From Escherichia coli (GTDB lineage: Bacteria > Pseudomonadota > Gammaproteobacteria > Enterobacterales > Enterobacteriaceae): a stretch of DNA of 64,000 nucleotides. Position numbers and translations under genes: made by a program. Position 1 is the stretch's first letter. Every line of letters starts with the position of its first letter. Shown one piece after another: positions 1-64,000 of the stretch. The stretch lies in assembly GCF_003018255.1 (NCBI RefSeq), contig NZ_CP027440.1; one strand, written 5' to 3'. Under the pieces are notes generated by a model. That model saw only the letters and a program-made list of their open reading frames with translations, did no database searches and had not been told where the DNA came from.

Positions 1-64
1 GCGTAAAACGCAGACTGCGTAGAAATCGTGGTGGCAGCCCCAATTTAACCAAATAAATGAGGAT

Positions 65-1114
65 GTGATGACACAACCAATGCCTGGGAAACCGGCCGAA
101 GACGCTGAAAATGAACTGGATATTCGTGGGTTGTTTCGTACCTTGTGGGCTGGGAAGCTGTGGATTATTGGCATGGGGCTGGCGTTTGCGTTAATCGCGC
201 TGGCGTATACTTTTTTTGCTCGCCAGGAGTGGAGCTCGACAGCGATTACCGATCGTCCAACGGTGAATATGCTGGGGGGATATTACTCACAGCAGCAATT
301 TTTGCGTAACCTGGATGTCCGTTCAAACATGGCTTCTGCCGACCAACCATCGGTCATGGACGAAGCTTATAAAGAGTTTGTTATGCAACTGGCCTCGTGG
401 GATACCCGCAGAGAGTTCTGGCTGCAAACCGACTATTACAAACAGCGGATGGTGGGCAACAGCAAAGCCGATGCGGCGTTGCTGGATGAAATGATCAACA
501 ACATCGTGTTTATTCCCGGTGACTTCACCCGCGCGGTCAATGACAGCGTGAAGCTGATTGCCGAAACTGCGCCTGACGCTAATAACCTGTTACGTCAGTA
601 TGTTGCTTTTGCCAGCCAGCGTGCAGCCAGCCATCTGAATGATGAGCTGAAAGGCGCATGGGCGGCACGCACCATCCAGATGAAAGCTCAGGTGAAGCGT
701 CAGGAAGAGGTGGCGAAAGCCATCTACGATCGCCGGATGAACAGTATTGAACAGGCGCTGAAAATTGCTGAGCAGCATAATATTTCGCGCAGTGCGACAG
801 ATGTGCCTGCCGAGGAATTACCTGATTCAGAAATGTTCCTGCTTGGGCGTCCAATGCTCCAGGCTCGACTGGAAAATTTACAGGCCGTCGGTCCGGCCTT
901 TGATCTCGACTATGATCAGAATCGGGCCATGTTAAACACCCTGAATGTTGGTCCAACCCTGGATCCGCGTTTTCAGACCTATCGCTATTTTCGTACGCCG
1001 GAAGAACCGGTAAAACGCGATAGCCCACGTCGTGCCTTCCTGATGATTATGTGGGGCATTGTCGGGGGACTGATCGGGGCTGGTGTCGCATTAACCCGCC
1101 GTTGCTCGAAATAG
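65..1114 (+). CDS. wzzE: ECA polysaccharide chain-length modulation protein
   Basis: 349 aa ORF; N-terminus [23 protein letters not shown] with TM segments at both ends typical of Wzz/PCP; first gene of the ECA cluster order. Confidence 0.9.
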
Positions 1115-1169
1115 CAACACTGCTGCGGTGAGCGCAAAGGCGCTCGCCGCTTATTCGAAGAGAATCGAT

Positions 1170-2300
1170 GTGAAAGTACTGACTGTATTTGGTACGCGCC
1201 CGGAAGCCATCAAGATGGCGCCGTTGGTGCATGCGTTGGCAAAAGATCCTTTTTTTGAGGCTAAAGTTTGCGTCACTGCGCAGCATCGGGAGATGCTCGA
1301 TCAGGTGCTGAAACTCTTTTCCATTGTACCTGACTACGATCTCAACATAATGCAGCCAGGACAGGGCCTTACAGAGATAACCTGTCGGATTCTGGAAGGG
1401 CTAAAACCTATTCTTGCCGAGTTCAAACCAGACGTCGTGCTGGTTCACGGCGATACTACGACGACGCTGGCAACCAGCCTGGCGGCGTTTTATCAGCGTA
1501 TTCCTGTTGGTCACGTTGAGGCTGGTCTGCGCACGGGCGATCTCTATTCGCCGTGGCCGGAAGAGGCTAACCGTACATTGACCGGGCATCTGGCGATGTA
1601 TCACTTCTCTCCAACCGAAACTTCCCGGCAAAACTTGCTGCGTGAAAACGTTGCGGATAGCCGAATCTTCATTACTGGTAATACAGTCATTGATGCACTG
1701 TTATGGGTGCGTGACCAGGTGATGAGCAGCGACACGCTGCGTTCAGAACTGGCGGCAAATTACCCGTTTATCGACCCCAATAAAAAAATGATTCTGGTGA
1801 CCGGTCACAGGCGTGAGAGCTTCGGTCGTGGCTTTGAAGAAATCTGCCATGCGCTGGCAGACATCGCCACCACGCACCAGGACATCCAGATTGTCTATCC
1901 GGTGCATCTCAACCCGAACGTCAGAGAGCCGGTCAATCGCATTCTGGGGCACGTGAAAAATGTCATTCTGATCGATCCCCAGGAGTATTTACCGTTTGTC
2001 TGGCTGATGAACCACGCCTGGCTGATTTTGACCGACTCAGGCGGCATTCAGGAAGAAGCGCCTTCGCTGGGGAAACCGGTGCTGGTAATGCGCGATACCA
2101 CTGAGCGTCCGGAAGCGGTGACGGCGGGTACGGTGCGTCTGGTAGGCACGGATAAGCAGCGAATTGTCGAGGAAGTGACGCGTCTTTTAAAAGACGAAAA
2201 CGAATATCAAGCTATGAGCCGCGCCCATAACCCGTATGGTGATGGTCAGGCATGCTCTCGCATTCTGGAAGCGTTAAAAAATAATCGGATATCACTATGA
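1170..2300 (+). CDS. wecB: UDP-N-acetylglucosamine 2-epimerase
   Basis: ORF track starts at 1128; in-frame GTG at 1170 ([18 protein letters not shown]) gives the expected 376 aa non-hydrolysing epimerase; stop overlaps next start (ATGA at 2297-2300). Confidence 0.9.
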
Positions 2301-3559
2301 GTTTTGCGACCATTTCTGTTATCGGACTGGGTTACATCGGGCTGCCTACAGCAGCTGCGTTTGCCTCTCGGCAAAAACAGGTGATTGGTGTCGATATCAA
2401 CCAACACGCAGTTGATACCATCAATCGTGGCGAAATCCATATCGTCGAACCTGATTTGGCGAGCGTAGTAAAAACTGCCGTAGAAGGCGGTTTTTTACGA
2501 GCGAGCACGACGCCAGTTGAAGCGGATGCCTGGCTGATTGCTGTACCCACGCCGTTTAAAGGCGATCATGAGCCAGATATGACCTACGTTGAATCGGCTG
2601 CTCGCTCCATTGCGCCAGTGCTGAAAAAAGGCGCGCTGGTGATCCTTGAATCCACCTCGCCGGTGGGGTCAACCGAGAAGATGGCAGAATGGTTAGCAGA
2701 GATGCGTCCAGATCTCACTTTCCCACAGCAGGTGGGTGAGTTGGCGGACGTCAACATTGCTTACTGCCCGGAACGCGTGTTACCGGGCCAGGTTATGGTC
2801 GAGCTGATTAAAAACGATCGCGTGATTGGTGGTATGACGCCGGTTTGTTCGGCCCGCGCCAGCGAACTGTACAAAATTTTCCTCGAAGGTGAGTGTGTCG
2901 TCACTAACTCGCGGACGGCGGAAATGTGTAAGCTCACCGAAAACAGCTTCCGCGATGTGAATATCGCTTTTGCTAACGAACTGTCGCTGATTTGTGCCGA
3001 TCAGGGAATTAACGTCTGGGAACTGATTCGCCTGGCGAATCGTCACCCTCGCGTTAATATTCTTCAGCCTGGTCCTGGCGTGGGCGGTCACTGCATTGCT
3101 GTTGATCCGTGGTTTATCGTGGCACAGAACCCGCAGCAGGCGCGGCTTATCCGTACCGCGCGCGAAGTGAACGATCACAAACCGTTCTGGGTTATCGATC
3201 AGGTGAAAGCGGCGGTTGCCGACTGCCTTGCTGCTACCGATAAACGCGCCAGTGAACTGAAAATCGCCTGCTTTGGTCTGGCGTTTAAACCGAATATTGA
3301 TGACCTGCGCGAAAGCCCGGCGATGGAAATCGCTGAACTGATCGCCCAGTGGCATAGCGGCGAAACTCTGGTTGTTGAGCCTAACATCCACCAGTTGCCG
3401 AAAAAACTGACCGGGCTTTGTACTCTGGCGCAGCTTGACGAGGCGCTGGCAACGGCAGACGTGCTGGTGATGCTGGTCGATCATAGTCAGTTCAAAGTTA
3501 TCAATGGCGACAATGTCCATCAGCAGTATGTCGTCGATGCCAAAGGAGTCTGGCGCTGA
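2297..3559 (+). CDS. wecC: UDP-N-acetyl-D-mannosamine dehydrogenase
   Basis: 420 aa; N-terminal Rossmann motif [15 protein letters not shown]; UDP-sugar dehydrogenase family; position in ECA cluster. Confidence 0.9.
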
Positions 3560-4626
3560 TGAGAAAAATTCTGATAACAGGTGGTGCCGGGTTTATTGGC
3601 TCGGCGCTGGTGCGTTATATCATCAACGAAACGAGCGACGCGGTGGTAGTGGTCGATAAGCTGACCTACGCCGGAAATCTGATGTCGCTGGCACCGGTCG
3701 CGCAAAGCGAGCGCTTTGCCTTTGAGAAAGTTGATATCTGCGATCGGGCAGAACTGGCGCGCGTATTCACTGAGCATCAGCCAGACTGTGTCATGCATCT
3801 GGCAGCCGAAAGCCATGTTGACCGTTCTATTGACGGCCCGGCAGCGTTTGTTGAAACCAACATTGTCGGGACTTATACATTGCTTGAAGCGGCGCGGGCT
3901 TACTGGAATGCGCTGACGGAAGATAAAAAATCAGCGTTCCGTTTTCATCATATCTCTACCGACGAAGTATATGGTGACCTGCACTCGACGGATGATTTCT
4001 TCACCGAAACCACGCCGTATGCGCCGAGCAGCCCTTATTCCGCGTCAAAAGCCAGCAGCGACCATCTGGTGCGCGCCTGGCTGCGGACCTATGGTCTGCC
4101 GACGCTTATCACCAACTGCTCGAATAACTACGGCCCTTACCACTTTCCGGAAAAACTGATCCCGCTGATGATCCTCAACGCGCTGGCGGGTAAACCGCTG
4201 CCGGTATATGGCAACGGGCAGCAAATCCGTGACTGGCTGTATGTTGATGATCACGCCCGCGCGCTGTATTGCGTGGCGACCACAGGGAAAGTCGGTGAAA
4301 CCTATAATATTGGTGGTCACAACGAGCGTAAGAATCTCGATGTTGTGGAAACCATTTGCGAGCTGCTGGAAGAACTGGCTCCGAATAAGCCGCACGGCGT
4401 GGCGCACTATCGTGACCTGATCACCTTTGTCGCTGACCGTCCGGGGCATGATCTGCGTTATGCCATTGATGCTTCGAAAATTGCCCGTGAACTTGGCTGG
4501 CTGCCGCAGGAAACCTTTGAAAGTGGAATGCGTAAAACGGTGCAGTGGTATCTGGCTAATGAAAGCTGGTGTAAGCAGGTGCAGGACGGCAGCTATCAGG
4601 GCGAGCGTTTAGGTCTGAAAGGCTAA
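3559..4626 (+). CDS. rffG: dTDP-glucose 4,6-dehydratase
   Basis: 355 aa; [12 protein letters not shown]-binding motif and YSASK catalytic motif of the SDR-type RmlB family. Confidence 0.9.
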
Positions 4627-4644
4627 TTTTCAGCGGAGGTAAAC

Positions 4645-5526
4645 ATGAAAGGTATTATCCTGGCGGGCGGTTCCGGCACCCGATTGCATCCGATTACGCG
4701 CGGCGTATCGAAGCAACTGTTGCCGATTTACGATAAGCCAATGATTTACTATCCGCTGTCGGTGCTGATGCTGGCCGGTATCCGCGAAATTCTCATCATC
4801 ACTACGCCGGAAGATAAAGGTTATTTCCAGCGCCTGCTGGGCGATGGTAGTGAGTTCGGTATCCAGCTGGAATATGCCGAGCAGCCCAGTCCGGACGGTC
4901 TGGCGCAGGCCTTTATCATCGGTGAAACCTTCCTCAACGGTGAACCTTCTTGTCTGGTGCTGGGCGATAACATCTTCTTCGGACAGGGCTTCAGTCCGAA
5001 GCTGCGTCATGTTGCGGCGCGCACGCAAGGCGCGACGGTATTTGGCTATCAGGTGATGGATCCGGAACGCTTTGGCGTCGTGGAGTTTGACGACAATTTC
5101 CGCGCTATCTCGCTGGAAGAAAAGCCAAAACAGCCGAAGTCAAACTGGGCGGTGACCGGGCTTTATTTCTACGACAGTAAAGTCGTGGAGTACGCAAAGC
5201 AGGTGAAGCCGTCGGAGCGTGGTGAACTGGAGATTACCTCCATCAACCAGATGTACCTCGAGGCGGGCAACCTGACCGTTGAACTGCTCGGGCGCGGATT
5301 TGCCTGGCTGGACACTGGCACTCACGACAGCCTGATTGAAGCCAGCACCTTTGTACAGACGGTGGAAAAACGCCAGGGCTTTAAGATTGCCTGCCTGGAA
5401 GAGATCGCCTGGCGTAACGGCTGGCTTGATGACGAAGGCGTGAAGCGCGCCGCCAGCTCGCTGGCGAAAACTGGCTACGGCCAATATCTGCTGGAGTTAC
5501 TTCGTGCCCGTCCGCGCCAGTATTGA
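4645..5526 (+). CDS. rffH: glucose-1-phosphate thymidylyltransferase
   Basis: 293 aa; [18 protein letters not shown] nucleotidyltransferase signature (RmlA family). Confidence 0.9.
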
Positions 5527-6178
5527 GCCACTAACCTGGGAAAACGCCTTCTTTGGTGTTAACAGCGCCATTGTGCGCATTAGTCCTGAAGCACCGCTCC
5601 TGACGCCAGACGCCTTAGCGCCGTGGTCACGGGTGCAGGCCAAAATTGCGGCATCAAATACGGATGAACTGGATGCCTTGCAACAGCTGGGATTCTCCCT
5701 GGTAGAAGGTGAAGTTGATTTGGCGCTACCCGTAAACAATGTCAGTGATAGTGGTGCTGTAGTGGCACAAGAGACCGATATTCCCGCATTACGTCAGTTA
5801 GCCAGCGCCGCATTTGCGCAAAGCCGTTTTCGTGCGCCGTGGTATGCGCCTGACGCCAGCGGTCGCTTTTATGCACAGTGGATTGAAAATGCCGTGCGCG
5901 GCACCTTTGATCATCAATGCCTCATTTTACGTTCGGCGTCCGGCGATATTCGTGGCTATGTCTCTTTACGGGAACTCAATGCGACAGATGCGCGAATTGG
6001 CCTGCTGGCTGGACGCGGTGCAGGTGCTGAGCTGATGCAAACAGCGCTAAACTGGGCGTATGCTCGCGGTAAAACAACTTTGCGGGTGGCGACCCAAATG
6101 GGCAACACCGCCGCGCTAAAACGATACATACAAAGTGGTGCGAATGTAGAAAGCACCGCGTACTGGTTATACAGGTGA
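5504..6178 (+). CDS. wecD: dTDP-fucosamine acetyltransferase
   Basis: 224 aa GTG-initiated ORF in the expected ECA position between rffH and wecE; GNAT-like C-terminal region. Confidence 0.8.
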
Positions 6179-6182
6179 TCAC

Positions 6183-7313
6183 ATGATTCCATTTAACGCA
6201 CCGCCGGTGGTGGGAACCGAACTCGACTATATGCAGTCGGCAATGGGTAGTGGCAAACTGTGTGGCGATGGCGGTTTTACCCGTCGCTGCCAGCAGTGGC
6301 TGGAGCAACGTTTTGGCAGCGCCAAAGTGTTACTGACGCCATCCTGCACCGCTTCGCTGGAGATGGCGGCGCTGCTGCTCGATATCCAGCCTGGCGATGA
6401 AGTGATCATGCCGAGCTACACCTTTGTCTCCACCGCCAATGCCTTTGTGCTGCGTGGCGCAAAAATCGTTTTTGTGGATGTTCGCCCGGACACCATGAAC
6501 ATCGACGAAACGCTGATTGAAGCGGCGATCACCGACAAAACGCGCGTTATCGTGCCGGTCCATTACGCGGGTGTGGCCTGCGAAATGGACACCATTATGG
6601 CGTTGGCGAAAAAGCATAATCTGTTTGTGGTGGAAGATGCTGCTCAGGGCGTGATGTCCACTTACAAAGGGCGTGCACTGGGAACCATTGGTCATATTGG
6701 CTGCTTTAGCTTCCATGAAACCAAAAACTACACGGCGGGCGGTGAAGGCGGCGCGACGCTGATTAACGATAAAGCGTTGATCGAACGAGCCGAGATCATC
6801 CGTGAAAAAGGCACAAACCGCAGCCAGTTCTTCCGTGGTCAGGTCGATAAATATACCTGGCGCGATATTGGCTCCAGCTATTTGATGTCCGATCTGCAAG
6901 CTGCGTACCTGTGGGCGCAACTGGAAGCAGCGGATCGTATCAATCAGCAACGTCTGGCGCTGTGGCAAAACTACTACGATGCGTTAGCACCTCTGGCGAA
7001 AGCCGGGCGTATCGAGCTGCCGTCGATTCCCGATGGCTGCGTGCAGAACGCGCATATGTTCTACATTAAACTGCGGGATATTGATGACCGGAGCGCGTTG
7101 ATTAACTTTCTGAAAGAAGCGGAAATCATGGCGGTGTTCCATTACATTCCGCTGCACGGTTGCCCTGCGGGGGAACGCTTTGGTGAGTTCCACGGTGAAG
7201 ATCGCTACACCACCAAAGAGAGCGAGCGCCTGCTGCGCCTGCCGCTGTTCTACAACCTGTCGCCCGTCAATCAGCGTACGGTAATTGCGACTTTGTTGAA
7301 CTACTTCTCCTGA
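6183..7313 (+). CDS. wecE: dTDP-4-amino-4,6-dideoxygalactose transaminase
   Basis: 376 aa; DegT/DnrJ/EryC1 PLP-dependent aminotransferase features (FSFHETKNYT lysine region). Confidence 0.9.
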   Translation: MIPFNAPPVVGTELDYMQSAMGSGKLCGDGGFTRRCQQWLEQRFGSAKVLLTPSCTASLEMAALLLDIQPGDEVIMPSYTFVSTANAFVLRGAKIVFVDVRPDTMNIDETLIEAAITDKTRVIVPVHYAGVACEMDTIMALAKKHNLFVVEDAAQGVMSTYKGRALGTIGHIGCFSFHETKNYTAGGEGGATLINDKALIERAEIIREKGTNRSQFFRGQVDKYTWRDIGSSYLMSDLQAAYLWAQLEAADRINQQRLALWQNYYDALAPLAKAGRIELPSIPDGCVQNAHMFYIKLRDIDDRSALINFLKEAEIMAVFHYIPLHGCPAGERFGEFHGEDRYTTKESERLLRLPLFYNLSPVNQRTVIATLLNYFS

Positions 7314-7314
7314 T

Positions 7315-8565
7315 ATGTCGTTGGCAAAAGCGTCCTTGTGGACGGCGGCCAGTACACTGGTCAAGATTGGTGCCGGGTTACTGGTCGGTAAGTTGCTGGC
7401 GGTGTCATTTGGTCCGGCGGGGCTTGGGCTGGCGGCAAATTTCCGCCAGTTGATTACCGTGCTCGGCGTGCTTGCCGGGGCGGGCATCTTTAATGGCGTA
7501 ACCAAATACGTTGCTCAGTACCATGATAATCCGCAGCAGCTGCGCCGCGTGGTCGGCACTTCATCAGCGATGGTACTTGGTTTCTCTACGCTGATGGCGC
7601 TGGTTTTTGTGCTGGCAGCTGCGCCAATCAGCCAGGGATTGTTTGGTAATACCGACTATCAGGGGCTGGTGCGTTTAGTGGCGCTGGTGCAAATGGGGAT
7701 CGCCTGGGGCAACCTGTTACTGGCGCTGATGAAAGGCTTTCGCGATGCCGCAGGTAATGCGTTATCCCTGATTGTCGGCAGCTTGATTGGCGTTCTCGCG
7801 TACTACGTCAGTTACCGTTTGGGCGGTTATGAAGGGGCGTTGCTGGGGCTGGCGTTGATTCCCGCGCTGGTGGTGATTCCTGCCGTCATCATGCTAATTA
7901 AGCGTGGTGCAATCCCGTTAAGCTATCTGAAACCCAGCTGGGATAACGGCCTGGCAGGGCAGTTGAGCAAATTTACGCTCATGGCGTTGATTACGTCGGT
8001 GACCTTGCCTGTTGCTTACATCATGATGCGTAAACTGCTGGCGGCGCAGTATAGCTGGGATGAGGTGGGGATCTGGCAAGGGGTGAGCAGTATTTCCGAT
8101 GCCTACCTGCAATTTATTACGGCATCGTTCAGCGTATATTTGCTGCCCACGTTGTCGCGGCTAACGGAAAAGCGCGATATCACCCGGGAAGTGGTTAAAT
8201 CGCTGAAATTCGTCTTACCGGCAGTGGCGGCGGCGAGTTTTACCGTCTGGTTGCTGCGTGATTTTGCTATCTGGCTGCTGTTGTCGAATAAATTTACCGC
8301 TATGCGCGATCTCTTTGCCTGGCAGTTAGTGGGTGATGTGTTAAAAGTGGGCGCTTATGTCTTTGGTTATCTGGTGATCGCCAAAGCGTCACTGCGGTTT
8401 TATATTCTGGCGGAAGTCAGCCAGTTCACTTTATTGATGGTATTTGCCCACTGGCTAATCCCTGCGCATGGTGCACTGGGCGCGGCGCAGGCCTATATGG
8501 CAACCTATATCGTCTATTTTTCTCTTTGTTGTGGCGTGTTTTTACTCTGGCGTAGGCGGGCATGA
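7315..8565 (+). CDS. wzxE: ECA lipid III flippase
   Basis: 416 aa polytopic membrane protein of the Wzx/MOP family, in ECA cluster order. Confidence 0.85.
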
Positions 8566-9641
8566 CTGTACTGATTCACGTACTGGGATCGGATATCCCT
8601 CACCATAACCGAACCGTTTTGCGGTTTTTCAATGACGCGCTGGCCGCGACGAGCGAGCACGCGCGCGAGTTTATGGTTGTTGGCAAGGACGACGGCTTAA
8701 GTGATAGCTGTCTGGCGCTTTCTGTGCAATTTTTCCCTGGGAAAAAATCGCTGGCGGAAGCGGTCATCGCGAAAGCAAAAGCTAACCGTCAGCAGCGTTT
8801 TTTCTTCCACGGTCAGTTCAATCCCACACTGTGGCTGGCTCTGCTGAGTGGTGGCATTAAGCCCAGCCAGTTTTACTGGCATATCTGGGGGGCAGACCTG
8901 TACGAACTTTCCAGTGGCTTGAGATATAAGCTTTTTTACCCACTACGTCGCCTGGCGCAAAAGCGAGTCGGCTGTGTATTTGCCACCCGCGGTGATTTGA
9001 GCTTTTTTGCCAAAACGCACCCAAAGGTGCGGGGCGAACTGCTGTACTTCCCGACGCGGATGGACTCTTCTCTTAATACGATGGTGAACGATCGGCAACG
9101 TGAAGTAAAAATGACCATTCTGGTGGGGAACTCCGGTGACCGCAGCAATGAGCATATTGCTGCCTTGCGCGCCGTTCATCAGCAATTTGGCGATACGGTA
9201 AAAGTGGTGGTGCCGATGGGATATCCGCCTAATAACGAAGCGTACATCGAGGAAGTTCGTCAGGCGGGACTGGAGTTATTCAGCGAAGAAAATCTGCAAG
9301 TTCTGAGCGAAAAACTGGAATTTGACGCCTATCTGACGCTACTTCGTCAGTGCGATCTCGGTTACTTTATTTTTGCCCGCCAGCAGGGCATTGGTACGCT
9401 TTGCTTACTGATTCAGGCGGGCATTCCTTGTGTGCTTAACCGGGAAAATCCGTTCTGGCAGGATATGACGGAACAGCATTTGCCAGTACTGTTTACTACC
9501 GATGATCTCAACGAGGATATTGTGCGTGAAGCGCAGCGCCAGTTGGCGTCGGTGGATAAAAACACCATTGCCTTCTTTAGCCCTAACTATCTACAAGGCT
9601 GGCAGCGGGCGTTGGCGATTGCCGCCGGGGAGGTCGCATGA
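8562..9641 (+). CDS. wecF: TDP-Fuc4NAc:lipid II Fuc4NAc transferase
   Basis: 359 aa; start overlaps wzxE stop (ATGA); synteny with ECA cluster. Confidence 0.85.
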
Positions 9642-10990
9642 GTCTGCTGCAATTCAGTGGCCTGTTTGTTGTCTGGCTGCTCTGCACGTTGTTTATTGCC
9701 ACGCTGACCTGGTTTGAGTTTCGCCGTGTGCGCTTTAACTTCAATGTCTTCTTTTCATTGCTGTTTTTGCTCACCTTTTTCTTCGGCTTTCCGCTGACCA
9801 GCGTGCTGGTATTTCGCTTTGATGTTGGTGTCGCGCCGCCAGAAATCTTGTTGCAGGCGTTGCTTTCTGCAGGCTGCTTCTACGCGGTTTACTATGTCAC
9901 CTACAAAACCCGTCTACGCAAACGCGTTGCTGATGCACCGCGCCGTCCGCTGTTTACCATGAACCGCGTGGAGACCAATCTCACGTGGGTGATCCTGATG
10001 GGCATCGCTCTGGTGAGCGTCGGCATCTTCTTCATGCACAACGGCTTTTTGCTGTTCCGGCTTAATTCTTACAGTCAGATCTTTTCCAGCGAAGTCTCCG
10101 GCGTGGCATTAAAACGCTTCTTTTACTTTTTCATCCCGGCGATGCTGGTGGTTTATTTTCTGCGCCAGGATAGCAAAGCGTGGCTGTTTTTCCTCGTCAG
10201 CACGGTTGCCTTTGGCTTGTTGACTTACATGATTGTCGGCGGCACTCGCGCCAATATCATCATCGCATTCGCTATCTTCCTGTTTATTGGCATTATTCGC
10301 GGCTGGATTTCGTTGTGGATGCTGGCGGCGGCGGGCGTGCTGGGGATTGTGGGCATGTTCTGGCTGGCGCTAAAACGTTATGGAATGAATGTGAGCGGCG
10401 ATGAAGCGTTCTATACGTTTCTCTATCTCACCCGCGATACCTTTTCGCCGTGGGAGAATCTGGCGTTGCTGTTGCAGAACTACGACAACATCGACTTCCA
10501 GGGCCTGGCTCCCATTGTCCGCGATTTCTATGTCTTTATCCCTTCCTGGCTGTGGCCGGGTCGCCCGAGTATGGTACTGAACTCCGCCAACTACTTTACC
10601 TGGGAAGTGCTGAATAACCACTCCGGGCTGGCGATCTCGCCTACGCTTATAGGCTCACTGGTGGTGATGGGCGGCGCGTTGTTCATCCCGCTCGGGGCGA
10701 TTGTGGTTGGTCTGATCATCAAATGGTTCGACTGGCTGTATGAGCTGGGCAACCGCGAGACTAATCGCTATAAGGCTGCGATATTGCACAGTTTCTGCTT
10801 CGGGGCGATCTTCAATATGATCGTGCTGGCACGTGAAGGGCTGGATTCGTTTGTCTCACGCGTAGTCTTTTTTATCGTGGTCTTCGGCGCATGTCTGATG
10901 ATCGCAAAACTGTTGTACTGGCTTTTTGAAAGCGCCGGACTCATTCATAAACGTACAAAATCATCGCTCCGGACGCAGGTTGAAGGATAA
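9638..10990 (+). CDS. wzyE: ECA polymerase
   Basis: 450 aa highly hydrophobic multi-TM protein; start overlaps wecF stop; ECA synteny. Confidence 0.85.
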
Positions 10991-10992
10991 CA

Positions 10993-11733
10993 ATGAATAA
11001 CAACACCACGGCACCGACCTATACGCTGCGTGGCTTACAGTTGATTGGTTGGCGTGATATGCAGCACGCCCTCGATTATCTGTTTGCTGACGGGCAGCTT
11101 AAGCAGGGAACGCTGGTTGCCATTAATGCCGAAAAAATGCTGACCATTGAAGATAATGCTGAGGTCAGGGAGCTAATTAACGCTGCCGAATTTAAATATG
11201 CGGATGGCATCAGCGTTGTACGTTCAGTACGTAAAAAGTACCCGCAGGCGCAGGTTTCCCGCGTTGCCGGTGCCGATCTCTGGGAAGAGCTGATGGCGCG
11301 CGCAGGCAAAGAAGGGACGCCGGTATTTCTTGTGGGCGGTAAACCTGAAGTGCTGGCGCAAACTGAAGCTAAACTGCGCAACCAGTGGAATGTGAATATC
11401 GTTGGCAGTCAGGATGGTTATTTTAAACCCGAGCAGCGTCAGGCGCTGTTTGAACGCATTCATGCCAGCGGAGCGCAAATCGTCACCGTTGCGATGGGAT
11501 CGCCAAAGCAGGAGATCTTCATGCGCGACTGCCGTCTGGTGCATCCGGATGCGCTGTATATGGGCGTTGGCGGGACTTACGATGTTTTCACCGGTCACGT
11601 AAAACGTGCACCGAAAATCTGGCAAACGCTGGGGCTGGAGTGGCTCTACCGCCTGCTTTCGCAGCCGAGCCGCATTAAGCGTCAGCTTCGTTTGCTGCGT
11701 TATTTACGCTGGCATTACACCGGCAACCTCTGA
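10993..11733 (+). CDS. wecG: UDP-N-acetyl-D-mannosaminuronic acid transferase
   Basis: 246 aa WecB/TagA/CpsF glycosyltransferase family; last gene of the ECA cluster. Confidence 0.85.
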
Positions 11734-11751
11734 TTTTCCTCTCTCTGTAAA

Positions 11752-11789
11752 GCGACGAAGTGGTCACTTCGTCGCCTTCCTGCTTTTTT
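11752..11789 (+). terminator. Rho-independent terminator after wecG
   Basis: GC-rich hairpin GCGACGAAGTG-GTC-ACTTCGTCGC followed by a T-run (CTGCTTTTTTATT) about 20 nt after the wecG stop. Confidence 0.7.
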
Positions 11790-11923
11790 ATTACACAAAG
11801 CATTCAAATTTTTAATGCTTTATTTGCCATTTCTCCTGAATTACGAAAACATTCGCAACACTCGATGTACCCATAACGATAACCGGTAACACCGGAAAGC
11901 ATGCAAACACAACACGAGGATTT

Positions 11924-13309
11924 ATGGCAGATAACAAACCAGAGCTACAGCGTGGGCTGGAAGCTCGACATATCGAACTCATCGCCCTGGGGGGCACCAT
12001 TGGCGTCGGCCTGTTTATGGGGGCCGCCAGTACCCTGAAATGGGCCGGGCCATCCGTATTGTTGGCCTATATCATCGCCGGGCTGTTCGTCTTTTTCATC
12101 ATGCGTTCAATGGGCGAAATGTTATTCCTCGAACCGGTTACCGGTTCGTTCGCCGTTTATGCGCATCGCTATATGAGCCCGTTCTTTGGCTATCTCACCG
12201 CCTGGTCTTACTGGTTTATGTGGATGGCGGTGGGGATCTCAGAAATCACCGCCATTGGCGTTTATGTCCAGTTCTGGTTCCCGGAGATGGCGCAGTGGAT
12301 ACCCGCATTGATCGCGGTGGCGCTGGTGGCGCTGGCGAATCTGGCGGCGGTGCGGTTGTACGGCGAAATCGAATTCTGGTTCGCGATGATCAAAGTCACT
12401 ACGATTATCGTGATGATTGTCATTGGCCTGGGCGTGATTTTCTTTGGTTTTGGCAATGGCGGGCAGTCGATTGGTTTTAGCAATCTCACAGAGCATGGCG
12501 GTTTCTTTGCGGGTGGCTGGAAAGGGTTCCTGACCGCATTGTGTATTGTGGTGGCGTCCTACCAGGGCGTGGAGCTGATTGGCATTACTGCCGGTGAAGC
12601 GAAGAATCCGCAGGTGACGCTGCGCAGTGCCGTAGGCAAAGTGTTGTGGCGTATCCTGATTTTCTACGTAGGCGCGATTTTCGTTATCGTCACCATCTTC
12701 CCGTGGAATGAAATAGGCAGTAACGGCAGCCCGTTCGTACTGACTTTCGCCAAAATCGGCATTACCGCAGCGGCGGGCATTATCAACTTTGTGGTGCTGA
12801 CGGCTGCGCTCTCTGGCTGTAACAGCGGCATGTACAGTTGCGGACGTATGCTCTACGCATTGGCGAAAAACCGTCAGTTACCGACGGCGATGGCGAAAGT
12901 TTCCCGTCACGGCGTACCGGTTGCGGGTGTGGCAGTATCTATTGCTATCCTGTTAATTGGCTCATGCCTGAACTACATCATTCCCAATCCGCAGCGTGTG
13001 TTTGTCTACGTCTACAGTGCCAGCGTGCTTCCGGGGATGGTGCCATGGTTTGTGATATTGATTAGCCAGCTGCGTTTTCGTCGTGCGCATAAAGCGGCAA
13101 TTGCCAGCCATCCGTTCCGCTCAATCCTGTTCCCGTGGGCCAACTACGTAACAATGGCATTCCTGATTTGCGTTTTGATCGGCATGTACTTTAATGAAGA
13201 TACGCGTATGTCGCTGTTTGTCGGCATCATCTTTATGCTGACGGTGACGGCGATTTATAAAGTTTTTGGGCTTAATCGCCACGGTAAAGCGCATAAACTG
13301 GAGAAATAA
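11924..13309 (+). CDS. yifK: APC-family amino acid permease (threonine/serine transporter)
   Basis: 461 aa with 12 predicted TM segments; amino acid permease N-terminus; K-12 synteny between ECA cluster and argX tRNA operon. Confidence 0.85.
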
Positions 13310-13361
13310 GCAGCAAAGCGCACAAACCGTAACCAAACGCGCAATTTATTTAAAAAGGGAC

Positions 13362-13390
13362 TAGACAGAGGGGTGGGAAGTCCGTATTAT
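13362..13390 (+). promoter_or_regulatory. sigma70 promoter of the argX-hisR-leuT-proM tRNA operon
   Basis: -35 TAGACA (13362-13367), 17-bp spacer, -10 TATTAT (13385-13390), GC-rich discriminator CCACCCCCGC, AT-rich UP-like tract upstream; about 20 nt upstream of tRNA-Arg. Confidence 0.6.
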
Positions 13391-13411
13391 CCACCCCCGC
13401 AACGGCGCTAA

Positions 13412-13488
<77 letters not shown>

Positions 13489-13545
13489 TTTAGTCCCGGC
13501 GCTTGAGCTGCGGTGGTAGTAATACCGCGTAACAAGATTTGTAGT

Positions 13546-13622
13546 GGTGGCTATAGCTCAGTTGGTAGAGCCCTGGATTGTGATTCCAGTTGTCGTGGGT
13601 TCGAATCCCATTAGCCACCCCA
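13546..13622 (+). tRNA. hisR: tRNA-His (anticodon GUG)
   Basis: GGUGGCUAUAGCUCAGUUGGUAGAGC with the extra 5' G typical of tRNA-His; anticodon loop AUUGUGAUU; GGUUCGAAUCC T-arm; CCA end. Confidence 0.9.
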
Positions 13623-13642
13623 TTATTAGAAGTTGTGACAAT

Positions 13643-13729
13643 GCGAAGGTGGCGGAATTGGTAGACGCGCTAGCTTCAGGTGTTAGTGTCCTTACGGACG
13701 TGGGGGTTCAAGTCCCCCCCCTCGCACCA
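13643..13729 (+). tRNA. leuT: tRNA-Leu (anticodon CAG), long variable arm
   Basis: GCGAAGGUGGCGGAAUUGGUAGACGC D-arm; anticodon loop CUUCAGGUG; long variable arm; GGUUCAAGUCC T-arm; CCA end. Confidence 0.9.
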
Positions 13730-13771
13730 CGACTTTAAAGAATTGAACTAAAAATTCAAAAAGCAGTATTT

Positions 13772-13848
13772 CGGCGAGTAGCGCAGCTTGGTAGCGCAAC
13801 TGGTTTGGGACCAGTGGGTCGGAGGTTCGAATCCTCTCTCGCCGACCA
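13772..13848 (+). tRNA. proM: tRNA-Pro (anticodon UGG)
   Basis: CGGCGAGUAGCGCAGCUUGGUAGCGC; anticodon loop UUUGGGA; GGUUCGAAUCC T-arm; CCA end. Confidence 0.9.
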
Positions 13849-13854
13849 ATTTTG

Positions 13855-13880
13855 AACCCCGCTTCGGCGGGGTTTTTTGT
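13855..13880 (+). terminator. Rho-independent terminator of tRNA operon
   Basis: Hairpin CCCCGCTTCGGCGGGG immediately followed by TTTTTTGTTTTC. Confidence 0.8.
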
Positions 13881-13994
13881 TTTCTGTGCATTTCGTCACT
13901 TTCCCTTCGCAATAAACGCCCGTAATAACGCATTGCGCCACGGTATGATTTCGCCCTTAACTTATTGAAGGATGACTTCAGGCAAGGAGCGACC

Positions 13995-15230
13995 ATGCTG
14001 CAACAGGTTCCAACGCGTGCTTTTCATGTGATGGCGAAACCGAGCGGTTCCGATTGTAATCTGAACTGTGACTACTGTTTTTATCTCGAAAAACAATCCC
14101 TTTACCGCGAAAAGCCAGTCACGCATATGGACGATGACACGCTGGAAGCGTATGTCCGTCACTATATCGCTGCCAGCGAAACCCAAAACGAAGTGGCTTT
14201 TACCTGGCAGGGCGGCGAACCAACGTTACTCGGGCTGGATTTTTACCGCCGTGCCGTGGCGCTACAGGCGAAATATGGTGCTGGCAGGAAGATAAGTAAC
14301 AGCTTCCAGACTAACGGCGTGCTGCTTGATGACGAATGGTGTGCATTTCTGGCAGAAAATCATTTTCTTGTAGGGTTATCGCTGGATGGTCCGGCTGAGA
14401 TCCACAATCAATATCGCGTGACCAAAGGTGGCAGACCAACGCATAAGCTGGTGATGCGTGCTCTGACGCTCCTGCAAAAACATCATGTCGACTATAACGT
14501 GCTGGTCTGCGTCAATCGCACCAGTGCGTTACAACCTTTGCAAGTCTATGATTTTCTGTGTGATGCAGGTGTTGAGTTCATCCAGTTTATTCCGGTGGTC
14601 GAGCGCCTGGCTGATGAAACGGCTGCTCATGCTGGACTTAAGCTACATGCTCCCGGCGATATTCAGGGCGAACTGACGGAATGGTCGGTGTGCCCGCAAG
14701 AGTTCGGTGAGTTTCTGGTGGCGATTTTCGACCACTGGATTAAGCGCGACGTCGGCAAGGTTTTCGTAATGAATATCGAATGGGCGTTCGCCAATTTTGT
14801 CGGCGCACCGGGCGCGGTTTGCCATCATCAGCCAACCTGTGGGCGCTCGGTGATTGTTGAACACAACGGCGATGTTTACGCCTGCGATCACTATGTTTAT
14901 CCGCAGTATCGACTAGGGAATATGCTTCAGCAGACGATTGCAGAAATGATTGATTCCCCGCAACAGCAGGCATTTGGTGAAGATAAATTCAAGCAGTTAC
15001 CGGCACAGTGTCGCAGTTGCAACGTGTTAAAAGCGTGCTGGGGAGGCTGCCCGAAACACCGCTTTATGCTCGATGCCAGCGGCAAACCCGGGCTGAATTA
15101 TTTGTGTGCCGGGTATCAGCGTTATTTCCGCCATCTACCGCCATATCTTAAAGCAATGGCTGATTTGCTGGCGCACGGTCGTCCGGCCAGCGACATTATG
15201 CAGGCGCATTTGATGGTGGTGAATAAGTAG
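13995..15230 (+). CDS. aslB: anaerobic sulfatase-maturating enzyme (radical SAM)
   Basis: ORF track starts at 13965; ATG at 13995 (MLQQVPTRAFHV) gives a ~411 aa product; CxxxCxxC radical-SAM cluster motif CNLNCDYCFY and C-terminal Cys-rich SPASM region. Confidence 0.85.
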   Translation: MLQQVPTRAFHVMAKPSGSDCNLNCDYCFYLEKQSLYREKPVTHMDDDTLEAYVRHYIAASETQNEVAFTWQGGEPTLLGLDFYRRAVALQAKYGAGRKISNSFQTNGVLLDDEWCAFLAENHFLVGLSLDGPAEIHNQYRVTKGGRPTHKLVMRALTLLQKHHVDYNVLVCVNRTSALQPLQVYDFLCDAGVEFIQFIPVVERLADETAAHAGLKLHAPGDIQGELTEWSVCPQEFGEFLVAIFDHWIKRDVGKVFVMNIEWAFANFVGAPGAVCHHQPTCGRSVIVEHNGDVYACDHYVYPQYRLGNMLQQTIAEMIDSPQQQAFGEDKFKQLPAQCRSCNVLKACWGGCPKHRFMLDASGKPGLNYLCAGYQRYFRHLPPYLKAMADLLAHGRPASDIMQAHLMVVNK

Positions 15231-15256
15231 AAATCGGCGGCCGCCTGCGGTTGATT

Positions 15257-15359
15257 GCCGGATGCGGCGTGAACGCCTTATCCGGCCTACAATCATTGCA
15301 AATTCAATAAATTGCAGCGTTCTGTAGGCTGGATAAGATGCGTCAGCATCGCATCCGGC
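15257..15359. repeat. REP/BIME palindromic units (pair in inverted orientation)
   Basis: GCCGGATGCGGCGTGAACGCCTTATCCGGCCTAC and inverted partner GTAGGCTGGATAAGATGCGTCAGCATCGCATCCGGC in the aslB-aslA intergenic space. Confidence 0.8.
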
Positions 15360-15387
15360 AAAGGCAGATCTCAGCGATAGCGCCGGC

Positions 15388-17043
15388 TTAGTCAGATTTA
15401 ATCTGCGCGCGTGGTGGATATTTTTTCAGGATCTCCATATACGCGTGCATTTCGGTCTGTAGCGGTACACCCATCGGAATATGGCGCACGCCGATAGAGT
15501 CGCTTTCCTGCGGATCGGTGTACAGGTTAAACACCGACGATCCCGCCGTTTGCATTACTGTGCCGGTGAATCCACCCTGATATCCGCTCTGGGTATAAGC
15601 GTAAGGTTGCTGAATCAGGACGTGATACTTGAACTCATCCATACGCACAGCAGAAAGTTTACCGTTGAGGAAGTAGTGCTCGGCCTTACGGTTAGACTGA
15701 CCATTTGTTCCCAGGAAGAAAGATGTCTGGTCCACACCATCGATAAAGGTGGTTTTCGGTACTAAATTCGCTACTTTCGCCCCAGGATGCCCCGCCAGAT
15801 CCAGCGCCGTAGGGAAGAGATCCGCCAGATCGACAATGCCGTCAGATTTACGCGGTTGGATCATGCCTTTCCAGTAAACGAAGGTTGGCACACGAACGCC
15901 GCCTTCCCATGTAGAACCTTTCGCACCGCGGAACGGCGTGCGACCGTGCGGCGGAACTTCGGCTTCCGGACCGTTATCAGAGGTGAACACAATCAGCGTG
16001 TTATCAAGCTGACCGTTTTTCTCCAGTGCTTTATACAGATTGGCGAAGATATCGTTCATCTCCACCATGCAGTCGCCGTAAGAGGTGCGCGCCGGAGAGC
16101 TACCCGCATATTTGGCGTTCGGGTAGTTATCGAAGTGACAGCCGCGAGTGCCGTAATAGAGGAAGAAAGGCTTATCACTCTTCGCCATCTTGTCGAGGAA
16201 CTTAACGCCATATTCCATCCAGCGTTGATCCAGGTCTTCCATATATTTCGGCGTAATGTCGGCAATGGCTTCCTGTTCACCGCCGCGCACGGCATGAACG
16301 TCATCTTTGCTAAACGGCAGTTTTTGGATGTATTCAGAACGAGCCGGGCTCAGGGCGACTTCCGGGTTGACATGAACATCACGCCATTCGGTATACATAT
16401 CGGACACCGAGTTAAAGCCGCGGAAATCATCAAAGCCAACGTTCTGCGGCTGCGACTCTTTGTTTTCCCCCATATGCCATTTCCCGATGGCCTGGGTGAC
16501 GTAGCCCTGATCATGCAGCAACTGCGGCAGCGTGGTTAACCCTTGCAGACCGCCCGGTTGCCCGTACATTGGCGGCATCAGAATGCCGTGGTGGATGGAG
16601 TATTGTCCGGTAAGAATCGTGGCGCGGGTTGGGGAAGAACTCGGTTGAGAATACGCCGAAGTTAAAATCAGCCCCTGGCTGGCAACGGCGTCGATATCTG
16701 GTGTAGGGTTACCCACCGCCACGCCGCCGCCGTTAAAGCCAACATCCATCCAGCCCACATCATCCAGCAAGAAAACAACCACGTTCGGTTTCTTACCGGT
16801 TTTTTTCTCAAGTTCTGCCAGCTTCTGCTGGGTTTCTTTGTCTTGTGCAGGATGCTGCATCACCGGCATCATGTTGTCGGCAATAGTGGTCGCCGGTTTA
16901 ACCAGATACTGGTTTGGGTGATCGTATCCGGCAAAGCCTTTGCGTGCGGTGGCGGTTGACGGGGTATCTGCTGCGCTGGCTATGAGAGGAAGAGCTGCGG
17001 CGACAGCAACAACAAGAAGTTTGGGTGAAAACGAAAATTCCAT
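15388..17043 (-). CDS. aslA: arylsulfatase
   Basis: 551 aa; signal peptide; sulfatase signature with the formylglycine target motif [15 protein letters not shown] (C/S-x-P-x-R) and downstream GKWH motif. Confidence 0.9.
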
Positions 17044-17455
17044 GCAAAATGCTCCGGTTTCATGTCGTCAAAATGATGACGTAATTAAGCATTGATAATT
17101 GAGATCCCTCTCCCTGACAGGATGATTGCATAAATAATAGTGATAAAAATAAATTATTTATTTATCCAGAAAATGAATTGAAAAATCAGGAGAGCATTTT
17201 CAATCCTACCTCTGGCGCAGGTGATATGTAAGGCGGTGATGTTATATCGCTTTGATTATTGATGCTGTTTTTAGTTTTAACGGCAATTAATATATATGTT
17301 ATTAATTGAATGACTTTTATTATTCATTATATATATGTGTAGAATTGTGCGCAGGAGAAATATTCACTCAGGAAGTTATTACTCAGGAAGCAAAGAGGAT
17401 TACAGAATTATCTCATAACAAGTGTTAAGGGATGTTATTTCCCGGTTCTCTGTGG

Positions 17456-17461
17456 CATAAT
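17456..17461 (+). promoter_or_regulatory. -10 element (extended TG-n-CATAAT) of glmZ promoter
   Basis: TGGCATAAT located 7 nt upstream of the proposed sRNA 5' end. Confidence 0.45.
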
Positions 17462-17467
17462 AAACGA

Positions 17468-17675
17468 GTAGATGCTCATTCCATCTCTTATGTTCGCCTT
17501 AGTGCCTCATAAACTCCGGAATGACGCAGAGCCGTTTACGGTGCTTATCGTCCACTGACAGATGTCGCTTATGCCTCATCAGACACCATGGACACAACGT
17601 TGAGTGAAGCACCCACTTGTTGTCATACAGACCTGTTTTAACGCCTGCTCCGTAATAAGAGCAGGCGTTTTTTTA
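17468..17675 (+). ncRNA. glmZ: GlmZ small RNA (glmS activator)
   Basis: Sequence beginning GTAGATGCTCATTCCATCTCTTATGTTCGCC and ending in terminator hairpin GCCTGCTC-CGTAATAA-GAGCAGGC plus T7, matching the remembered GlmZ sequence and its aslA-hemY intergenic location. Confidence 0.65.
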
Positions 17676-17721
17676 TGTATCAGAAAGGTCCCGGAGGAGC
17701 TTGCCTCCGGGTGAGAAAGAG

Positions 17722-18918
17722 CTACTGTGGCGGGTTGTTCTGCAACGTTAACATCAAACCGTCGCGACGCATCGCTGCGGCTTCTTCCGGCTTGTGCAGT
17801 CTGTCCAGCGCGTCGGCAAGCCATGCGTAATCGTAGGCGTCCGGACGTTGTTTCAGCGCTGCGCGGAAGGCGAGCGATGCTTCCTGCCATTCTCCGTGTT
17901 TCATCAGCGACTGACCCAGTGTGCTCCACAACAGCGGGCGATCGCCCACGTTTTTGATCTGTTGGCGCAGCACTTTTTCCAGCTGTTCCGGGTTATTGGT
18001 TTTCAGACGCGGGATCGGCAGCAGCAGGCGATCGTCATACTGGCGTTTCAGGCCATCGATGATAATTTGCTGGGCAGTATCATGATCGTCACACTCAATA
18101 AGATGTTCCGCCATTGCCACCTGCAAGGCCACCTGATGACGCGTTTTCCGGCTTTGGTTTTTCCACCAGTTACGCAAACCTTCACTACCGTTATCGGCAC
18201 GCGCCTGATCCATCAGGCCAATCCATGCCTGTTGTTCCAGCATTGCACGATGTTCTTCATCACCAACATGGGCTTTCGCCATTGATGGGATGATATCCAG
18301 CAGCGAACTCCATGCACCAGTGCGGATATACGCCTGTTCCGCCAGACGTAATACTTCCGGATGGCGTGGCGTAACTTCCAGCAGCTTATCCACGCCGTGA
18401 CGTGCTGCATGGTTTTCATTACGGGCCAGTTGCAGACGTACACGGGTGATTTCTACCGGAATGGTGTCATTGCCGGCCAGCTCCGCTGCGCGTTCCAGAT
18501 GTTGGTTGGCGCGTGCTTCATCACCACGTTGTTGCGCGGCTTCGGCTGCCAGTAGATAGTTCACCACCGGTTGTTCAGCGTGATCGGCATTTTTCGCCAT
18601 CAGCTTTTCAACTTGCTGATAATCGCCTTCCGCCAGTTTCAGCAGCGCCTGTTCGGTCTGCTTACGTGCACGGCGACGCTTACGTCCGACAAACCACCCA
18701 CGGGTGTGCGCGCCTGTGCGGAAGATTCGCCGCAGTAGCCACTCAATGGCAAACAGCACTACCATCGCCAGAATCAAAATAATCGCGAGGCCCGTGACGC
18801 TAGTTTCAATATTGTAGTTGTCGGTCTGGATCAGCACGTAACCCTGATGGCCGGCAATCATCGGGCCAACCACGATCCCCGCAATCAGCAACACAAAGAG
18901 CAATAACACTTTTAGCAT
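17722..18918 (-). CDS. hemY: protoheme IX biogenesis protein HemY (TPR membrane protein)
   Basis: 398 aa; two N-terminal TM helices followed by TPR-like repeats; hemCDXY operon synteny. Confidence 0.85.
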   Translation of the reverse strand: MLKVLLLFVLLIAGIVVGPMIAGHQGYVLIQTDNYNIETSVTGLAIILILAMVVLFAIEWLLRRIFRTGAHTRGWFVGRKRRRARKQTEQALLKLAEGDYQQVEKLMAKNADHAEQPVVNYLLAAEAAQQRGDEARANQHLERAAELAGNDTIPVEITRVRLQLARNENHAARHGVDKLLEVTPRHPEVLRLAEQAYIRTGAWSSLLDIIPSMAKAHVGDEEHRAMLEQQAWIGLMDQARADNGSEGLRNWWKNQSRKTRHQVALQVAMAEHLIECDDHDTAQQIIIDGLKRQYDDRLLLPIPRLKTNNPEQLEKVLRQQIKNVGDRPLLWSTLGQSLMKHGEWQEASLAFRAALKQRPDAYDYAWLADALDRLHKPEEAAAMRRDGLMLTLQNNPPQ

Positions 18919-18920
18919 GG

Positions 18921-20114
18921 TTATTCTCCTTGCGGCGCGGCTGCCGGAGCATCAGCTTGCGGTGTAGGTGCAGGTGCAGGTGCAGGTTTAGCTTCCGTTG
19001 TCCCTGCTGCCGGTTGTGCCAGCAGGTTACGCACGCGGGTCTGCATCAATTTTTCCAGCATCGCCTGGCTTTGCAGGGTTTCCGGAAGATCCATCGAGAT
19101 ATTTTGCTGGCTTAACTGGTCCACCTCGTCGAGGAACGCTTTGGTGGTGGCATCATCAGTATCGTAGTAAGCACGTACCCAGGTGGAGACGTTCTCCAGC
19201 GCCTGGCGATAAGTCTCTTCCTGGTGACGCGGTACAGCTTGTGCTGCGACCAGCAGGCGAGAGCGAATATTTTCGCGCAGATAGATATCCTGATTTGGCG
19301 CTAACAGCGGTACGGCGGTGTCATCACGACGGCGAATCGTAATGAAGTTGTCCATAAAGTTCTGCCAGCTTTTTTGCAGATTGATACGCCATTCGCTGAT
19401 GGAACTGGAAAGCTCTTCACCGTCGGAATCCATCGGCGAACCATCGCTGTCATTATCAGCCAGACGCAGATTATCTACCTGATTTGAAAGCTGATTAAGC
19501 TTAAGGATGATACCGTCATAATCCACCTGCGATACCGCAGAAAGGCTGGCGATATCATCGGTAATTGCCCGACGAACGGTAATCAGACTCGGGTCATTCA
19601 TATCCGCCAGGCTGGCATCTGCACTTTTCAGCAACGCTGCAGCGGTCGTGACGTCTTGATCGCTCCACAGCTTCCGTCCTGCGAGTTTCACCAGAAAATC
19701 GGCCTGAGCCAGCAGCCAGGTTTTAGCATCGCTGCCGGAAATGGTGGCGACCTTTTGTTGGACTTCATCCAACTGTTTTGCCAGCGTTTCTTGCTGACGA
19801 TTCGCCTGCTCAAGCTGTACAGCTTGTTGCTTGATAATGCCTTCCAGCTCGGCTTTTTGGCTCTCCTGGGCTTTTTGCAATGCCGTCAGTTGGTTAGCCA
19901 GGGCATCGCTGGTGGCGGTCTGATTGACGGCCTGTTGTTTACCCCAGCCATACAAACCGACGCCCGCCGCCAGAGCAATAGCGATAGCCACCGCGCTGAG
20001 AATCAATGCGGTATTGTTCTTACTCTTTTTTTCTGTTGCGACAGGTTGTGACGTGGTGTCCACGGCCTCCCTGGTCTCTTCAACCACGGCGGAGGTTTTT
20101 TCTTGTTCCGTCAT
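18921..20114 (-). CDS. hemX: HemX (uroporphyrinogen-III methyltransferase-like membrane protein)
   Basis: 397 aa; Ala/Pro-rich C-terminus ([19 protein letters not shown]); single TM anchor; operon position. Confidence 0.85.
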
Positions 20115-20135
20115 TATGGCTTCCTGTTATGAGAG

Positions 20136-20876
20136 TTATTGTAATGCCCGTAAAAGCGCATCGTTGTCAGCGTTATCGGCGACCTTAATGTCTTGCCAGC
20201 CCAGTTCCCGGGCGAGTTTCGCCAAACGCTCACTGACGACCAATAGTCGACAGCGTAGTAACCAGTGCTCACGATACCATTGTGGGATCAGCGACCAGAG
20301 TTGCTGCAACATTTCACCGCTGGTAACAACGACCGTCGTCACCTCGCGGGATTGCCAGCGCATCGCTTCTTCTGCACCATCGTAATGGATTGCGCATCGT
20401 TGATAACATTCACAAAAAGTGACCTCAGCACCGCGCGCCGTCAGGGAATCCCCAATTAGCTCACGACCGCCATTGCCACGTAATATCAGCGCACGTTTGC
20501 CCGCAATATTTTGTAATTCAGGTAATTGTAGCAAGACTTCGCTGATTTCCCGATCCTGCGGGTAGAGAATCTTCTGTCCGCTTACGGTATGTAGTGCCAG
20601 TGCGGTGGTGCGTCCAATGGCGAAATAATCAGGTAGTCGGGGCCATTTACGATCTTGCTGATGCAGCTGTGATTGGGCAAAAGCAACCGCGTGTTGCGAG
20701 AGGGCAAACAACAGATCGCTCTCTCCCAGCGCTGCCAGTTGATCAGCAAGTTGCGGTAATTGTCGACCCGGAGAAAACTCAATCAGCGGAAAATGCCAGG
20801 CCACCTGCCCCAGTGTGCGCAGACGGCTCACTAACTCTTCTCCTGCGGGAGACGGGCGGGTGACTAGGATACTCAT
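20136..20876 (-). CDS. hemD: uroporphyrinogen-III synthase
   Basis: 246 aa; start overlaps hemC stop; operon position. Confidence 0.85.
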
Positions 20877-21814
20877 GCCGGGGCGTCTCCGTTATAGACT
20901 TCAGCGAGGATCTCGCGCGCGCCGTTATTCAGTAGCTCTTCTGCCAGCGAAATCCCCATTTGTTCGGCATCTTGCGGCGCACCGCGGCGTTCACCGCGAA
21001 TAATCAGCGAACCGTCCGGCGCGCCGACCAACGCACGCAGCCAGATTTCGCCATCAATAAGCTCGGCGTAGCTACCAATTGGTACCTGACATCCGCCTTC
21101 GAGACGGGTATTCATGGCGCGTTCTGCGGTAACGCGCAGTGCAGTTTCGTGGTGATTCAGCGCGGCAAGCAGCTCGCGAGTGCGTGTATCATCAAGGCGG
21201 CATTCAATGCCCACCGCACCTTGTCCTACCGCCGGAAGAGAAATCTCGGGTGGCAACGCGGCGCGAATGCGTGACTCCAGACCTAAACGTTTTAGTCCGG
21301 CTACGGCAAGAATGATGGCATCGTATTCGCCGTTATCCAGTTTGCTCAGGCGAGTGCCGACGTTGCCGCGCAGGGAGCGGATAATCAGATCCGGGCGGCG
21401 TTCAGCCAGTTGGCACTGGCGACGTAAACTGGACGTCCCGACGATACTGCCTGCCGGTAACGCATCCAGACTGTCATAGTTATTGGACACAAAGGCATCG
21501 CGAGGATCTTCACGCTCACAAATAGTGACCAGTCCCAGACCTTGCGGGAATTCAACCGGCACATCTTTCATTGAATGTACGGCGATATCGGCGCGATTTT
21601 CGAGGAGCGCGACTTCCAGCTCTTTTACAAATAAGCCTTTTCCGCCTACTTTCGCCAGCGGCGTATCAAGAATCACATCGCCGCGCGTCACCATCGGTAC
21701 CAGTTCAACGACCAGGCCCGGATGGCTCGCCATCAACTTGTCTTTGACATAGTGTGCCTGCCAGAGTGCAAGTGGGCTTTGGCGTGTGGCAATTCTTAAA
21801 ACATTGTCTAACAT
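20873..21814 (-). CDS. hemC: porphobilinogen deaminase (hydroxymethylbilane synthase)
   Basis: ORF track starts at 21835; ATG at 21814 ([20 protein letters not shown]) gives the expected 313 aa enzyme. Confidence 0.9.
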
Positions 21815-22200
21815 GCTTGTTACCGTCATTATCATCCGTGGTCCATCCTAACATCCTTGCCAGAGCGATGTCAGTGTTGTGGTGAAACGTAGACGCCTGC
21901 GCAAACCGTAAAATGAGGTCTGGCAGTGGATCCTGACAGGCGTTTCACGCCGTCGTAATAAGGAATTTACAGAGAATAAACGGTGCTACACTTGTATGTA
22001 GCGCATCTTTCTTTACGGTCAATCAGCAAGGTGTTAAATTGATCACGTTTTAGACCATTTTTTCGTCGTGAAACTAAAAAAACCAGGCGCGAAAAGTGGT
22101 AACGGTTACCTTTGACATACGAAATATCCCGAATGCCGCGTGTTACCGTTGATGTTGGCGGAATCACAGTCATGACGGGTAGCAAATCAGGCGATACGTC

Positions 22201-24747
22201 TTGTACCTCTATATTGAGACTCTGAAACAGAGACTGGATGCCATAAATCAATTGCGTGTGGATCGCGCGCTTGCTGCTATGGGGCCTGCATTCCAACAGG
22301 TCTACAGTCTACTGCCGACATTGTTGCACTATCACCATCCGCTAATGCCGGGTTACCTTGATGGTAACGTTCCCAAAGGCATTTGCCTTTACACGCCTGA
22401 TGAAACTCAACGCCACTACCTGAACGAGCTTGAACTGTATCGTGGAATGTCAGTACAGGATCCGCCGAAAGGTGAGCTTCCAATTACTGGTGTATACACC
22501 ATGGGCAGCACCTCGTCCGTAGGGCAAAGTTGTTCCTCTGACCTGGATATCTGGGTCTGTCATCAATCCTGGCTCGATAGCGAAGAGCGCCAGTTACTAC
22601 AACGTAAATGCAGCCTGCTGGAAAGCTGGGCCGCCTCGCTGGGCGTGGAAGTTAGCTTCTTCCTGATTGATGAAAATCGCTTCCGTCATAATGAAAGCGG
22701 CAGCCTGGGGGGCGAAGATTGTGGCTCCACCCAGCATATACTGCTGCTTGACGAATTTTACCGTACCGCCGTGCGTCTCGCTGGTAAGCGTATTCTGTGG
22801 AATATGGTGCCGTGCGACGAAGAAGAGCATTACGACGACTATGTGATGACGCTTTACGCGCAGGGCGTGCTGACGCCAAATGAATGGCTGGATCTCGGTG
22901 GCTTAAGCTCGCTTTCTGCTGAAGAGTACTTTGGTGCCAGCCTTTGGCAGCTCTACAAGAGTATCGATTCCCCATACAAAGCGGTGCTGAAAACACTGCT
23001 GCTGGAAGCCTATTCCTGGGAATACCCGAACCCACGTCTGCTGGCGAAAGATATCAAACAGCGTTTGCACGACGGCGAGATTGTGTCGTTTGGCCTCGAT
23101 CCTTACTGCATGATGCTGGAGCGTGTTACTGAATACCTGACGGCGATTGAAGATTTCACTCGTCTGGATTTAGTACGCCGCTGCTTCTATTTAAAAGTGT
23201 GCGAAAAACTCAGCCGTGAACGCGCCTGCGTAGGCTGGCGTCGTGAAGTGCTAACCCAGTTAGTGAAAGAGTGGGAATGGGACGATGCTCGTCTGGCAAT
23301 GCTCGATAACCGCGCTAACTGGAAGATTGATCAGGTACGTGAGGCGCACAACGAGTTGCTCGACGCGATGATGCAGAGCTACCGTAATCTGATTCGCTTT
23401 GCGCGCCGCAATAACCTTAGCGTCTCCGCCAGCCCACAGGATATTGGCGTACTGACGCGTAAACTGTATGCCGCGTTTGAAGCGTTACCGGGTAAAGTGA
23501 CGCTGGTAAACCCGCAGATTTCGCCCGATCTCTCGGAACCGAATCTGACCTTTATTTATGTGCCGCCGGGCCGGGCTAACCGTTCAGGTTGGTATCTGTA
23601 TAACCGCGCGCCAAATATTGAGTCGATCATCAGCCATCAGCCGCTGGAATATAACCGTTACCTGAATAAACTGGTGGCGTGGGCATGGTTTAACGGCCTG
23701 CTGACCTCGCGTACCCGCTTGTATATTAAAGGCAACGGCATTGTCGATTTGCCTAAGTTGCAGGAGATGGTCGCCGATGTGTCACACCATTTCCCGCTGC
23801 GCCTGCCTGCACCGACGCCAAAAGCGCTCTACAGCCCGTGTGAAATTCGCCATCTGGCGATTATCGTTAACCTGGAATATGACCCGACAGCTGCGTTCCG
23901 CAATCAGGTGGTGCATTTTGATTTCCGTAAGCTGGACGTCTTCAGCTTTGGCGAGAATCAAAATTGCCTGGTAGGTAGCGTGGACCTGCTGTACCGCAAC
24001 TCGTGGAACGAAGTGCGTACGCTGCACTTCAACGGCGAGCAGTCGATGATCGAAGCCCTGAAAACCATTCTCGGTAAAATGCATCAGGACGCCGCACCGC
24101 CAGATAGCGTGGAAGTCTTCTGCTACAGCCAGCATCTGCGCGGATTAATCCGTACTCGCGTGCAGCAACTGGTTTCTGAGTGCATTGAACTGCGTCTTTC
24201 CAGCACCCGCCAGGAAACCGGGCGCTTCAAGGCGCTGCGCGTTTCTGGTCAAACCTGGGGCTTATTCTTCGAACGCCTGAATGTATCGGTACAGAAACTA
24301 GAAAATGCCATCGAGTTTTATGGCGCTATTTCGCATAACAAACTGCACGGCCTGTCAGTGCAGGTTGAAACCAATCACGTCAAATTACCGGCGGTGGTGG
24401 ACGGCTTTGCCAGCGAAGGGATCATCCAGTTCTTCTTCGAAGAAACGCAAGACGAGAATGGCTTTAATATCTACATTCTCGACGAAAGCAACCGGGTTGA
24501 GGTGTATCACCACTGCGAAGGCAGCAAAGAGGAGCTGGTGCGTGACGTCAGTCGCTTCTACTCGTCATCGCACGACCGTTTTACCTACGGCTCAAGCTTC
24601 ATCAACTTCAACCTGCCGCAGTTCTATCAGATTGTGAAGGTTGATGGTCGTGAACAGGTGATTCCGTTCCGCACCAAATCGATTGGCAACATGCCGCCTG
24701 CCAATCAGGATCACGACACGCCGCTATTACAGCAGTATTTTTCGTGA
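22201..24747 (+). CDS. cyaA: class I adenylate cyclase
   Basis: 848 aa; TTG start codon at 22201 ([18 protein letters not shown]), as remembered for E. coli cyaA. Confidence 0.9.
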
Positions 24748-24786
24748 TGAGCGTGCCGGAAAGCGAGGCTTATCCGGCATGCAATC

Positions 24787-25107
24787 TTAGCGGAAACTGA
24801 CTGTTTCACCCGCTTGCTGCGTTGCCGCCTGTTCCAGCAAATCCCAGAAGGTTTCGCCGCTACGATCGCAAATCCACTCATCGCCTTTCAGATCAAAATG
24901 GTAGCCGCCCTGTTTGGTTGCCAGCCATACCTGGTGCAGCGGTTCCTGGCGGTTGATAATGATTTTGCTCCCGTTTTCAAAGGTAATGGTCAGTACACCG
25001 CCGTTGATTTCGCAGTCGATATCGCTATCGCCATCCCAGTCGTCCAGACGCTCTTCAATGGTCAGCCACAGTTGATCAGCCAGGCGATGAAATTCACTGT
25101 CGTTCAT
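24787..25107 (-). CDS. cyaY: iron-sulfur cluster assembly protein CyaY (frataxin homolog)
   Basis: 106 aa [33 protein letters not shown] acidic-ridge frataxin fold; convergent with cyaA. Confidence 0.9.
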
Positions 25108-25154
25108 TGTTGTATCCTGTTTTTAAGTGATGGCGGCAGTATAGCGGCATGGGG

Positions 25155-27212
25155 TCAGAGCTTCAAAGTTTGCTCAATGTCTGGTGTTTTGTGGCACTCT
25201 TCCTCCGTCGTCAAGATGATGATGTCATCATTGGATGAAAACATGTTCTGATCCAGATTACGTGTCCTGGCCGGACAGGGCGATGCGGTTCGATAAAGTT
25301 GGCTACCGATCCAGGTATAAACATAGCGATTGTCATAAGCGAAACGTTCGGTGGTTTTCAATGGTCCATCAATAGCAAAAATTTGAATATCATCGCGTAA
25401 ACGGGAAGAGCGCATAAAGTAACCATGGCCTTTCCCGGCGTTAATCCGTTGTTTCAGGAAAGGTGCAGAAGAGTCGAGCGTTATTATTTCCAGGGTGTCT
25501 TCACCAAAAGGAGACAATTTCGCAATGTACAGATGATTTTTGTACTGCGCGACACGATCGGTGATGGGATGAAATGCTTTCGGGTCAATATCGGGGAGTT
25601 TCTCCCATTGACTCCATTGCTGGTCTGTAGAGCGAAGCTTACGCCAGCTAACATCGGTTTCGCCGACGAGAAAAGAGCCTTCGCCATCAGAATATTGAGC
25701 AATGTTAACGGATGAGTTATAGGGGATTCCCGTTGGAATAAACGCACCATCCTCAAGAAGTCTGCCGTCAAGCTCACCACTACGGTAGTTTGCCCAATAG
25801 CCATATCCTGAATCTTTGGTTTTCCATTTCACCCGCACGGCTTTGGTATTGGGAGTTGGGTAGCGCCAAAGCTGTGAGCCATCGAATGCGTAAACATAAC
25901 GATCGTCGTGTGCATACCATTTCTTGTAATGGGGGCTATCGCTAAGGTGAGCCTCATGCTCGTCAGGAACACGATAATCCATCAGGATAAGCGGCCCGGA
26001 AGAATCGAATACCTGGAGGCCATCTTCTTCTTCACCATCAGCTGGTAATTTGGTCAATAAATAGCCGTGAGTTCTTCCCGCGTTAAAGCGTTTATCTATC
26101 ACCAAACCAGGATTATCCAGTGTGACGATATTTAGCCTATTTTCGCCAAATCCCGTTTTTTTGATGGTGTACAGCTTGTCCTGATACTGAGCAACGGTAT
26201 TACTAAGAGGATGAAATTGTTCTGGATCGAGGCCGGGTAGGACTTCTTGCTGGCATTCTGGCCCTTTGCGCCATGAAACAGAGTGTTCCTGCAAAGTGAA
26301 CGCCGCGCAGCTATTTGCCCTATCTTTGTCCAGATTTCCCTGATTCAGCACCTTCCGGTGCAGGCCGCTTTTATCTCGCCAGGTTAATAACGAACCGGGC
26401 ATCCAGCGTACGACAGTAAATGTCTCTGGGTCGGCTTTAAGCTGTTCGCCATTGATTATGATTTTGGTCCGTGTACGGGCTAACGTATCCCAGGGGCCAA
26501 ATGGTACGGCAACGCAGGGGTTAAACGTGGTGGAAAACTTTCCTCGCTGATCCCAGGACTTCTGCGCCAGCACACGGAAACTCTCGGGGTCAGCGAGGCG
26601 ATGTCCATCGACATATAAGAAATTAGCGTCACGTAATATCAGCCCCAGAAAGTCAGGTTTCCAGGGGGAACGGAATTTCACCTGATGCAGCGTTTTAATA
26701 TCTAGACTATTTTCTCCGCCATTGTCATCGGTGCGCGTGCCTTCAAAATAGAGACTGTGTTTATCTGCGGCAAAATCACCCCATGCCTTGAACGAGGCGA
26801 CATCGACGGGAGGTTTGTCTGGCGGGTTTTGCACAACTTCACCCGCGTAGAGGATATAGCGACCATCGCTATGCCAGGAGTAATGAGGATACCAGGCCTG
26901 TGCGCCTTCATAGAGGTAGTCGGTTGTCAGATCAGTCAGAGGAGGTACTTTATCCCATTTGTCTAGTGTTGTCGGGTCTATTAATAAATTGGGTAAACGG
27001 CGCAAACTTTTGTAATTCACGTCAGGAAGAGAAAGATTTGTTTCTTTATAAGGGCGCAGGTATACCACGCCTTTTCCCTGTTTCTGGTAAATATTATGTT
27101 CAGGCGCGGAAAGCCGACATCCCCATGCCGACGATAAAAACAACGAACAAGACAACAAACAAACCACATTGCGAAAGTGCATAAAGCCATCCTGGCGCGA
27201 GGTGTTGATCAC
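25155..27212 (-). CDS. secreted DKNYY-repeat protein (accessory)
   Basis: 685 aa; ORF track start at 27212 is GTG, a more likely ATG with SD lies at 27182 (MHFRNVVCLLSCSLFLSSAWGC signal peptide); repeated motifs DxxYVY/DKxYY (DGRYILYAGE, DKHSLYFEG, DANFLYVDG, DDRYVYAFDG, YKNHLYIAK, YDNRYVYTWIG) characteristic of the DKNYY family; not part of the K-12 cyaY-yifL interval as I recall it. Confidence 0.6.
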   Translation of the reverse strand: MINTSRQDGFMHFRNVVCLLSCSLFLSSAWGCRLSAPEHNIYQKQGKGVVYLRPYKETNLSLPDVNYKSLRRLPNLLIDPTTLDKWDKVPPLTDLTTDYLYEGAQAWYPHYSWHSDGRYILYAGEVVQNPPDKPPVDVASFKAWGDFAADKHSLYFEGTRTDDNGGENSLDIKTLHQVKFRSPWKPDFLGLILRDANFLYVDGHRLADPESFRVLAQKSWDQRGKFSTTFNPCVAVPFGPWDTLARTRTKIIINGEQLKADPETFTVVRWMPGSLLTWRDKSGLHRKVLNQGNLDKDRANSCAAFTLQEHSVSWRKGPECQQEVLPGLDPEQFHPLSNTVAQYQDKLYTIKKTGFGENRLNIVTLDNPGLVIDKRFNAGRTHGYLLTKLPADGEEEDGLQVFDSSGPLILMDYRVPDEHEAHLSDSPHYKKWYAHDDRYVYAFDGSQLWRYPTPNTKAVRVKWKTKDSGYGYWANYRSGELDGRLLEDGAFIPTGIPYNSSVNIAQYSDGEGSFLVGETDVSWRKLRSTDQQWSQWEKLPDIDPKAFHPITDRVAQYKNHLYIAKLSPFGEDTLEIITLDSSAPFLKQRINAGKGHGYFMRSSRLRDDIQIFAIDGPLKTTERFAYDNRYVYTWIGSQLYRTASPCPARTRNLDQNMFSSNDDIIILTTEEECHKTPDIEQTLKL

Positions 27213-27291
27213 GAAACTGCTAGCAGAACATAAATCCTCACAAGTAAGCGTAACTCTCGCAGCAAATCGTCACTTTTCAGAATCCATAAAG
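27122..27291. repeat. direct repeat copy 1 (5' end and upstream region of DKNYY gene)
   Basis: About 170 bp that recur at 28208-28370 with high similarity (e.g. GAACAAGACAACAAACAAACCACATTGCGA...GCATAAAGCCATCCTGGCGCGAGGTG...CACGAAACT...ACTTTTCAGA). Confidence 0.85.
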
Positions 27292-27553
27292 GTCATCGCT
27301 ATTTTCTGATAGTTGCTGGAATAAACGTGATATTTTCATTCACGATATAAACACAATCCCGGAACTGCCCCATAGTACGGCTAATAGCATAAAAATATTC
27401 CGGATTGACCCCTGGAAGGGAGGCAATGTGGGATTCCGCCCCCCGTTGCCTTCTTTATTGTCTTTCACGAGTTGTACCCAGGTTCCACCACGGGTATCTA
27501 ACATTCGCCACATTATTACGCTTTCTGCCGAACGTGATTTTTATAGAAATCTA

Positions 27554-28108
27554 TCAATTCATTTTCCCTGTACCATAAAGTTTATCCTTCACATCCTGCC
27601 GAACGCGGGTCTTGTACCCCCCGTTGTGAAGATCTTCATACGGAGAAAAAGAATCTTTACTCCACCCCAGCAACACTTTATCGCCAGGCATAAAATGCAC
27701 GTGCAGGTAATTTTCTCCCCATTCTCTTTTTGGGAGAGGTAACGTCATATTGCGTTTCTCCAGACGCATTCCAGCATTATACTGTGTACGAGTAGTACTT
27801 AATGTCCATATAACCTCTGCCGTATCCCCACTGACATCACCGCAACAGGTGATTGAACCGCCACCATTCGCAAAAGCATTCGCGCCCGCCACGCCGTTAA
27901 CACTGAATCCCAGTATCGGACGGTCAATTTCACTGTGGATTTCCAGTATCACTCCACCTCTTGGTCCTCCCCATACTGCCTGTCCTATATTCCACAACAC
28001 GACCAGTACTGGAACGACAATTAACGTCCGCCATACCCAGCGCCCCCAGCGGGCATAACCGCGCGTAAGCTTTTGGTCAAATTTTTCCAGTTGGGTAAAT
28101 AGCCCCAT
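27554..28108 (-). CDS. DUF3304-like membrane-anchored protein (accessory)
   Basis: 184 aa; N-terminal TM helix (WRTLIVVPVLVVLWNIGQAVWG); Gly-rich core (GFSVNGVAGANAFANGGGSITCCGDVSG) resembling DUF3304 proteins; family assignment from memory. Confidence 0.5.
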   Translation of the reverse strand: MGLFTQLEKFDQKLTRGYARWGRWVWRTLIVVPVLVVLWNIGQAVWGGPRGGVILEIHSEIDRPILGFSVNGVAGANAFANGGGSITCCGDVSGDTAEVIWTLSTTRTQYNAGMRLEKRNMTLPLPKREWGENYLHVHFMPGDKVLLGWSKDSFSPYEDLHNGGYKTRVRQDVKDKLYGTGKMN

Positions 28109-28207
28109 CGATTTTATTCCCTCTTCTCACCTGGTTGGCAAAGTTGCACGTCACTGGCGACTAAGGTCAGACAACGAAATTTCGTGGTACGCCACTCTCT
28201 TAAAAGT

Positions 28208-28370
28208 CCCATGCAGGCGATAAGAACAAGACAACAAACAAACCACATTGCGATAGTGCATAAAGCCATCCTGGCGCGAGGTGCCGATCACGAAACTACC
28301 AGCAAAACATAAATCGCCACGTGTAAGCGTTATACTCGCAGCATTTCCTCACTTTTCAGACTTCATAAAG
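28208..28370. repeat. direct repeat copy 2 with frameshifted signal-peptide remnant
   Basis: Second copy of the 27122-27291 repeat; contains a 20-codon remnant ORF on the minus strand (MHYRNVVCLLSCSYRLHGTF-stop) created by a 7-bp deletion relative to copy 1. Confidence 0.8.
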
Positions 28371-28449
28371 AGTCGCTAAACGCTTGCTTTTACGCCTTCT
28401 CCTGCGATGATAGAAAGCAGAAAGCGATGAACTTTACAGGCAATCCATA

Positions 28450-28653
28450 ATGAAAAACGTGTTTAAGGCACTCACTGTATTACTTACTCTCTTCAGCCTG
28501 ACGGGCTGCGGTCTGAAAGGTCCGCTCTATTTCCCGCCTGCAGATAAAAACGCACCGCCGCCGACCAAACCGGTAGAGATGCAAACGCAATCCACGGTGC
28601 CGGATAAAAACGACCGCGCCACTGGCGATGGTCCATCCCAGGTGAATTACTAA
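28450..28653 (+). CDS. yifL: small lipoprotein YifL
   Basis: 67 aa; lipobox LTGC in the signal peptide (MKNVFKALTVLLTLFSLTGCG); immediately upstream of dapF. Confidence 0.85.
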   Translation: MKNVFKALTVLLTLFSLTGCGLKGPLYFPPADKNAPPPTKPVEMQTQSTVPDKNDRATGDGPSQVNY

Positions 28654-28689
28654 AAGTCAGTTTCTGTACCCGCGTGATTGGAGTAAATG

Positions 28690-29514
28690 ATGCAGTTCTC
28701 GAAAATGCATGGCCTTGGCAACGATTTTATGGTCGTCGACGCGGTAACGCAGAATGTCTTTTTTTCACCGGAGCTGATTCGTCGCCTGGCGGATCGGCAC
28801 CTGGGGGTAGGGTTTGACCAGCTGCTGGTGGTTGAGCCGCCGTATGATCCTGAACTGGATTTTCACTATCGCATTTTCAATGCTGATGGCAGTGAAGTGG
28901 CGCAGTGCGGCAACGGTGCGCGCTGCTTTGCCCGTTTTGTGCGCCTGAAAGGGCTGACTAATAAGCGCGATATCCGCGTCAGCACCGCCAACGGGCGGAT
29001 GGTTCTGACCGTCACCGATGATGATCTGGTCCGCGTAAATATGGGCGAACCCAACTTCGAACCTTCCGCCGTGCCGTTTCGCGCTAACAAAGCGGAAAAG
29101 ACCTATATTATGCGCGCCGCCGAGCAGACAATCTTATGCGGCGTGGTGTCGATGGGAAATCCGCATTGCGTGATTCAGGTCGATGATGTCGATACCGCGG
29201 CGGTAGAAACGCTTGGTCCTGTTCTGGAAAGCCACGAACGTTTCCCGGAGCGCGCCAATATCGGTTTTATGCAAGTGGTTAAGCGCGAGCATATTCGTTT
29301 ACGCGTTTATGAGCGTGGGGCAGGAGAAACCCAGGCCTGCGGCAGCGGCGCGTGTGCGGCGGTTGCAGTAGGGATTCAGCAAGGTTTGCTGGCCGAAGAA
29401 GTACGCGTGGAACTCCCCGGCGGTCGTCTTGATATCGCCTGGAAAGGTCCGGGTCACCCGTTATATATGACTGGCCCGGCGGTACATGTCTACGACGGAT
29501 TTATTCATCTATGA
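28690..29514 (+). CDS. dapF: diaminopimelate epimerase
   Basis: 274 aa from ATG 28690 ([17 protein letters not shown]); catalytic Cys motifs (GNGARC, ACGSGA). Confidence 0.9.
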
Positions 29515-30218
29515 AGCAACCAGGGGAAGAACTGCAGGAAACACTCACGGAGCTTGATGACCGGGCGGTTGTCGATTATCTGATTAAAAATCCTGAGTTT
29601 TTTATCCGCAATGCGCGCGCAGTAGAAGCGATACGTGTGCCGCATCCGGTACGCGGCACCGTTTCGTTGGTCGAGTGGCACATGGCCCGCGCACGTAATC
29701 ACATTCATGTTCTGGAAGAGAACATGGCGTTGTTGATGGAGCAGGCTATCGCCAACGAAGGCCTGTTTTATCGCTTACTCTACTTGCAGCGTAGTCTCAC
29801 CGCCGCCAGCAGTCTCGACGATATGCTGATGCGCTTTCACCGCTGGGCGCGCGATCTCGGCCTGGCGGGTGCGAGCCTGCGCCTGTTCCCGGATTGCTGG
29901 CGTTTAGGTGCGCCGTCGAACCACACTCATCTGGCATTAAGCCGTCAGTCTTTCGAACCGCTGCGTATTCAGCGTTTGGGGCAGGAACAGCACTATCTTG
30001 GGCCGCTTAACGGACCGGAGCTGCTGGTGGTGCTACCGGAAGCGAAAGCGGTGGGATCGGTGGCGATGTCGATGCTGGGAAGCGATGCTGATTTGGGTGT
30101 CGTGCTGTTTACCAGTCGCGATGCCAGTCACTATCAACAAGGGCAGGGAACGCAGTTACTTCATGAAATTGCGCTGATGTTGCCGGAGCTTCTGGAGCGT
30201 TGGATTGAACGCGTATGA
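29511..30218 (+). CDS. yigA: DUF484 protein YigA
   Basis: 235 aa; start overlaps dapF stop; conserved dapF-yigA-xerC-yigB operon order. Confidence 0.8.
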
Positions 30219-31111
30219 CCGATTTACACACCGATGTAGAACGCTACCTACGTTATCTGAGCGTGGAGCGTCAGCTTAGCCCGATAACCCTACTTAACTA
30301 TCAGCGTCAGCTTGAGGCGATCATCAATTTTGCCAGTGAAAACGGCCTGCAAAGCTGGCAGCAATGTGATGTGACGATGGTGCGCAATTTCGCTGTACGC
30401 AGCCGCCGTAAAGGGCTGGGAGCTGCAAGTCTGGCGTTACGGCTTTCTGCGCTACGTAGCTTTTTTGACTGGCTGGTCAGCCAGAACGAACTCAAAGCCA
30501 ACCCGGCGAAAGGTGTTTCGGCACCGAAAGCGCCGCGTCATCTGCCGAAAAACATCGACGTCGATGATATGAATCGGCTGCTGGATATTGATATCAACGA
30601 TCCCCTCGCCGTGCGCGATCGGGCAATGCTGGAAGTGATGTACGGCGCGGGTCTGCGTCTTTCCGAACTGGTGGGGCTCGATATCAAACACCTCGACCTG
30701 GAGTCCGGCGAAGTGTGGGTGATGGGAAAAGGCAGCAAAGAGCGCCGCCTGCCGATTGGTCGCAACGCTGTGGCGTGGATTGAGCACTGGCTTGATTTGC
30801 GCGACCTGTTTGGTAGCGAAGACGACGCGCTTTTTCTGTCGAAACTGGGCAAGCGTATCTCCGCGCGTAATGTGCAGAAACGCTTTGCCGAATGGGGCAT
30901 CAAACAAGGGCTGAATAATCACGTTCACCCGCATAAATTACGTCACTCGTTCGCTACGCATATGCTGGAGTCGAGCGGCGATCTTCGTGGTGTGCAGGAG
31001 CTGCTGGGTCATGCCAACCTCTCCACCACGCAAATCTATACTCATCTTGATTTTCAACACCTTGCCTCGGTGTACGATGCGGCGCATCCACGCGCCAAAC
31101 GGGGGAAATAA
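30215..31111 (+). CDS. xerC: tyrosine recombinase XerC
   Basis: 298 aa; C-terminal catalytic signature [15 protein letters not shown]...[15 protein letters not shown] (R-H-R-Y tyrosine recombinase). Confidence 0.9.
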
Positions 31112-31827
31112 TGCGTTTTTACCGGCCTTTGGGGCGCATCTCGGCGCTCACCTTTGACCTGGATGATACCCTTTACGATAACCGTCCGGTGATTTTGCGC
31201 ACCGAGCGAGAGGCGCTTACCTTTGTGCAAAATTATCATCCGGCGCTGCGCAGCTTCCAGAATGAAGATCTGCAACGCCTGCGCCAGGCGGTACGGGAAG
31301 CGGAACCCGAGATTTATCACGACGTGACGCGCTGGCGTTTTCGTTCGATTGAACAAGCCATGCTCGACGCCGGGCTGAGTGCCGAAGAAGCCAGTGCAGG
31401 CGCACACGCAGCAATGATCAACTTTGCCAAATGGCGCAGCCGAATCGATGTCCCGCAGCAAACCCACGACACCTTAAAACAGCTGGCGAAGAAATGGCCG
31501 CTGGTGGCGATCACCAACGGTAACGCCCAGCCGGAGCTGTTTGGTTTAGGGGATTATTTTGAGTTTGTGTTGCGCGCTGGCCCGCACGGGCGCTCAAAAC
31601 CGTTCAGCGATATGTACTTCCTGGCGGCGGAAAAACTCAACGTGCCGATCGGCGAGATCTTACATGTTGGGGACGATCTCACCACTGACGTGGGTGGGGC
31701 AATTCGCAGCGGAATGCAGGCCTGTTGGATCAGACCGGAAAATGGCGATCTGATGCAAACCTGGGACAGCCGTTTACTGCCGCATCTGGAAATTTCCCGG
31801 TTGGCATCTCTGACCTCGCTGATATAA
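31111..31827 (+). CDS. yigB: HAD-family phosphatase YigB
   Basis: 238 aa; HAD motif [10 protein letters not shown] near N-terminus; operon position after xerC. Confidence 0.85.
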
Positions 31828-31836
31828 TCAGCAAAT

Positions 31837-31852
31837 CTGTATATATACCCAG
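31837..31852 (+). promoter_or_regulatory. LexA (SOS) box of uvrD
   Basis: CTGTATATATACCCAG fits the CTGT-N8-ACAG consensus and lies about 60 bp upstream of the uvrD ATG. Confidence 0.8.
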
Positions 31853-31910
31853 CTTTTTGGCGGAGGGCGTTGCGCTTCTCCGCCCAACCTATTTTTACGC
31901 GGCGGTGCCA

Positions 31911-34073
31911 ATGGACGTTTCTTACCTGCTCGACAGCCTTAATGACAAACAGCGCGAAGCGGTGGCCGCGCCACGCAGCAACCTTCTGGTGCTGGCGGGC
32001 GCGGGCAGTGGTAAGACGCGCGTACTGGTGCATCGTATCGCCTGGCTGATGAGCGTGGAAAACTGCTCGCCATACTCGATTATGGCGGTGACGTTTACCA
32101 ACAAAGCGGCGGCGGAGATGCGTCATCGTATCGGGCAACTGATGGGCACCAGCCAGGGCGGCATGTGGGTCGGCACCTTCCACGGGCTGGCGCACCGTCT
32201 GCTGCGTGCGCACCATATGGACGCCAATCTGCCGCAGGATTTTCAGATCCTCGACAGCGAGGACCAGCTACGCCTGCTCAAACGCCTAATCAAGGCGATG
32301 AACCTCGACGAGAAGCAGTGGCCGCCGCGCCAGGCAATGTGGTACATCAACAGCCAGAAAGATGAAGGCCTGCGTCCACATCATATTCAAAGCTACGGTA
32401 ATCCGGTGGAGCAGACCTGGCAGAAGGTGTATCAGGCGTATCAGGAAGCGTGTGACCGCGCGGGCCTGGTGGACTTCGCCGAGCTGCTGCTACGTGCTCA
32501 CGAGTTGTGGCTTAACAAGCCGCATATCCTTCAGCACTATCGCGAACGGTTTACCAATATCCTGGTGGATGAATTCCAGGATACCAACAACATTCAGTAT
32601 GCGTGGATCCGCCTGCTGGCGGGCGATACCGGCAAAGTGATGATCGTTGGCGATGACGACCAGTCAATCTACGGCTGGCGTGGGGCGCAGGTCGAGAATA
32701 TTCAGCGTTTCCTCAATGATTTCCCCGGTGCTGAAACTATCCGTCTGGAGCAGAACTACCGCTCTACCAGCAATATTCTGAGCGCCGCTAACGCCCTGAT
32801 TGAAAACAATAACGGGCGTCTGGGTAAAAAACTGTGGACCGATGGCGCGGACGGTGAGCCTATTTCCCTCTATTGCGCTTTTAACGAACTCGACGAAGCG
32901 CGTTTTGTGGTTAACCGTATCAAGACCTGGCAGGACAATGGCGGGGCGCTTGCCGAGTGCGCCATTCTCTACCGCAGCAACGCCCAGTCGCGTGTACTGG
33001 AAGAAGCACTGTTGCAGGCGAGTATGCCGTACCGTATTTACGGCGGGATGCGCTTCTTCGAACGCCAGGAAATCAAAGATGCGCTCTCGTATCTGCGCCT
33101 GATTGCCAACCGTAATGACGACGCGGCGTTTGAGCGCGTGGTGAATACACCAACGCGGGGTATTGGTGACCGGACGCTGGACGTGGTACGTCAGACATCG
33201 CGCGATCGCCAGTTAACACTCTGGCAGGCATGTCGTGAACTGTTGCAGGAAAAAGCCCTCGCCGGACGTGCTGCCAGTGCCTTACAGCGGTTTATGGAAC
33301 TGATCGACGCCTTAGCGCAGGAAACTGCCGATATGCCGCTGCATGTACAGACTGACCGGGTAATTAAAGACTCCGGCCTGCGCACAATGTACGAGCAGGA
33401 GAAAGGCGAAAAAGGCCAGACGCGTATCGAAAACTTAGAGGAACTGGTAACGGCGACGCGCCAGTTCAGCTACAACGAAGAAGACGAAGATTTAATGCCG
33501 CTGCAGGCGTTCCTCTCCCATGCGGCACTGGAAGCGGGCGAGGGGCAGGCGGATACCTGGCAGGATGCGGTGCAGTTGATGACGCTACACTCGGCGAAAG
33601 GTCTGGAATTCCCGCAGGTGTTTATCGTTGGTATGGAAGAGGGCATGTTCCCAAGCCAGATGTCGCTGGATGAAGGCGGGCGTCTGGAAGAAGAACGCCG
33701 TCTGGCCTACGTTGGCGTAACCCGCGCGATGCAGAAACTGACGCTGACCTACGCGGAAACCCGCCGTCTATATGGCAAAGAGGTTTACCATCGCCCGTCG
33801 CGCTTTATCGGTGAGTTGCCGGAAGAGTGTGTGGAAGAGGTGCGCCTGCGCGCCACGGTAAGCCGCCCGGTCAGCCATCAACGGATGGGGACGCCGATGG
33901 TCGAGAACGACAGCGGCTACAAGCTCGGCCAGCGCGTACGCCACGCTAAGTTTGGTGAAGGCACCATCGTCAATATGGAAGGCAGCGGTGAGCATAGCCG
34001 TTTGCAGGTGGCGTTCCAGGGCCAGGGTATTAAATGGCTGGTGGCGGCTTACGCCCGGTTGGAGACGGTGTGA
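31911..34073 (+). CDS. uvrD: DNA helicase II
   Basis: ORF track extends to 31725, but ATG at 31911 (MDVSYLLDSLNDKQREAV) gives the expected 720 aa; Walker A GAGSGKTRV; UvrD/Rep helicase motifs. Confidence 0.9.
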   Translation: MDVSYLLDSLNDKQREAVAAPRSNLLVLAGAGSGKTRVLVHRIAWLMSVENCSPYSIMAVTFTNKAAAEMRHRIGQLMGTSQGGMWVGTFHGLAHRLLRAHHMDANLPQDFQILDSEDQLRLLKRLIKAMNLDEKQWPPRQAMWYINSQKDEGLRPHHIQSYGNPVEQTWQKVYQAYQEACDRAGLVDFAELLLRAHELWLNKPHILQHYRERFTNILVDEFQDTNNIQYAWIRLLAGDTGKVMIVGDDDQSIYGWRGAQVENIQRFLNDFPGAETIRLEQNYRSTSNILSAANALIENNNGRLGKKLWTDGADGEPISLYCAFNELDEARFVVNRIKTWQDNGGALAECAILYRSNAQSRVLEEALLQASMPYRIYGGMRFFERQEIKDALSYLRLIANRNDDAAFERVVNTPTRGIGDRTLDVVRQTSRDRQLTLWQACRELLQEKALAGRAASALQRFMELIDALAQETADMPLHVQTDRVIKDSGLRTMYEQEKGEKGQTRIENLEELVTATRQFSYNEEDEDLMPLQAFLSHAALEAGEGQADTWQDAVQLMTLHSAKGLEFPQVFIVGMEEGMFPSQMSLDEGGRLEEERRLAYVGVTRAMQKLTLTYAETRRLYGKEVYHRPSRFIGELPEECVEEVRLRATVSRPVSHQRMGTPMVENDSGYKLGQRVRHAKFGEGTIVNMEGSGEHSRLQVAFQGQGIKWLVAAYARLETV

Positions 34074-34117
34074 CGTTGCGGGATGCGGTGCGCCACACCG
34101 CATTCCGCATCAGCACC

Positions 34118-35020
34118 TTACTTAGCGCACTTCTTCACATCAATATTCCAGTCAGCACCAGACGCAACCTGATGTTTCTGCGCAAAATTATCCATATTCA
34201 GCGCCACGGAAACATTCAATAAGCTGTTCAGATACACCATCGGCTGGCCTTCCGGCACATCGCCGAAGCTTGCGACATACGGCATTTTCCCTGCGTATTT
34301 TTGCTGGGAACCTTCGGAAATGGTCACACACAACGTGTCGTTGAGTTTGATTCCTGCCTGTTTCAGCAACTCGTCGCTGATATTGCTCCAGACGTTGCCG
34401 TACTGAATATCGAGAATCGGGATATTGCCCTTCACTTCACCTTTTGTTGCTTTTGCTTTCTGATAAGAAAGTTCGACAACTTTTGCAGGAAGCTCTGGCC
34501 CCACCTGTTCGAACGTAATCGCTCCGGAAGCCAGACGCGCACCAGTGTAGGCATATACATCGCGACCATGGAAGGTATATGACTTTTCAGAACCTTTCAG
34601 GCGGTTAGCTTTTTCGTCGATTTCCCGGACGCTATCAATACCCAGAGTTTGTGCCACCAAAGTGAGCGTACCGTTATCTGGTGAAACGAAGTATTGACCG
34701 TTTTTGGTTTTCAGCACTACCGATTTACGGTCAGTGCCTACGCCCGGATCGACCACGCTAACAAACACCGAACCTTGCGGCCAGTAACTGGCAGTCTGAT
34801 ACAGGCGATAAGCGCCTTCCCAGATGTTATACGGTGGAATTTCGTGTGTTAAATCAAAGATTTTAAGATTATGGTCAACGCCGAATGCGACCCCTTTCAT
34901 CGCCGAGACGGCACCATCTTTCAGGCTAAAATCCGTTTGTAAAATCAAAGCGTTATCCGCATAAGCGGATGATGACCCCAGACAGGTTAATAAAAATAAT
35001 GTTGCGAGCGTTTTTTTCAT
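34118..35020 (-). CDS. secreted SAM hydroxide adenosyltransferase-like protein (DUF62 family, accessory)
   Basis: 300 aa; signal peptide MKKTLATLFLLTCLGSSSAYA; N-terminal LQTDFSLKDGAVSAMKGV and C-terminal ILDIQYGNVWSNI motifs resembling the DUF62 fold (fluorinase/chlorinase-related); I do not recall a gene between uvrD and yigE in K-12. Confidence 0.55.
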   Translation of the reverse strand: MKKTLATLFLLTCLGSSSAYADNALILQTDFSLKDGAVSAMKGVAFGVDHNLKIFDLTHEIPPYNIWEGAYRLYQTASYWPQGSVFVSVVDPGVGTDRKSVVLKTKNGQYFVSPDNGTLTLVAQTLGIDSVREIDEKANRLKGSEKSYTFHGRDVYAYTGARLASGAITFEQVGPELPAKVVELSYQKAKATKGEVKGNIPILDIQYGNVWSNISDELLKQAGIKLNDTLCVTISEGSQQKYAGKMPYVASFGDVPEGQPMVYLNSLLNVSVALNMDNFAQKHQVASGADWNIDVKKCAK

Positions 35021-35102
35021 TTTTGTTTCCCTTCATTTATCTGATGATTTTCCAGCTGTGTAGCCAGCCCCAGTTTGTCTGGCCTCCTCGAGTGTACAAT
35101 GT

Positions 35103-35867
35103 TTAACCTTTCTGCTCGACGGAAATCATGGTGACAAAAGGATAGCGTTGCCACGGGATTGCCTCGCCTTTCATATACATATGTGAAATTGTGCCATCAA
35201 GATAAAGCAGCTGCCCAACGTTCAGTTTCGCTTTGGCATAACAGGCAAAATCATAAAAATTTGTCGCCTGCTGGCTCAACAAAAACACGGCGTTCCCATG
35301 TTTATTAATCCCAACACCGTTACGAATTTTACGTGAGGCGACGTTGGGATGAATACGCGGATTAATTACACCGTTTTCCATCAACAATGGCCCTGACTGC
35401 ACCGCAAACTGAATCTCTTTACTGGTTTTAAAGGCATCCAGACGAACGATGCCGACTTTATCTCCCGCGACATAAAACACTCCGCCAGGACGAATAAAGA
35501 AATTCCCTTCACCTGAAGCGAGATTTAACGCCACCTTCTGCTGACCGTTTTCGATGTACAAACCGAGCGGCGCATAGCTTTCATCATAGATGCCGCCGTT
35601 CATCGCCATCTGCACCTGACCCTGACTATTAATATCCGCCAGCAGAGCATGTAACGTTCCCCACGCTTCGCCATTGGCTTTTTGCCAGTACATTTTCACC
35701 CGCTCTGTTTGAGGATTAACGGTATACGCCTGTACGGTCAGCGTCGGATCTGAGGGTGCGCAATCATCAGCGGCAACAGCAAACAAGGGAAGTAAGGTGA
35801 GGGTGAGAAAAATCCGTTTGAGATTCAAGGTGATCATTCCTTTACCAATGAATAGCCGATGCGCCAT
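35103..35867 (-). CDS. yigE: DUF2233 protein YigE
   Basis: 254 aa with signal peptide; synteny upstream of corA. Confidence 0.75.
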   Translation of the reverse strand: MAHRLFIGKGMITLNLKRIFLTLTLLPLFAVAADDCAPSDPTLTVQAYTVNPQTERVKMYWQKANGEAWGTLHALLADINSQGQVQMAMNGGIYDESYAPLGLYIENGQQKVALNLASGEGNFFIRPGGVFYVAGDKVGIVRLDAFKTSKEIQFAVQSGPLLMENGVINPRIHPNVASRKIRNGVGINKHGNAVFLLSQQATNFYDFACYAKAKLNVGQLLYLDGTISHMYMKGEAIPWQRYPFVTMISVEQKG

Positions 35868-36236
35868 TATAGGCCCTGGATGTGGGATTTTTTTATCCTG
35901 TTAGCGACCTTGACGAGTACCAAAAAGCGCGAAGTTCAACTATTGTTCTGTGGTGTTCTGTTGCGTGTTGACGGCAAAATTTTGCTGGCGTAACATGCGC
36001 GCACGATCACTCTAAGAGGACATTCGCCTTGGACACACCCAGTAGATACTGGCTCACTATCCTGTCATCCAGGATCAACTCCTAAGGCTATCCCTTTTTG
36101 CTGATAGCCTTAGCGGTTGTCAGCGACCTCAATTTTTCCCGTCGCGCTGAGTCAGGCTGTTTAATGGTCTGAAACCCAATTTGTTTCTGTGTGCCCACCG
36201 AACTGTCCGATATTTTAAGCATTGGGAGTCCCGGTC

Positions 36237-37187
36237 ATGCTGAGCGCATTTCAACTGGAAAATAACCGACTGACCCGGCTGGAAGTCGAAGAGTCACAAC
36301 CCCTTGTAAATGCAGTATGGATTGATCTTGTCGAACCGGACGACGACGAGCGACTGCGCGTACAATCTGAACTTGGTCAGAGCCTGGCAACCCGCCCGGA
36401 ACTGGAAGACATCGAAGCATCGGCACGTTTCTTTGAAGACGATGACGGCCTGCATATTCACTCCTTCTTCTTCTTTGAAGATGCGGAAGATCACGCCGGT
36501 AACTCTACTGTGGCATTTACCATCCGTGATGGTCGTCTGTTTACTCTGCGTGAGCGTGAACTGCCTGCATTCCGTCTGTATCGTATGCGCGCCCGTAGCC
36601 AGTCAATGGTGGACGGTAACGCCTACGAGCTGCTGTTGGATCTGTTCGAAACCAAAATCGAACAGTTGGCGGATGAAATTGAAAACATCTACAGCGATCT
36701 GGAGCAGTTGAGCCGGGTGATTATGGAAGGGCATCAGGGCGATGAGTACGACGAGGCGCTCTCCACGCTGGCGGAACTGGAAGATATCGGCTGGAAAGTT
36801 CGCCTGTGTCTGATGGATACCCAGCGTGCGCTCAACTTCCTGGTACGTAAAGCACGCTTACCGGGTGGGCAACTGGAGCAGGCGCGTGAAATCCTGCGAG
36901 ATATCGAATCCCTGCTGCCGCATAACGAATCCCTGTTCCAGAAGGTGAACTTCCTGATGCAGGCGGCGATGGGCTTTATCAATATCGAGCAGAACCGCAT
37001 CATCAAAATCTTCTCGGTGGTATCCGTGGTGTTCCTGCCACCGACGCTGGTCGCTTCCAGCTACGGGATGAACTTTGAGTTTATGCCGGAACTGAAGTGG
37101 AGCTTCGGCTACCCAGGCGCGATTATCTTTATGATCCTCGCGGGCCTGGCACCGTATCTGTACTTTAAGCGGAAGAACTGGTTGTAA
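36237..37187 (+). CDS. corA: magnesium/cobalt transporter CorA
   Basis: 316 aa from ATG 36237 ([12 protein letters not shown]); C-terminal [11 protein letters not shown] with the GMN signature and two TM helices; long 5' leader upstream. Confidence 0.9.
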
Positions 37188-37222
37188 TATAAATGCCGGG
37201 TAAAGATTGTTCTTTATCCGGC

Positions 37223-37720
37223 TTATTGCTGAAAATTGTCTTTTTCAAAGTCATGCGGGTTGAACACTCGCTCTATCTTATTTTCCTGGGTTAGTTGATA
37301 CTCATTGTTATCAGCAATAAAAAAATGAGTATTACGGTAAGGATATTCATTAATAACCATTAAATAGTTTTTTACGATGCAATTATCATTGCTCTTAATC
37401 GTCGGGAAACAGTAGAGATCTTCATACGGCCCTTCGATATATTTTTTATAGTCAGTGAAGCCATTACCGATATCAATAACATACCAGGTATGCCAACTAC
37501 CTTCTGGTAGGGGATGTTGATTTTTAATTTCATTCTGACGCTTCAGATACCAATTTATTTTATCGCTGTCAGTCCATGGCAGATGATCAACGACCAGAAA
37601 GACTGAATTGCCAGCATCAGAGTATGTATACAAAATCTGTACAGGACGCAATGTCCATAAATTATAGATGCAGCATAGAAGAAATAAACATAATATAATT
37701 TTCTGGAGTTTGCTTTTCAT
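37223..37720 (-). CDS. DUF943-like small membrane protein (accessory, possible immunity-like partner)
   Basis: 165 aa, AT-rich codon usage; N-terminal TM helix (IILCLFLLCCIYNLW); start overlaps upstream gene stop (ATGA-type coupling at 37717-37720). Confidence 0.45.
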   Translation of the reverse strand: MKSKLQKIILCLFLLCCIYNLWTLRPVQILYTYSDAGNSVFLVVDHLPWTDSDKINWYLKRQNEIKNQHPLPEGSWHTWYVIDIGNGFTDYKKYIEGPYEDLYCFPTIKSNDNCIVKNYLMVINEYPYRNTHFFIADNNEYQLTQENKIERVFNPHDFEKDNFQQ

Positions 37721-38565
37721 AGATAATTTTCGATTCTTTCTATAGTGTTAAAATTGGTGAAAAAAGGTTTGAAAGCAAAGTCTTTATGCCGTTGTAAAAA
37801 GAACCATATGCGAAAAAATCTATATTTGCTATAAGTCTTGTTTTTGATATCAGTTACATCAAGACCGAAGTGGTCCTGTGCTACAAAATGAATTGTTGCA
37901 CTCCATCCTATAGCGTATTTTTGAAAACTTAAAAGAGATATTTTTTGAGCTGAAATATCATGAACACTGATTCCTAAGCCATTAAAACTGTCCTCGAAGT
38001 CATTAAATTTATTTAGTCTTGATGAAAGTAATTCGGTCTTAATCTTTTGTAGGAGAAGAGGCCGGTATCCTATCGTAGGTGTTGAAGAAATATCATTTTC
38101 GATACATTCTTTGATTACACGTATTGGGCTATTATAATCATATTTGTTTATTCGTTCATGAAAAGATAAGTTCAATTCCTGGCTATGGAAACTGTTGCCA
38201 TTTCCATATCTAAAATGATCAATCAGATCCTGGATGAGTGTTTTGTATTGTCCAAAAAAGGAAAACATTTTTGCCAGATCTTTCATTTCTGCAAATAAAA
38301 TATCAATACATTCACTTTGTGATATTTTTGTTCCAGAAGTTGGAACACTAAAAGCACCATAAGTAGAATTCGGCCCAGGAAAATGGTATTTAATGAGGCG
38401 GTAAGGATCAACTTTTGCAGAGATGTCGCTCAAGCCGAGTGAGAGAAAATCTTGTTCTTCCATATCCCCATATTGCATATCATCAGCAGAAAAATCATCG
38501 AATAAAGTAATAGTTTCGAAAAGTGTACAGGGCATATTAATTGATGAGCCTAATATGTTGTTCAT
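37717..38565 (-). CDS. DUF3289-like protein (accessory, function unknown)
   Basis: 282 aa, AT-rich; no signal peptide; sizes and sequence do not fit the K-12 yigF/yigG pair (~126 aa each, from memory) that occupies this corA-rarD slot; family assignment tentative. Confidence 0.45.
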   Translation of the reverse strand: MNNILGSSINMPCTLFETITLFDDFSADDMQYGDMEEQDFLSLGLSDISAKVDPYRLIKYHFPGPNSTYGAFSVPTSGTKISQSECIDILFAEMKDLAKMFSFFGQYKTLIQDLIDHFRYGNGNSFHSQELNLSFHERINKYDYNSPIRVIKECIENDISSTPTIGYRPLLLQKIKTELLSSRLNKFNDFEDSFNGLGISVHDISAQKISLLSFQKYAIGWSATIHFVAQDHFGLDVTDIKNKTYSKYRFFRIWFFLQRHKDFAFKPFFTNFNTIERIENYL

Positions 38566-38875
38566 TTATATTCTCCTTTCTTATAATTAAGGGCAATGTT
38601 AATTTGATAAGAAATAATAGGCTAAAAAAATTTTAAAAAAGAAATGCACTTCACATTTTTCATTACATTCTGAAGAGAACTTGGTTAATGATTGGTCTTG
38701 CTCATCGCTAATAACATAATGCTGAATTTACCAAAAATGAAATTTATTAAAGCAAATGAAAATATACAACGACGTCTGGAAATTCTGCCTTTCCTTATGT
38801 GAGTCTCCTGTCAGCATGGCAATATGCCCACTCTCATGCAAGAGTCGGCATATTTTTTCAGAATATATTTATTTT

Positions 38876-39766
38876 TTATTTGGCCGTTCTACGCTGCGTA
38901 TAAATCGCATCCATCACAAAAATTGCCAGCGCCACCCAAATAAAGGTGAAAGTCACCATCTTATCGGCACCCGGTTTTTCACCATAAAACGTCACTGCCA
39001 ACAGGAACATTAGCGTCGGCCCAATGTACTGGAAAAAGCCTAATGTTGAGAGTCGTAAGCGTGTAGCTGCTGCGGTAAAACATAACAGTGGCACGGTGGT
39101 GACAATACCGGCGGCGATCAGCAGTAAATTCAGCGACATCGGGTTTTGCCCCATATGGCTGGTTGAGCTGTCGGCAATAGCAAACAGGTAAATCGCCGCC
39201 ACGGGCAGCAGCCACATGGTTTCGATTAACATGCCGGTTTGCGCTTCAACGGCAATTTTCTTGCGTACCAGGCCGTAGAAGGCAAAACTAAACGCCAGCC
39301 CCAGCGCGATGATTGGCAGCGAACCAAAAGTCCAGAGCTGGACCAATACACCACATATCGCCAGAATCACCGCCAGCCATTGCATCCGGCGGAATCGCTC
39401 GCCGAGGAAAATCATCCCCAGCACAATGTTCACCAGCGGGTTAATAAAGTAACCAAGGCTCGCTTCCAGCATATGGTGATTGTTCACCGCCCAGATAAAC
39501 AGTAGCCAGTTGCCACCAATCAGCACGGCAGAGACTGCCAGCATGAAGATTTTCTTTGGTGTCTGAATCAGCGTTTTTAAATAGGACCACTGGCGGCAAA
39601 TGCTCATCAGCACCACCATAAAGAAAAACGACCAGATCACGCGATGCGTCAGGATCTCATCGGCGGGCACGTAGTAAATCAGCTTGAAGTACGCTGGCGC
39701 AATACCCCAAATAAAATAAGCGGCAAGAGCGAGTAATACGCCCTGCCGCGTTTGTTTGGTGTCCAT
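38876..39766 (-). CDS. rarD: EamA/DMT-family transporter RarD
   Basis: 296 aa from ATG at 39766 (MDTKQTRQGVLLALAAYFIWG); 10-TM DMT transporter. Confidence 0.85.
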   Translation of the reverse strand: MDTKQTRQGVLLALAAYFIWGIAPAYFKLIYYVPADEILTHRVIWSFFFMVVLMSICRQWSYLKTLIQTPKKIFMLAVSAVLIGGNWLLFIWAVNNHHMLEASLGYFINPLVNIVLGMIFLGERFRRMQWLAVILAICGVLVQLWTFGSLPIIALGLAFSFAFYGLVRKKIAVEAQTGMLIETMWLLPVAAIYLFAIADSSTSHMGQNPMSLNLLLIAAGIVTTVPLLCFTAAATRLRLSTLGFFQYIGPTLMFLLAVTFYGEKPGADKMVTFTFIWVALAIFVMDAIYTQRRTAK

Positions 39767-39817
39767 TGGCAAAACTCATTTTTTATTGGTAAAAGCAGTT
39801 TACCTGCTTTTACGTTA

Positions 39818-40285
39818 TCAACCTACCATATAGGTGGCGGTGGCACTGGCTATATAAAGCTGTTCTTCATTGTGTAATTCAACGCGGGCAACGGCGACTT
39901 TATTGCCTGCACGCAACAGACTACTGGTAGCAGTAAAACGCTCGCCCCTGCCTGGGCGCAGATAATCGACGCGAAGATCAATGGTCCCCATCCGCGATAG
40001 CCGCTGGCGTAGTTCATCTTCACTGATGGTTTCGTGGCGGGTTAAGGTACTTCCCACGCACACCAGACCTGCGGCGACATCCAGCGCCGACGCAATGACC
40101 CCGCCGTGCAAAATGCTTTGCGCCCAGTTACCCACCATCATTGGCTGATTTTTAAAGGCCAGCTGTGCGAACTCTTTTTCGTAACGCTCCAGTTCCATCC
40201 CCAATGCGCGGTTAAATGGCATGTGATAAACAAACATCTCACCCACTAATTTCAGGGCTTGTTCAGCGGTCAGTACGGCAGACAT
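39818..40285 (-). CDS. yigI: hotdog-fold acyl-CoA thioesterase YigI
   Basis: 155 aa from ATG at 40285 ([18 protein letters not shown]); PaaI/4HBT-like thioesterase fold. Confidence 0.8.
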
Positions 40286-40449
40286 ATCATCCTTACACCT
40301 CATTGGTTAATGAAATGTTGATTTTATGCTTCTTAATTGTGGTTTTCTACTTTAGGAAGGGATAACTAACGGCAAAGGAGTTAAGTATGTAAAATAGCCC
40401 GCAGAAAAATATTCATCTAATCAATAATTCGTTACGGAGAACACGACCG

Positions 40450-41319
40450 ATGCGGACTCTGCAGGGCTGGTTGTTGCCGGTGTTTATGTTGCCAATGGCA
40501 GTGTATGCGCAAGAGGCAACGGTAAAAGAGGTGCATGACGCGCCTGCGGTGCGTGGCAGTATTATTGCGAATATGCTGCAGGAGCATGACAATCCTTTCA
40601 CGCTCTATCCTTATGACACCAACTACCTCATCTACACCCAAACCAGCGATCTGAACAAAGAAGCGATCGCCAGTTATGACTGGGCGGAAAACGCGCGTAA
40701 GGATGAAGTGAAATTCCAGTTGAGCCTGGCATTTCCGCTGTGGCGCGGAATATTGGGGCCAAACTCGGTGTTGGGGGCTTCTTACACGCAAAAATCCTGG
40801 TGGCAACTGTCCAATAGCGAAGAGTCTTCACCGTTTCGTGAAACCAACTACGAACCGCAATTGTTCCTTGGTTTTGCCACCGATTACCGCTTTGCTGGCT
40901 GGACGCTGCGCGATGTGGAGATGGGTTATAACCACGACTCTAACGGGCGTTCAGACCCGACTTCCCGCAGCTGGAACCGCCTTTATACCCGTCTGATGGC
41001 AGAAAACGGTAACTGGCTGGTAGAGGTGAAGCCGTGGTATGTGGTGGGGAATACTGACGATAACCCAGATATCACCAAATATATGGGTTACTACCAGCTT
41101 AAAATCGGCTATCACCTGGGTGATGCGGTGCTGAGTGCGAAAGGACAGTACAACTGGAACACCGGTTACGGTGGTGCGGAGTTAGGCTTAAGTTACCCGA
41201 TCACCAGGCATGTGCGCCTTTATACCCAGGTTTACAGCGGTTATGGCGAATCGCTCATCGACTATAACTTTAACCAGACCCGTGTGGGTGTGGGGGTTAT
41301 GCTGAACGACTTGTTCTAA
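40450..41319 (+). CDS. pldA: outer membrane phospholipase A
   Basis: 289 aa; signal peptide; OMPLA catalytic region YNHDSNGRSD (His-Ser-Asn triad context); C-terminal beta-barrel ending in F. Confidence 0.9.
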   Translation: MRTLQGWLLPVFMLPMAVYAQEATVKEVHDAPAVRGSIIANMLQEHDNPFTLYPYDTNYLIYTQTSDLNKEAIASYDWAENARKDEVKFQLSLAFPLWRGILGPNSVLGASYTQKSWWQLSNSEESSPFRETNYEPQLFLGFATDYRFAGWTLRDVEMGYNHDSNGRSDPTSRSWNRLYTRLMAENGNWLVEVKPWYVVGNTDDNPDITKYMGYYQLKIGYHLGDAVLSAKGQYNWNTGYGGAELGLSYPITRHVRLYTQVYSGYGESLIDYNFNQTRVGVGVMLNDLF

Positions 41320-41450
41320 TGTGAGTTGATTGAAAGGCAAAACTGGAATCCAGTATCCAGGATTACCCTCTCAGAGACTAAAAGCATTGCAGTTTCTCGC
41401 GCAGGCGCTGAAAATAGCGCCTGTTTTTATTTCAGGCAATCGGGGTTAAT

Positions 41451-43280
41451 GTGGCGCAGGCGGAAGTGTTGAATCTGGAGTCCGGAGCTAAACAGGTTTT
41501 ACAAGAAACCTTTGGCTACCAACAGTTTCGCCCCGGCCAGGAAGAGATTATCGACACCGTACTTTCCGGTCGCGATTGCCTGGTCGTCATGCCCACTGGT
41601 GGCGGAAAATCCCTTTGCTATCAAATTCCTGCCTTACTGCTAAACGGTCTTACCGTGGTTGTTTCACCACTGATTTCGTTGATGAAAGATCAGGTGGATC
41701 AGCTACAGGCCAACGGTGTGGCGGCGGCGTGCCTTAACTCGACGCAAACCCGCGAGCAGCAGCTTGAAGTGATGACAGGCTGTCGCACCGGGCAAATTCG
41801 TCTGCTTTATATCGCCCCGGAACGCCTGATGCTGGATAACTTTCTTGAGCATCTGGCGCACTGGAATCCGGTGTTATTAGCCGTTGATGAAGCGCACTGT
41901 ATCTCCCAATGGGGCCACGATTTCCGCCCGGAATATGCCGCGCTCGGTCAGTTGCGCCAGCGGTTCCCGACGCTGCCGTTTATGGCGCTAACCGCCACCG
42001 CCGACGACACCACGCGGCAGGATATCGTGCGCCTGCTGGGGCTGAACGATCCGCTGATTCAAATTAGCAGTTTTGACCGTCCGAATATTCGCTACATGCT
42101 GATGGAGAAATTCAAACCGCTCGATCAGTTGATGCGTTATGTACAGGAACAACGCGGTAAGTCGGGGATTATTTACTGTAATAGTCGTGCGAAAGTAGAA
42201 GACACCGCCGCGCGTCTGCAAAGCAAGGGTATCAGCGCAGCGGCTTATCACGCCGGGCTTGAAAACGATGTCCGTGCGGACGTGCAGGAAAAATTCCAGC
42301 GTGATGACCTGCAAATTGTGGTGGCGACGGTAGCGTTCGGCATGGGCATCAACAAGCCTAACGTCCGCTTCGTGGTTCACTTTGATATTCCACGCAATAT
42401 CGAATCCTATTATCAGGAAACCGGTCGCGCCGGGCGTGATGGCCTGCCCGCGGAAGCGATGCTGTTTTACGATCCGGCTGATATGGCGTGGCTGCGCCGT
42501 TGTCTGGAAGAGAAGCCGCAGGGGCAGTTGCAGGATATCGAGCGCCATAAACTCAATGCGATGGGCGCTTTTGCCGAAGCGCAAACTTGCCGTCGTCTGG
42601 TGCTGCTGAACTACTTTGGCGAAGGGCGGCAGGAGCCGTGCGGGAACTGCGATATCTGCCTCGATCCGCCGAAACAATACGATGGTTCAACCGATGCGCA
42701 GATTGCGCTTTCCACCATTGGTCGTGTGAATCAGCGTTTTGGGATGGGCTATGTAGTGGAAGTGATTCGCGGCGCCAATAACCAGCGAATCCGCGACTAT
42801 GGTCATGACAAACTGAAAGTCTACGGCATGGGCCGCGATAAAAGTCATGAGCACTGGGTGAGCGTAATCCGCCAGTTGATTCATCTCGGTCTGGTGACGC
42901 AAAACATCGCCCAGCATTCGGCATTACAACTGACAGAAGCCGCACGCCCGGTGTTGCGCGGCGAATCCTCTTTACAACTTGCCGTGCCGCGTATTGTGGC
43001 GCTCAAACCGAAAGCAATGCAGAAATCTTTCGGTGGCAATTACGATCGCAAACTGTTCGCCAAATTACGCAAACTGCGTAAATCGATTGCCGATGAAAGT
43101 AATGTCCCGCCGTATGTGGTGTTTAACGATGCGACCTTGATTGAGATGGCGGAACAGATGCCGATCTCCGCCAGCGAAATGCTCAGCGTTAACGGCGTTG
43201 GGATGCGCAAGCTGGAACGCTTTGGCAAACCGTTTATGGCGCTAATTCGTGCGCATGTCGATGGCGATGACGAAGAGTAG
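41451..43280 (+). CDS. recQ: ATP-dependent DNA helicase RecQ
   Basis: 609 aa; Walker [17 protein letters not shown] box ([15 protein letters not shown]), zinc-binding Cys cluster (CGNCDIC), C-terminal HRDC domain. Confidence 0.9.
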
Positions 43281-43343
43281 TCAGCAGCATAAAAAAGTGC
43301 CAGGATGAAGACTCCGTAAACGATTTCTCCGCGAGTCAATTGA

Positions 43344-43964
43344 ATGTTGATGTTATTCCTCACCGTTGCCATGGTGCACATTGTGGCGCTTATGAGCCCC
43401 GGTCCCGATTTCTTCTTTGTTTCTCAGACCGCTGTCAGTCGTTCCCGTAAAGAGGCGATGATGGGCGTGCTGGGCATTACCTGCGGCGTAATGGTCTGGG
43501 CAGGGATCGCGTTGCTTGGCCTGCATTTGATTATCGAAAAAATGGCCTGGCTGCATACGCTGATTATGGTGGGCGGTGGCCTGTATCTCTGCTGGATGGG
43601 TTATCAGATGCTGCGTAGCGCACTGAAAAAAGAGGTCGTTTCTGCGCCTGCGCCACAGGTAGAACTGGCAAAAAGCGGGCGCAGTTTCCTGAAAGGCTTA
43701 CTGACCAATCTCGCCAATCCGAAAGCAATTATCTACTTTGGTTCGGTATTCTCGCTGTTTGTCGGCGATAACGTCGGCACCACTGAGCGCTGGGGCATTT
43801 TCGCGTTGATTATTATCGAAACACTGGCATGGTTTACGGTGGTTGCCAGCCTGTTTGCTCTACCGCAAATGCGCCGTGGTTATCAACGTCTGGCGAAGTG
43901 GATTGATGGTTTTGCCGGGGCGTTATTTGCCGGATTTGGCATTCATTTGATTATTTCTCGTTGA
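43344..43964 (+). CDS. rhtC: threonine efflux protein (LysE/RhtB family)
   Basis: 206 aa 6-TM LysE-family exporter; convergent with rhtB as in K-12. Confidence 0.85.
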   Translation: MLMLFLTVAMVHIVALMSPGPDFFFVSQTAVSRSRKEAMMGVLGITCGVMVWAGIALLGLHLIIEKMAWLHTLIMVGGGLYLCWMGYQMLRSALKKEVVSAPAPQVELAKSGRSFLKGLLTNLANPKAIIYFGSVFSLFVGDNVGTTERWGIFALIIIETLAWFTVVASLFALPQMRRGYQRLAKWIDGFAGALFAGFGIHLIISR

Positions 43965-43987
43965 TGCCAAACGCTTCATCAGAGTAA

Positions 43988-44017
43988 GTCGGATAAGGCG
44001 TTTATGCCGCATCCGAC
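43988..44017. repeat. REP palindromic unit
   Basis: GTCGGATAAGGCGTTTATGCCGCATCCGAC between the convergent rhtC and rhtB genes. Confidence 0.7.
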
Positions 44018-44025
44018 ATTATTTT

Positions 44026-44646
44026 TCACGCATGCCTCGCCGATGCCAACAACGCTCCTACCAGCATAAACAGCGAGCCAAAAATCTTATTCAATGCCTT
44101 CATCTGTTTCGGCCCTTTTATCCATAACGCAATCCGTTGAGCAAGTGTGGCGTAACCGATCATCACAATAATATCGACCACAATAGTGGTGACGCCGAGC
44201 ACGATATACTGCATCAGTTGTGGCTGCTGCGGCATGATGAATTGCGGAAATAGCGCCGCCAGAAACACAATACTTTTGGGATTGGTGAGATTGACAAAAA
44301 CTGCGCGCTGGAACAAATGTCGACGCGATTGAGTAGAGGCCAGCGGTTTAAGATCAATTGCGCCAGCGGCGCGCCACTGCTGGATCCCAAGCCAAATCAA
44401 GTAAGCTGCGCCTGCCCACTTCAACACTTCAAACGCAATCACTGAGCGGGAAAATAGCGTCCCCAACCCCACGCCAACCAGCACAATATGAATCGCCAGT
44501 CCGGTCTGAAGCCCAGCAATAGACGCCACCGCGCCGCGATAACCGTGGTTGAGCGAGGTGGTCATGGTGTTGATTGCACCAGAGCCTGGCGACAGGCTTA
44601 AAATGATCGATGTCAGCAGGTAGGCAAACCACCATTCTAAGGTCAT
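44026..44646 (-). CDS. rhtB: homoserine/homoserine lactone efflux protein (LysE/RhtB family)
   Basis: 206 aa LysE-family exporter ([27 protein letters not shown]). Confidence 0.85.
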
Positions 44647-44756
44647 GATGAACTCCCGGTGTGTCTATTTTTGTGCCACAATACGCTACTGTCGAAGCGT
44701 TGTGTCAGGCACGCTTAAAAAAACGATTTTACGTGGTTTAAGAGGCAGATTACCCG

Positions 44757-45779
44757 ATGTTTCAGCAGCAAAAAGACTGGGAAACAAGAGAAAACGCGTT
44801 TGCTGCTTTTACCATGGGACCGCTGACTGATTTCTGGCGTCAGCGTGATGAAGCAGAGTTTACTGGTGTAGATGACATTCCGGTGCGCTTTGTCCGTTTT
44901 CGCGCACAGCACCATGACCGGGTGATAGTCATCTGCCCGGGGCGTATTGAGAGCTACGTAAAATATGCGGAACTGGCCTACGACCTGTTCCATTTGGGGT
45001 TTGATGTCTTAATCATCGACCATCGCGGGCAGGGACGTTCCGGTCGCCTGTTAGCCGATCCGCATCTTGGGCATGTTAATCGCTTTAATGATTATGTCGA
45101 TGACCTGGCGGCATTCTGGCAACAGGAGGTCCAGCCTGGTCCGTGGCGTAAGCGCTATATACTGGCACATTCGATGGGCGGTGCGATCTCCACGTTATTT
45201 CTGCAACGCCATCCAGGTGTATGTGACGCCATTGCGCTAACTGCGCCAATGTTTGGGATCGTGATTCGTATGCCGTCATTTATGGCGCGGCAGATCCTTA
45301 ACTGGGCCGAAGCGCATCCACGTTTCCGTGATGGCTATGCAATAGGCACCGGGCGCTGGCGCGCGTTGCCGTTTGCTATCAACGTACTGACCCACAGCAG
45401 ACAGCGATATCGACGTAACTTACGCTTTTATGCTGATGACCCAACGATTCGCGTCGGTGGGCCGACCTACCATTGGGTACGCGAAAGTATTCTGGCTGGT
45501 GAACAGGTGTTAGCCGGTGCGGGTGATGACGCCACGCCAACGCTTCTCTTGCAGGCTGAAGAGGAACGCGTGGTGGATAACCGCATGCACGACCGTTTTT
45601 GTGAACTCCGCACCGCTGCGGGCCATCCTGTCGAAGGGGGACGACCGCTGGTAATTAAAGGTGCGTACCATGAGATCCTTTTTGAAAAGGACGCAATGCG
45701 CTCAGTCGCGCTCCACGCCATTGTTGATTTTTTCAACAGGCATAACTCACCCAGCGGAAACCGCTCTACAGAGGTTTAA
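44757..45779 (+). CDS. pldB: lysophospholipase L2
   Basis: 340 aa alpha/beta hydrolase with GHSMGG nucleophile elbow; divergent from rhtB. Confidence 0.85.
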   Translation: MFQQQKDWETRENAFAAFTMGPLTDFWRQRDEAEFTGVDDIPVRFVRFRAQHHDRVIVICPGRIESYVKYAELAYDLFHLGFDVLIIDHRGQGRSGRLLADPHLGHVNRFNDYVDDLAAFWQQEVQPGPWRKRYILAHSMGGAISTLFLQRHPGVCDAIALTAPMFGIVIRMPSFMARQILNWAEAHPRFRDGYAIGTGRWRALPFAINVLTHSRQRYRRNLRFYADDPTIRVGGPTYHWVRESILAGEQVLAGAGDDATPTLLLQAEEERVVDNRMHDRFCELRTAAGHPVEGGRPLVIKGAYHEILFEKDAMRSVALHAIVDFFNRHNSPSGNRSTEV

Positions 45780-45786
45780 ATTTCTT

Positions 45787-46587
45787 ATGTACCAGGTTGT
45801 TGCGTCTGATTTAGATGGCACGTTACTTTCTCCCGACCATACGTTATCCCCTTACGCCAAAGAAACTCTGAAGCTGCTCACCGCGCGCGGCATTAACTTT
45901 GTGTTTGCGACCGGTCGCCACCACGTTGATGTAGGGCAAATTCGCGATAATCTGGAGATTAAGTCTTACATGATTACCTCCAATGGCGCGCGTGTTCACG
46001 ATCTGGATGGCAATCTGATTTTTGCTCATAACCTGGATCGCGACATTGCCAGCGATCTGTTTGGCGTGGTCAACGACAACCCGGACATCATTACTAACGT
46101 TTATCGCGACGACGAATGGTTTATGAATCGCCACCGCCCGGAAGAGATGCGCTTTTTTAAAGAAGCAGTGTTCAAATATGCGCTGTATGAGCCAGGATTA
46201 CTGGAGCCGGAAGGCGTCAGCAAAGTGTTCTTCACCTGCGATTCTCATGAGCAACTGCTGCCGCTGGAGCAGGCAATCAACGCTCGTTGGGGCGATCGCG
46301 TCAACGTCAGCTTCTCTACCCTAACTTGTCTGGAAGTGATGGCGGGCGGCGTTTCAAAAGGCCATGCCCTGGAAGCGGTGGCGAAGAAACTGGGCTACAG
46401 TCTGAAAGATTGTATTGCCTTTGGTGACGGGATGAACGACGCCGAAATGCTGTCGATGGCAGGTAAAGGCTGCATTATGGGCAGTGCGCACCAGCGTCTG
46501 AAAGATCTGCATCCGGAGCTGGAAGTGATTGGTACTAATGCCGAAGACGCGGTGCCGCATTATCTGCGTAAACTCTATTTATCGTAA
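45787..46587 (+). CDS. yigL: HAD-family sugar phosphatase (pyridoxal phosphate phosphatase) YigL
   Basis: ORF track extends to 45661 inside pldB; ATG at 45787 (MYQVVASDLDGTLL, HAD motif I) gives the expected 266 aa Cof-type phosphatase. Confidence 0.85.
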   Translation: MYQVVASDLDGTLLSPDHTLSPYAKETLKLLTARGINFVFATGRHHVDVGQIRDNLEIKSYMITSNGARVHDLDGNLIFAHNLDRDIASDLFGVVNDNPDIITNVYRDDEWFMNRHRPEEMRFFKEAVFKYALYEPGLLEPEGVSKVFFTCDSHEQLLPLEQAINARWGDRVNVSFSTLTCLEVMAGGVSKGHALEAVAKKLGYSLKDCIAFGDGMNDAEMLSMAGKGCIMGSAHQRLKDLHPELEVIGTNAEDAVPHYLRKLYLS

Positions 46588-46662
46588 TCGTTCTTTATTT
46601 GGTCAGTTGTCAACCTGATACTTCGCTACAATGGATACTCGTTAATCAAAGAGTTTTCCATT

Positions 46663-47562
46663 GTGGCGCTACTTATCATCACCACGATTCTGTGGGCCTT
46701 CTCCTTTAGCTTTTATGGCGAGTACCTTGCGGGGCACGTCGATAGCTATTTTGCAGTGCTGGTGCGCGTTGGCCTGGCGGCACTCGTGTTTCTGCCGTTT
46801 CTGCGTACCCGTGGCAATAGCCTGAAAACGGTTGGCCTGTATATGCTGGTGGGCGCGATGCAGCTCGGTGTGATGTATATGCTGAGTTTTCGCGCCTATC
46901 TCTACCTGACGGTCTCCGAACTGTTGCTGTTCACCGTACTGACTCCGCTCTACATCACGCTGATTTATGACATCATGAGTAAGCGCCGTCTGCGCTGGGG
47001 CTATGCTTTTAGCGCCTTGTTGGCGGTGATTGGTGCCGGAATTATTCGCTATGATCAGGTCACCGACCACTTCTGGACTGGCCTGCTGCTGGTGCAACTC
47101 TCCAATATCACTTTTGCCATCGGCATGGTGGGTTACAAACGCCTGATGGAAACTCGTCCGATGCCACAGCATAACGCCTTTGCGTGGTTCTATCTTGGTG
47201 CGTTCCTGGTGGCGGTGATTGCATGGTTTTTGCTGGGAAATGCGCAGAAAATGCCGCAAACCACGCTGCAATGGGGCATTCTGGTGTTTCTTGGCGTGGT
47301 GGCTTCCGGTATTGGCTACTTTATGTGGAACTACGGCGCGACTCAGGTGGACGCCGGAACGCTGGGCATTATGAATAATATGCACGTTCCGGCAGGGCTG
47401 TTGGTTAACCTGGCTATCTGGCACCAACAGCCGCACTGGCCAACGTTTATTACAGGCGCGCTGGTGATCCTGGCCTCACTGTGGGTGCATCGTAAGTGGG
47501 TCGCTCCGCGCTCTTCACAAACGGCAGATGATCGCAGGCGTGATTGCGCGCTGAACGAATAA
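46663..47562 (+). CDS. yigM: EamA/DMT-family transporter (biotin uptake YigM/BioP)
   Basis: 299 aa GTG-initiated 10-TM DMT protein; position between yigL and metR. Confidence 0.75.
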
Positions 47563-48403
47563 ACGCTTCTGTAATCGGCTGACGCTGCTCGCCATCGCGC
47601 ACGGCGGCGTACAGTCGGCTCCACAAGCCTTCGCCCAGGGTTTTGGTGACCACCAGACCCTGGCGTTCAAAACTCTCCACCACCCAATGCGGTAGCGCAG
47701 CGATGCCCATCCGCGCGGCAACCATCTGAATCAACAACAAGGTGTTATCGACGCTTTTCAGTGACGGGCTAACGCCTGCGGGCTGAAGAAAATGCCGCCA
47801 GACATCCAGTCGGCTACGCTGCACCGGATAAATCAACAGCGTTTCGCTGGCGAGGTCTTCCGGCGTGATTCGCGTTTTCGCCGCCAGTGGATGGTCAGGT
47901 GCCAACACCAGACGCACTTCATAATCGAACATCGGCGAATAATGCAGGCCACTGCGCGGCAGAATATCGGAGGTCATCACCAGATCCAGCTCACCCTGCT
48001 GCAACGCGGGCTGCGGGTCAAACGTCACGCCCGATTTAAAATCCATCTCCACCTGCGGCCAGTTCTTATGGAAATTTTCTAACGCGGGCGTCAGCCACTG
48101 AATACAGCTATGGCACTCAATGGCAATGCGCAGGCGCGTCTGCTGCGGTTCATTGCAGGCTTGCAGTGCCTGGCTGATTTGAGGCAGCACCTGATTCGCC
48201 AGTTGCAACAGGATTTCTCCCTGCGGTGTAAACCGAAGCGGCTGGCTTTTACGCACAAATAGCCGGAAGCCAAGGCGTTGTTCCAGATCGCTAAACTGGT
48301 GAGACAGGGCGGATTGCGTTTGATGCAACGTCGCCGCAGCGGCTGCGAGTGAGCCGCAGTTCCGCAACGCTTGTAGCGTTTTCAGGTGTTTTACTTCGAT
48401 CAT
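47450..48403 (-). CDS. metR: LysR-family transcriptional activator MetR
   Basis: 317 aa; N-terminal HTH ([45 protein letters not shown]); divergent from metE. Confidence 0.9.
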
Positions 48404-48520
48404 GAAAGTCCTTCACTTCGGCATGAATAATTTGCGCTTGAGGAATATACAGTAACCGCCAATTATGGATGTGTAAACATCTGGACGGCTAAATACTAAA
48501 AATTCCATAAGGGGCATATA
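48404..48520. promoter_or_regulatory. metR-metE divergent control region (expected MetJ and MetR sites)
   Basis: 117-bp divergent intergenic region; contains ACATCTGGACGGCT resembling tandem degenerate met-boxes (AGACGTCT-like); site boundaries not resolved. Confidence 0.4.
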
Positions 48521-50782
48521 ATGACAATTCTTAATCACACCCTCGGTTTCCCTCGCGTTGGCCTGCGTCGCGAGCTGAAAAAAGCGCAAGAGAGTTATTG
48601 GGCGGGGAACTCCACGCGTGAAGAACTGCTGGCTGTTGGGCGTGAATTACGTGCCCGTCACTGGGATCAACAAAAGCAGGCGGGTATCGACCTGCTGCCG
48701 GTGGGCGATTTTGCCTGGTACGATCATGTACTGACCACCAGTCTGCTGCTGGGTAACGTTCCGCCACGTCATCAGAACAAAGATGGTTCGGTAGATATCG
48801 ACACCCTGTTCCGTATTGGTCGTGGACGTGCACCGACTGGCGAACCTGCGGCGGCAGCGGAAATGACCAAATGGTTTAACACCAACTATCACTACATGGT
48901 GCCGGAGTTCGTTAAAGGCCAACAGTTCAAACTGACCTGGACGCAGCTGCTGGAGGAAGTGGACGAGGCGCTGGCGCTGGGCCACAAGGTCAAGCCCGTG
49001 CTGCTGGGGCCGGTTACCTACCTGTGGCTGGGTAAAGTGAAAGGTGAACAGTTTGATCGCCTGAGCCTGCTGAACGACATTCTGCCGGTTTATCAGCAAG
49101 TGTTGGCAGAACTGGCAAAACGCGGCATTGAGTGGGTACAGATCGACGAACCAGCGCTGGTACTGGAACTACCGCAGGCGTGGCTGGACGCATACAAACC
49201 CGCTTACGACGCGCTCCAGGGCCAGGTGAAACTGCTGCTGACTACCTATTTTGAAGGCGTAACGCCAAATCTCGACACGATTACTGCGCTGCCTGTTCAG
49301 GGGCTGCATGTGGACCTTGTACATGGTAAAGATGACGTTGCTGAACTGCACAAGCGTCTGCCTTCTGACTGGCTACTGTCTGCGGGTCTGATCAATGGTC
49401 GTAACGTCTGGCGCGCCGATCTTACCGAGAAATATGCGCAAATTAAGGACATTGTCGGCAAACGCGATTTGTGGGTGGCATCTTCCTGCTCGTTGCTGCA
49501 CAGCCCCATCGACCTGAGCGTGGAAACGCGTCTTGATGCAGAAGTGAAAAGCTGGTTTGCCTTCGCCCTACAAAAATGCCATGAACTGGCACTGCTGCGC
49601 GATGCGCTGAACAGTGGTGATACGGCGGCTCTGGCAGAATGGAGCGCTCCGATTCAGGCGCGTCGTCACTCTACCCGTGTCCATAATCCGGCGGTAGAAA
49701 AGCGTCTTGCAGCCATTACCGCCCAGGACAGTCAGCGTGCGAATGTCTATGAAGTGCGTGCTGAAGCCCAGCGTGCGCGTTTTAAACTGCCCGCGTGGCC
49801 GACTACCACGATTGGTTCCTTCCCGCAAACCACGGAAATTCGTACACTGCGTCTGGATTTCAAAAAGGGTAATCTCGACGCCAACAACTACCGCACGGGC
49901 ATTGCGGAACATATCAAGCAGGCCATTGTCGAGCAGGAACGTTTGGGACTGGATGTGCTGGTACATGGCGAGGCCGAGCGTAATGACATGGTGGAATACT
50001 TTGGCGAGCATCTGGATGGCTTTGTCTTTACGCAAAACGGTTGGGTACAGAGCTACGGTTCCCGCTGCGTGAAGCCACCGATTGTCATTGGTGACGTTAG
50101 CCGCCCGGCACCAATTACCGTGGAGTGGGCGAAATATGCACAATCGCTGACCGACAAACCGGTGAAAGGGATGCTGACGGGGCCGGTAACCATACTCTGC
50201 TGGTCATTCCCGCGTGAAGATGTCAGCCGTGAAACCATCGCCAAACAAATTGCGCTGGCGCTGCGTGATGAAGTGGCGGACCTGGAAGCCGCTGGAATTG
50301 GCATCATCCAGATTGATGAACCGGCACTGCGCGAAGGTTTACCGCTGCGTCGCAGCGACTGGGATGCCTATCTCCAGTGGGGCGTGGAGGCTTTCCGTAT
50401 CAACGCCGCCGTGGCGAAAGATGACACACAAATCCACACTCACATGTGTTACTGCGAGTTCAACGACATCATGGATTCGATTGCGGCGCTGGACGCAGAC
50501 GTCATCACCATCGAAACCTCGCGTTCCGACATGGAGTTGCTGGAGTCGTTTGAAGAGTTTGATTATCCAAATGAAATTGGTCCAGGCGTCTATGACATTC
50601 ACTCGCCAAACGTACCGAGCGTGGAATGGATTGAAGCCCTGCTGAAGAAAGCGGCAAAACGCATTCCGGCAGAGCGTCTGTGGGTAAACCCGGACTGTGG
50701 CCTGAAAACGCGCGGCTGGCCAGAAACCCGCGCGGCACTGGCGAACATGGTGCAGGCGGCGCAGAATTTGCGTCGGGGATGA
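48521..50782 (+). CDS. metE: cobalamin-independent methionine synthase
   Basis: 753 aa; [23 protein letters not shown]-terminus; C-terminal zinc-binding motifs ([16 protein letters not shown]). Confidence 0.95.
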
Positions 50783-50818
50783 TGAGTATTAACGAGTCAT
50801 TGTAAATTGCAGTACGAT

Positions 50819-50846
50819 AATGGCTTCCAGTACTGGAAGCCATTTT
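50819..50846 (+). terminator. Rho-independent terminator after metE
   Basis: Hairpin AATGGCTTCCAG-TACT-GGAAGCCATT followed by TTTG. Confidence 0.7.
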
Positions 50847-50950
50847 GCATGAGTGCCAGATTGAAGCAGATCTTCAGGAGTAGAAATAACCGAATCGTTT
50901 TTTTCGCAAAACACAGTTTTGAGTGATTCCGTTCAGTAATCAACGCTACG

Positions 50951-51211
50951 TTATTTATTCTCACGTTGCACGAGATTGTATCCCTTTTCACTAACGTGGT
51001 AGTGAGGCATAGACTTATGCCCGCTATCCTCAATAATAACCAAACCTTCGTTAGCTAATTTGTTAACAATATTAACAATATTACCGAATCCTGGTATTTG
51101 CCTTATGGATAGTGTGCGATCGAGATTCATCCAGTTCCAGTTTATATCTTTCTCAGTCATAACGTTCAGCACGTTAAGTTCATTTTTAGTGATCACGATA
51201 TTCTGTACCAA
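50951..51211 (-). CDS. second paralog of putative immunity protein (possible orphan immunity)
   Basis: 86 aa; clearly paralogous to the 51271-51528 product (shared IVxxNxLxVMxEKDIxWxWMxLDRTLxIRxIPGFGNxxNIVxKLxNxGLVxI pattern); AT-rich. Confidence 0.55.
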   Translation of the reverse strand: MVQNIVITKNELNVLNVMTEKDINWNWMNLDRTLSIRQIPGFGNIVNIVNKLANEGLVIIEDSGHKSMPHYHVSEKGYNLVQRENK

Positions 51212-51270
51212 AATTGATGAGTATCTTATTGAAAGATCACAATGTAAATCATGCTCCTGTAATGGCTGGA

Positions 51271-51528
51271 TCAGAAGAGGTTGTCTTGTTGTTCTTTGAT
51301 AAGATTCAATCCATATTGAGAAACTCTGTAGCGTGGTTTAGAGTTGCCCTCACCATTTACGATATCAACCAACCCATGATTAACCAGCTTTGTTACGATA
51401 TTCGCTACGTTGCCAAATCCTGGAATATTTCGTATAGCTAAAGTACGATCCAGCACCATCCAGCTCCAGTCAATATCTTTCTCAGCCATAACTTTCAGCA
51501 CGTTAAATTCAACTATCGTAATCGTCAT
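51271..51528 (-). CDS. putative cognate immunity protein of the Hcp-fusion effector
   Basis: 85 aa; start codon overlaps the stop of the upstream Hcp-fusion gene (ATGA at 51525-51528), the arrangement typical of effector-immunity pairs. Confidence 0.55.
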   Translation of the reverse strand: MTITIVEFNVLKVMAEKDIDWSWMVLDRTLAIRNIPGFGNVANIVTKLVNHGLVDIVNGEGNSKPRYRVSQYGLNLIKEQQDNLF

Positions 51529-52658
51529 TTTTTTGCATCCGGATGAAATAAGTCAGTATCTTTAATTTTAAAGTCTTCTAGAGTTGCAGTATGTACATTA
51601 TTCCATAATTCATATCCATCTAAACCTTTCGGTTCACCTGTTTCCCATCCTAAATTACAATAACGCTGATACTCGCGACATTCATGAGTATAGTAGTTCA
51701 GATCGTATTTTTCAGGAAGCAATTCTTTATTTGCTATTTTCTTTAGCCTTGAAATCATTACATCATTAGCTGGATCATGATCAAATCTGGAGATATGCTT
51801 TTCAACAATAGCGATACCTTCCCTGTTGATTGTTACGCCATCTATCGTCAGGTTTTCAATTGGACCACCGGCAAGGTCGGGATTAAATGGTCTTCCTGAT
51901 ACTGCTCCTCTGGCTCCGAAATGCTCAAGTGATTCCAAATCAGGGAATCTCATTCTTCCCAGAACAACTCCAGCAACTATTGAAGCACCAGCGATGAGTA
52001 ACCCTTTGTTATCCATAACTTGATCGTAACCAGCAGGTGCATCTCCTCCCAACTTGTTTGCTGTTTCCCTGAATCCTTCGATATTCCCATTGTATATGCC
52101 GCCAGCAGCAAGCAGTCTGCCAACCGCTTTACTATTGAGTGTTTTGAGGCCATTATCATCTTTAGTTTTTGGCCGTGGTATAAACAGACGGTTGTAGTTA
52201 TCGGGAAATGCCAAATAACTAAATTCAGTATTAGCAATCAGATGCCTGGAGAGTATATATTCATAACTGGCAGTGATGGTTTCTGTATCCAGATTGTTCT
52301 CAGTAAACAGGTGATTGATTGCTGATAAGAGCGCGCCGCGGAGTTGAATGTTGTAATATTTCTCCCATCGACCAAATCTATTGATCCGATAGAAGTCAAA
52401 CTCCATGAACAACTGCTCGTTATTGTTAATAGCGTTAATAAGTAACGGGGAGCTTTTGTCAATCAACTTACAGAAACTAAGGCCATGTAATTGTGACCCT
52501 TTGCCTGTATTCGTAATACTATTAGATAGCGAGAACGCGAAGATTTCATCTTCATGGCCAATCTGCCAGCGATTACCTATTGATGCGCTCGTTCCGCAAC
52601 GAGAGGAAATACATCCTTGTTGTTCTCCGGTTATGGTCAGGTAAATAATATCACTCAT
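51525..52658 (-). CDS. Hcp-domain protein with C-terminal extension (candidate T6SS Hcp-effector fusion, Hcp-ET-like)
   Basis: 377 aa; N-terminal ~165 aa match the Hcp tube-protein signature (YLTITGEQQG...DEIFAFSLSNSITNTGKGS...LSFCKLIDKSSPLLINA; compare Hcp FIKIGDVKGES...IDVLAWSWG...LSFTKYIDKSTPNL); ~210 aa C-terminal extension of unrecognised fold; AT-rich. Confidence 0.7.
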   Translation of the reverse strand: MSDIIYLTITGEQQGCISSRCGTSASIGNRWQIGHEDEIFAFSLSNSITNTGKGSQLHGLSFCKLIDKSSPLLINAINNNEQLFMEFDFYRINRFGRWEKYYNIQLRGALLSAINHLFTENNLDTETITASYEYILSRHLIANTEFSYLAFPDNYNRLFIPRPKTKDDNGLKTLNSKAVGRLLAAGGIYNGNIEGFRETANKLGGDAPAGYDQVMDNKGLLIAGASIVAGVVLGRMRFPDLESLEHFGARGAVSGRPFNPDLAGGPIENLTIDGVTINREGIAIVEKHISRFDHDPANDVMISRLKKIANKELLPEKYDLNYYTHECREYQRYCNLGWETGEPKGLDGYELWNNVHTATLEDFKIKDTDLFHPDAKK

Positions 52659-53049
52659 CCTTGAAAAACCTTTTGTTAATTCTTTTGTGAAAGAAAAATA
52701 GTATTGTTATTTTTTACCTTTATTTACGCCCAAAAGGGATGAACTAAAATGTGAAAAACAAAATGTTTCACTTTAATATCTTTTTATCAGGAAGGTCTGA
52801 GATAATTTATAATTAATGTGAATGTGTTGATAATAATTAATGTTTGTTTGAGAATGGGAGTTGATGGTAAATCTCTAAGGTGTCTGCCAGTGAAGAGACT
52901 CATTTATGACTATGACTTGCCGACTTTCTTAAGGTCAAATAGCGGAGTCGTGCTCTCCAATCAATTCATACTGATTATTTTTTGGGGGACAGAGATGGCA
53001 GCAAAATGCACTCGTTCACTCACCATCTCAAATATAGACTAAGAGGAAA

Positions 53050-53865
53050 CTAATTCCGCTTCCCACCATACTGCTTAAACCACTCCAGCATACGCTGCCA
53101 GCCATCTTTCGCAGATTCGGCATGATAGCTCGGGCGATAATCGGCGTTGAATGCATGCCCGGCATCCGGGTAGACGATAATCTCTGCTTTCGCATTAGCA
53201 GCCCGCAGCGCCTGGCGCATGGTTTCAACGCTCTCCTGCGGAATGCTGTTATCCTGACCACCATATAAGCCGAGAACCGGCGCGTTAAGATCGGTTGCGA
53301 TATCAACAGGTTGTTTCGGTGAATTCAGCGACTTGTCGCCCGTCAGTTTGCCGTACCACGCCACTGCGGCTTTTAGCTGTGGATTATGCGCGGCATACAG
53401 CCAGGTGATACGTCCACCCCAGCAGAATCCGGTGATCATTAAACGATGAACATCGCCGCCGTTGCGGGAAGCCCAACTGGCGACATGATCGAGATCGGCC
53501 AGCACCTGCGAGTCAGGCACTTTTGCTACCAGACCGCTAAGCAACGTGGGGATATCGGCAAAATCATTCGGATCGCCTTCGCGGAAGTAAAGTTCAGGTG
53601 CAATAGCCAGATACCCCTCCAGCGCCAGACGGCGACAAATGTCGCGGATATGTTCATGCACGCCAAAAATTTCCTGCACTACAATGACCACTGGCAGTGG
53701 GCCATCGCTTTGCTTTGGTCTGGCATGGTAAGCAGGCATGTTATCCCCTTGTGAAGGGATAGAGGTGAAGCCCGCCACAATCGCGTCGTCCGGAGTCTGA
53801 ACGATGGTCGAAGCGAGAGGCGATGCCGCAGGTGCAAATCCAGATTGTTGTGTTGTTGCCATGGT
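53050..53865 (-). CDS. ysgA: dienelactone hydrolase-family protein YsgA
   Basis: ORF track starts at 53928; ATG at 53865 (MATTQQSGFAPAASPL) gives ~271 aa; alpha/beta hydrolase with GFCWGG nucleophile motif. Confidence 0.8.
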   Translation of the reverse strand, partial: TMATTQQSGFAPAASPLASTIVQTPDDAIVAGFTSIPSQGDNMPAYHARPKQSDGPLPVVIVVQEIFGVHEHIRDICRRLALEGYLAIAPELYFREGDPNDFADIPTLLSGLVAKVPDSQVLADLDHVASWASRNGGDVHRLMITGFCWGGRITWLYAAHNPQLKAAVAWYGKLTGDKSLNSPKQPVDIATDLNAPVLGLYGGQDNSIPQESVETMRQALRAANAKAEIIVYPDAGHAFNADYRPSYHAESAKDGWQRMLEWFKQYGGKRN

Positions 53866-53981
53866 ATTCTCCGTACCCTTATAAAAATGTTGCGCAATGT
53901 TAACTATAGTCAGCATGCAACAAATCACATTGCCTGAATCGGCTCATCTTTTATGCAGTCCTGCAGAATGAAGAGTGATTT

Positions 53982-53997
53982 ATGTGATTTGCATCAC
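53982..53997 (+). promoter_or_regulatory. CRP-binding site in udp promoter region
   Basis: TGTGATTTGCATCACT fits TGTGA-N6-TCACA about 125 bp upstream of udp; a second imperfect palindrome TGCAACGCATTTGCGTCA follows. Confidence 0.55.
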
Positions 53998-54123
53998 TTT
54001 TGATGGGTAAATTTATGCAACGCATTTGCGTCATGGTGATGAGTATCACGAAAAAATGTTAAACCCTTCGGTAAAGTGTCTTTTTGCTTCTTCTGACTAA
54101 ACCGATTCACAGAGGAGTTGTAT

Positions 54124-54888
54124 ATGTCCAAGTCTGATGTTTTTCATCTCGGCCTCACTAAAAACGATTTACAAGGGGCTACGCTTGCCATCGTCCCTGG
54201 CGACCCGGATCGTGTGGAAAAGATCGCCGCGCTGATGGATAAGCCGGTTAAGCTGGCATCTCACCGCGAATTCACCACCTGGCGTGCAGAGCTGGATGGT
54301 AAACCTGTTATCGTCTGCTCTACCGGTATCGGCGGCCCGTCTACCTCTATTGCTGTTGAAGAGCTGGCACAGCTGGGCATTCGCACCTTCCTGCGTATCG
54401 GTACAACGGGCGCTATTCAGCCGCATATTAATGTGGGTGATGTCCTGGTTACCACGGCGTCTGTTCGTCTGGACGGCGCGAGCCTGCACTTCGCACCGCT
54501 GGAATTCCCGGCTGTCGCTGATTTCGAATGTACGACTGCGCTGGTTGAAGCGGCGAAGTCAATTGGTGCCACCACTCACGTTGGTGTGACGGCTTCTTCT
54601 GATACCTTCTACCCGGGTCAGGAACGTTACGATACTTACTCTGGTCGCGTAGTTCGTCACTTTAAAGGTTCTATGGAAGAGTGGCAGGCGATGGGCGTAA
54701 TGAACTATGAAATGGAATCTGCAACCCTGCTGACCATGTGTGCAAGTCAGGGCCTGCGTGCCGGTATGGTAGCGGGGGTTATCGTTAACCGCACCCAGCA
54801 AGAGATCCCGAATGCTGAGACGATGAAACAAACCGAGAGCCATGCGGTGAAAATCGTGGTGGAAGCGGCGCGTCGTCTGCTGAAATAA
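54124..54888 (+). CDS. udp: uridine phosphorylase
   Basis: 253 aa from ATG 54124 ([35 protein letters not shown]); PNP/UDP family. Confidence 0.9.
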
Positions 54889-54913
54889 AAAACGCTCCCC
54901 AACTTCGGGGAGC
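54889..54913. terminator. hairpin terminator shared by udp and the convergent tct operon
   Basis: GCTCCCC-AACTTC-GGGGAGC hairpin; the T-run lies on the minus-strand side (complement of AAAAAACG), so it is best placed to terminate the minus-strand tct operon. Confidence 0.6.
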
Positions 54914-54921
54914 GATATCAG

Positions 54922-56412
54922 TTACTGACGCCGTAAACGCATTATTTTGCGGATTATTGGCGTCAGTAGCGTAAAGGCTGCCAGAGTTAGCAATGCCAGA
55001 GTGATCGGTCGGGTATACAGAAAGTCCAGTGAACCCCCTGAAAGCGACAGCGCACGGCGAAAATTACTTTCTGCCATCGGGCCCATAATCAATGCCAGCA
55101 CTACGGGTGATGCCGGATATCCTCCTTTCTGCATGAAATAGCCCACCACGCCTGCAATCAGCATAATGCCAACATCAAACAGGCTATTGTTCAACGCATA
55201 AGTCCCGACCACACAAAGTGCGAGGATCATCGGTGTGAGAATATTGCCGGGGATCTTCACCACGTTACCGATGACTTTCAAAGAGAGCAGTCCAAGAACT
55301 AGCAGCATGAAGTAACAAAAGATCATGCCGACAAACAGTGTATAAACCATATCGCCGTGGTCGGTAAACATCAGCGGGCCTGGTTGCATTCCCTGTAACG
55401 TTAACGCGCCCAGCATGATGGCGGTTACCGCATCGCCAGGGATCCCCAGCGTCAGCATAGGTAACAATGCGCCACCGGTGCAGCCATTCGCGCCTGCCTC
55501 ACAGGAGGCCACAGCTTTAATTTCACCCTTACCAAAGTTTTCTGGTGTCTTACTGAAACGACGAGTTTCGTTATAGGCAACAAAAGCTGCAATATCCGCC
55601 CCCGCACCGGGGATCATGCCGATAAAAACCCCTAATCCTGATGAGCGCAAAATGGTTAATGCAATGCGGCGTAGTGTTTGCCAGGGCAGTAACAGACTGC
55701 CGATAGCCACCTTCGCCCCCTGACGAATTTGCTGGTTTTGCTCCATAGAGCGGAATGCTTCTGAAGCAGCAAATAAACCAATCATCACCGGGATAAATGG
55801 CACATTCATCAGCTCCACAAATCCACCTGTAAACCGTGGAAAACCGCCCATTGGATCAAGGCCTATCGTTGCGATCAGCAATCCGCCAACCCCGGCAATC
55901 AGCCCTTTAATCAGCGACTCACCGGAAATACTGGCAATAATACTCAGTCCGAAGGTTGCCAGGGCGAAGGACTCCGAGGCACTAAATTTCAGCGCCCAAC
56001 TGGCAAGTACCGGAGAGAGAAACATCAGCACGATAATGCTGAGCGTTCCGCCACTAAAGGAAGAGAACGTGGCGGCACTCAATGCCAGCCCTGCTTTTCC
56101 CTGTTTCGTCAGCTCATAACCATCAATAGCGGTGGCTGCGGCGGCAGGCGTTCCGGGAATTTTGAGCAAAATTGCGGTGATAGAACCACCGTAGACGCCA
56201 CCAAAAAAGACGCCGCAAATCATCAACAAGCCAGAAACAGGCTCCATGCCGTAGGTGAAAGGCAGCAAAATCGCCACACCCATGGTCGCTGTCAGACCAG
56301 GCAAAGCGCCAATCACAATACCCAGCATCACCCCAAAAGTGGCAAACAGCAGCGCCTGAGGATTATTGAGTAATGTCGAAAAACCCTGAGTTAAAAGTTC
56401 ACTTTCAAACAT
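54922..56412 (-). CDS. tctA: tripartite tricarboxylate transporter large permease
   Basis: 496 aa, many TM helices; TctA-family features (GAITAILLKIPGTPAAAAT, GMIPGAGADIAAFVAYNE). Confidence 0.75.
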   Translation of the reverse strand: MFESELLTQGFSTLLNNPQALLFATFGVMLGIVIGALPGLTATMGVAILLPFTYGMEPVSGLLMICGVFFGGVYGGSITAILLKIPGTPAAAATAIDGYELTKQGKAGLALSAATFSSFSGGTLSIIVLMFLSPVLASWALKFSASESFALATFGLSIIASISGESLIKGLIAGVGGLLIATIGLDPMGGFPRFTGGFVELMNVPFIPVMIGLFAASEAFRSMEQNQQIRQGAKVAIGSLLLPWQTLRRIALTILRSSGLGVFIGMIPGAGADIAAFVAYNETRRFSKTPENFGKGEIKAVASCEAGANGCTGGALLPMLTLGIPGDAVTAIMLGALTLQGMQPGPLMFTDHGDMVYTLFVGMIFCYFMLLVLGLLSLKVIGNVVKIPGNILTPMILALCVVGTYALNNSLFDVGIMLIAGVVGYFMQKGGYPASPVVLALIMGPMAESNFRRALSLSGGSLDFLYTRPITLALLTLAAFTLLTPIIRKIMRLRRQ

Positions 56413-56424
56413 TGCTGGCCCCTG

Positions 56425-56934
56425 TTATTCGAAAAATGTGCCGACAGGCAATGGCACCTGTAACGCTTCGACAAACAGCAACCAGAGGATTGCCGTTAAC
56501 AGCAGCGCAATACCCGGTGTGAGTACCCATCGCCTGTAGCCCATCAACGTCATAATGACGATGAGGAAAACAGGAGTAGTAATGAGATAACCGCAGTAGC
56601 TCATCGCCACAATATAAAACGCGGTTGCCGCAATTCCTGTTGCTGTTTTCCTGAATGCCGGTTTTTCCTGTGCGTTGGCGCAAGAGGCTGGTTTTGCCTG
56701 CAAAAGATCGCGTATCACCAGCAAGACAGCGAGCACAATCAGGGCACAGGCATAGAAGGTAGGGAAGGCACTTGCACCGGGATCCGTTTCAATGGCAGTT
56801 GCTGGAAAATCAGCGGCATTAATCATCACCGCGCCAGCAACCACACAAAGTAACAGCGCCACCACCATCGTTGATGAAAGGCGCTTGCGGTGCGGTACGG
56901 CGAGTTGAGCAACAGACTGTTTTGTGTTCATCAA
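56425..56934 (-). CDS. tctB: tripartite tricarboxylate transporter small membrane subunit
   Basis: 169 aa with 4 TM helices, between tctC-like and tctA-like genes. Confidence 0.65.
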   Translation of the reverse strand: MMNTKQSVAQLAVPHRKRLSSTMVVALLLCVVAGAVMINAADFPATAIETDPGASAFPTFYACALIVLAVLLVIRDLLQAKPASCANAQEKPAFRKTATGIAATAFYIVAMSYCGYLITTPVFLIVIMTLMGYRRWVLTPGIALLLTAILWLLFVEALQVPLPVGTFFE

Positions 56935-56947
56935 CCGTACCTCAGGT

Positions 56948-57922
56948 TTATTTTTTCAGGCCCAGGCGAGTCAGCAACTCGTCAAAGTACTTTTCCTGTT
57001 CGCTGATTTGGGTCTGGAAGCTGGCAGCGTCAAGCCATGCATAGTTGAGATTCAACTTTTGCAGTGCATCCTGGAATGCAGGCTCTTCAGCCGTCTCTTT
57101 TGCTGCCTTTGCCAGAACATCCACCACATCCTGCGGCGTTTTTTGCGACACAATCAGGCCGCGCCAGGTGCCGATGGAGAGATCAACGCCTTTCTCTTTT
57201 AACGTCGGGACGTCAGGCATGGTTTTCATTCGCTCATCCGCCATCACTACCAGTGTCTTCAGCTTGCCGCCATTCACATGGTTGATAACTTCTCCTGGGC
57301 TTACGGAAACCGCTTCAATATGCCCGCCTAACAGGCCTGTAATGGCAGGGGCTGCGCCGTCATACGGGACATGAGAAAACTTTGTGCCCGTTTTGTCTTC
57401 CAGTGCAGCTGCCGCCAGATGCCAGATAGCTCCGGTGCCTGAGTTACCAATGCGTACTTTTCCGGGATTCGCTTTGGAGTAAGCCATAAATTCTTCATAG
57501 CTATTCCACGGCGCATCGGCACGGACTGTGATAGCAGCCGGATCCGCATTCAGACGGGCAATGGGTTTAAAGTCGCTGGTTTTAAAACGCACCATTCCGA
57601 GGCTGGGAAGGGTGGTCAGTTCAACCGTGCCTAAACCAATTTTGTAACCGTTAGGGCGGGCAGCGGCGATTTCACTCAGGCCGATAGCACCGCCTCCGCC
57701 AGGTTTATTGATAACCCCGATGCTGACGGGTAAATGGTTTTTGGCGGCATCAGCAAAGGCACGGGCAACCAGATCCGTACCGCCTCCGGCAGCGTAGGGA
57801 ACGACTAACTCGATCTGTTTGGTTGGGTAGGAGGCAGCCTGTACAGGCGCAATGCTGAGGGCAGCGCCTGCAAGAAGTACCATTGCAGCCATTTTTTTCG
57901 GTAAGGTAAGATGTTTTATCAT
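56948..57922 (-). CDS. tctC: tripartite tricarboxylate transporter periplasmic substrate-binding protein (Bug/TctC family)
   Basis: 324 aa; signal peptide; Bug-family architecture (IELVVPYAAGGGTDLVAR, GNSGTGAIWHLAA). Confidence 0.75.
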   Translation of the reverse strand: MIKHLTLPKKMAAMVLLAGAALSIAPVQAASYPTKQIELVVPYAAGGGTDLVARAFADAAKNHLPVSIGVINKPGGGGAIGLSEIAAARPNGYKIGLGTVELTTLPSLGMVRFKTSDFKPIARLNADPAAITVRADAPWNSYEEFMAYSKANPGKVRIGNSGTGAIWHLAAAALEDKTGTKFSHVPYDGAAPAITGLLGGHIEAVSVSPGEVINHVNGGKLKTLVVMADERMKTMPDVPTLKEKGVDLSIGTWRGLIVSQKTPQDVVDVLAKAAKETAEEPAFQDALQKLNLNYAWLDAASFQTQISEQEKYFDELLTRLGLKK

Positions 57923-57946
57923 TGCTTTTATATCCTTATTTATCAG

Positions 57947-58576
57947 TTAGTTGCTATTTAAATTGTTCCATGCGTTCATAAACAGTACTGCATTTTCATA
58001 GACTTGCTCTGGCGTCATGCCGGGGCGATATAGCGCAGAACCGAGGCCAAAGCCGTTTGCGCCGTGGCTCAGATAACGCGCCATGGTTTCCGGTGTGATA
58101 CCGCCAACCGGTAACATCGGAACGGATTGTGGAATAACCGCACGCCAGGCTTTGGTAACTTCTGGCGTAATTTGTTCAGCCGGGAACAGCTTGATGGCAT
58201 TAGCACCATGTTCAATGGCAGCAAAGGCTTCGGTGGGCGTGGCGACGCCAGGCGCACAATACATACCCAGCGCACGGGCGCGACGGATCACCGCAGTATC
58301 GCAATGCGGCATCACGATAATCTGGCCCCCAGCCTCTTTAACCGCAACCACCTGCTCTACCGAAAGCACAGTTCCGGCTCCGACCAGGCAGTCCTTAGGC
58401 AGGGCGTCGCGCAGTAAACTGATACTTTGCAACGCCTCCGGCGAGTTCATAGGAATCTCAATCAGGCGGAATCCGGCGGCGTACAGTTTTTCACCGATGG
58501 CGACAATCTCATCCGGTTTCACGCCGCGTAAAATGGCGACTAACCCGGTTTTTTGCAAAAGTGTATTAAATGGCAT
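57947..58576 (-). CDS. 2-dehydro-3-deoxy-6-phosphogalactonate (KDPGal) aldolase-like
   Basis: ORF track starts at 58651; ATG at 58576 with SD (MPFNTLLQKTGLVAILRGVKPDE) aligns along its length with remembered E. coli DgoA (KLPLIAILRGITPDE...EIPLNSP...GAGTVL...VGGVTPEN). Confidence 0.75.
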   Translation of the reverse strand: MPFNTLLQKTGLVAILRGVKPDEIVAIGEKLYAAGFRLIEIPMNSPEALQSISLLRDALPKDCLVGAGTVLSVEQVVAVKEAGGQIIVMPHCDTAVIRRARALGMYCAPGVATPTEAFAAIEHGANAIKLFPAEQITPEVTKAWRAVIPQSVPMLPVGGITPETMARYLSHGANGFGLGSALYRPGMTPEQVYENAVLFMNAWNNLNSN

Positions 58577-59570
58577 GGGTACATTCCCTGGCGTTGGTGG
58601 ACAGTAACCCGGCAGCGTGGGCGATTCGCCATAATCCATGTTCAGTGGCATTAGGAATGGCGTGTATCTGTCTGTCGGGAAAAACGTGGCTGAATGCTTG
58701 TGAATAGCGGCTGTTCAGATTTGCGCTACCGATTAAGGCGATCGGTGTTGTGGCGGGTAAATCACGTAGCAAACTGGATGCCAGACCACATAATTCATGG
58801 CCTATCAGTAATCCGGAAAGGTAATCCCCCTGCGAGGACGACGTAAGATTACTGGTCAGCAGGCGCGAACGGGTCGAAAACAGCGTCGATAATAATCCGG
58901 TCTGATGATGCTCTTGTGCTGCTGTCAGCCCGTGGGTGAAGGCATCCCAGTGCGGTTCATCTCCAGGATGCATGGTGGCACCGAGAATCGAATGGCGGGA
59001 TAAAACATCAAATAACTCGCCCGTCATAAAGGTTCGGAAATCGGTAATGGTGTTGTTTTCAACTACTGCCCATTTCGCATGTGTGCCGGGTAAGCCTATC
59101 AGCACTGGCATACCCTGATGGATCGCGTTTTGCAGGGCCGGTTCCATCGAGATAGCACCGAAGATTTGTGTCTCTTCGCCACGCATCACTTCGGGCATTT
59201 CACCTTCTTTAATCACGCCAGGAATGATGTGCAGCATTGTCTGCTGCTGGTGGATAACAGGCGTCAACTGCTTCGCCAGACCCTCGAGAGTGACCGGGCA
59301 AGGTAAATAAGCTGCTGATTGCCACCCTTGCGCACTGCCGAGCATGCCGCAAGCCAGTACCGGGCATGGGGTTTGTGCCAGCCAGTCGCCGCAGACACGT
59401 AAAAACGTATCGTGGAAAGCGTCCTCACGTGTTGCTGCCTGGGAGGGTAATTTCATGATCCCCCAGGGGAATTCACGTTTTTCTTGTGGATTTGGTGATT
59501 CGCCAAAACGCCATGCCCGAAGCGATGACGTTCCCCAGTCCAGGGCAATAAATGAGGGTGCTCCCGGCAT
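58566..59570 (-). CDS. 2-dehydro-3-deoxygalactonokinase-like
   Basis: 334 aa; IALDWGTSSLRAW and VMRGEETQIFGA motifs match DgoK (IAIDWGSTNLRAW, VMRGEETQLIGA); 3' end overlaps the aldolase start. Confidence 0.75.
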   Translation of the reverse strand: MPGAPSFIALDWGTSSLRAWRFGESPNPQEKREFPWGIMKLPSQAATREDAFHDTFLRVCGDWLAQTPCPVLACGMLGSAQGWQSAAYLPCPVTLEGLAKQLTPVIHQQQTMLHIIPGVIKEGEMPEVMRGEETQIFGAISMEPALQNAIHQGMPVLIGLPGTHAKWAVVENNTITDFRTFMTGELFDVLSRHSILGATMHPGDEPHWDAFTHGLTAAQEHHQTGLLSTLFSTRSRLLTSNLTSSSQGDYLSGLLIGHELCGLASSLLRDLPATTPIALIGSANLNSRYSQAFSHVFPDRQIHAIPNATEHGLWRIAHAAGLLSTNARECTHAI

Positions 59571-59593
59571 TAGTCGTTTCCTTTAATCATGGT

Positions 59594-60361
59594 TTATTTA
59601 TCTTTGCGGACGTGCTTACCCCAGCCCAGTTCAGCGGATATCTCTTCTGCACAGGATTTGACGTAAGGTGCCAGTTCTTCCAGACGCGCCAGCGACATAT
59701 ACGTGGTGGTACTGGCGACAGAAATAGCCGCCACAATTTCATCCCGGGCGTTGTAAACCGGCGCTGCAACGCAACGGATAGTCGGCTCGTTCTCTTCCAG
59801 ATCAAAAGCAAAACCACTGGCGGCATAACGACGCATGTTCTGAATAAATGCGCCCAGTTTTGTTTCATCACCACAGGTCTTAAACAGCGTGCGCCACTCT
59901 TCTTCTGTTCGGTTGAGGATCAATGCCTTGCCGATGCCGGTGATTGCCAGTGGCATGCGATGGCCTGGGCGTGAGCGCATTTCCAGCCCGCGCTGACTGT
60001 TGATCTTCTCCAGATACAGCACTTCGTCGCCTTCAACGATCCCCAGATGCACGGTGTCCAGGGTGTAACGGGCAAGGCGTTGCAAAACGGGCTGGGCAAT
60101 TTCGTACAGTGAGGTGCTTTCCAGTGCTCTGGCACCGAATTCGATCAGTTTGGCACCCAGTTGGTAGCCCTGCGTTGGGACATGGCGCAGGTAGCGTTGT
60201 TCCACCAGAACGGTGACTAAACGATGGGTTGTGCTCCGGGTCGTGCCGGTGAACTCGCCGATACTTTTTAGGTCATGGCAGCCGTTATAAACAGCATTAA
60301 GAACCGCCAGTCCACGTAATAACGTTTGTGCGCCTGCGGTGGTTGAAGAGGTTTCTGCCAT
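59594..60361 (-). CDS. IclR/KdgR-family transcriptional regulator
   Basis: ORF track starts at 60535; ATG at 60361 with AGGAG SD (MAETSSTTAGAQTLLRGLAVLNAV) gives ~255 aa; N-terminal winged HTH and C-terminal effector domain laid out as in KdgR. Confidence 0.7.
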   Translation of the reverse strand: MAETSSTTAGAQTLLRGLAVLNAVYNGCHDLKSIGEFTGTTRSTTHRLVTVLVEQRYLRHVPTQGYQLGAKLIEFGARALESTSLYEIAQPVLQRLARYTLDTVHLGIVEGDEVLYLEKINSQRGLEMRSRPGHRMPLAITGIGKALILNRTEEEWRTLFKTCGDETKLGAFIQNMRRYAASGFAFDLEENEPTIRCVAAPVYNARDEIVAAISVASTTTYMSLARLEELAPYVKSCAEEISAELGWGKHVRKDK

Positions 60362-60422
60362 ACGTTTCTCCTGATGATATTGCTGAAGTGTTCCACATAA
60401 TGACGTGGGGAAAAGGTGATAT

Positions 60423-60458
60423 ATCCCACAATATAAACTCCATCTCATATTGTGGGAT
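60423..60458. promoter_or_regulatory. perfect inverted repeat, candidate operator of the IclR-family regulator
   Basis: ATCCCACAATAT-N12-ATATTGTGGGAT, 12-bp perfect arms, 60-100 bp upstream of the regulator start and about 120 bp upstream of rmuC. Confidence 0.4.
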
Positions 60459-60577
60459 AAAATAATGAAAATTAACGATCGTTTTGCGTAGCGCCTCGCA
60501 GGAAATGCCTTTCCAACTGGACGTTTGTACAGCACAATTCTATTTTGTGCGGGTAAGTTGTTGCGTCAGGAGGCGTT

Positions 60578-62005
60578 GTGGATTTCTCAATCATGGTTTA
60601 CGCAGTTATTGCATTGGTGGGTGTGGCAATTGGCTGGCTGTTTGCCAGTTATCAACATGCGCAGCAAAAAGCCGAGCAATTAGCTGAACGTGAAGAGATG
60701 GTCGCGGAGTTAAGCGCGGCAAAACAACAAATTACTCAAAGCGAGCACTGGCGCGCTGAGTGCGAGTTACTCAATAACGAAGTGCGCAGCCTGCAAAGTA
60801 TTAACACCTCTCTGGAGGCCGATCTGCGTGAAGTAACCACGCGGATGGAAGCCGCACAGCAACATGCTGACGATAAAATTCGCCAGATGATCAACAGCGA
60901 GCAGCGCCTCAGTGAGCAGTTTGAAAACCTCGCCAACCGTATTTTTGAGCACAGCAATCGCCGGGTTGATGAGCAAAACCGTCAGAGTCTGAACAGCCTG
61001 TTGTCGCCGCTACGTGAACAACTGGACGGTTTCCGCCGTCAGGTTCAGGACAGCTTCGGTAAAGAAGCACAGGAACGTCATACCCTGACCCACGAAATTC
61101 GCAATCTCCAGCAGCTCAACGCGCAAATGGCTCAGGAGGCGATCAACCTGACGCGCGCGCTGAAAGGCGACAATAAAACCCAGGGCAACTGGGGCGAGGT
61201 GGTATTGACGCGGGTGCTGGAGGCTTCCGGTCTGCGTGAAGGGTATGAATATGAAACTCAGGTCAGCATCGAAAATGACGCCCGCTCGCGGATGCAGCCG
61301 GATGTCATCGTGCGGTTGCCGCAGGGAAAAGATGTGGTGATCGACGCCAAAATGACGCTGGTCGCCTATGAACGCTATTTCAACGCCGAAGATGACTACA
61401 CCCGCGAAAGCGCGCTACAGGAACATATCGCGTCGGTGCGTAACCATATCCGTTTGCTGGGACGCAAAGATTATCAACAGCTGCCGGGGCTGCGAACCCT
61501 GGATTACGTGCTGATGTTTATTCCCGTTGAACCCGCTTTTTTACTGGCGCTTGACCGCCAGCCGGAGCTGATCACCGAAGCGTTGAAAAACAATATCATG
61601 CTGGTTAGCCCGACTACGCTGCTGGTGGCGCTGCGCACTATCGCCAACCTGTGGCGTTATGAGCATCAAAGCCGCAACGCCCAGCAAATCGCCGATCGTG
61701 CCAGCAAGCTGTACGACAAGATGCGTTTGTTCGTCGATGACATGTCAGCGATTGGTCAAAGTCTCGACAAAGCGCAGGATAACTACCGCCAGGCAATGAA
61801 AAAACTCTCTTCAGGTCGCGGAAATGTGCTGGCGCAGGCAGAAGCGTTTCGCGGTTTAGGGGTAGAAATTAAACGCGAGATTAATCCTGATTTGGCTGAA
61901 CAGGCGGTGAGCCAGGATGAAGAGTATCGACTGCGGTCGGTTCCGGAGCAGCCGAATGATGAAGCTTATCAACGCGATGATGAATATAATCAGCAGTCGC
62001 GCTAG
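60578..62005 (+). CDS. rmuC: DNA recombination protein RmuC
   Basis: 475 aa; N-terminal TM then long coiled-coil and RmuC domain; synteny upstream of ubiE. Confidence 0.85.
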   Translation: MDFSIMVYAVIALVGVAIGWLFASYQHAQQKAEQLAEREEMVAELSAAKQQITQSEHWRAECELLNNEVRSLQSINTSLEADLREVTTRMEAAQQHADDKIRQMINSEQRLSEQFENLANRIFEHSNRRVDEQNRQSLNSLLSPLREQLDGFRRQVQDSFGKEAQERHTLTHEIRNLQQLNAQMAQEAINLTRALKGDNKTQGNWGEVVLTRVLEASGLREGYEYETQVSIENDARSRMQPDVIVRLPQGKDVVIDAKMTLVAYERYFNAEDDYTRESALQEHIASVRNHIRLLGRKDYQQLPGLRTLDYVLMFIPVEPAFLLALDRQPELITEALKNNIMLVSPTTLLVALRTIANLWRYEHQSRNAQQIADRASKLYDKMRLFVDDMSAIGQSLDKAQDNYRQAMKKLSSGRGNVLAQAEAFRGLGVEIKREINPDLAEQAVSQDEEYRLRSVPEQPNDEAYQRDDEYNQQSR

Positions 62006-62099
62006 CCCATTGGGGGTAGTTAAGCCGGGTAGAAATCTAGGGCATCGACGCCCAATCTGTTACACTTCTGGAACAATTTTTTGATGAGCAGGCATTGAG

Positions 62100-62855
62100 A
62101 TGGTGGATAAGTCACAAGAAACGACGCACTTTGGTTTTCAGACCGTCGCGAAGGAACAAAAAGCGGATATGGTCGCTCACGTTTTCCATTCCGTGGCATC
62201 AAAATACGATGTCATGAATGATTTGATGTCATTCGGTATTCATCGTTTGTGGAAGCGATTCACGATTGATTGCAGCGGCGTACGCCGTGGGCAGACCGTG
62301 CTGGATCTGGCTGGTGGCACCGGCGACCTGACAGCGAAATTCTCTCGCCTGGTCGGAGAAACTGGCAAAGTGGTCCTTGCTGATATCAATGAATCCATGC
62401 TCAAAATGGGCCGCGAGAAGCTGCGTAATATCGGTGTGATTGGCAACGTTGAGTATGTTCAGGCGAACGCTGAGGCGCTGCCGTTCCCGGATAACACCTT
62501 TGATTGCATCACCATTTCGTTTGGTCTGCGTAACGTCACCGACAAAGATAAAGCACTGCGTTCAATGTATCGCGTGCTGAAACCCGGCGGCCGCCTGCTG
62601 GTGCTTGAGTTCTCGAAGCCAATTATCGAGCCGCTGAGCAAAGCCTATGATGCATACTCCTTCCATGTGCTGCCGCGTATTGGCTCACTGGTCGCGAACG
62701 ACGCCGACAGCTACCGTTATCTGGCAGAATCCATCCGTATGCATCCCGATCAGGATACCCTGAAAACCATGATGCAGGATGCCGGATTCGAAAGTGTCGA
62801 CTACTACAATCTGACGGCAGGGGTTGTGGCGCTGCATCGTGGTTATAAGTTCTGA
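62100..62855 (+). CDS. ubiE: ubiquinone/menaquinone C-methyltransferase
   Basis: 251 aa; SAM-binding motif [11 protein letters not shown]. Confidence 0.9.
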
Positions 62856-62868
62856 CAGGAGACCGGAA

Positions 62869-64000
<1,132 letters not shown>

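Follow-up and report, generated by a model that had tools for sequence, protein, structure and literature searches.

A 5.6-kb accessory island, carried by Escherichia coli between the housekeeping genes udp and rmuC, on balance probably encodes, in one operon under IclR control, a complete salvage route for a 2-keto-3-deoxy sugar acid of six carbons. The island was studied within a 64-kb window, that is, the whole stretch of DNA analysed (64,000 nucleotides). In the proposed route, the periplasmic TctC protein would capture the acid and TctAB would carry it over the inner membrane, after which the DGOK-family kinase would phosphorylate it at C6 and the DgoA-like aldolase would split the product into central metabolites. 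The water would have been lost beforehand, either through a dehydratase of another organism or through a lyase-type beta-elimination, and no dehydratase would be needed because the substrate is already dehydrated. Judged from the sequences, 2-keto-3-deoxy-D-galactonate (KDGal) is the most likely ligand of the E. coli version because the kinase groups with KDGal kinases, with its C4 epimer, KDG, as the chief alternative. The gene content, protein families, catalytic residues, purifying selection, cross-species context and TctC residue signature are observed, and the ligand, the effector of the regulator and the physiological source of the acid are inferred.

A six-gene operon between udp and rmuC

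Comparison with MG1655 by blastn showed that homology to the udp–rmuC region stops at 54886 and restarts at 60482; the island takes the place of 43 bp that lie between the two genes in K-12, the udp terminator among them (Table 1). The island was present in 1457 of 5426 complete E. coli genomes and is one accessory metabolic locus setting this ~27% apart from K-12-like strains. Carriers include the extraintestinal pathogens IHE3034 and APEC O2-211, and the accession of a tctA protein suggests that UTI89 also belongs here. A search for published work on the E. coli island returned only a tctA entry in a transcriptome table and general reviews.

Table 1. Features of the udp–rmuC island, with positions in the 64-kb window.
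Feature	Position	Strand	Basis
Accessory island, 5595 bp	54887..60481		blastn borders versus MG1655 udp–rmuC
Terminator of the operon, GC-rich hairpin then T-run, convergent with udp	54893..54914	-	9-bp stem, 7 GC pairs, tail TTTTTTATTT
TctA, large membrane subunit of the TTT transporter, 496 aa	54922..56412	-	Pfam PF01970, 506 bits
TctB, small membrane subunit, 168 aa	56425..56931	-	Pfam PF07331, 77 bits
TctC, Bug-family periplasmic binding protein, 324 aa, signal peptide, Tyr43	56948..57922	-	PDB matches 4X9T (339 bits) and 25HK (220 bits)
DgoA-like class I aldolase, 209 aa	57947..58576	-	NF006600, 322 bits; 45% identity to DgoA
DGOK-family 2-keto-3-deoxy-hexonate kinase, 334 aa	58566..59570	-	PF05035, 298 bits; 34% identity to E. 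coli DgoK
IclR-family regulator, 255 aa, KdgR/BhcR-like	59594..60361	-	NCBIfam matches below cut-off
Perfect 13-bp inverted repeat TATCCCACAATAT / ATATTGTGGGATA, 12-nt spacer, candidate operator	60422..60459		sequence only

The genes for the IclR regulator, kinase, aldolase, TctC, TctB and TctA form a single tight operon on the minus strand, with intergenic distances of -11 to 24 nt. All six ORFs are intact and all six genes are under purifying selection, with dN/dS values of 0.01–0.24 overall, 0.14–0.24 for the kinase and 0.01–0.04 for TctA. The operon has a promoter region of its own, ends at its own terminator hairpin and is bounded by udp and rmuC; therefore, there is no further operon member just outside.

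The regulator matched the NCBIfam models for BhcR (143 bits) and KdgR (130 bits) without reaching either cut-off, and a longer ORF of 313 aa for this protein extends beyond the island border. The inverted repeat sits upstream of the regulator gene, and related TCCCA(C/T) palindromes were found upstream in E. whittamii, Buttiauxella, Brenneria and one Acetobacteraceae locus. The repeat is a candidate operator.

The kinase–aldolase pair and the search for a dehydratase

Positions 57947–59570 are occupied by the two overlapping minus-strand genes for the kinase and the aldolase, the latter overlapping the stop of the former by 11 nt. The kinase matched PF05035 (DGOK, 2-dehydro-3-deoxygalactonokinase) over its full length, at model positions 1–281 of 281, and alignments with E. 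coli DgoK and PDB entries 3R1X and 3T69 showed that it carries the DWG[TS], MRGEETQ, PGTHxKW and TGEL motifs. In a neighbour-joining tree, it grouped with kinases of betaproteobacterial De Ley–Doudoroff clusters, which are annotated as KDGal kinases and some of which are DgoD-linked, and it fell outside the clade of kinases linked to the reductase A1-R. DGOK-family kinases were also found in KduI and A1-R contexts.

The aldolase was taken to start at 58576, which is the RefSeq start; the alternative ORF of 234 aa from 58651 is probably too long. Its score on NCBIfam NF006600, the KDPGal aldolase subfamily, compares with a cut-off of 207, while on the eda model it reached 136 bits against a cut-off of 156, so that the protein was above cut-off for the DgoA subfamily only. 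Equivalents of Arg14, Glu37, the Schiff-base Lys126 and Val154 (E. coli DgoA numbering) are present. Position 154 is reportedly Val in KDPGal aldolase and Thr in KDPG aldolase, as described by Walters and colleagues in 2008. As a marker to tell the two apart, this residue was rejected: it tracks the family of the partner kinase, and it fails in clostridial Eda-subfamily aldolases of KduI operons, which also have Val. No positions were found that separate DgoD-linked from A1-R-linked kinases or aldolases and that might in this way tell KDG from KDGal.

The annotation of near-identical genomes over the 64-kb window lists no sugar-acid dehydratase, and the only dehydratase named there is the unrelated dTDP-glucose 4,6-dehydratase, rffG. 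Likewise, tblastn of the window with DgoD, an Acidovorax DgoD-type protein (enolase superfamily), UxaA, GarD, UxuA, IlvD/Edd and DHDPS-type queries gave no match. Taken with the DGOK and DgoA-like matches, this bears out the initial observation of a cluster with kinase and aldolase steps and without a dehydratase. It had further been suggested that a dehydratase encoded elsewhere might feed the pathway. In a genome 99.8–100% identical over the region, the canonical dgoRKADT operon, including dgoD, lies ~150 kb away; an unlinked dehydratase therefore does exist. The dgoRKADT operon has its own GntR-type regulator, together with its own kinase, aldolase and transporter.

Related loci and the TctC binding protein

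A genome scan yielded 80 related loci from other species with an orthologous TctC. The same six genes, without a dehydratase, were found at the same udp–rmuC site in Buttiauxella and Klebsiella spallanzanii, where TctA is 86–91% identical in Klebsiella and Buttiauxella, and at other sites in Brenneria, Rhodoferax, Azospirillum and Enterobacter, the last with a further DGOK gene alongside the module, together with an Fe-ADH gene. This architecture is kept down to ~48% kinase identity. Among the 80 loci, 43 proteobacterial ones combine kinase, aldolase and TTT genes without DgoD, and DgoD was present in only four, where its gene lies between those for the aldolase and TctC and encodes a protein 60–63% identical to E. 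coli DgoD (712 bits on NF010624). Further tblastn searches with UxuA, UxaA, GarD, DgoD and a second DgoD-type protein, IlvD/Edd and DHDPS-type queries gave only three more, distant matches in proteobacterial loci, all at least 8 kb from TctC.

An SDR gene (28 loci) and/or an SMP-30-like gene accompanies 31 of the 43 DgoD-less proteobacterial loci. The SDR is 60–67% identical over its full length (340–350 bits) to A1-R, the reductase that acts on DEH, a keto-deoxy uronate produced by lyases. In the databases, A1-R has its nearest relatives in the very taxa that carry the module. The idea that the SDR and SMP-30-like proteins are the galactose dehydrogenase and lactonase of a De Ley–Doudoroff pathway was rejected, given this identity and the 27–29% identity to A1-R of SDRs from a Burkholderia De Ley–Doudoroff cluster. 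Stereochemical reasoning for the A1-R-linked modules was also tried, and D-KDGal came out of neither route, as DEH reduction gives KDG and DKI reduction would give L-KDGal. Separately, the closest A1-R homologue with a contig (83% identical) was an orphan. Firmicute TctC orthologues (47–67% identical) share operons with Eda and a KdgK of the PfkB type; in Clostridia, the operon partners are a kinase of the DGOK family, an aldolase of the Eda subfamily, an SDR and a KduI equivalog (401 bits).

TctA, TctB and TctC are encoded together in the island, so that all components of a TTT transporter are at hand. TctC was assigned through a PF03401 match, obtained on a 98%-identical cluster representative, and through Bug-family PDB matches, and its genomic context argues for a sugar acid rather than citrate or a tricarboxylate as ligand. 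The closest solved structure, Polaromonas Bpro_3516 (PDB 4X9T), is of the Tyr43 type; it is an apo structure and so carries no ligand information (PMC5812351). The second closest is Vibrio TTT-C (PDB 25HK), in which Phe19 aligns with TctC residue 43, and exchange of this Phe19 for Ala abolishes binding (PMC13390454). Among the 77 TctC sequences without DgoD linkage, E. coli included, 76 have Tyr or Phe at residue 43, whereas all four DgoD-linked loci have Thr; the sole other Thr43 protein adjoins a gluconate-repressor equivalog. These four loci represent two lineages, as the TctCs form two pairs that are 52–55% identical to each other and each nearer to Tyr-type proteins. The DgoD-linked TctCs differ at two more positions, at which E. 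coli TctC again has the other state.

Candidate substrates and relation to known systems

The choice originally posed, between import of an already dehydrated acid and a dehydratase encoded elsewhere, is supported: dgoD does exist outside the window, and the comparative evidence favours import. One alternative interpretation is that D-galactonate, or some other aldonate with all of its hydroxyl groups, enters through the TTT system, that the unlinked DgoD converts it to KDGal, and that the island contributes only uptake of high affinity and more capacity at the kinase and aldolase steps. This we regard as unlikely. It would fit the presence of dgoD ~150 kb away in a near-identical genome, the four related loci in which a true DgoD gene lies within the module, and the grouping of the island kinase with DgoD-linked kinases, and a genomic reconstruction has assigned D-galactonate uptake to a TTT, IclR and dgoK locus (Leyn et al. 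2017, PMC5507952). However, 39 of the 43 proteobacterial kinase–aldolase–TTT loci lack any homologue of a dehydratase within 10 kb, the module moves among genera without a dehydratase, and the differences at residue 43 and two other positions set the DgoD-linked TctCs apart from the E. coli protein. Moreover, the island kinase and aldolase would duplicate the dgo operon pair, and would be redundant under galactonate import because that operon already has both.

It could instead be that the transporter takes up a 4-deoxy-5-keto-uronate released by lyases, either DEH (alginate) or DKI (pectin or glycosaminoglycans), which unlinked KduI/KduD or an aldehyde reductase would turn into KDG, the island enzymes then being KDG/KDPG enzymes despite their names. 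We find this slightly harder still to credit. The link of an A1-R-type DEH reductase to the module in 28 loci speaks for it, as do the Polaromonas A1-R-type reductase that is linked to IclR, DGOK and aldolase genes even without a TTT, the Fe-dependent alcohol dehydrogenase gene that adjoins the module in Citrobacter, Lelliottia and Enterobacter variants, and the clostridial pairing of a DGOK-family kinase with KduI. In its candidate pocket residues, E. coli TctC hardly differs from the TctCs of the A1-R-linked loci, and its second-closest solved relative binds unsaturated alginate oligosaccharides. E. coli also has kduI, kduD, kdgK and eda. KdgK and Eda have been described in this species (PMC8778563). 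On the other hand, KdgT, KdgK and Eda already serve this route in E. coli, a reductase gene is absent from the E. coli island, the kinase belongs to the KDGal-pathway clade and not to the A1-R-linked clade, and the aldolase passed the cut-off of the DgoA subfamily only. That the island is a decaying, non-functional remnant of a larger dgo-type cluster whose dehydratase was lost is very improbable and largely refuted, for although the kinase is far less conserved than the transporter (59% versus 88–91% identity to Buttiauxella), the intact and selected ORFs, the retained catalytic residues, the identity of at least 99% among 1417 of the 1457 E. coli copies and the persistence of the six-gene architecture in distant relatives all contradict decay.

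Import of an already dehydrated acid is favoured because many genera have conserved the module without a dehydratase, because the accessory enzymes (A1-R-type DEH reductase, KduI) act on lyase-derived keto-deoxy uronates, and because TctC of the four DgoD loci differs at a position that contacts the ligand. Cooper is said to have reported in 1978 that non-use of KDGal by E. coli K-12 is due solely to lack of uptake. Note, however, that the stereochemistry is incoherent across the family, as the A1-R and KduI/KduD routes lead to KDG, whereas the annotation of both the kinase and the aldolase family points to KDGal, and that the genome has DgoD elsewhere, so that a dehydratase is available in trans. 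We also know of no established natural source that would supply extracellular free KDGal in the gut.

If salvage of a keto-deoxy acid is correct, the island would open a nutrient niche on microbial products of pectin, alginate, carrageenan, glycosaminoglycans or galactonate, would add a new ligand class and a Tyr43/Thr43 specificity switch to the TTT family, the ligands of which are mostly unknown, and would correct the name-only annotation of hundreds of proteobacterial 'galactonate' genes. Tentatively, it is possible that Tyr/Phe43-type TctC transporters with a DGOK-family kinase and a DgoA-like aldolase make up an undescribed, widespread scavenging route for free keto-deoxy hexuronates and hexonates (DEH, DKI, KDG, KDGal), to which individual lineages would add feeder enzymes: the A1-R reductase, Fe-ADH, KduI, or DgoD plus an adjusted binding protein. 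In that event, the stripped-down E. coli version would permit cross-feeding on acids freed by polysaccharide-degrading gut bacteria, and some 'DgoK/DgoA' annotations would conceal KDG-specific or bispecific enzymes.

With E. coli dgoRKADT, the island shares adjacent, overlapping genes for a DGOK-family kinase and a DgoA-subfamily aldolase leading to pyruvate and glyceraldehyde-3-phosphate. It differs in the absence of DgoD, in an IclR-type regulator where dgo has the GntR/FadR-type DgoR, in a TTT transporter where dgo has the MFS permease DgoT, and in the limited identity of its two enzymes to DgoK and DgoA (Table 1). In logic only, it resembles the KDG salvage units, namely enterobacterial kdgT with kdgK and eda under the IclR-family KdgR, and Bacillus subtilis kdgRKAT, which likewise combine a transporter, a kinase and an aldolase for a dehydrated keto-deoxy acid without a dehydratase; the enterobacterial unit also shares the IclR-type regulator. 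Here, however, the kinase is of the DGOK family and not PfkB, the aldolase is of the DgoA subfamily, uptake is by a binding-protein-dependent TTT and not KdgT, and the genes are all in one operon.

In the alginate monomer pathway of Sphingomonas sp. A1, the DEH reductase A1-R is followed by KDG kinase and KDPG aldolase, and an orthologue of A1-R occurs in the related proteobacterial modules. TctC keeps the equivalents of Gly24, Thr25, Asp26, Pro104, Gly183, Thr225 and Arg227 of TTT-C (25HK) from the Vibrio sp. C42 alginate locus, and also keeps the GAIWHLA loop that is shortened in TTT-C. Unlike both of these systems, the E. coli island has neither reductase nor lyases, and its kinase and aldolase are of other families. 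Finally, the TTT, IclR (GalR) and dgoK locus of Salinivirga fredricksonii HL-109 shows the same combination of gene families and has been predicted to take up D-galactonate (Leyn et al. 2017, PMC5507952). By its published description it is an incomplete De Ley–Doudoroff cluster in which the dehydratase is apparently kept, and its likeness is to the four Thr43/DgoD loci, unlike the E. coli island.

Gene content of the udp-rmuC island

The window spans wecA to ubiJ of the E. coli chromosome, and comparison with MG1655 showed that 43 bp of the udp-rmuC spacer had been swapped for the island. The operon runs in the order IclR, kinase, aldolase, TctC, TctB and TctA with gaps of -11 to 24 nt between genes, and the kinase and aldolase genes (57947-59570) overlap. 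The island kinase is only 34% identical to E. coli DgoK and the aldolase only 45% identical to DgoA. Several relatives have TCCCA(C/T) palindromes akin to the island's inverted repeat ahead of their regulator gene.

The sequence-only reading had noted a kinase and an aldolase with no sugar-acid dehydratase in the cluster, and this was borne out: none was annotated across the window in near-identical genomes, and tblastn of the window with DgoD, Acidovorax DgoD-type (enolase-superfamily), UxaA, GarD, UxuA, IlvD/Edd and DHDPS-type proteins gave no match. The flanks are housekeeping genes and therefore no further operon member lies just beyond the island. A dehydratase encoded elsewhere, which had been offered as one option, does exist, in the form of dgoRKADT about 150 kb away in a genome 99.8-100% identical here.

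Other segments of the window differ in composition. A protein between metE and ysgA, genes that adjoin directly in K-12, carries a C-terminal extension of ~230 aa after its Hcp/TssD domain; it resembles an orphan fusion of Hcp with a toxin, and two small ORFs that follow may be immunity genes. On this side, just past ysgA, strain APEC O2-211 (L001 1-4800) carries a different insertion encoding arcC, DUF1116, fdrA, DUF2877 and a cysteine hydrolase, and this junction on the ysgA side appears to be a hot spot of variation.

Features of the window discussed in the text
Feature	Coordinates	Strand	Remarks
Island insertion	54887-60481		5595 bp; comparison with MG1655
Terminator hairpin	54893-54914		island-borne
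TctA	54922-56412	minus	Pfam
TctB	56425-56931	minus	Pfam
TctC	56948-57922	minus	Bug-family structure matches
KDPGal-aldolase-type aldolase	57947-58576	minus	209 aa; NCBIfam KDPGal-aldolase subfamily model, 322 bits (cut-off 207 bits)
DGOK-family kinase	58566-59570	minus	334 aa; full-length Pfam DGOK match, 298 bits
IclR regulator	59594-60361	minus	
Perfect 13-bp inverted repeat	60422-60459		upstream region of island; candidate operator
cyaY-lptM patch	25155-28108		low GC; 685-aa hypothetical protein and DUF3304 protein (annotation of a near-identical genome)
Region around yigE and corA	34100-38600		low GC (42-48%); SAM hydrolase/halogenase family, DUF943 and YPO3983-family genes
metE-ysgA segment	50800-53000		low GC (about 45%)
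377-aa ORF	51525-52658	minus	residues 1-147 = type VI secretion Hcp/TssD domain, 124 bits
Small unannotated ORFs after Hcp gene	51271-51528, 50951-51211		

Related loci and their accessory enzymes

The six genes, again with no dehydratase, were found at the udp-rmuC site of Buttiauxella and of Klebsiella spallanzanii, and at other sites in Brenneria, Enterobacter, Rhodoferax and Azospirillum; the dehydratase-less architecture is not accidental. A TctC-alignment scan, using one genome per species, yielded 80 loci that were classed by tblastn with reference proteins. Kinase, aldolase and TTT system without DgoD were encoded at 43 proteobacterial loci, while a genuine DgoD (60-63% identical to the E. 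coli protein; 712 bits on the equivalog model) was present at four. Fifteen Firmicute loci have TctCBA together with KdgK of the PfkB type and an aldolase of the Eda type; five clostridial loci have a DGOK-family kinase, an Eda-subfamily aldolase, an SDR and an equivalog of KduI (401 bits); 13 were truncated or other. When reference dehydratases of five families were searched against every one of the 80 loci, the only additions were three distant proteobacterial matches, none closer than 8 kb to TctC, and a single UxaA within a hexuronate cluster of a Firmicute.

Of the 43 proteobacterial loci, 31 have a module that includes an SDR gene (present at 28), an SMP-30/regucalcin-like (SGL) gene, or both. 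The SDR aligned without gaps over all 258 residues with A1-R and A1-R' of Sphingomonas sp. A1 (340-350 bits, 60-67% identity); the pathway of A1-R, a DEH reductase, has been reviewed (PMC8778563). The database relatives nearest to A1-R (65-83% identical) came from the same taxa as the module, and in Polaromonas an A1-R-like gene adjoins IclR-DGOK-aldolase even without a TTT system. SDRs from a De Ley-Doudoroff cluster of Burkholderia share only 27-29% identity with A1-R, and a reading of the accessory genes as galactose dehydrogenase and lactonase was therefore rejected. The SGL gene follows tctA at 20 of the 28 A1-R-linked loci and three others, and its product might open or interconvert cyclic uronate forms; at L015, one such neighbourhood, it lies at 13142-14050, with equivalents in at least 20 other loci. 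In the Citrobacter, Lelliottia and Enterobacter variants, the SDR and SGL genes give way to a divergent gene pair (L008 5079-7258; L016 and L019 about 6000-7250) for an Fe-dependent alcohol dehydrogenase and a second kinase, distantly related, of the DGOK family, and another IclR gene lies downstream. Throughout the TctC orthogroup a keto-deoxy-hexonate kinase and an aldolase are the partners that stay constant; the feeder enzymes vary, and their substrates are keto-deoxy uronates derived from lyase action, not aldonates.

The family membership of the E. coli island kinase and aldolase suggests KDGal. A neighbour-joining tree placed the enterobacterial kinases linked to TTT systems with De Ley-Doudoroff kinases of Burkholderia and Acidovorax and with kinases linked to DgoD in Bordetella and Kerstersia, and put the A1-R-linked kinases in a clade of their own. 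Stereochemical reasoning from established structures indicated that A1-R and KduI/KduD chemistry gives KDG and that direct reduction of DKI would give L-KDGal; D-KDGal is the product of neither route. No residue was found that tells DgoD-linked from A1-R-linked kinases or aldolases, and Val154/Thr as an aldolase specificity marker breaks down in the clostridial KduI operons. Either the enzymes accept both C4 epimers, or specificity lies in features not visible here.

The TctC binding protein

The solved structure closest to E. coli TctC is Polaromonas 4X9T (339 bits; apo), followed by Vibrio TTT-C (25HK, 220 bits), which binds unsaturated alginate oligosaccharides and in which binding was mapped by mutagenesis (PMC13390454). 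Gly24, Thr25, Asp26, Pro104, Gly183, Thr225 and Arg227 of TTT-C are conserved in E. coli TctC, which has Tyr at the Phe19 position and keeps a GAIWHLA loop that is shortened in TTT-C. The candidate pocket segments are near-invariant among the proteobacterial, Bacillus-type and clostridial groups.

Of 77 sequences without DgoD, 76 have Tyr or Phe at residue 43; the proteins of all four DgoD-linked loci have Thr there, and are changed at positions 99 and 258 as well. The DgoD-linked proteins form two pairs, 52-55% identical to each other, and each pair is closer (58-63%) to Tyr-type proteins, so that the Thr43 change seems to have arisen at least twice. The sole other Thr43 protein adjoins a gluconate-repressor equivalog; its locus (L047 7435-14202) encodes TctCBA without kinase or aldolase, beside this GntR protein and a metallo-dependent hydrolase, and may be an aldonate-specific TTT system. 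We read the residue 43 change as a ligand switch that goes with the dehydratase: Thr43 proteins would bind aldonates, and Tyr/Phe43 proteins, that of E. coli included, would bind dehydrated acids.

Probable salvage function, its rivals and known systems

From the feeder enzymes and residue 43, import of a dehydrated acid, the other option of the sequence-only reading, is modestly favoured. The operon then probably serves to salvage a six-carbon keto-deoxy acid that has lost its water beforehand, with KDGal the likeliest in E. coli and KDG the main alternative. That galactonate is imported and the distant DgoD used appears unlikely; the Tyr at residue 43 is set against the grouping of the island kinase with DgoD-linked kinases. 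Slightly more doubtful is the reading in which DEH or DKI is taken up and then reduced or isomerised by host enzymes whose genes are unlinked to the island. A decaying remnant is excluded by the selection data, as dN/dS was 0.01-0.24 for all six genes against E. whittamii, Buttiauxella and Klebsiella, indicating purifying selection.

Among 5426 complete E. coli genomes, 1457 have the island, and identity is at least 99% for 1417 of the copies; experimental work on the island was not found in the literature. Conservation within the operon (54922-59570) is very uneven relative to Buttiauxella and Klebsiella (L012, L013), TctC and TctA being 81-91% identical, the kinase only 49-59% and TctB only 50-60%. 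In E. coli strain HS-02 (NZ_CP172818.1 3914424-3915636) the sole match was an 81%-identical fragment of the kinase-regulator end beside udp, which could represent a remnant or an allele that has diverged.

KDG salvage units are known in kdgT/kdgK/eda under KdgR and in B. subtilis kdgRKAT. The island follows the same logic but is built of other families: its transporter is a TTT system, its kinase belongs to DGOK, its aldolase is DgoA-like and its regulator is of the IclR type. Since it lacks DgoD, DgoR and DgoT alike, it falls outside the canonical dgo operon type. A similar TTT/IclR/dgoK locus in Salinivirga, for which galactonate uptake was predicted (PMC5507952), is probably of the Thr43/DgoD type.

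Follow-up and report, generated by a model that had tools for sequence, protein, structure and literature searches.

A predicted two-box operator upstream of an IclR-family regulator in a sugar-acid island of Escherichia coli

The 64-kb window, i.e., the whole stretch of E. coli DNA analysed here, contains an accessory island of 5.6 kb, which lies between udp and the genes rmuC-ubiE-ubiJ-ubiB, and which carries an inverted repeat. The island genes are all encoded on the minus strand (59594 down to 54922). The first gene of the operon codes for an IclR-family regulator of 255 amino acids (59594-60361), the presumed binder of the repeat, and is followed by the genes for a 2-dehydro-3-deoxygalactonokinase (2-keto-3-deoxygalactonate (KDGal) kinase; 58566-59570, RefSeq annotation) and a 2-dehydro-3-deoxy-6-phosphogalactonate (KDPGal) aldolase (57947-58651; 321.6 bits, with a cut-off of 207). 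TctC (56948-57922), TctB (56425-56934) and TctA (54922-56412) complete the island and constitute a transporter of the tripartite tricarboxylate type (54922-57922).

In K-12-like genomes, rmuC directly follows udp. Among 5426 complete E. coli genomes, 1456 match a 215-bp intergenic query over its full length and contain the island; the remaining genomes match only positions 120-215 of the query, corresponding to 60482-60577 of the window. When the two junctions are aligned with the empty site, the island is seen to have taken the place of the udp terminator region. Its right junction with the conserved DNA upstream of rmuC is located at 60481-60482 (no strand), and the inverted repeat sits 22 bp inside this junction. 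Since island-free genomes match 60482-60577 only, the palindrome is island DNA, and the possibility considered in the preliminary description, that it is a component of the conserved rmuC promoter in genomes without the island, is not borne out.

The island edges (54880-54930 and 60470-60482) show further peculiarities on the udp side. The udp gene ends with one additional codon (CTG CTG AAA TAA, compared to CTG CTG TAA in K-12), the island has taken the place of the K-12 udp terminator, and a different stem-loop, CGCTCCCCAACTTCGGGGAGCG, comes after udp. In E. coli 14EC047 (locus L001, 6562-8050), the island tctA is annotated as frameshifted and the intergenic region is 100% identical to the window; in E. 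coli SCPM-O-B-8794 (locus L004), the regulator match is shorter and reaches only 82% identity, and the corresponding protein cluster (P0005) has a length of 217 amino acids. The island may be decaying in some lineages. Outside the island, a 377-aa ORF on the minus strand (51525-52658) lies between metE and ysgA, which adjoin each other in K-12. It consists of an N-terminal Hcp/TssD domain (residues 1-147) and an unassigned C-terminal extension, and may represent an extended Hcp effector.

The regulator contains the IclR helix-turn-helix and effector domains (PF09339 and PF01614), is matched by IclR-family models of NCBIfam and resembles solved IclR-family structures, including TtgV (PDB relatives 2xrn/2xro and 1mkm). 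Its identification as KdgR was rejected, because it reaches 129.7 bits compared to the KdgR equivalog cut-off of 275. [quoted passage not shown] Relatives are found in Phytobacter (67% identity), Citrobacter and Lelliottia (62% and 53%) and Brenneria (54%), and, with 53-58% identity, in many Burkholderiaceae and in Achromobacter, Bordetella and Collimonas.

The inverted repeat consists of ATCCCACAATAT (60423-60434) and ATATTGTGGGAT (60447-60458), separated by 12 nt. The preliminary description of a perfect 12-bp repeat with an N12 spacer is exact, although the perfect arms are in fact one base longer and comprise 13 nt each (TATCCCACAATAT, 60422-60434; ATATTGTGGGATA, 60447-60459). The repeat is located, as described there, in the 216-bp gap between the regulator-led operon and the divergent rmuC, which extends between the start codon of the regulator (ATG, 60361, minus strand) and that of rmuC (60578), and it covers positions -61 to -98 relative to the regulator ATG. 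The window contains only two perfect inverted repeats whose arms measure 12 nt or more and whose spacer does not exceed 30 nt. By comparison, 200 first-order Markov simulations of the window gave an expectation of 0.135 such repeats per 64-kb window, and 9.5% of the simulated windows contained any. The other perfect repeat is a spacer-less 26-bp palindrome (AATGGCTTCCAGT/ACTGGAAGCCATT, 50819-50844) about 37 nt past the metE stop codon. No second copy of the arm was found within the 64-kb window when up to one mismatch was allowed.

The conservation of the site was followed in 80 loci from Phytobacter, Citrobacter, Lelliottia, Brenneria, the Burkholderia group, Achromobacter, Bordetella and Collimonas, each containing a regulator relative with 53-96% identity. 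The genes for the regulator, the kinase and the aldolase occur together in all 80 loci, and the enteric loci also retain TctCBA. The regulator gene of Achromobacter, Bordetella and Collimonas is oriented divergently from the kinase and aldolase genes. In Paraburkholderia nodosa, genes for an SDR dehydrogenase and an AraG-type ABC ATPase follow in the operon, in keeping with an oxidative galactose/arabinose pathway.

By unbiased motif sampling and an inverted-repeat search of the upstream regions, one recurrent element was recovered, consisting of two 15-bp boxes resembling TCCCA-N5-TGGGA. Nearly all of the loci contain a related site, which immediately precedes the regulator or, where regulator and kinase are divergent, occupies the gap between them, and the centres of the two boxes are 19-21 bp apart in all lineages. 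Sixty-two Burkholderiaceae sites align without gaps to AATCCCAtTATaTGA-N9-TCAcATATTGGAGAT, with TC.CA..AT.TG and TCA.AT.TTG as invariant columns. The first and second boxes are TCCCACATATTGGGA and TTTTATATTATGGTA in Phytobacter, TCCCTATATATGAAA and GTTTATAATGTGGTA in Citrobacter (first regulator copy), and TCTCAAAATATAGAA and TCCCACATATAGGGA in Achromobacter and Bordetella; Collimonas and Brenneria contain similar box pairs. In a few Paraburkholderia sites (L039, L050 and L067; columns 11 and 33 of alignment A4), a T-to-C change in one box is mirrored by an A-to-G change in the other (CCAACATATG...CATATGTTGG), and this symmetric change could reflect co-evolution with the protein.

In E. coli, the distal box (60443-60457, minus strand) reads TCCCACAATATGAGA in the sense of the regulator gene; it is a near-palindrome of 5-5-5 organisation and matches the distal-box consensus of the Burkholderiaceae as well as the boxes of the other relatives. 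The proximal box (60424-60438, minus strand), GTTTATATTGTGGGA, has a strong outer half, TGGGA, and its inner half GTTTA and TATAWT core are conserved in four enteric genera. In E. coli, the two outer half-sites share the sequence TCCCACA and the two AT cores are likewise identical to each other, which gives rise to the perfect 13-nt arms. This composite site (60422-60459, no strand), with its 12-nt spacer, is read here as a putative two-box operator, and two 15-bp boxes describe its functional unit better than the notation 12-N12-12 does.

Several searches address the specificity of the site. The E. coli 16-mer, with up to four mismatches, has 33 matches in 38 kb of regulator-upstream DNA compared to six in the other 883 kb, and four of these six are again sites upstream of a regulator gene, located beyond the 500-nt zone. 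The Burkholderiaceae consensus ATCCCAWTATATGA, with up to two mismatches, has a single match in the 64-kb window, at 60445-60458 in the distal box; with 0.54 matches expected per window, this is not significant window-wide, and its weight derives from its location in the 216-bp regulatory gap. A 16-nt weight matrix obtained by Gibbs sampling of non-Escherichia upstream regions did not place the E. coli site among its top matches in the window, and an nhmmer profile of 58 composite Burkholderiaceae sites gave only weak partial matches in the window, with E = 14 for the arm at 60444-60459. Neither method ranked the E. coli site first in the window, because the boxes differ by 1-nt indels. In addition, the matrix is over-fitted to related Burkholderiaceae sites, and the training set is phylogenetically redundant; the many Burkholderiaceae loci are related and thus represent only a handful of independent lineages.

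Co-conservation of site and regulator across taxa is what a comparison of genomes should reveal if the operator is cognate and autoregulatory. Among the features that would mark an autoregulatory operator of the IclR family, IclR domains in the adjacent regulator, a pseudopalindrome in the gene's own upstream region and co-conservation of the two across taxa are present. The inverted repeat is therefore quite probably, as judged from comparative sequence analysis, the operator of the island's own IclR-family regulator, controlling the sugar-acid operon. The proposal of an autoregulatory operator in the preliminary description thus gains support from the related two-box sites beside regulator relatives in distant gamma- and beta-proteobacteria. 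One of the observations counting against it concerns a second regulator gene. Citrobacter amalonaticus and Lelliottia contain a second regulator copy downstream of tctA (5900-6000 in both L006 and L007), and the E. coli regulator shares 62% identity with this second copy but 53% with the syntenic first copy, yet the matching two-box site accompanies the first. The motif upstream of the second copy is different and consists of direct repeats, TTATCGYAC, approx. 23 bp apart. The genes downstream of the second Citrobacter copy were uninformative as to its targets.

The two 15-bp pseudo-palindromic boxes of the TCCCA-N5-TGGGA type have their centres 19 bp apart, about two helical turns, and each would be bound by one dimer. 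With one dimer per box, the whole site would fit a tetramer, i.e., a dimer of dimers. IclR-family repressors typically bind DNA as tetramers, which are dissociated by the ligand (PMC5814911). The site appears to overlap the likely promoter of the operon formed by the regulator, kinase, aldolase and tctCBA genes. A regulator bound there would accordingly keep its own operon repressed for as long as no pathway intermediate displaces it, and relief of repression by such an intermediate is likely. The island lacks a dehydratase, so that a plausible ligand would be 2-keto-3-deoxygalactonate, or else D-galactonate that the dgo genes of the chromosome process, although naming either is a guess.

In Phytobacter, the promoter-like hexamers TTCCCA-18-TATATT would place the -35 element in the outer half of the distal box and the -10 element in the core of the proximal box; in Paraburkholderia (TGGAGA-17-TACAAT), the -35 element would be the outer half of the proximal box. 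Citrobacter has TATAAT at the place of the candidate -10 element of E. coli. The E. coli sequence ATCCCA-17-TATATT (60458-60430, minus strand) shows the Phytobacter arrangement and stays below the threshold of the promoter scan: the candidate -35 element, ATCCCA (60453-60458, minus strand; three of six matches), would lie in the outer half of the distal box and, at a spacing of 17 nt, the candidate -10 element TATATT (60430-60435, minus strand; five of six matches) in the core of the proximal box. The promoter-like hexamers that overlap the site in the two relatives, and the Phytobacter-like arrangement in E. coli, favour autorepression by promoter occlusion.

The main alternative to autorepression is activation by the same regulator from the same site. 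In this case, the promoter would be located downstream, with CATTAT as the -10 element (60397-60402, minus strand), and the site would be located at about -32 to -69. The retention of CATTAT/TATTCT in Escherichia would agree with such an arrangement, as would the poor -35 region that the downstream promoter would have. The archaeal IclR-type regulator GacR activates the same galactose pathway, which lends activation a precedent (PMC10838023). In Phytobacter and Paraburkholderia, however, the promoter-like hexamers lie inside the boxes or abut them, which corresponds to the geometry of a repressor and makes activation unlikely. IclR-family sugar-acid regulators are, moreover, mostly repressors.

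The site is located only 119 bp upstream of the divergent core gene rmuC, and the bound regulator might thus also modulate rmuC; if true, this would link a recombination gene with a sugar-acid sensor gained by horizontal transfer. The perfect symmetry of the repeat is restricted to Escherichia, and its 13-nt arms could owe their origin to a correction of one box against the other by a quasi-palindrome (template-switch) mechanism. An extended proposal, in which the acquired regulator also modulates rmuC from this site and, separately, template-switch correction produced the Escherichia symmetry, is given little credence.

The inverted repeat could also act as a nucleic-acid hairpin, either as an RNA stem-loop in the operon leader or as a DNA cruciform, and the E. 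coli sequence, taken as RNA, does fold into a stem of 16 pairs (-20.3 kcal/mol, z = -4.6). This fold is not conserved together with the boxes, as shown by z-values of 0.1 in Citrobacter, -1.3 in Phytobacter and -0.9 in Achromobacter. Covariation in 32 Burkholderiaceae sites amounts to 0.107 compared to 0.113 in shuffles, with 361 of 500 shuffles at least as high, and the well-paired columns of these sites are invariant. Escherichia variants alter the distal arm or the spacer without compensation, and the proximal arm is invariant. At the level of sequence comparison, the conserved property is the sequence of the boxes and not their pairing, and a hairpin function is highly improbable. A structured RNA or intrinsic terminator was likewise rejected: a terminator scan revealed no terminator-like feature, covariation did not exceed that of shuffles, and an Rfam search returned no family, with a sub-threshold miRNA match only.

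Even less probable is a palindrome that arose by chance in AT-rich promoter DNA, or one that serves as the binding site of a different factor, for instance CRP. A CRP-like sequence, GGTGA-N6-CCACA (GGTGA-TATATC-CCACA, 60415-60430), does overlap the proximal arm, but it deviates from TGTGA-N6-TCACA by two mismatches, and such sites occur at chance level in the window (22 found, 26 expected). A chance origin is opposed by the conservation of the boxes across bacterial classes, where they always adjoin the regulator. Both halves of the CRP-like sequence at 60415-60430 are kept in Escherichia sp. E1V33. A role as terminal repeat or as recombination site for the mobile island, which the distance of 22 bp from the right junction might suggest, can be practically dismissed, because there is no partner copy at the left end of the island or elsewhere in the window, genomes contain a median of one match to the intergenic query, and Burkholderiales carry related sites on the chromosome in a non-island setting. 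The end of an IS, MITE or REP element was rejected as well, as the window contains neither multiple copies nor a partner repeat.

As a predicted operator of an IclR-family regulator, the site can be compared with several known systems. TtgV on the ttgG promoter (PDB 2XRO) and IclR on aceB share the winged-HTH IclR fold with the island regulator. The E. coli site also resembles the tetramer-type operators of TtgV and IclR in its size of approx. 38 bp and in its two dimer-sized pseudo-palindromes, which would overlap the likely promoter. The box sequence, of the TCCCA-N5-TGGGA type, is not known to be related to the IclR and KdgR boxes. KdgR of enterobacteria is likewise an IclR-family protein that regulates the catabolism of 2-keto-3-deoxy sugar acids and has a palindromic operator. 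As already remarked in the preliminary description, the palindrome does not resemble the KdgR box: no sequence resembling the consensus AATRAAAYRNYRTTTYATT is present in the intergenic region, and with up to three mismatches it has two matches in the window (38294 and 40309), which corresponds to chance level, and none near 60400. DgoR of the E. coli dgoRKADT operon controls the same two steps, KDGal kinase and KDPGal aldolase, but it is a GntR-family protein, unlike the IclR-family regulator of the island. The closest published analogue found is the IclR-family 'GalR' of the alphaproteobacterium Salinivirga, which was predicted by comparative genomics together with dgoK, a D-galactonate transporter of the TTT family and candidate upstream sites (Leyn et al. 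2017, PMC5507952). It is likened to the E. coli island by its gene set of IclR regulator, KDGal kinase and tripartite tricarboxylate-type transporter.

The understanding of the IclR family as a whole is unchanged by these observations. What they provide is a concrete candidate operator and a box consensus for an uncharacterised IclR regulator, whose island for sugar-acid uptake and catabolism is present in about a quarter of complete E. coli genomes, and whose predicted site is common to De Ley-Doudoroff (galactose/galactonate) operons of Burkholderiales. This would permit the prediction of its regulon, the identification of its ligand and possibly the construction of a biosensor.
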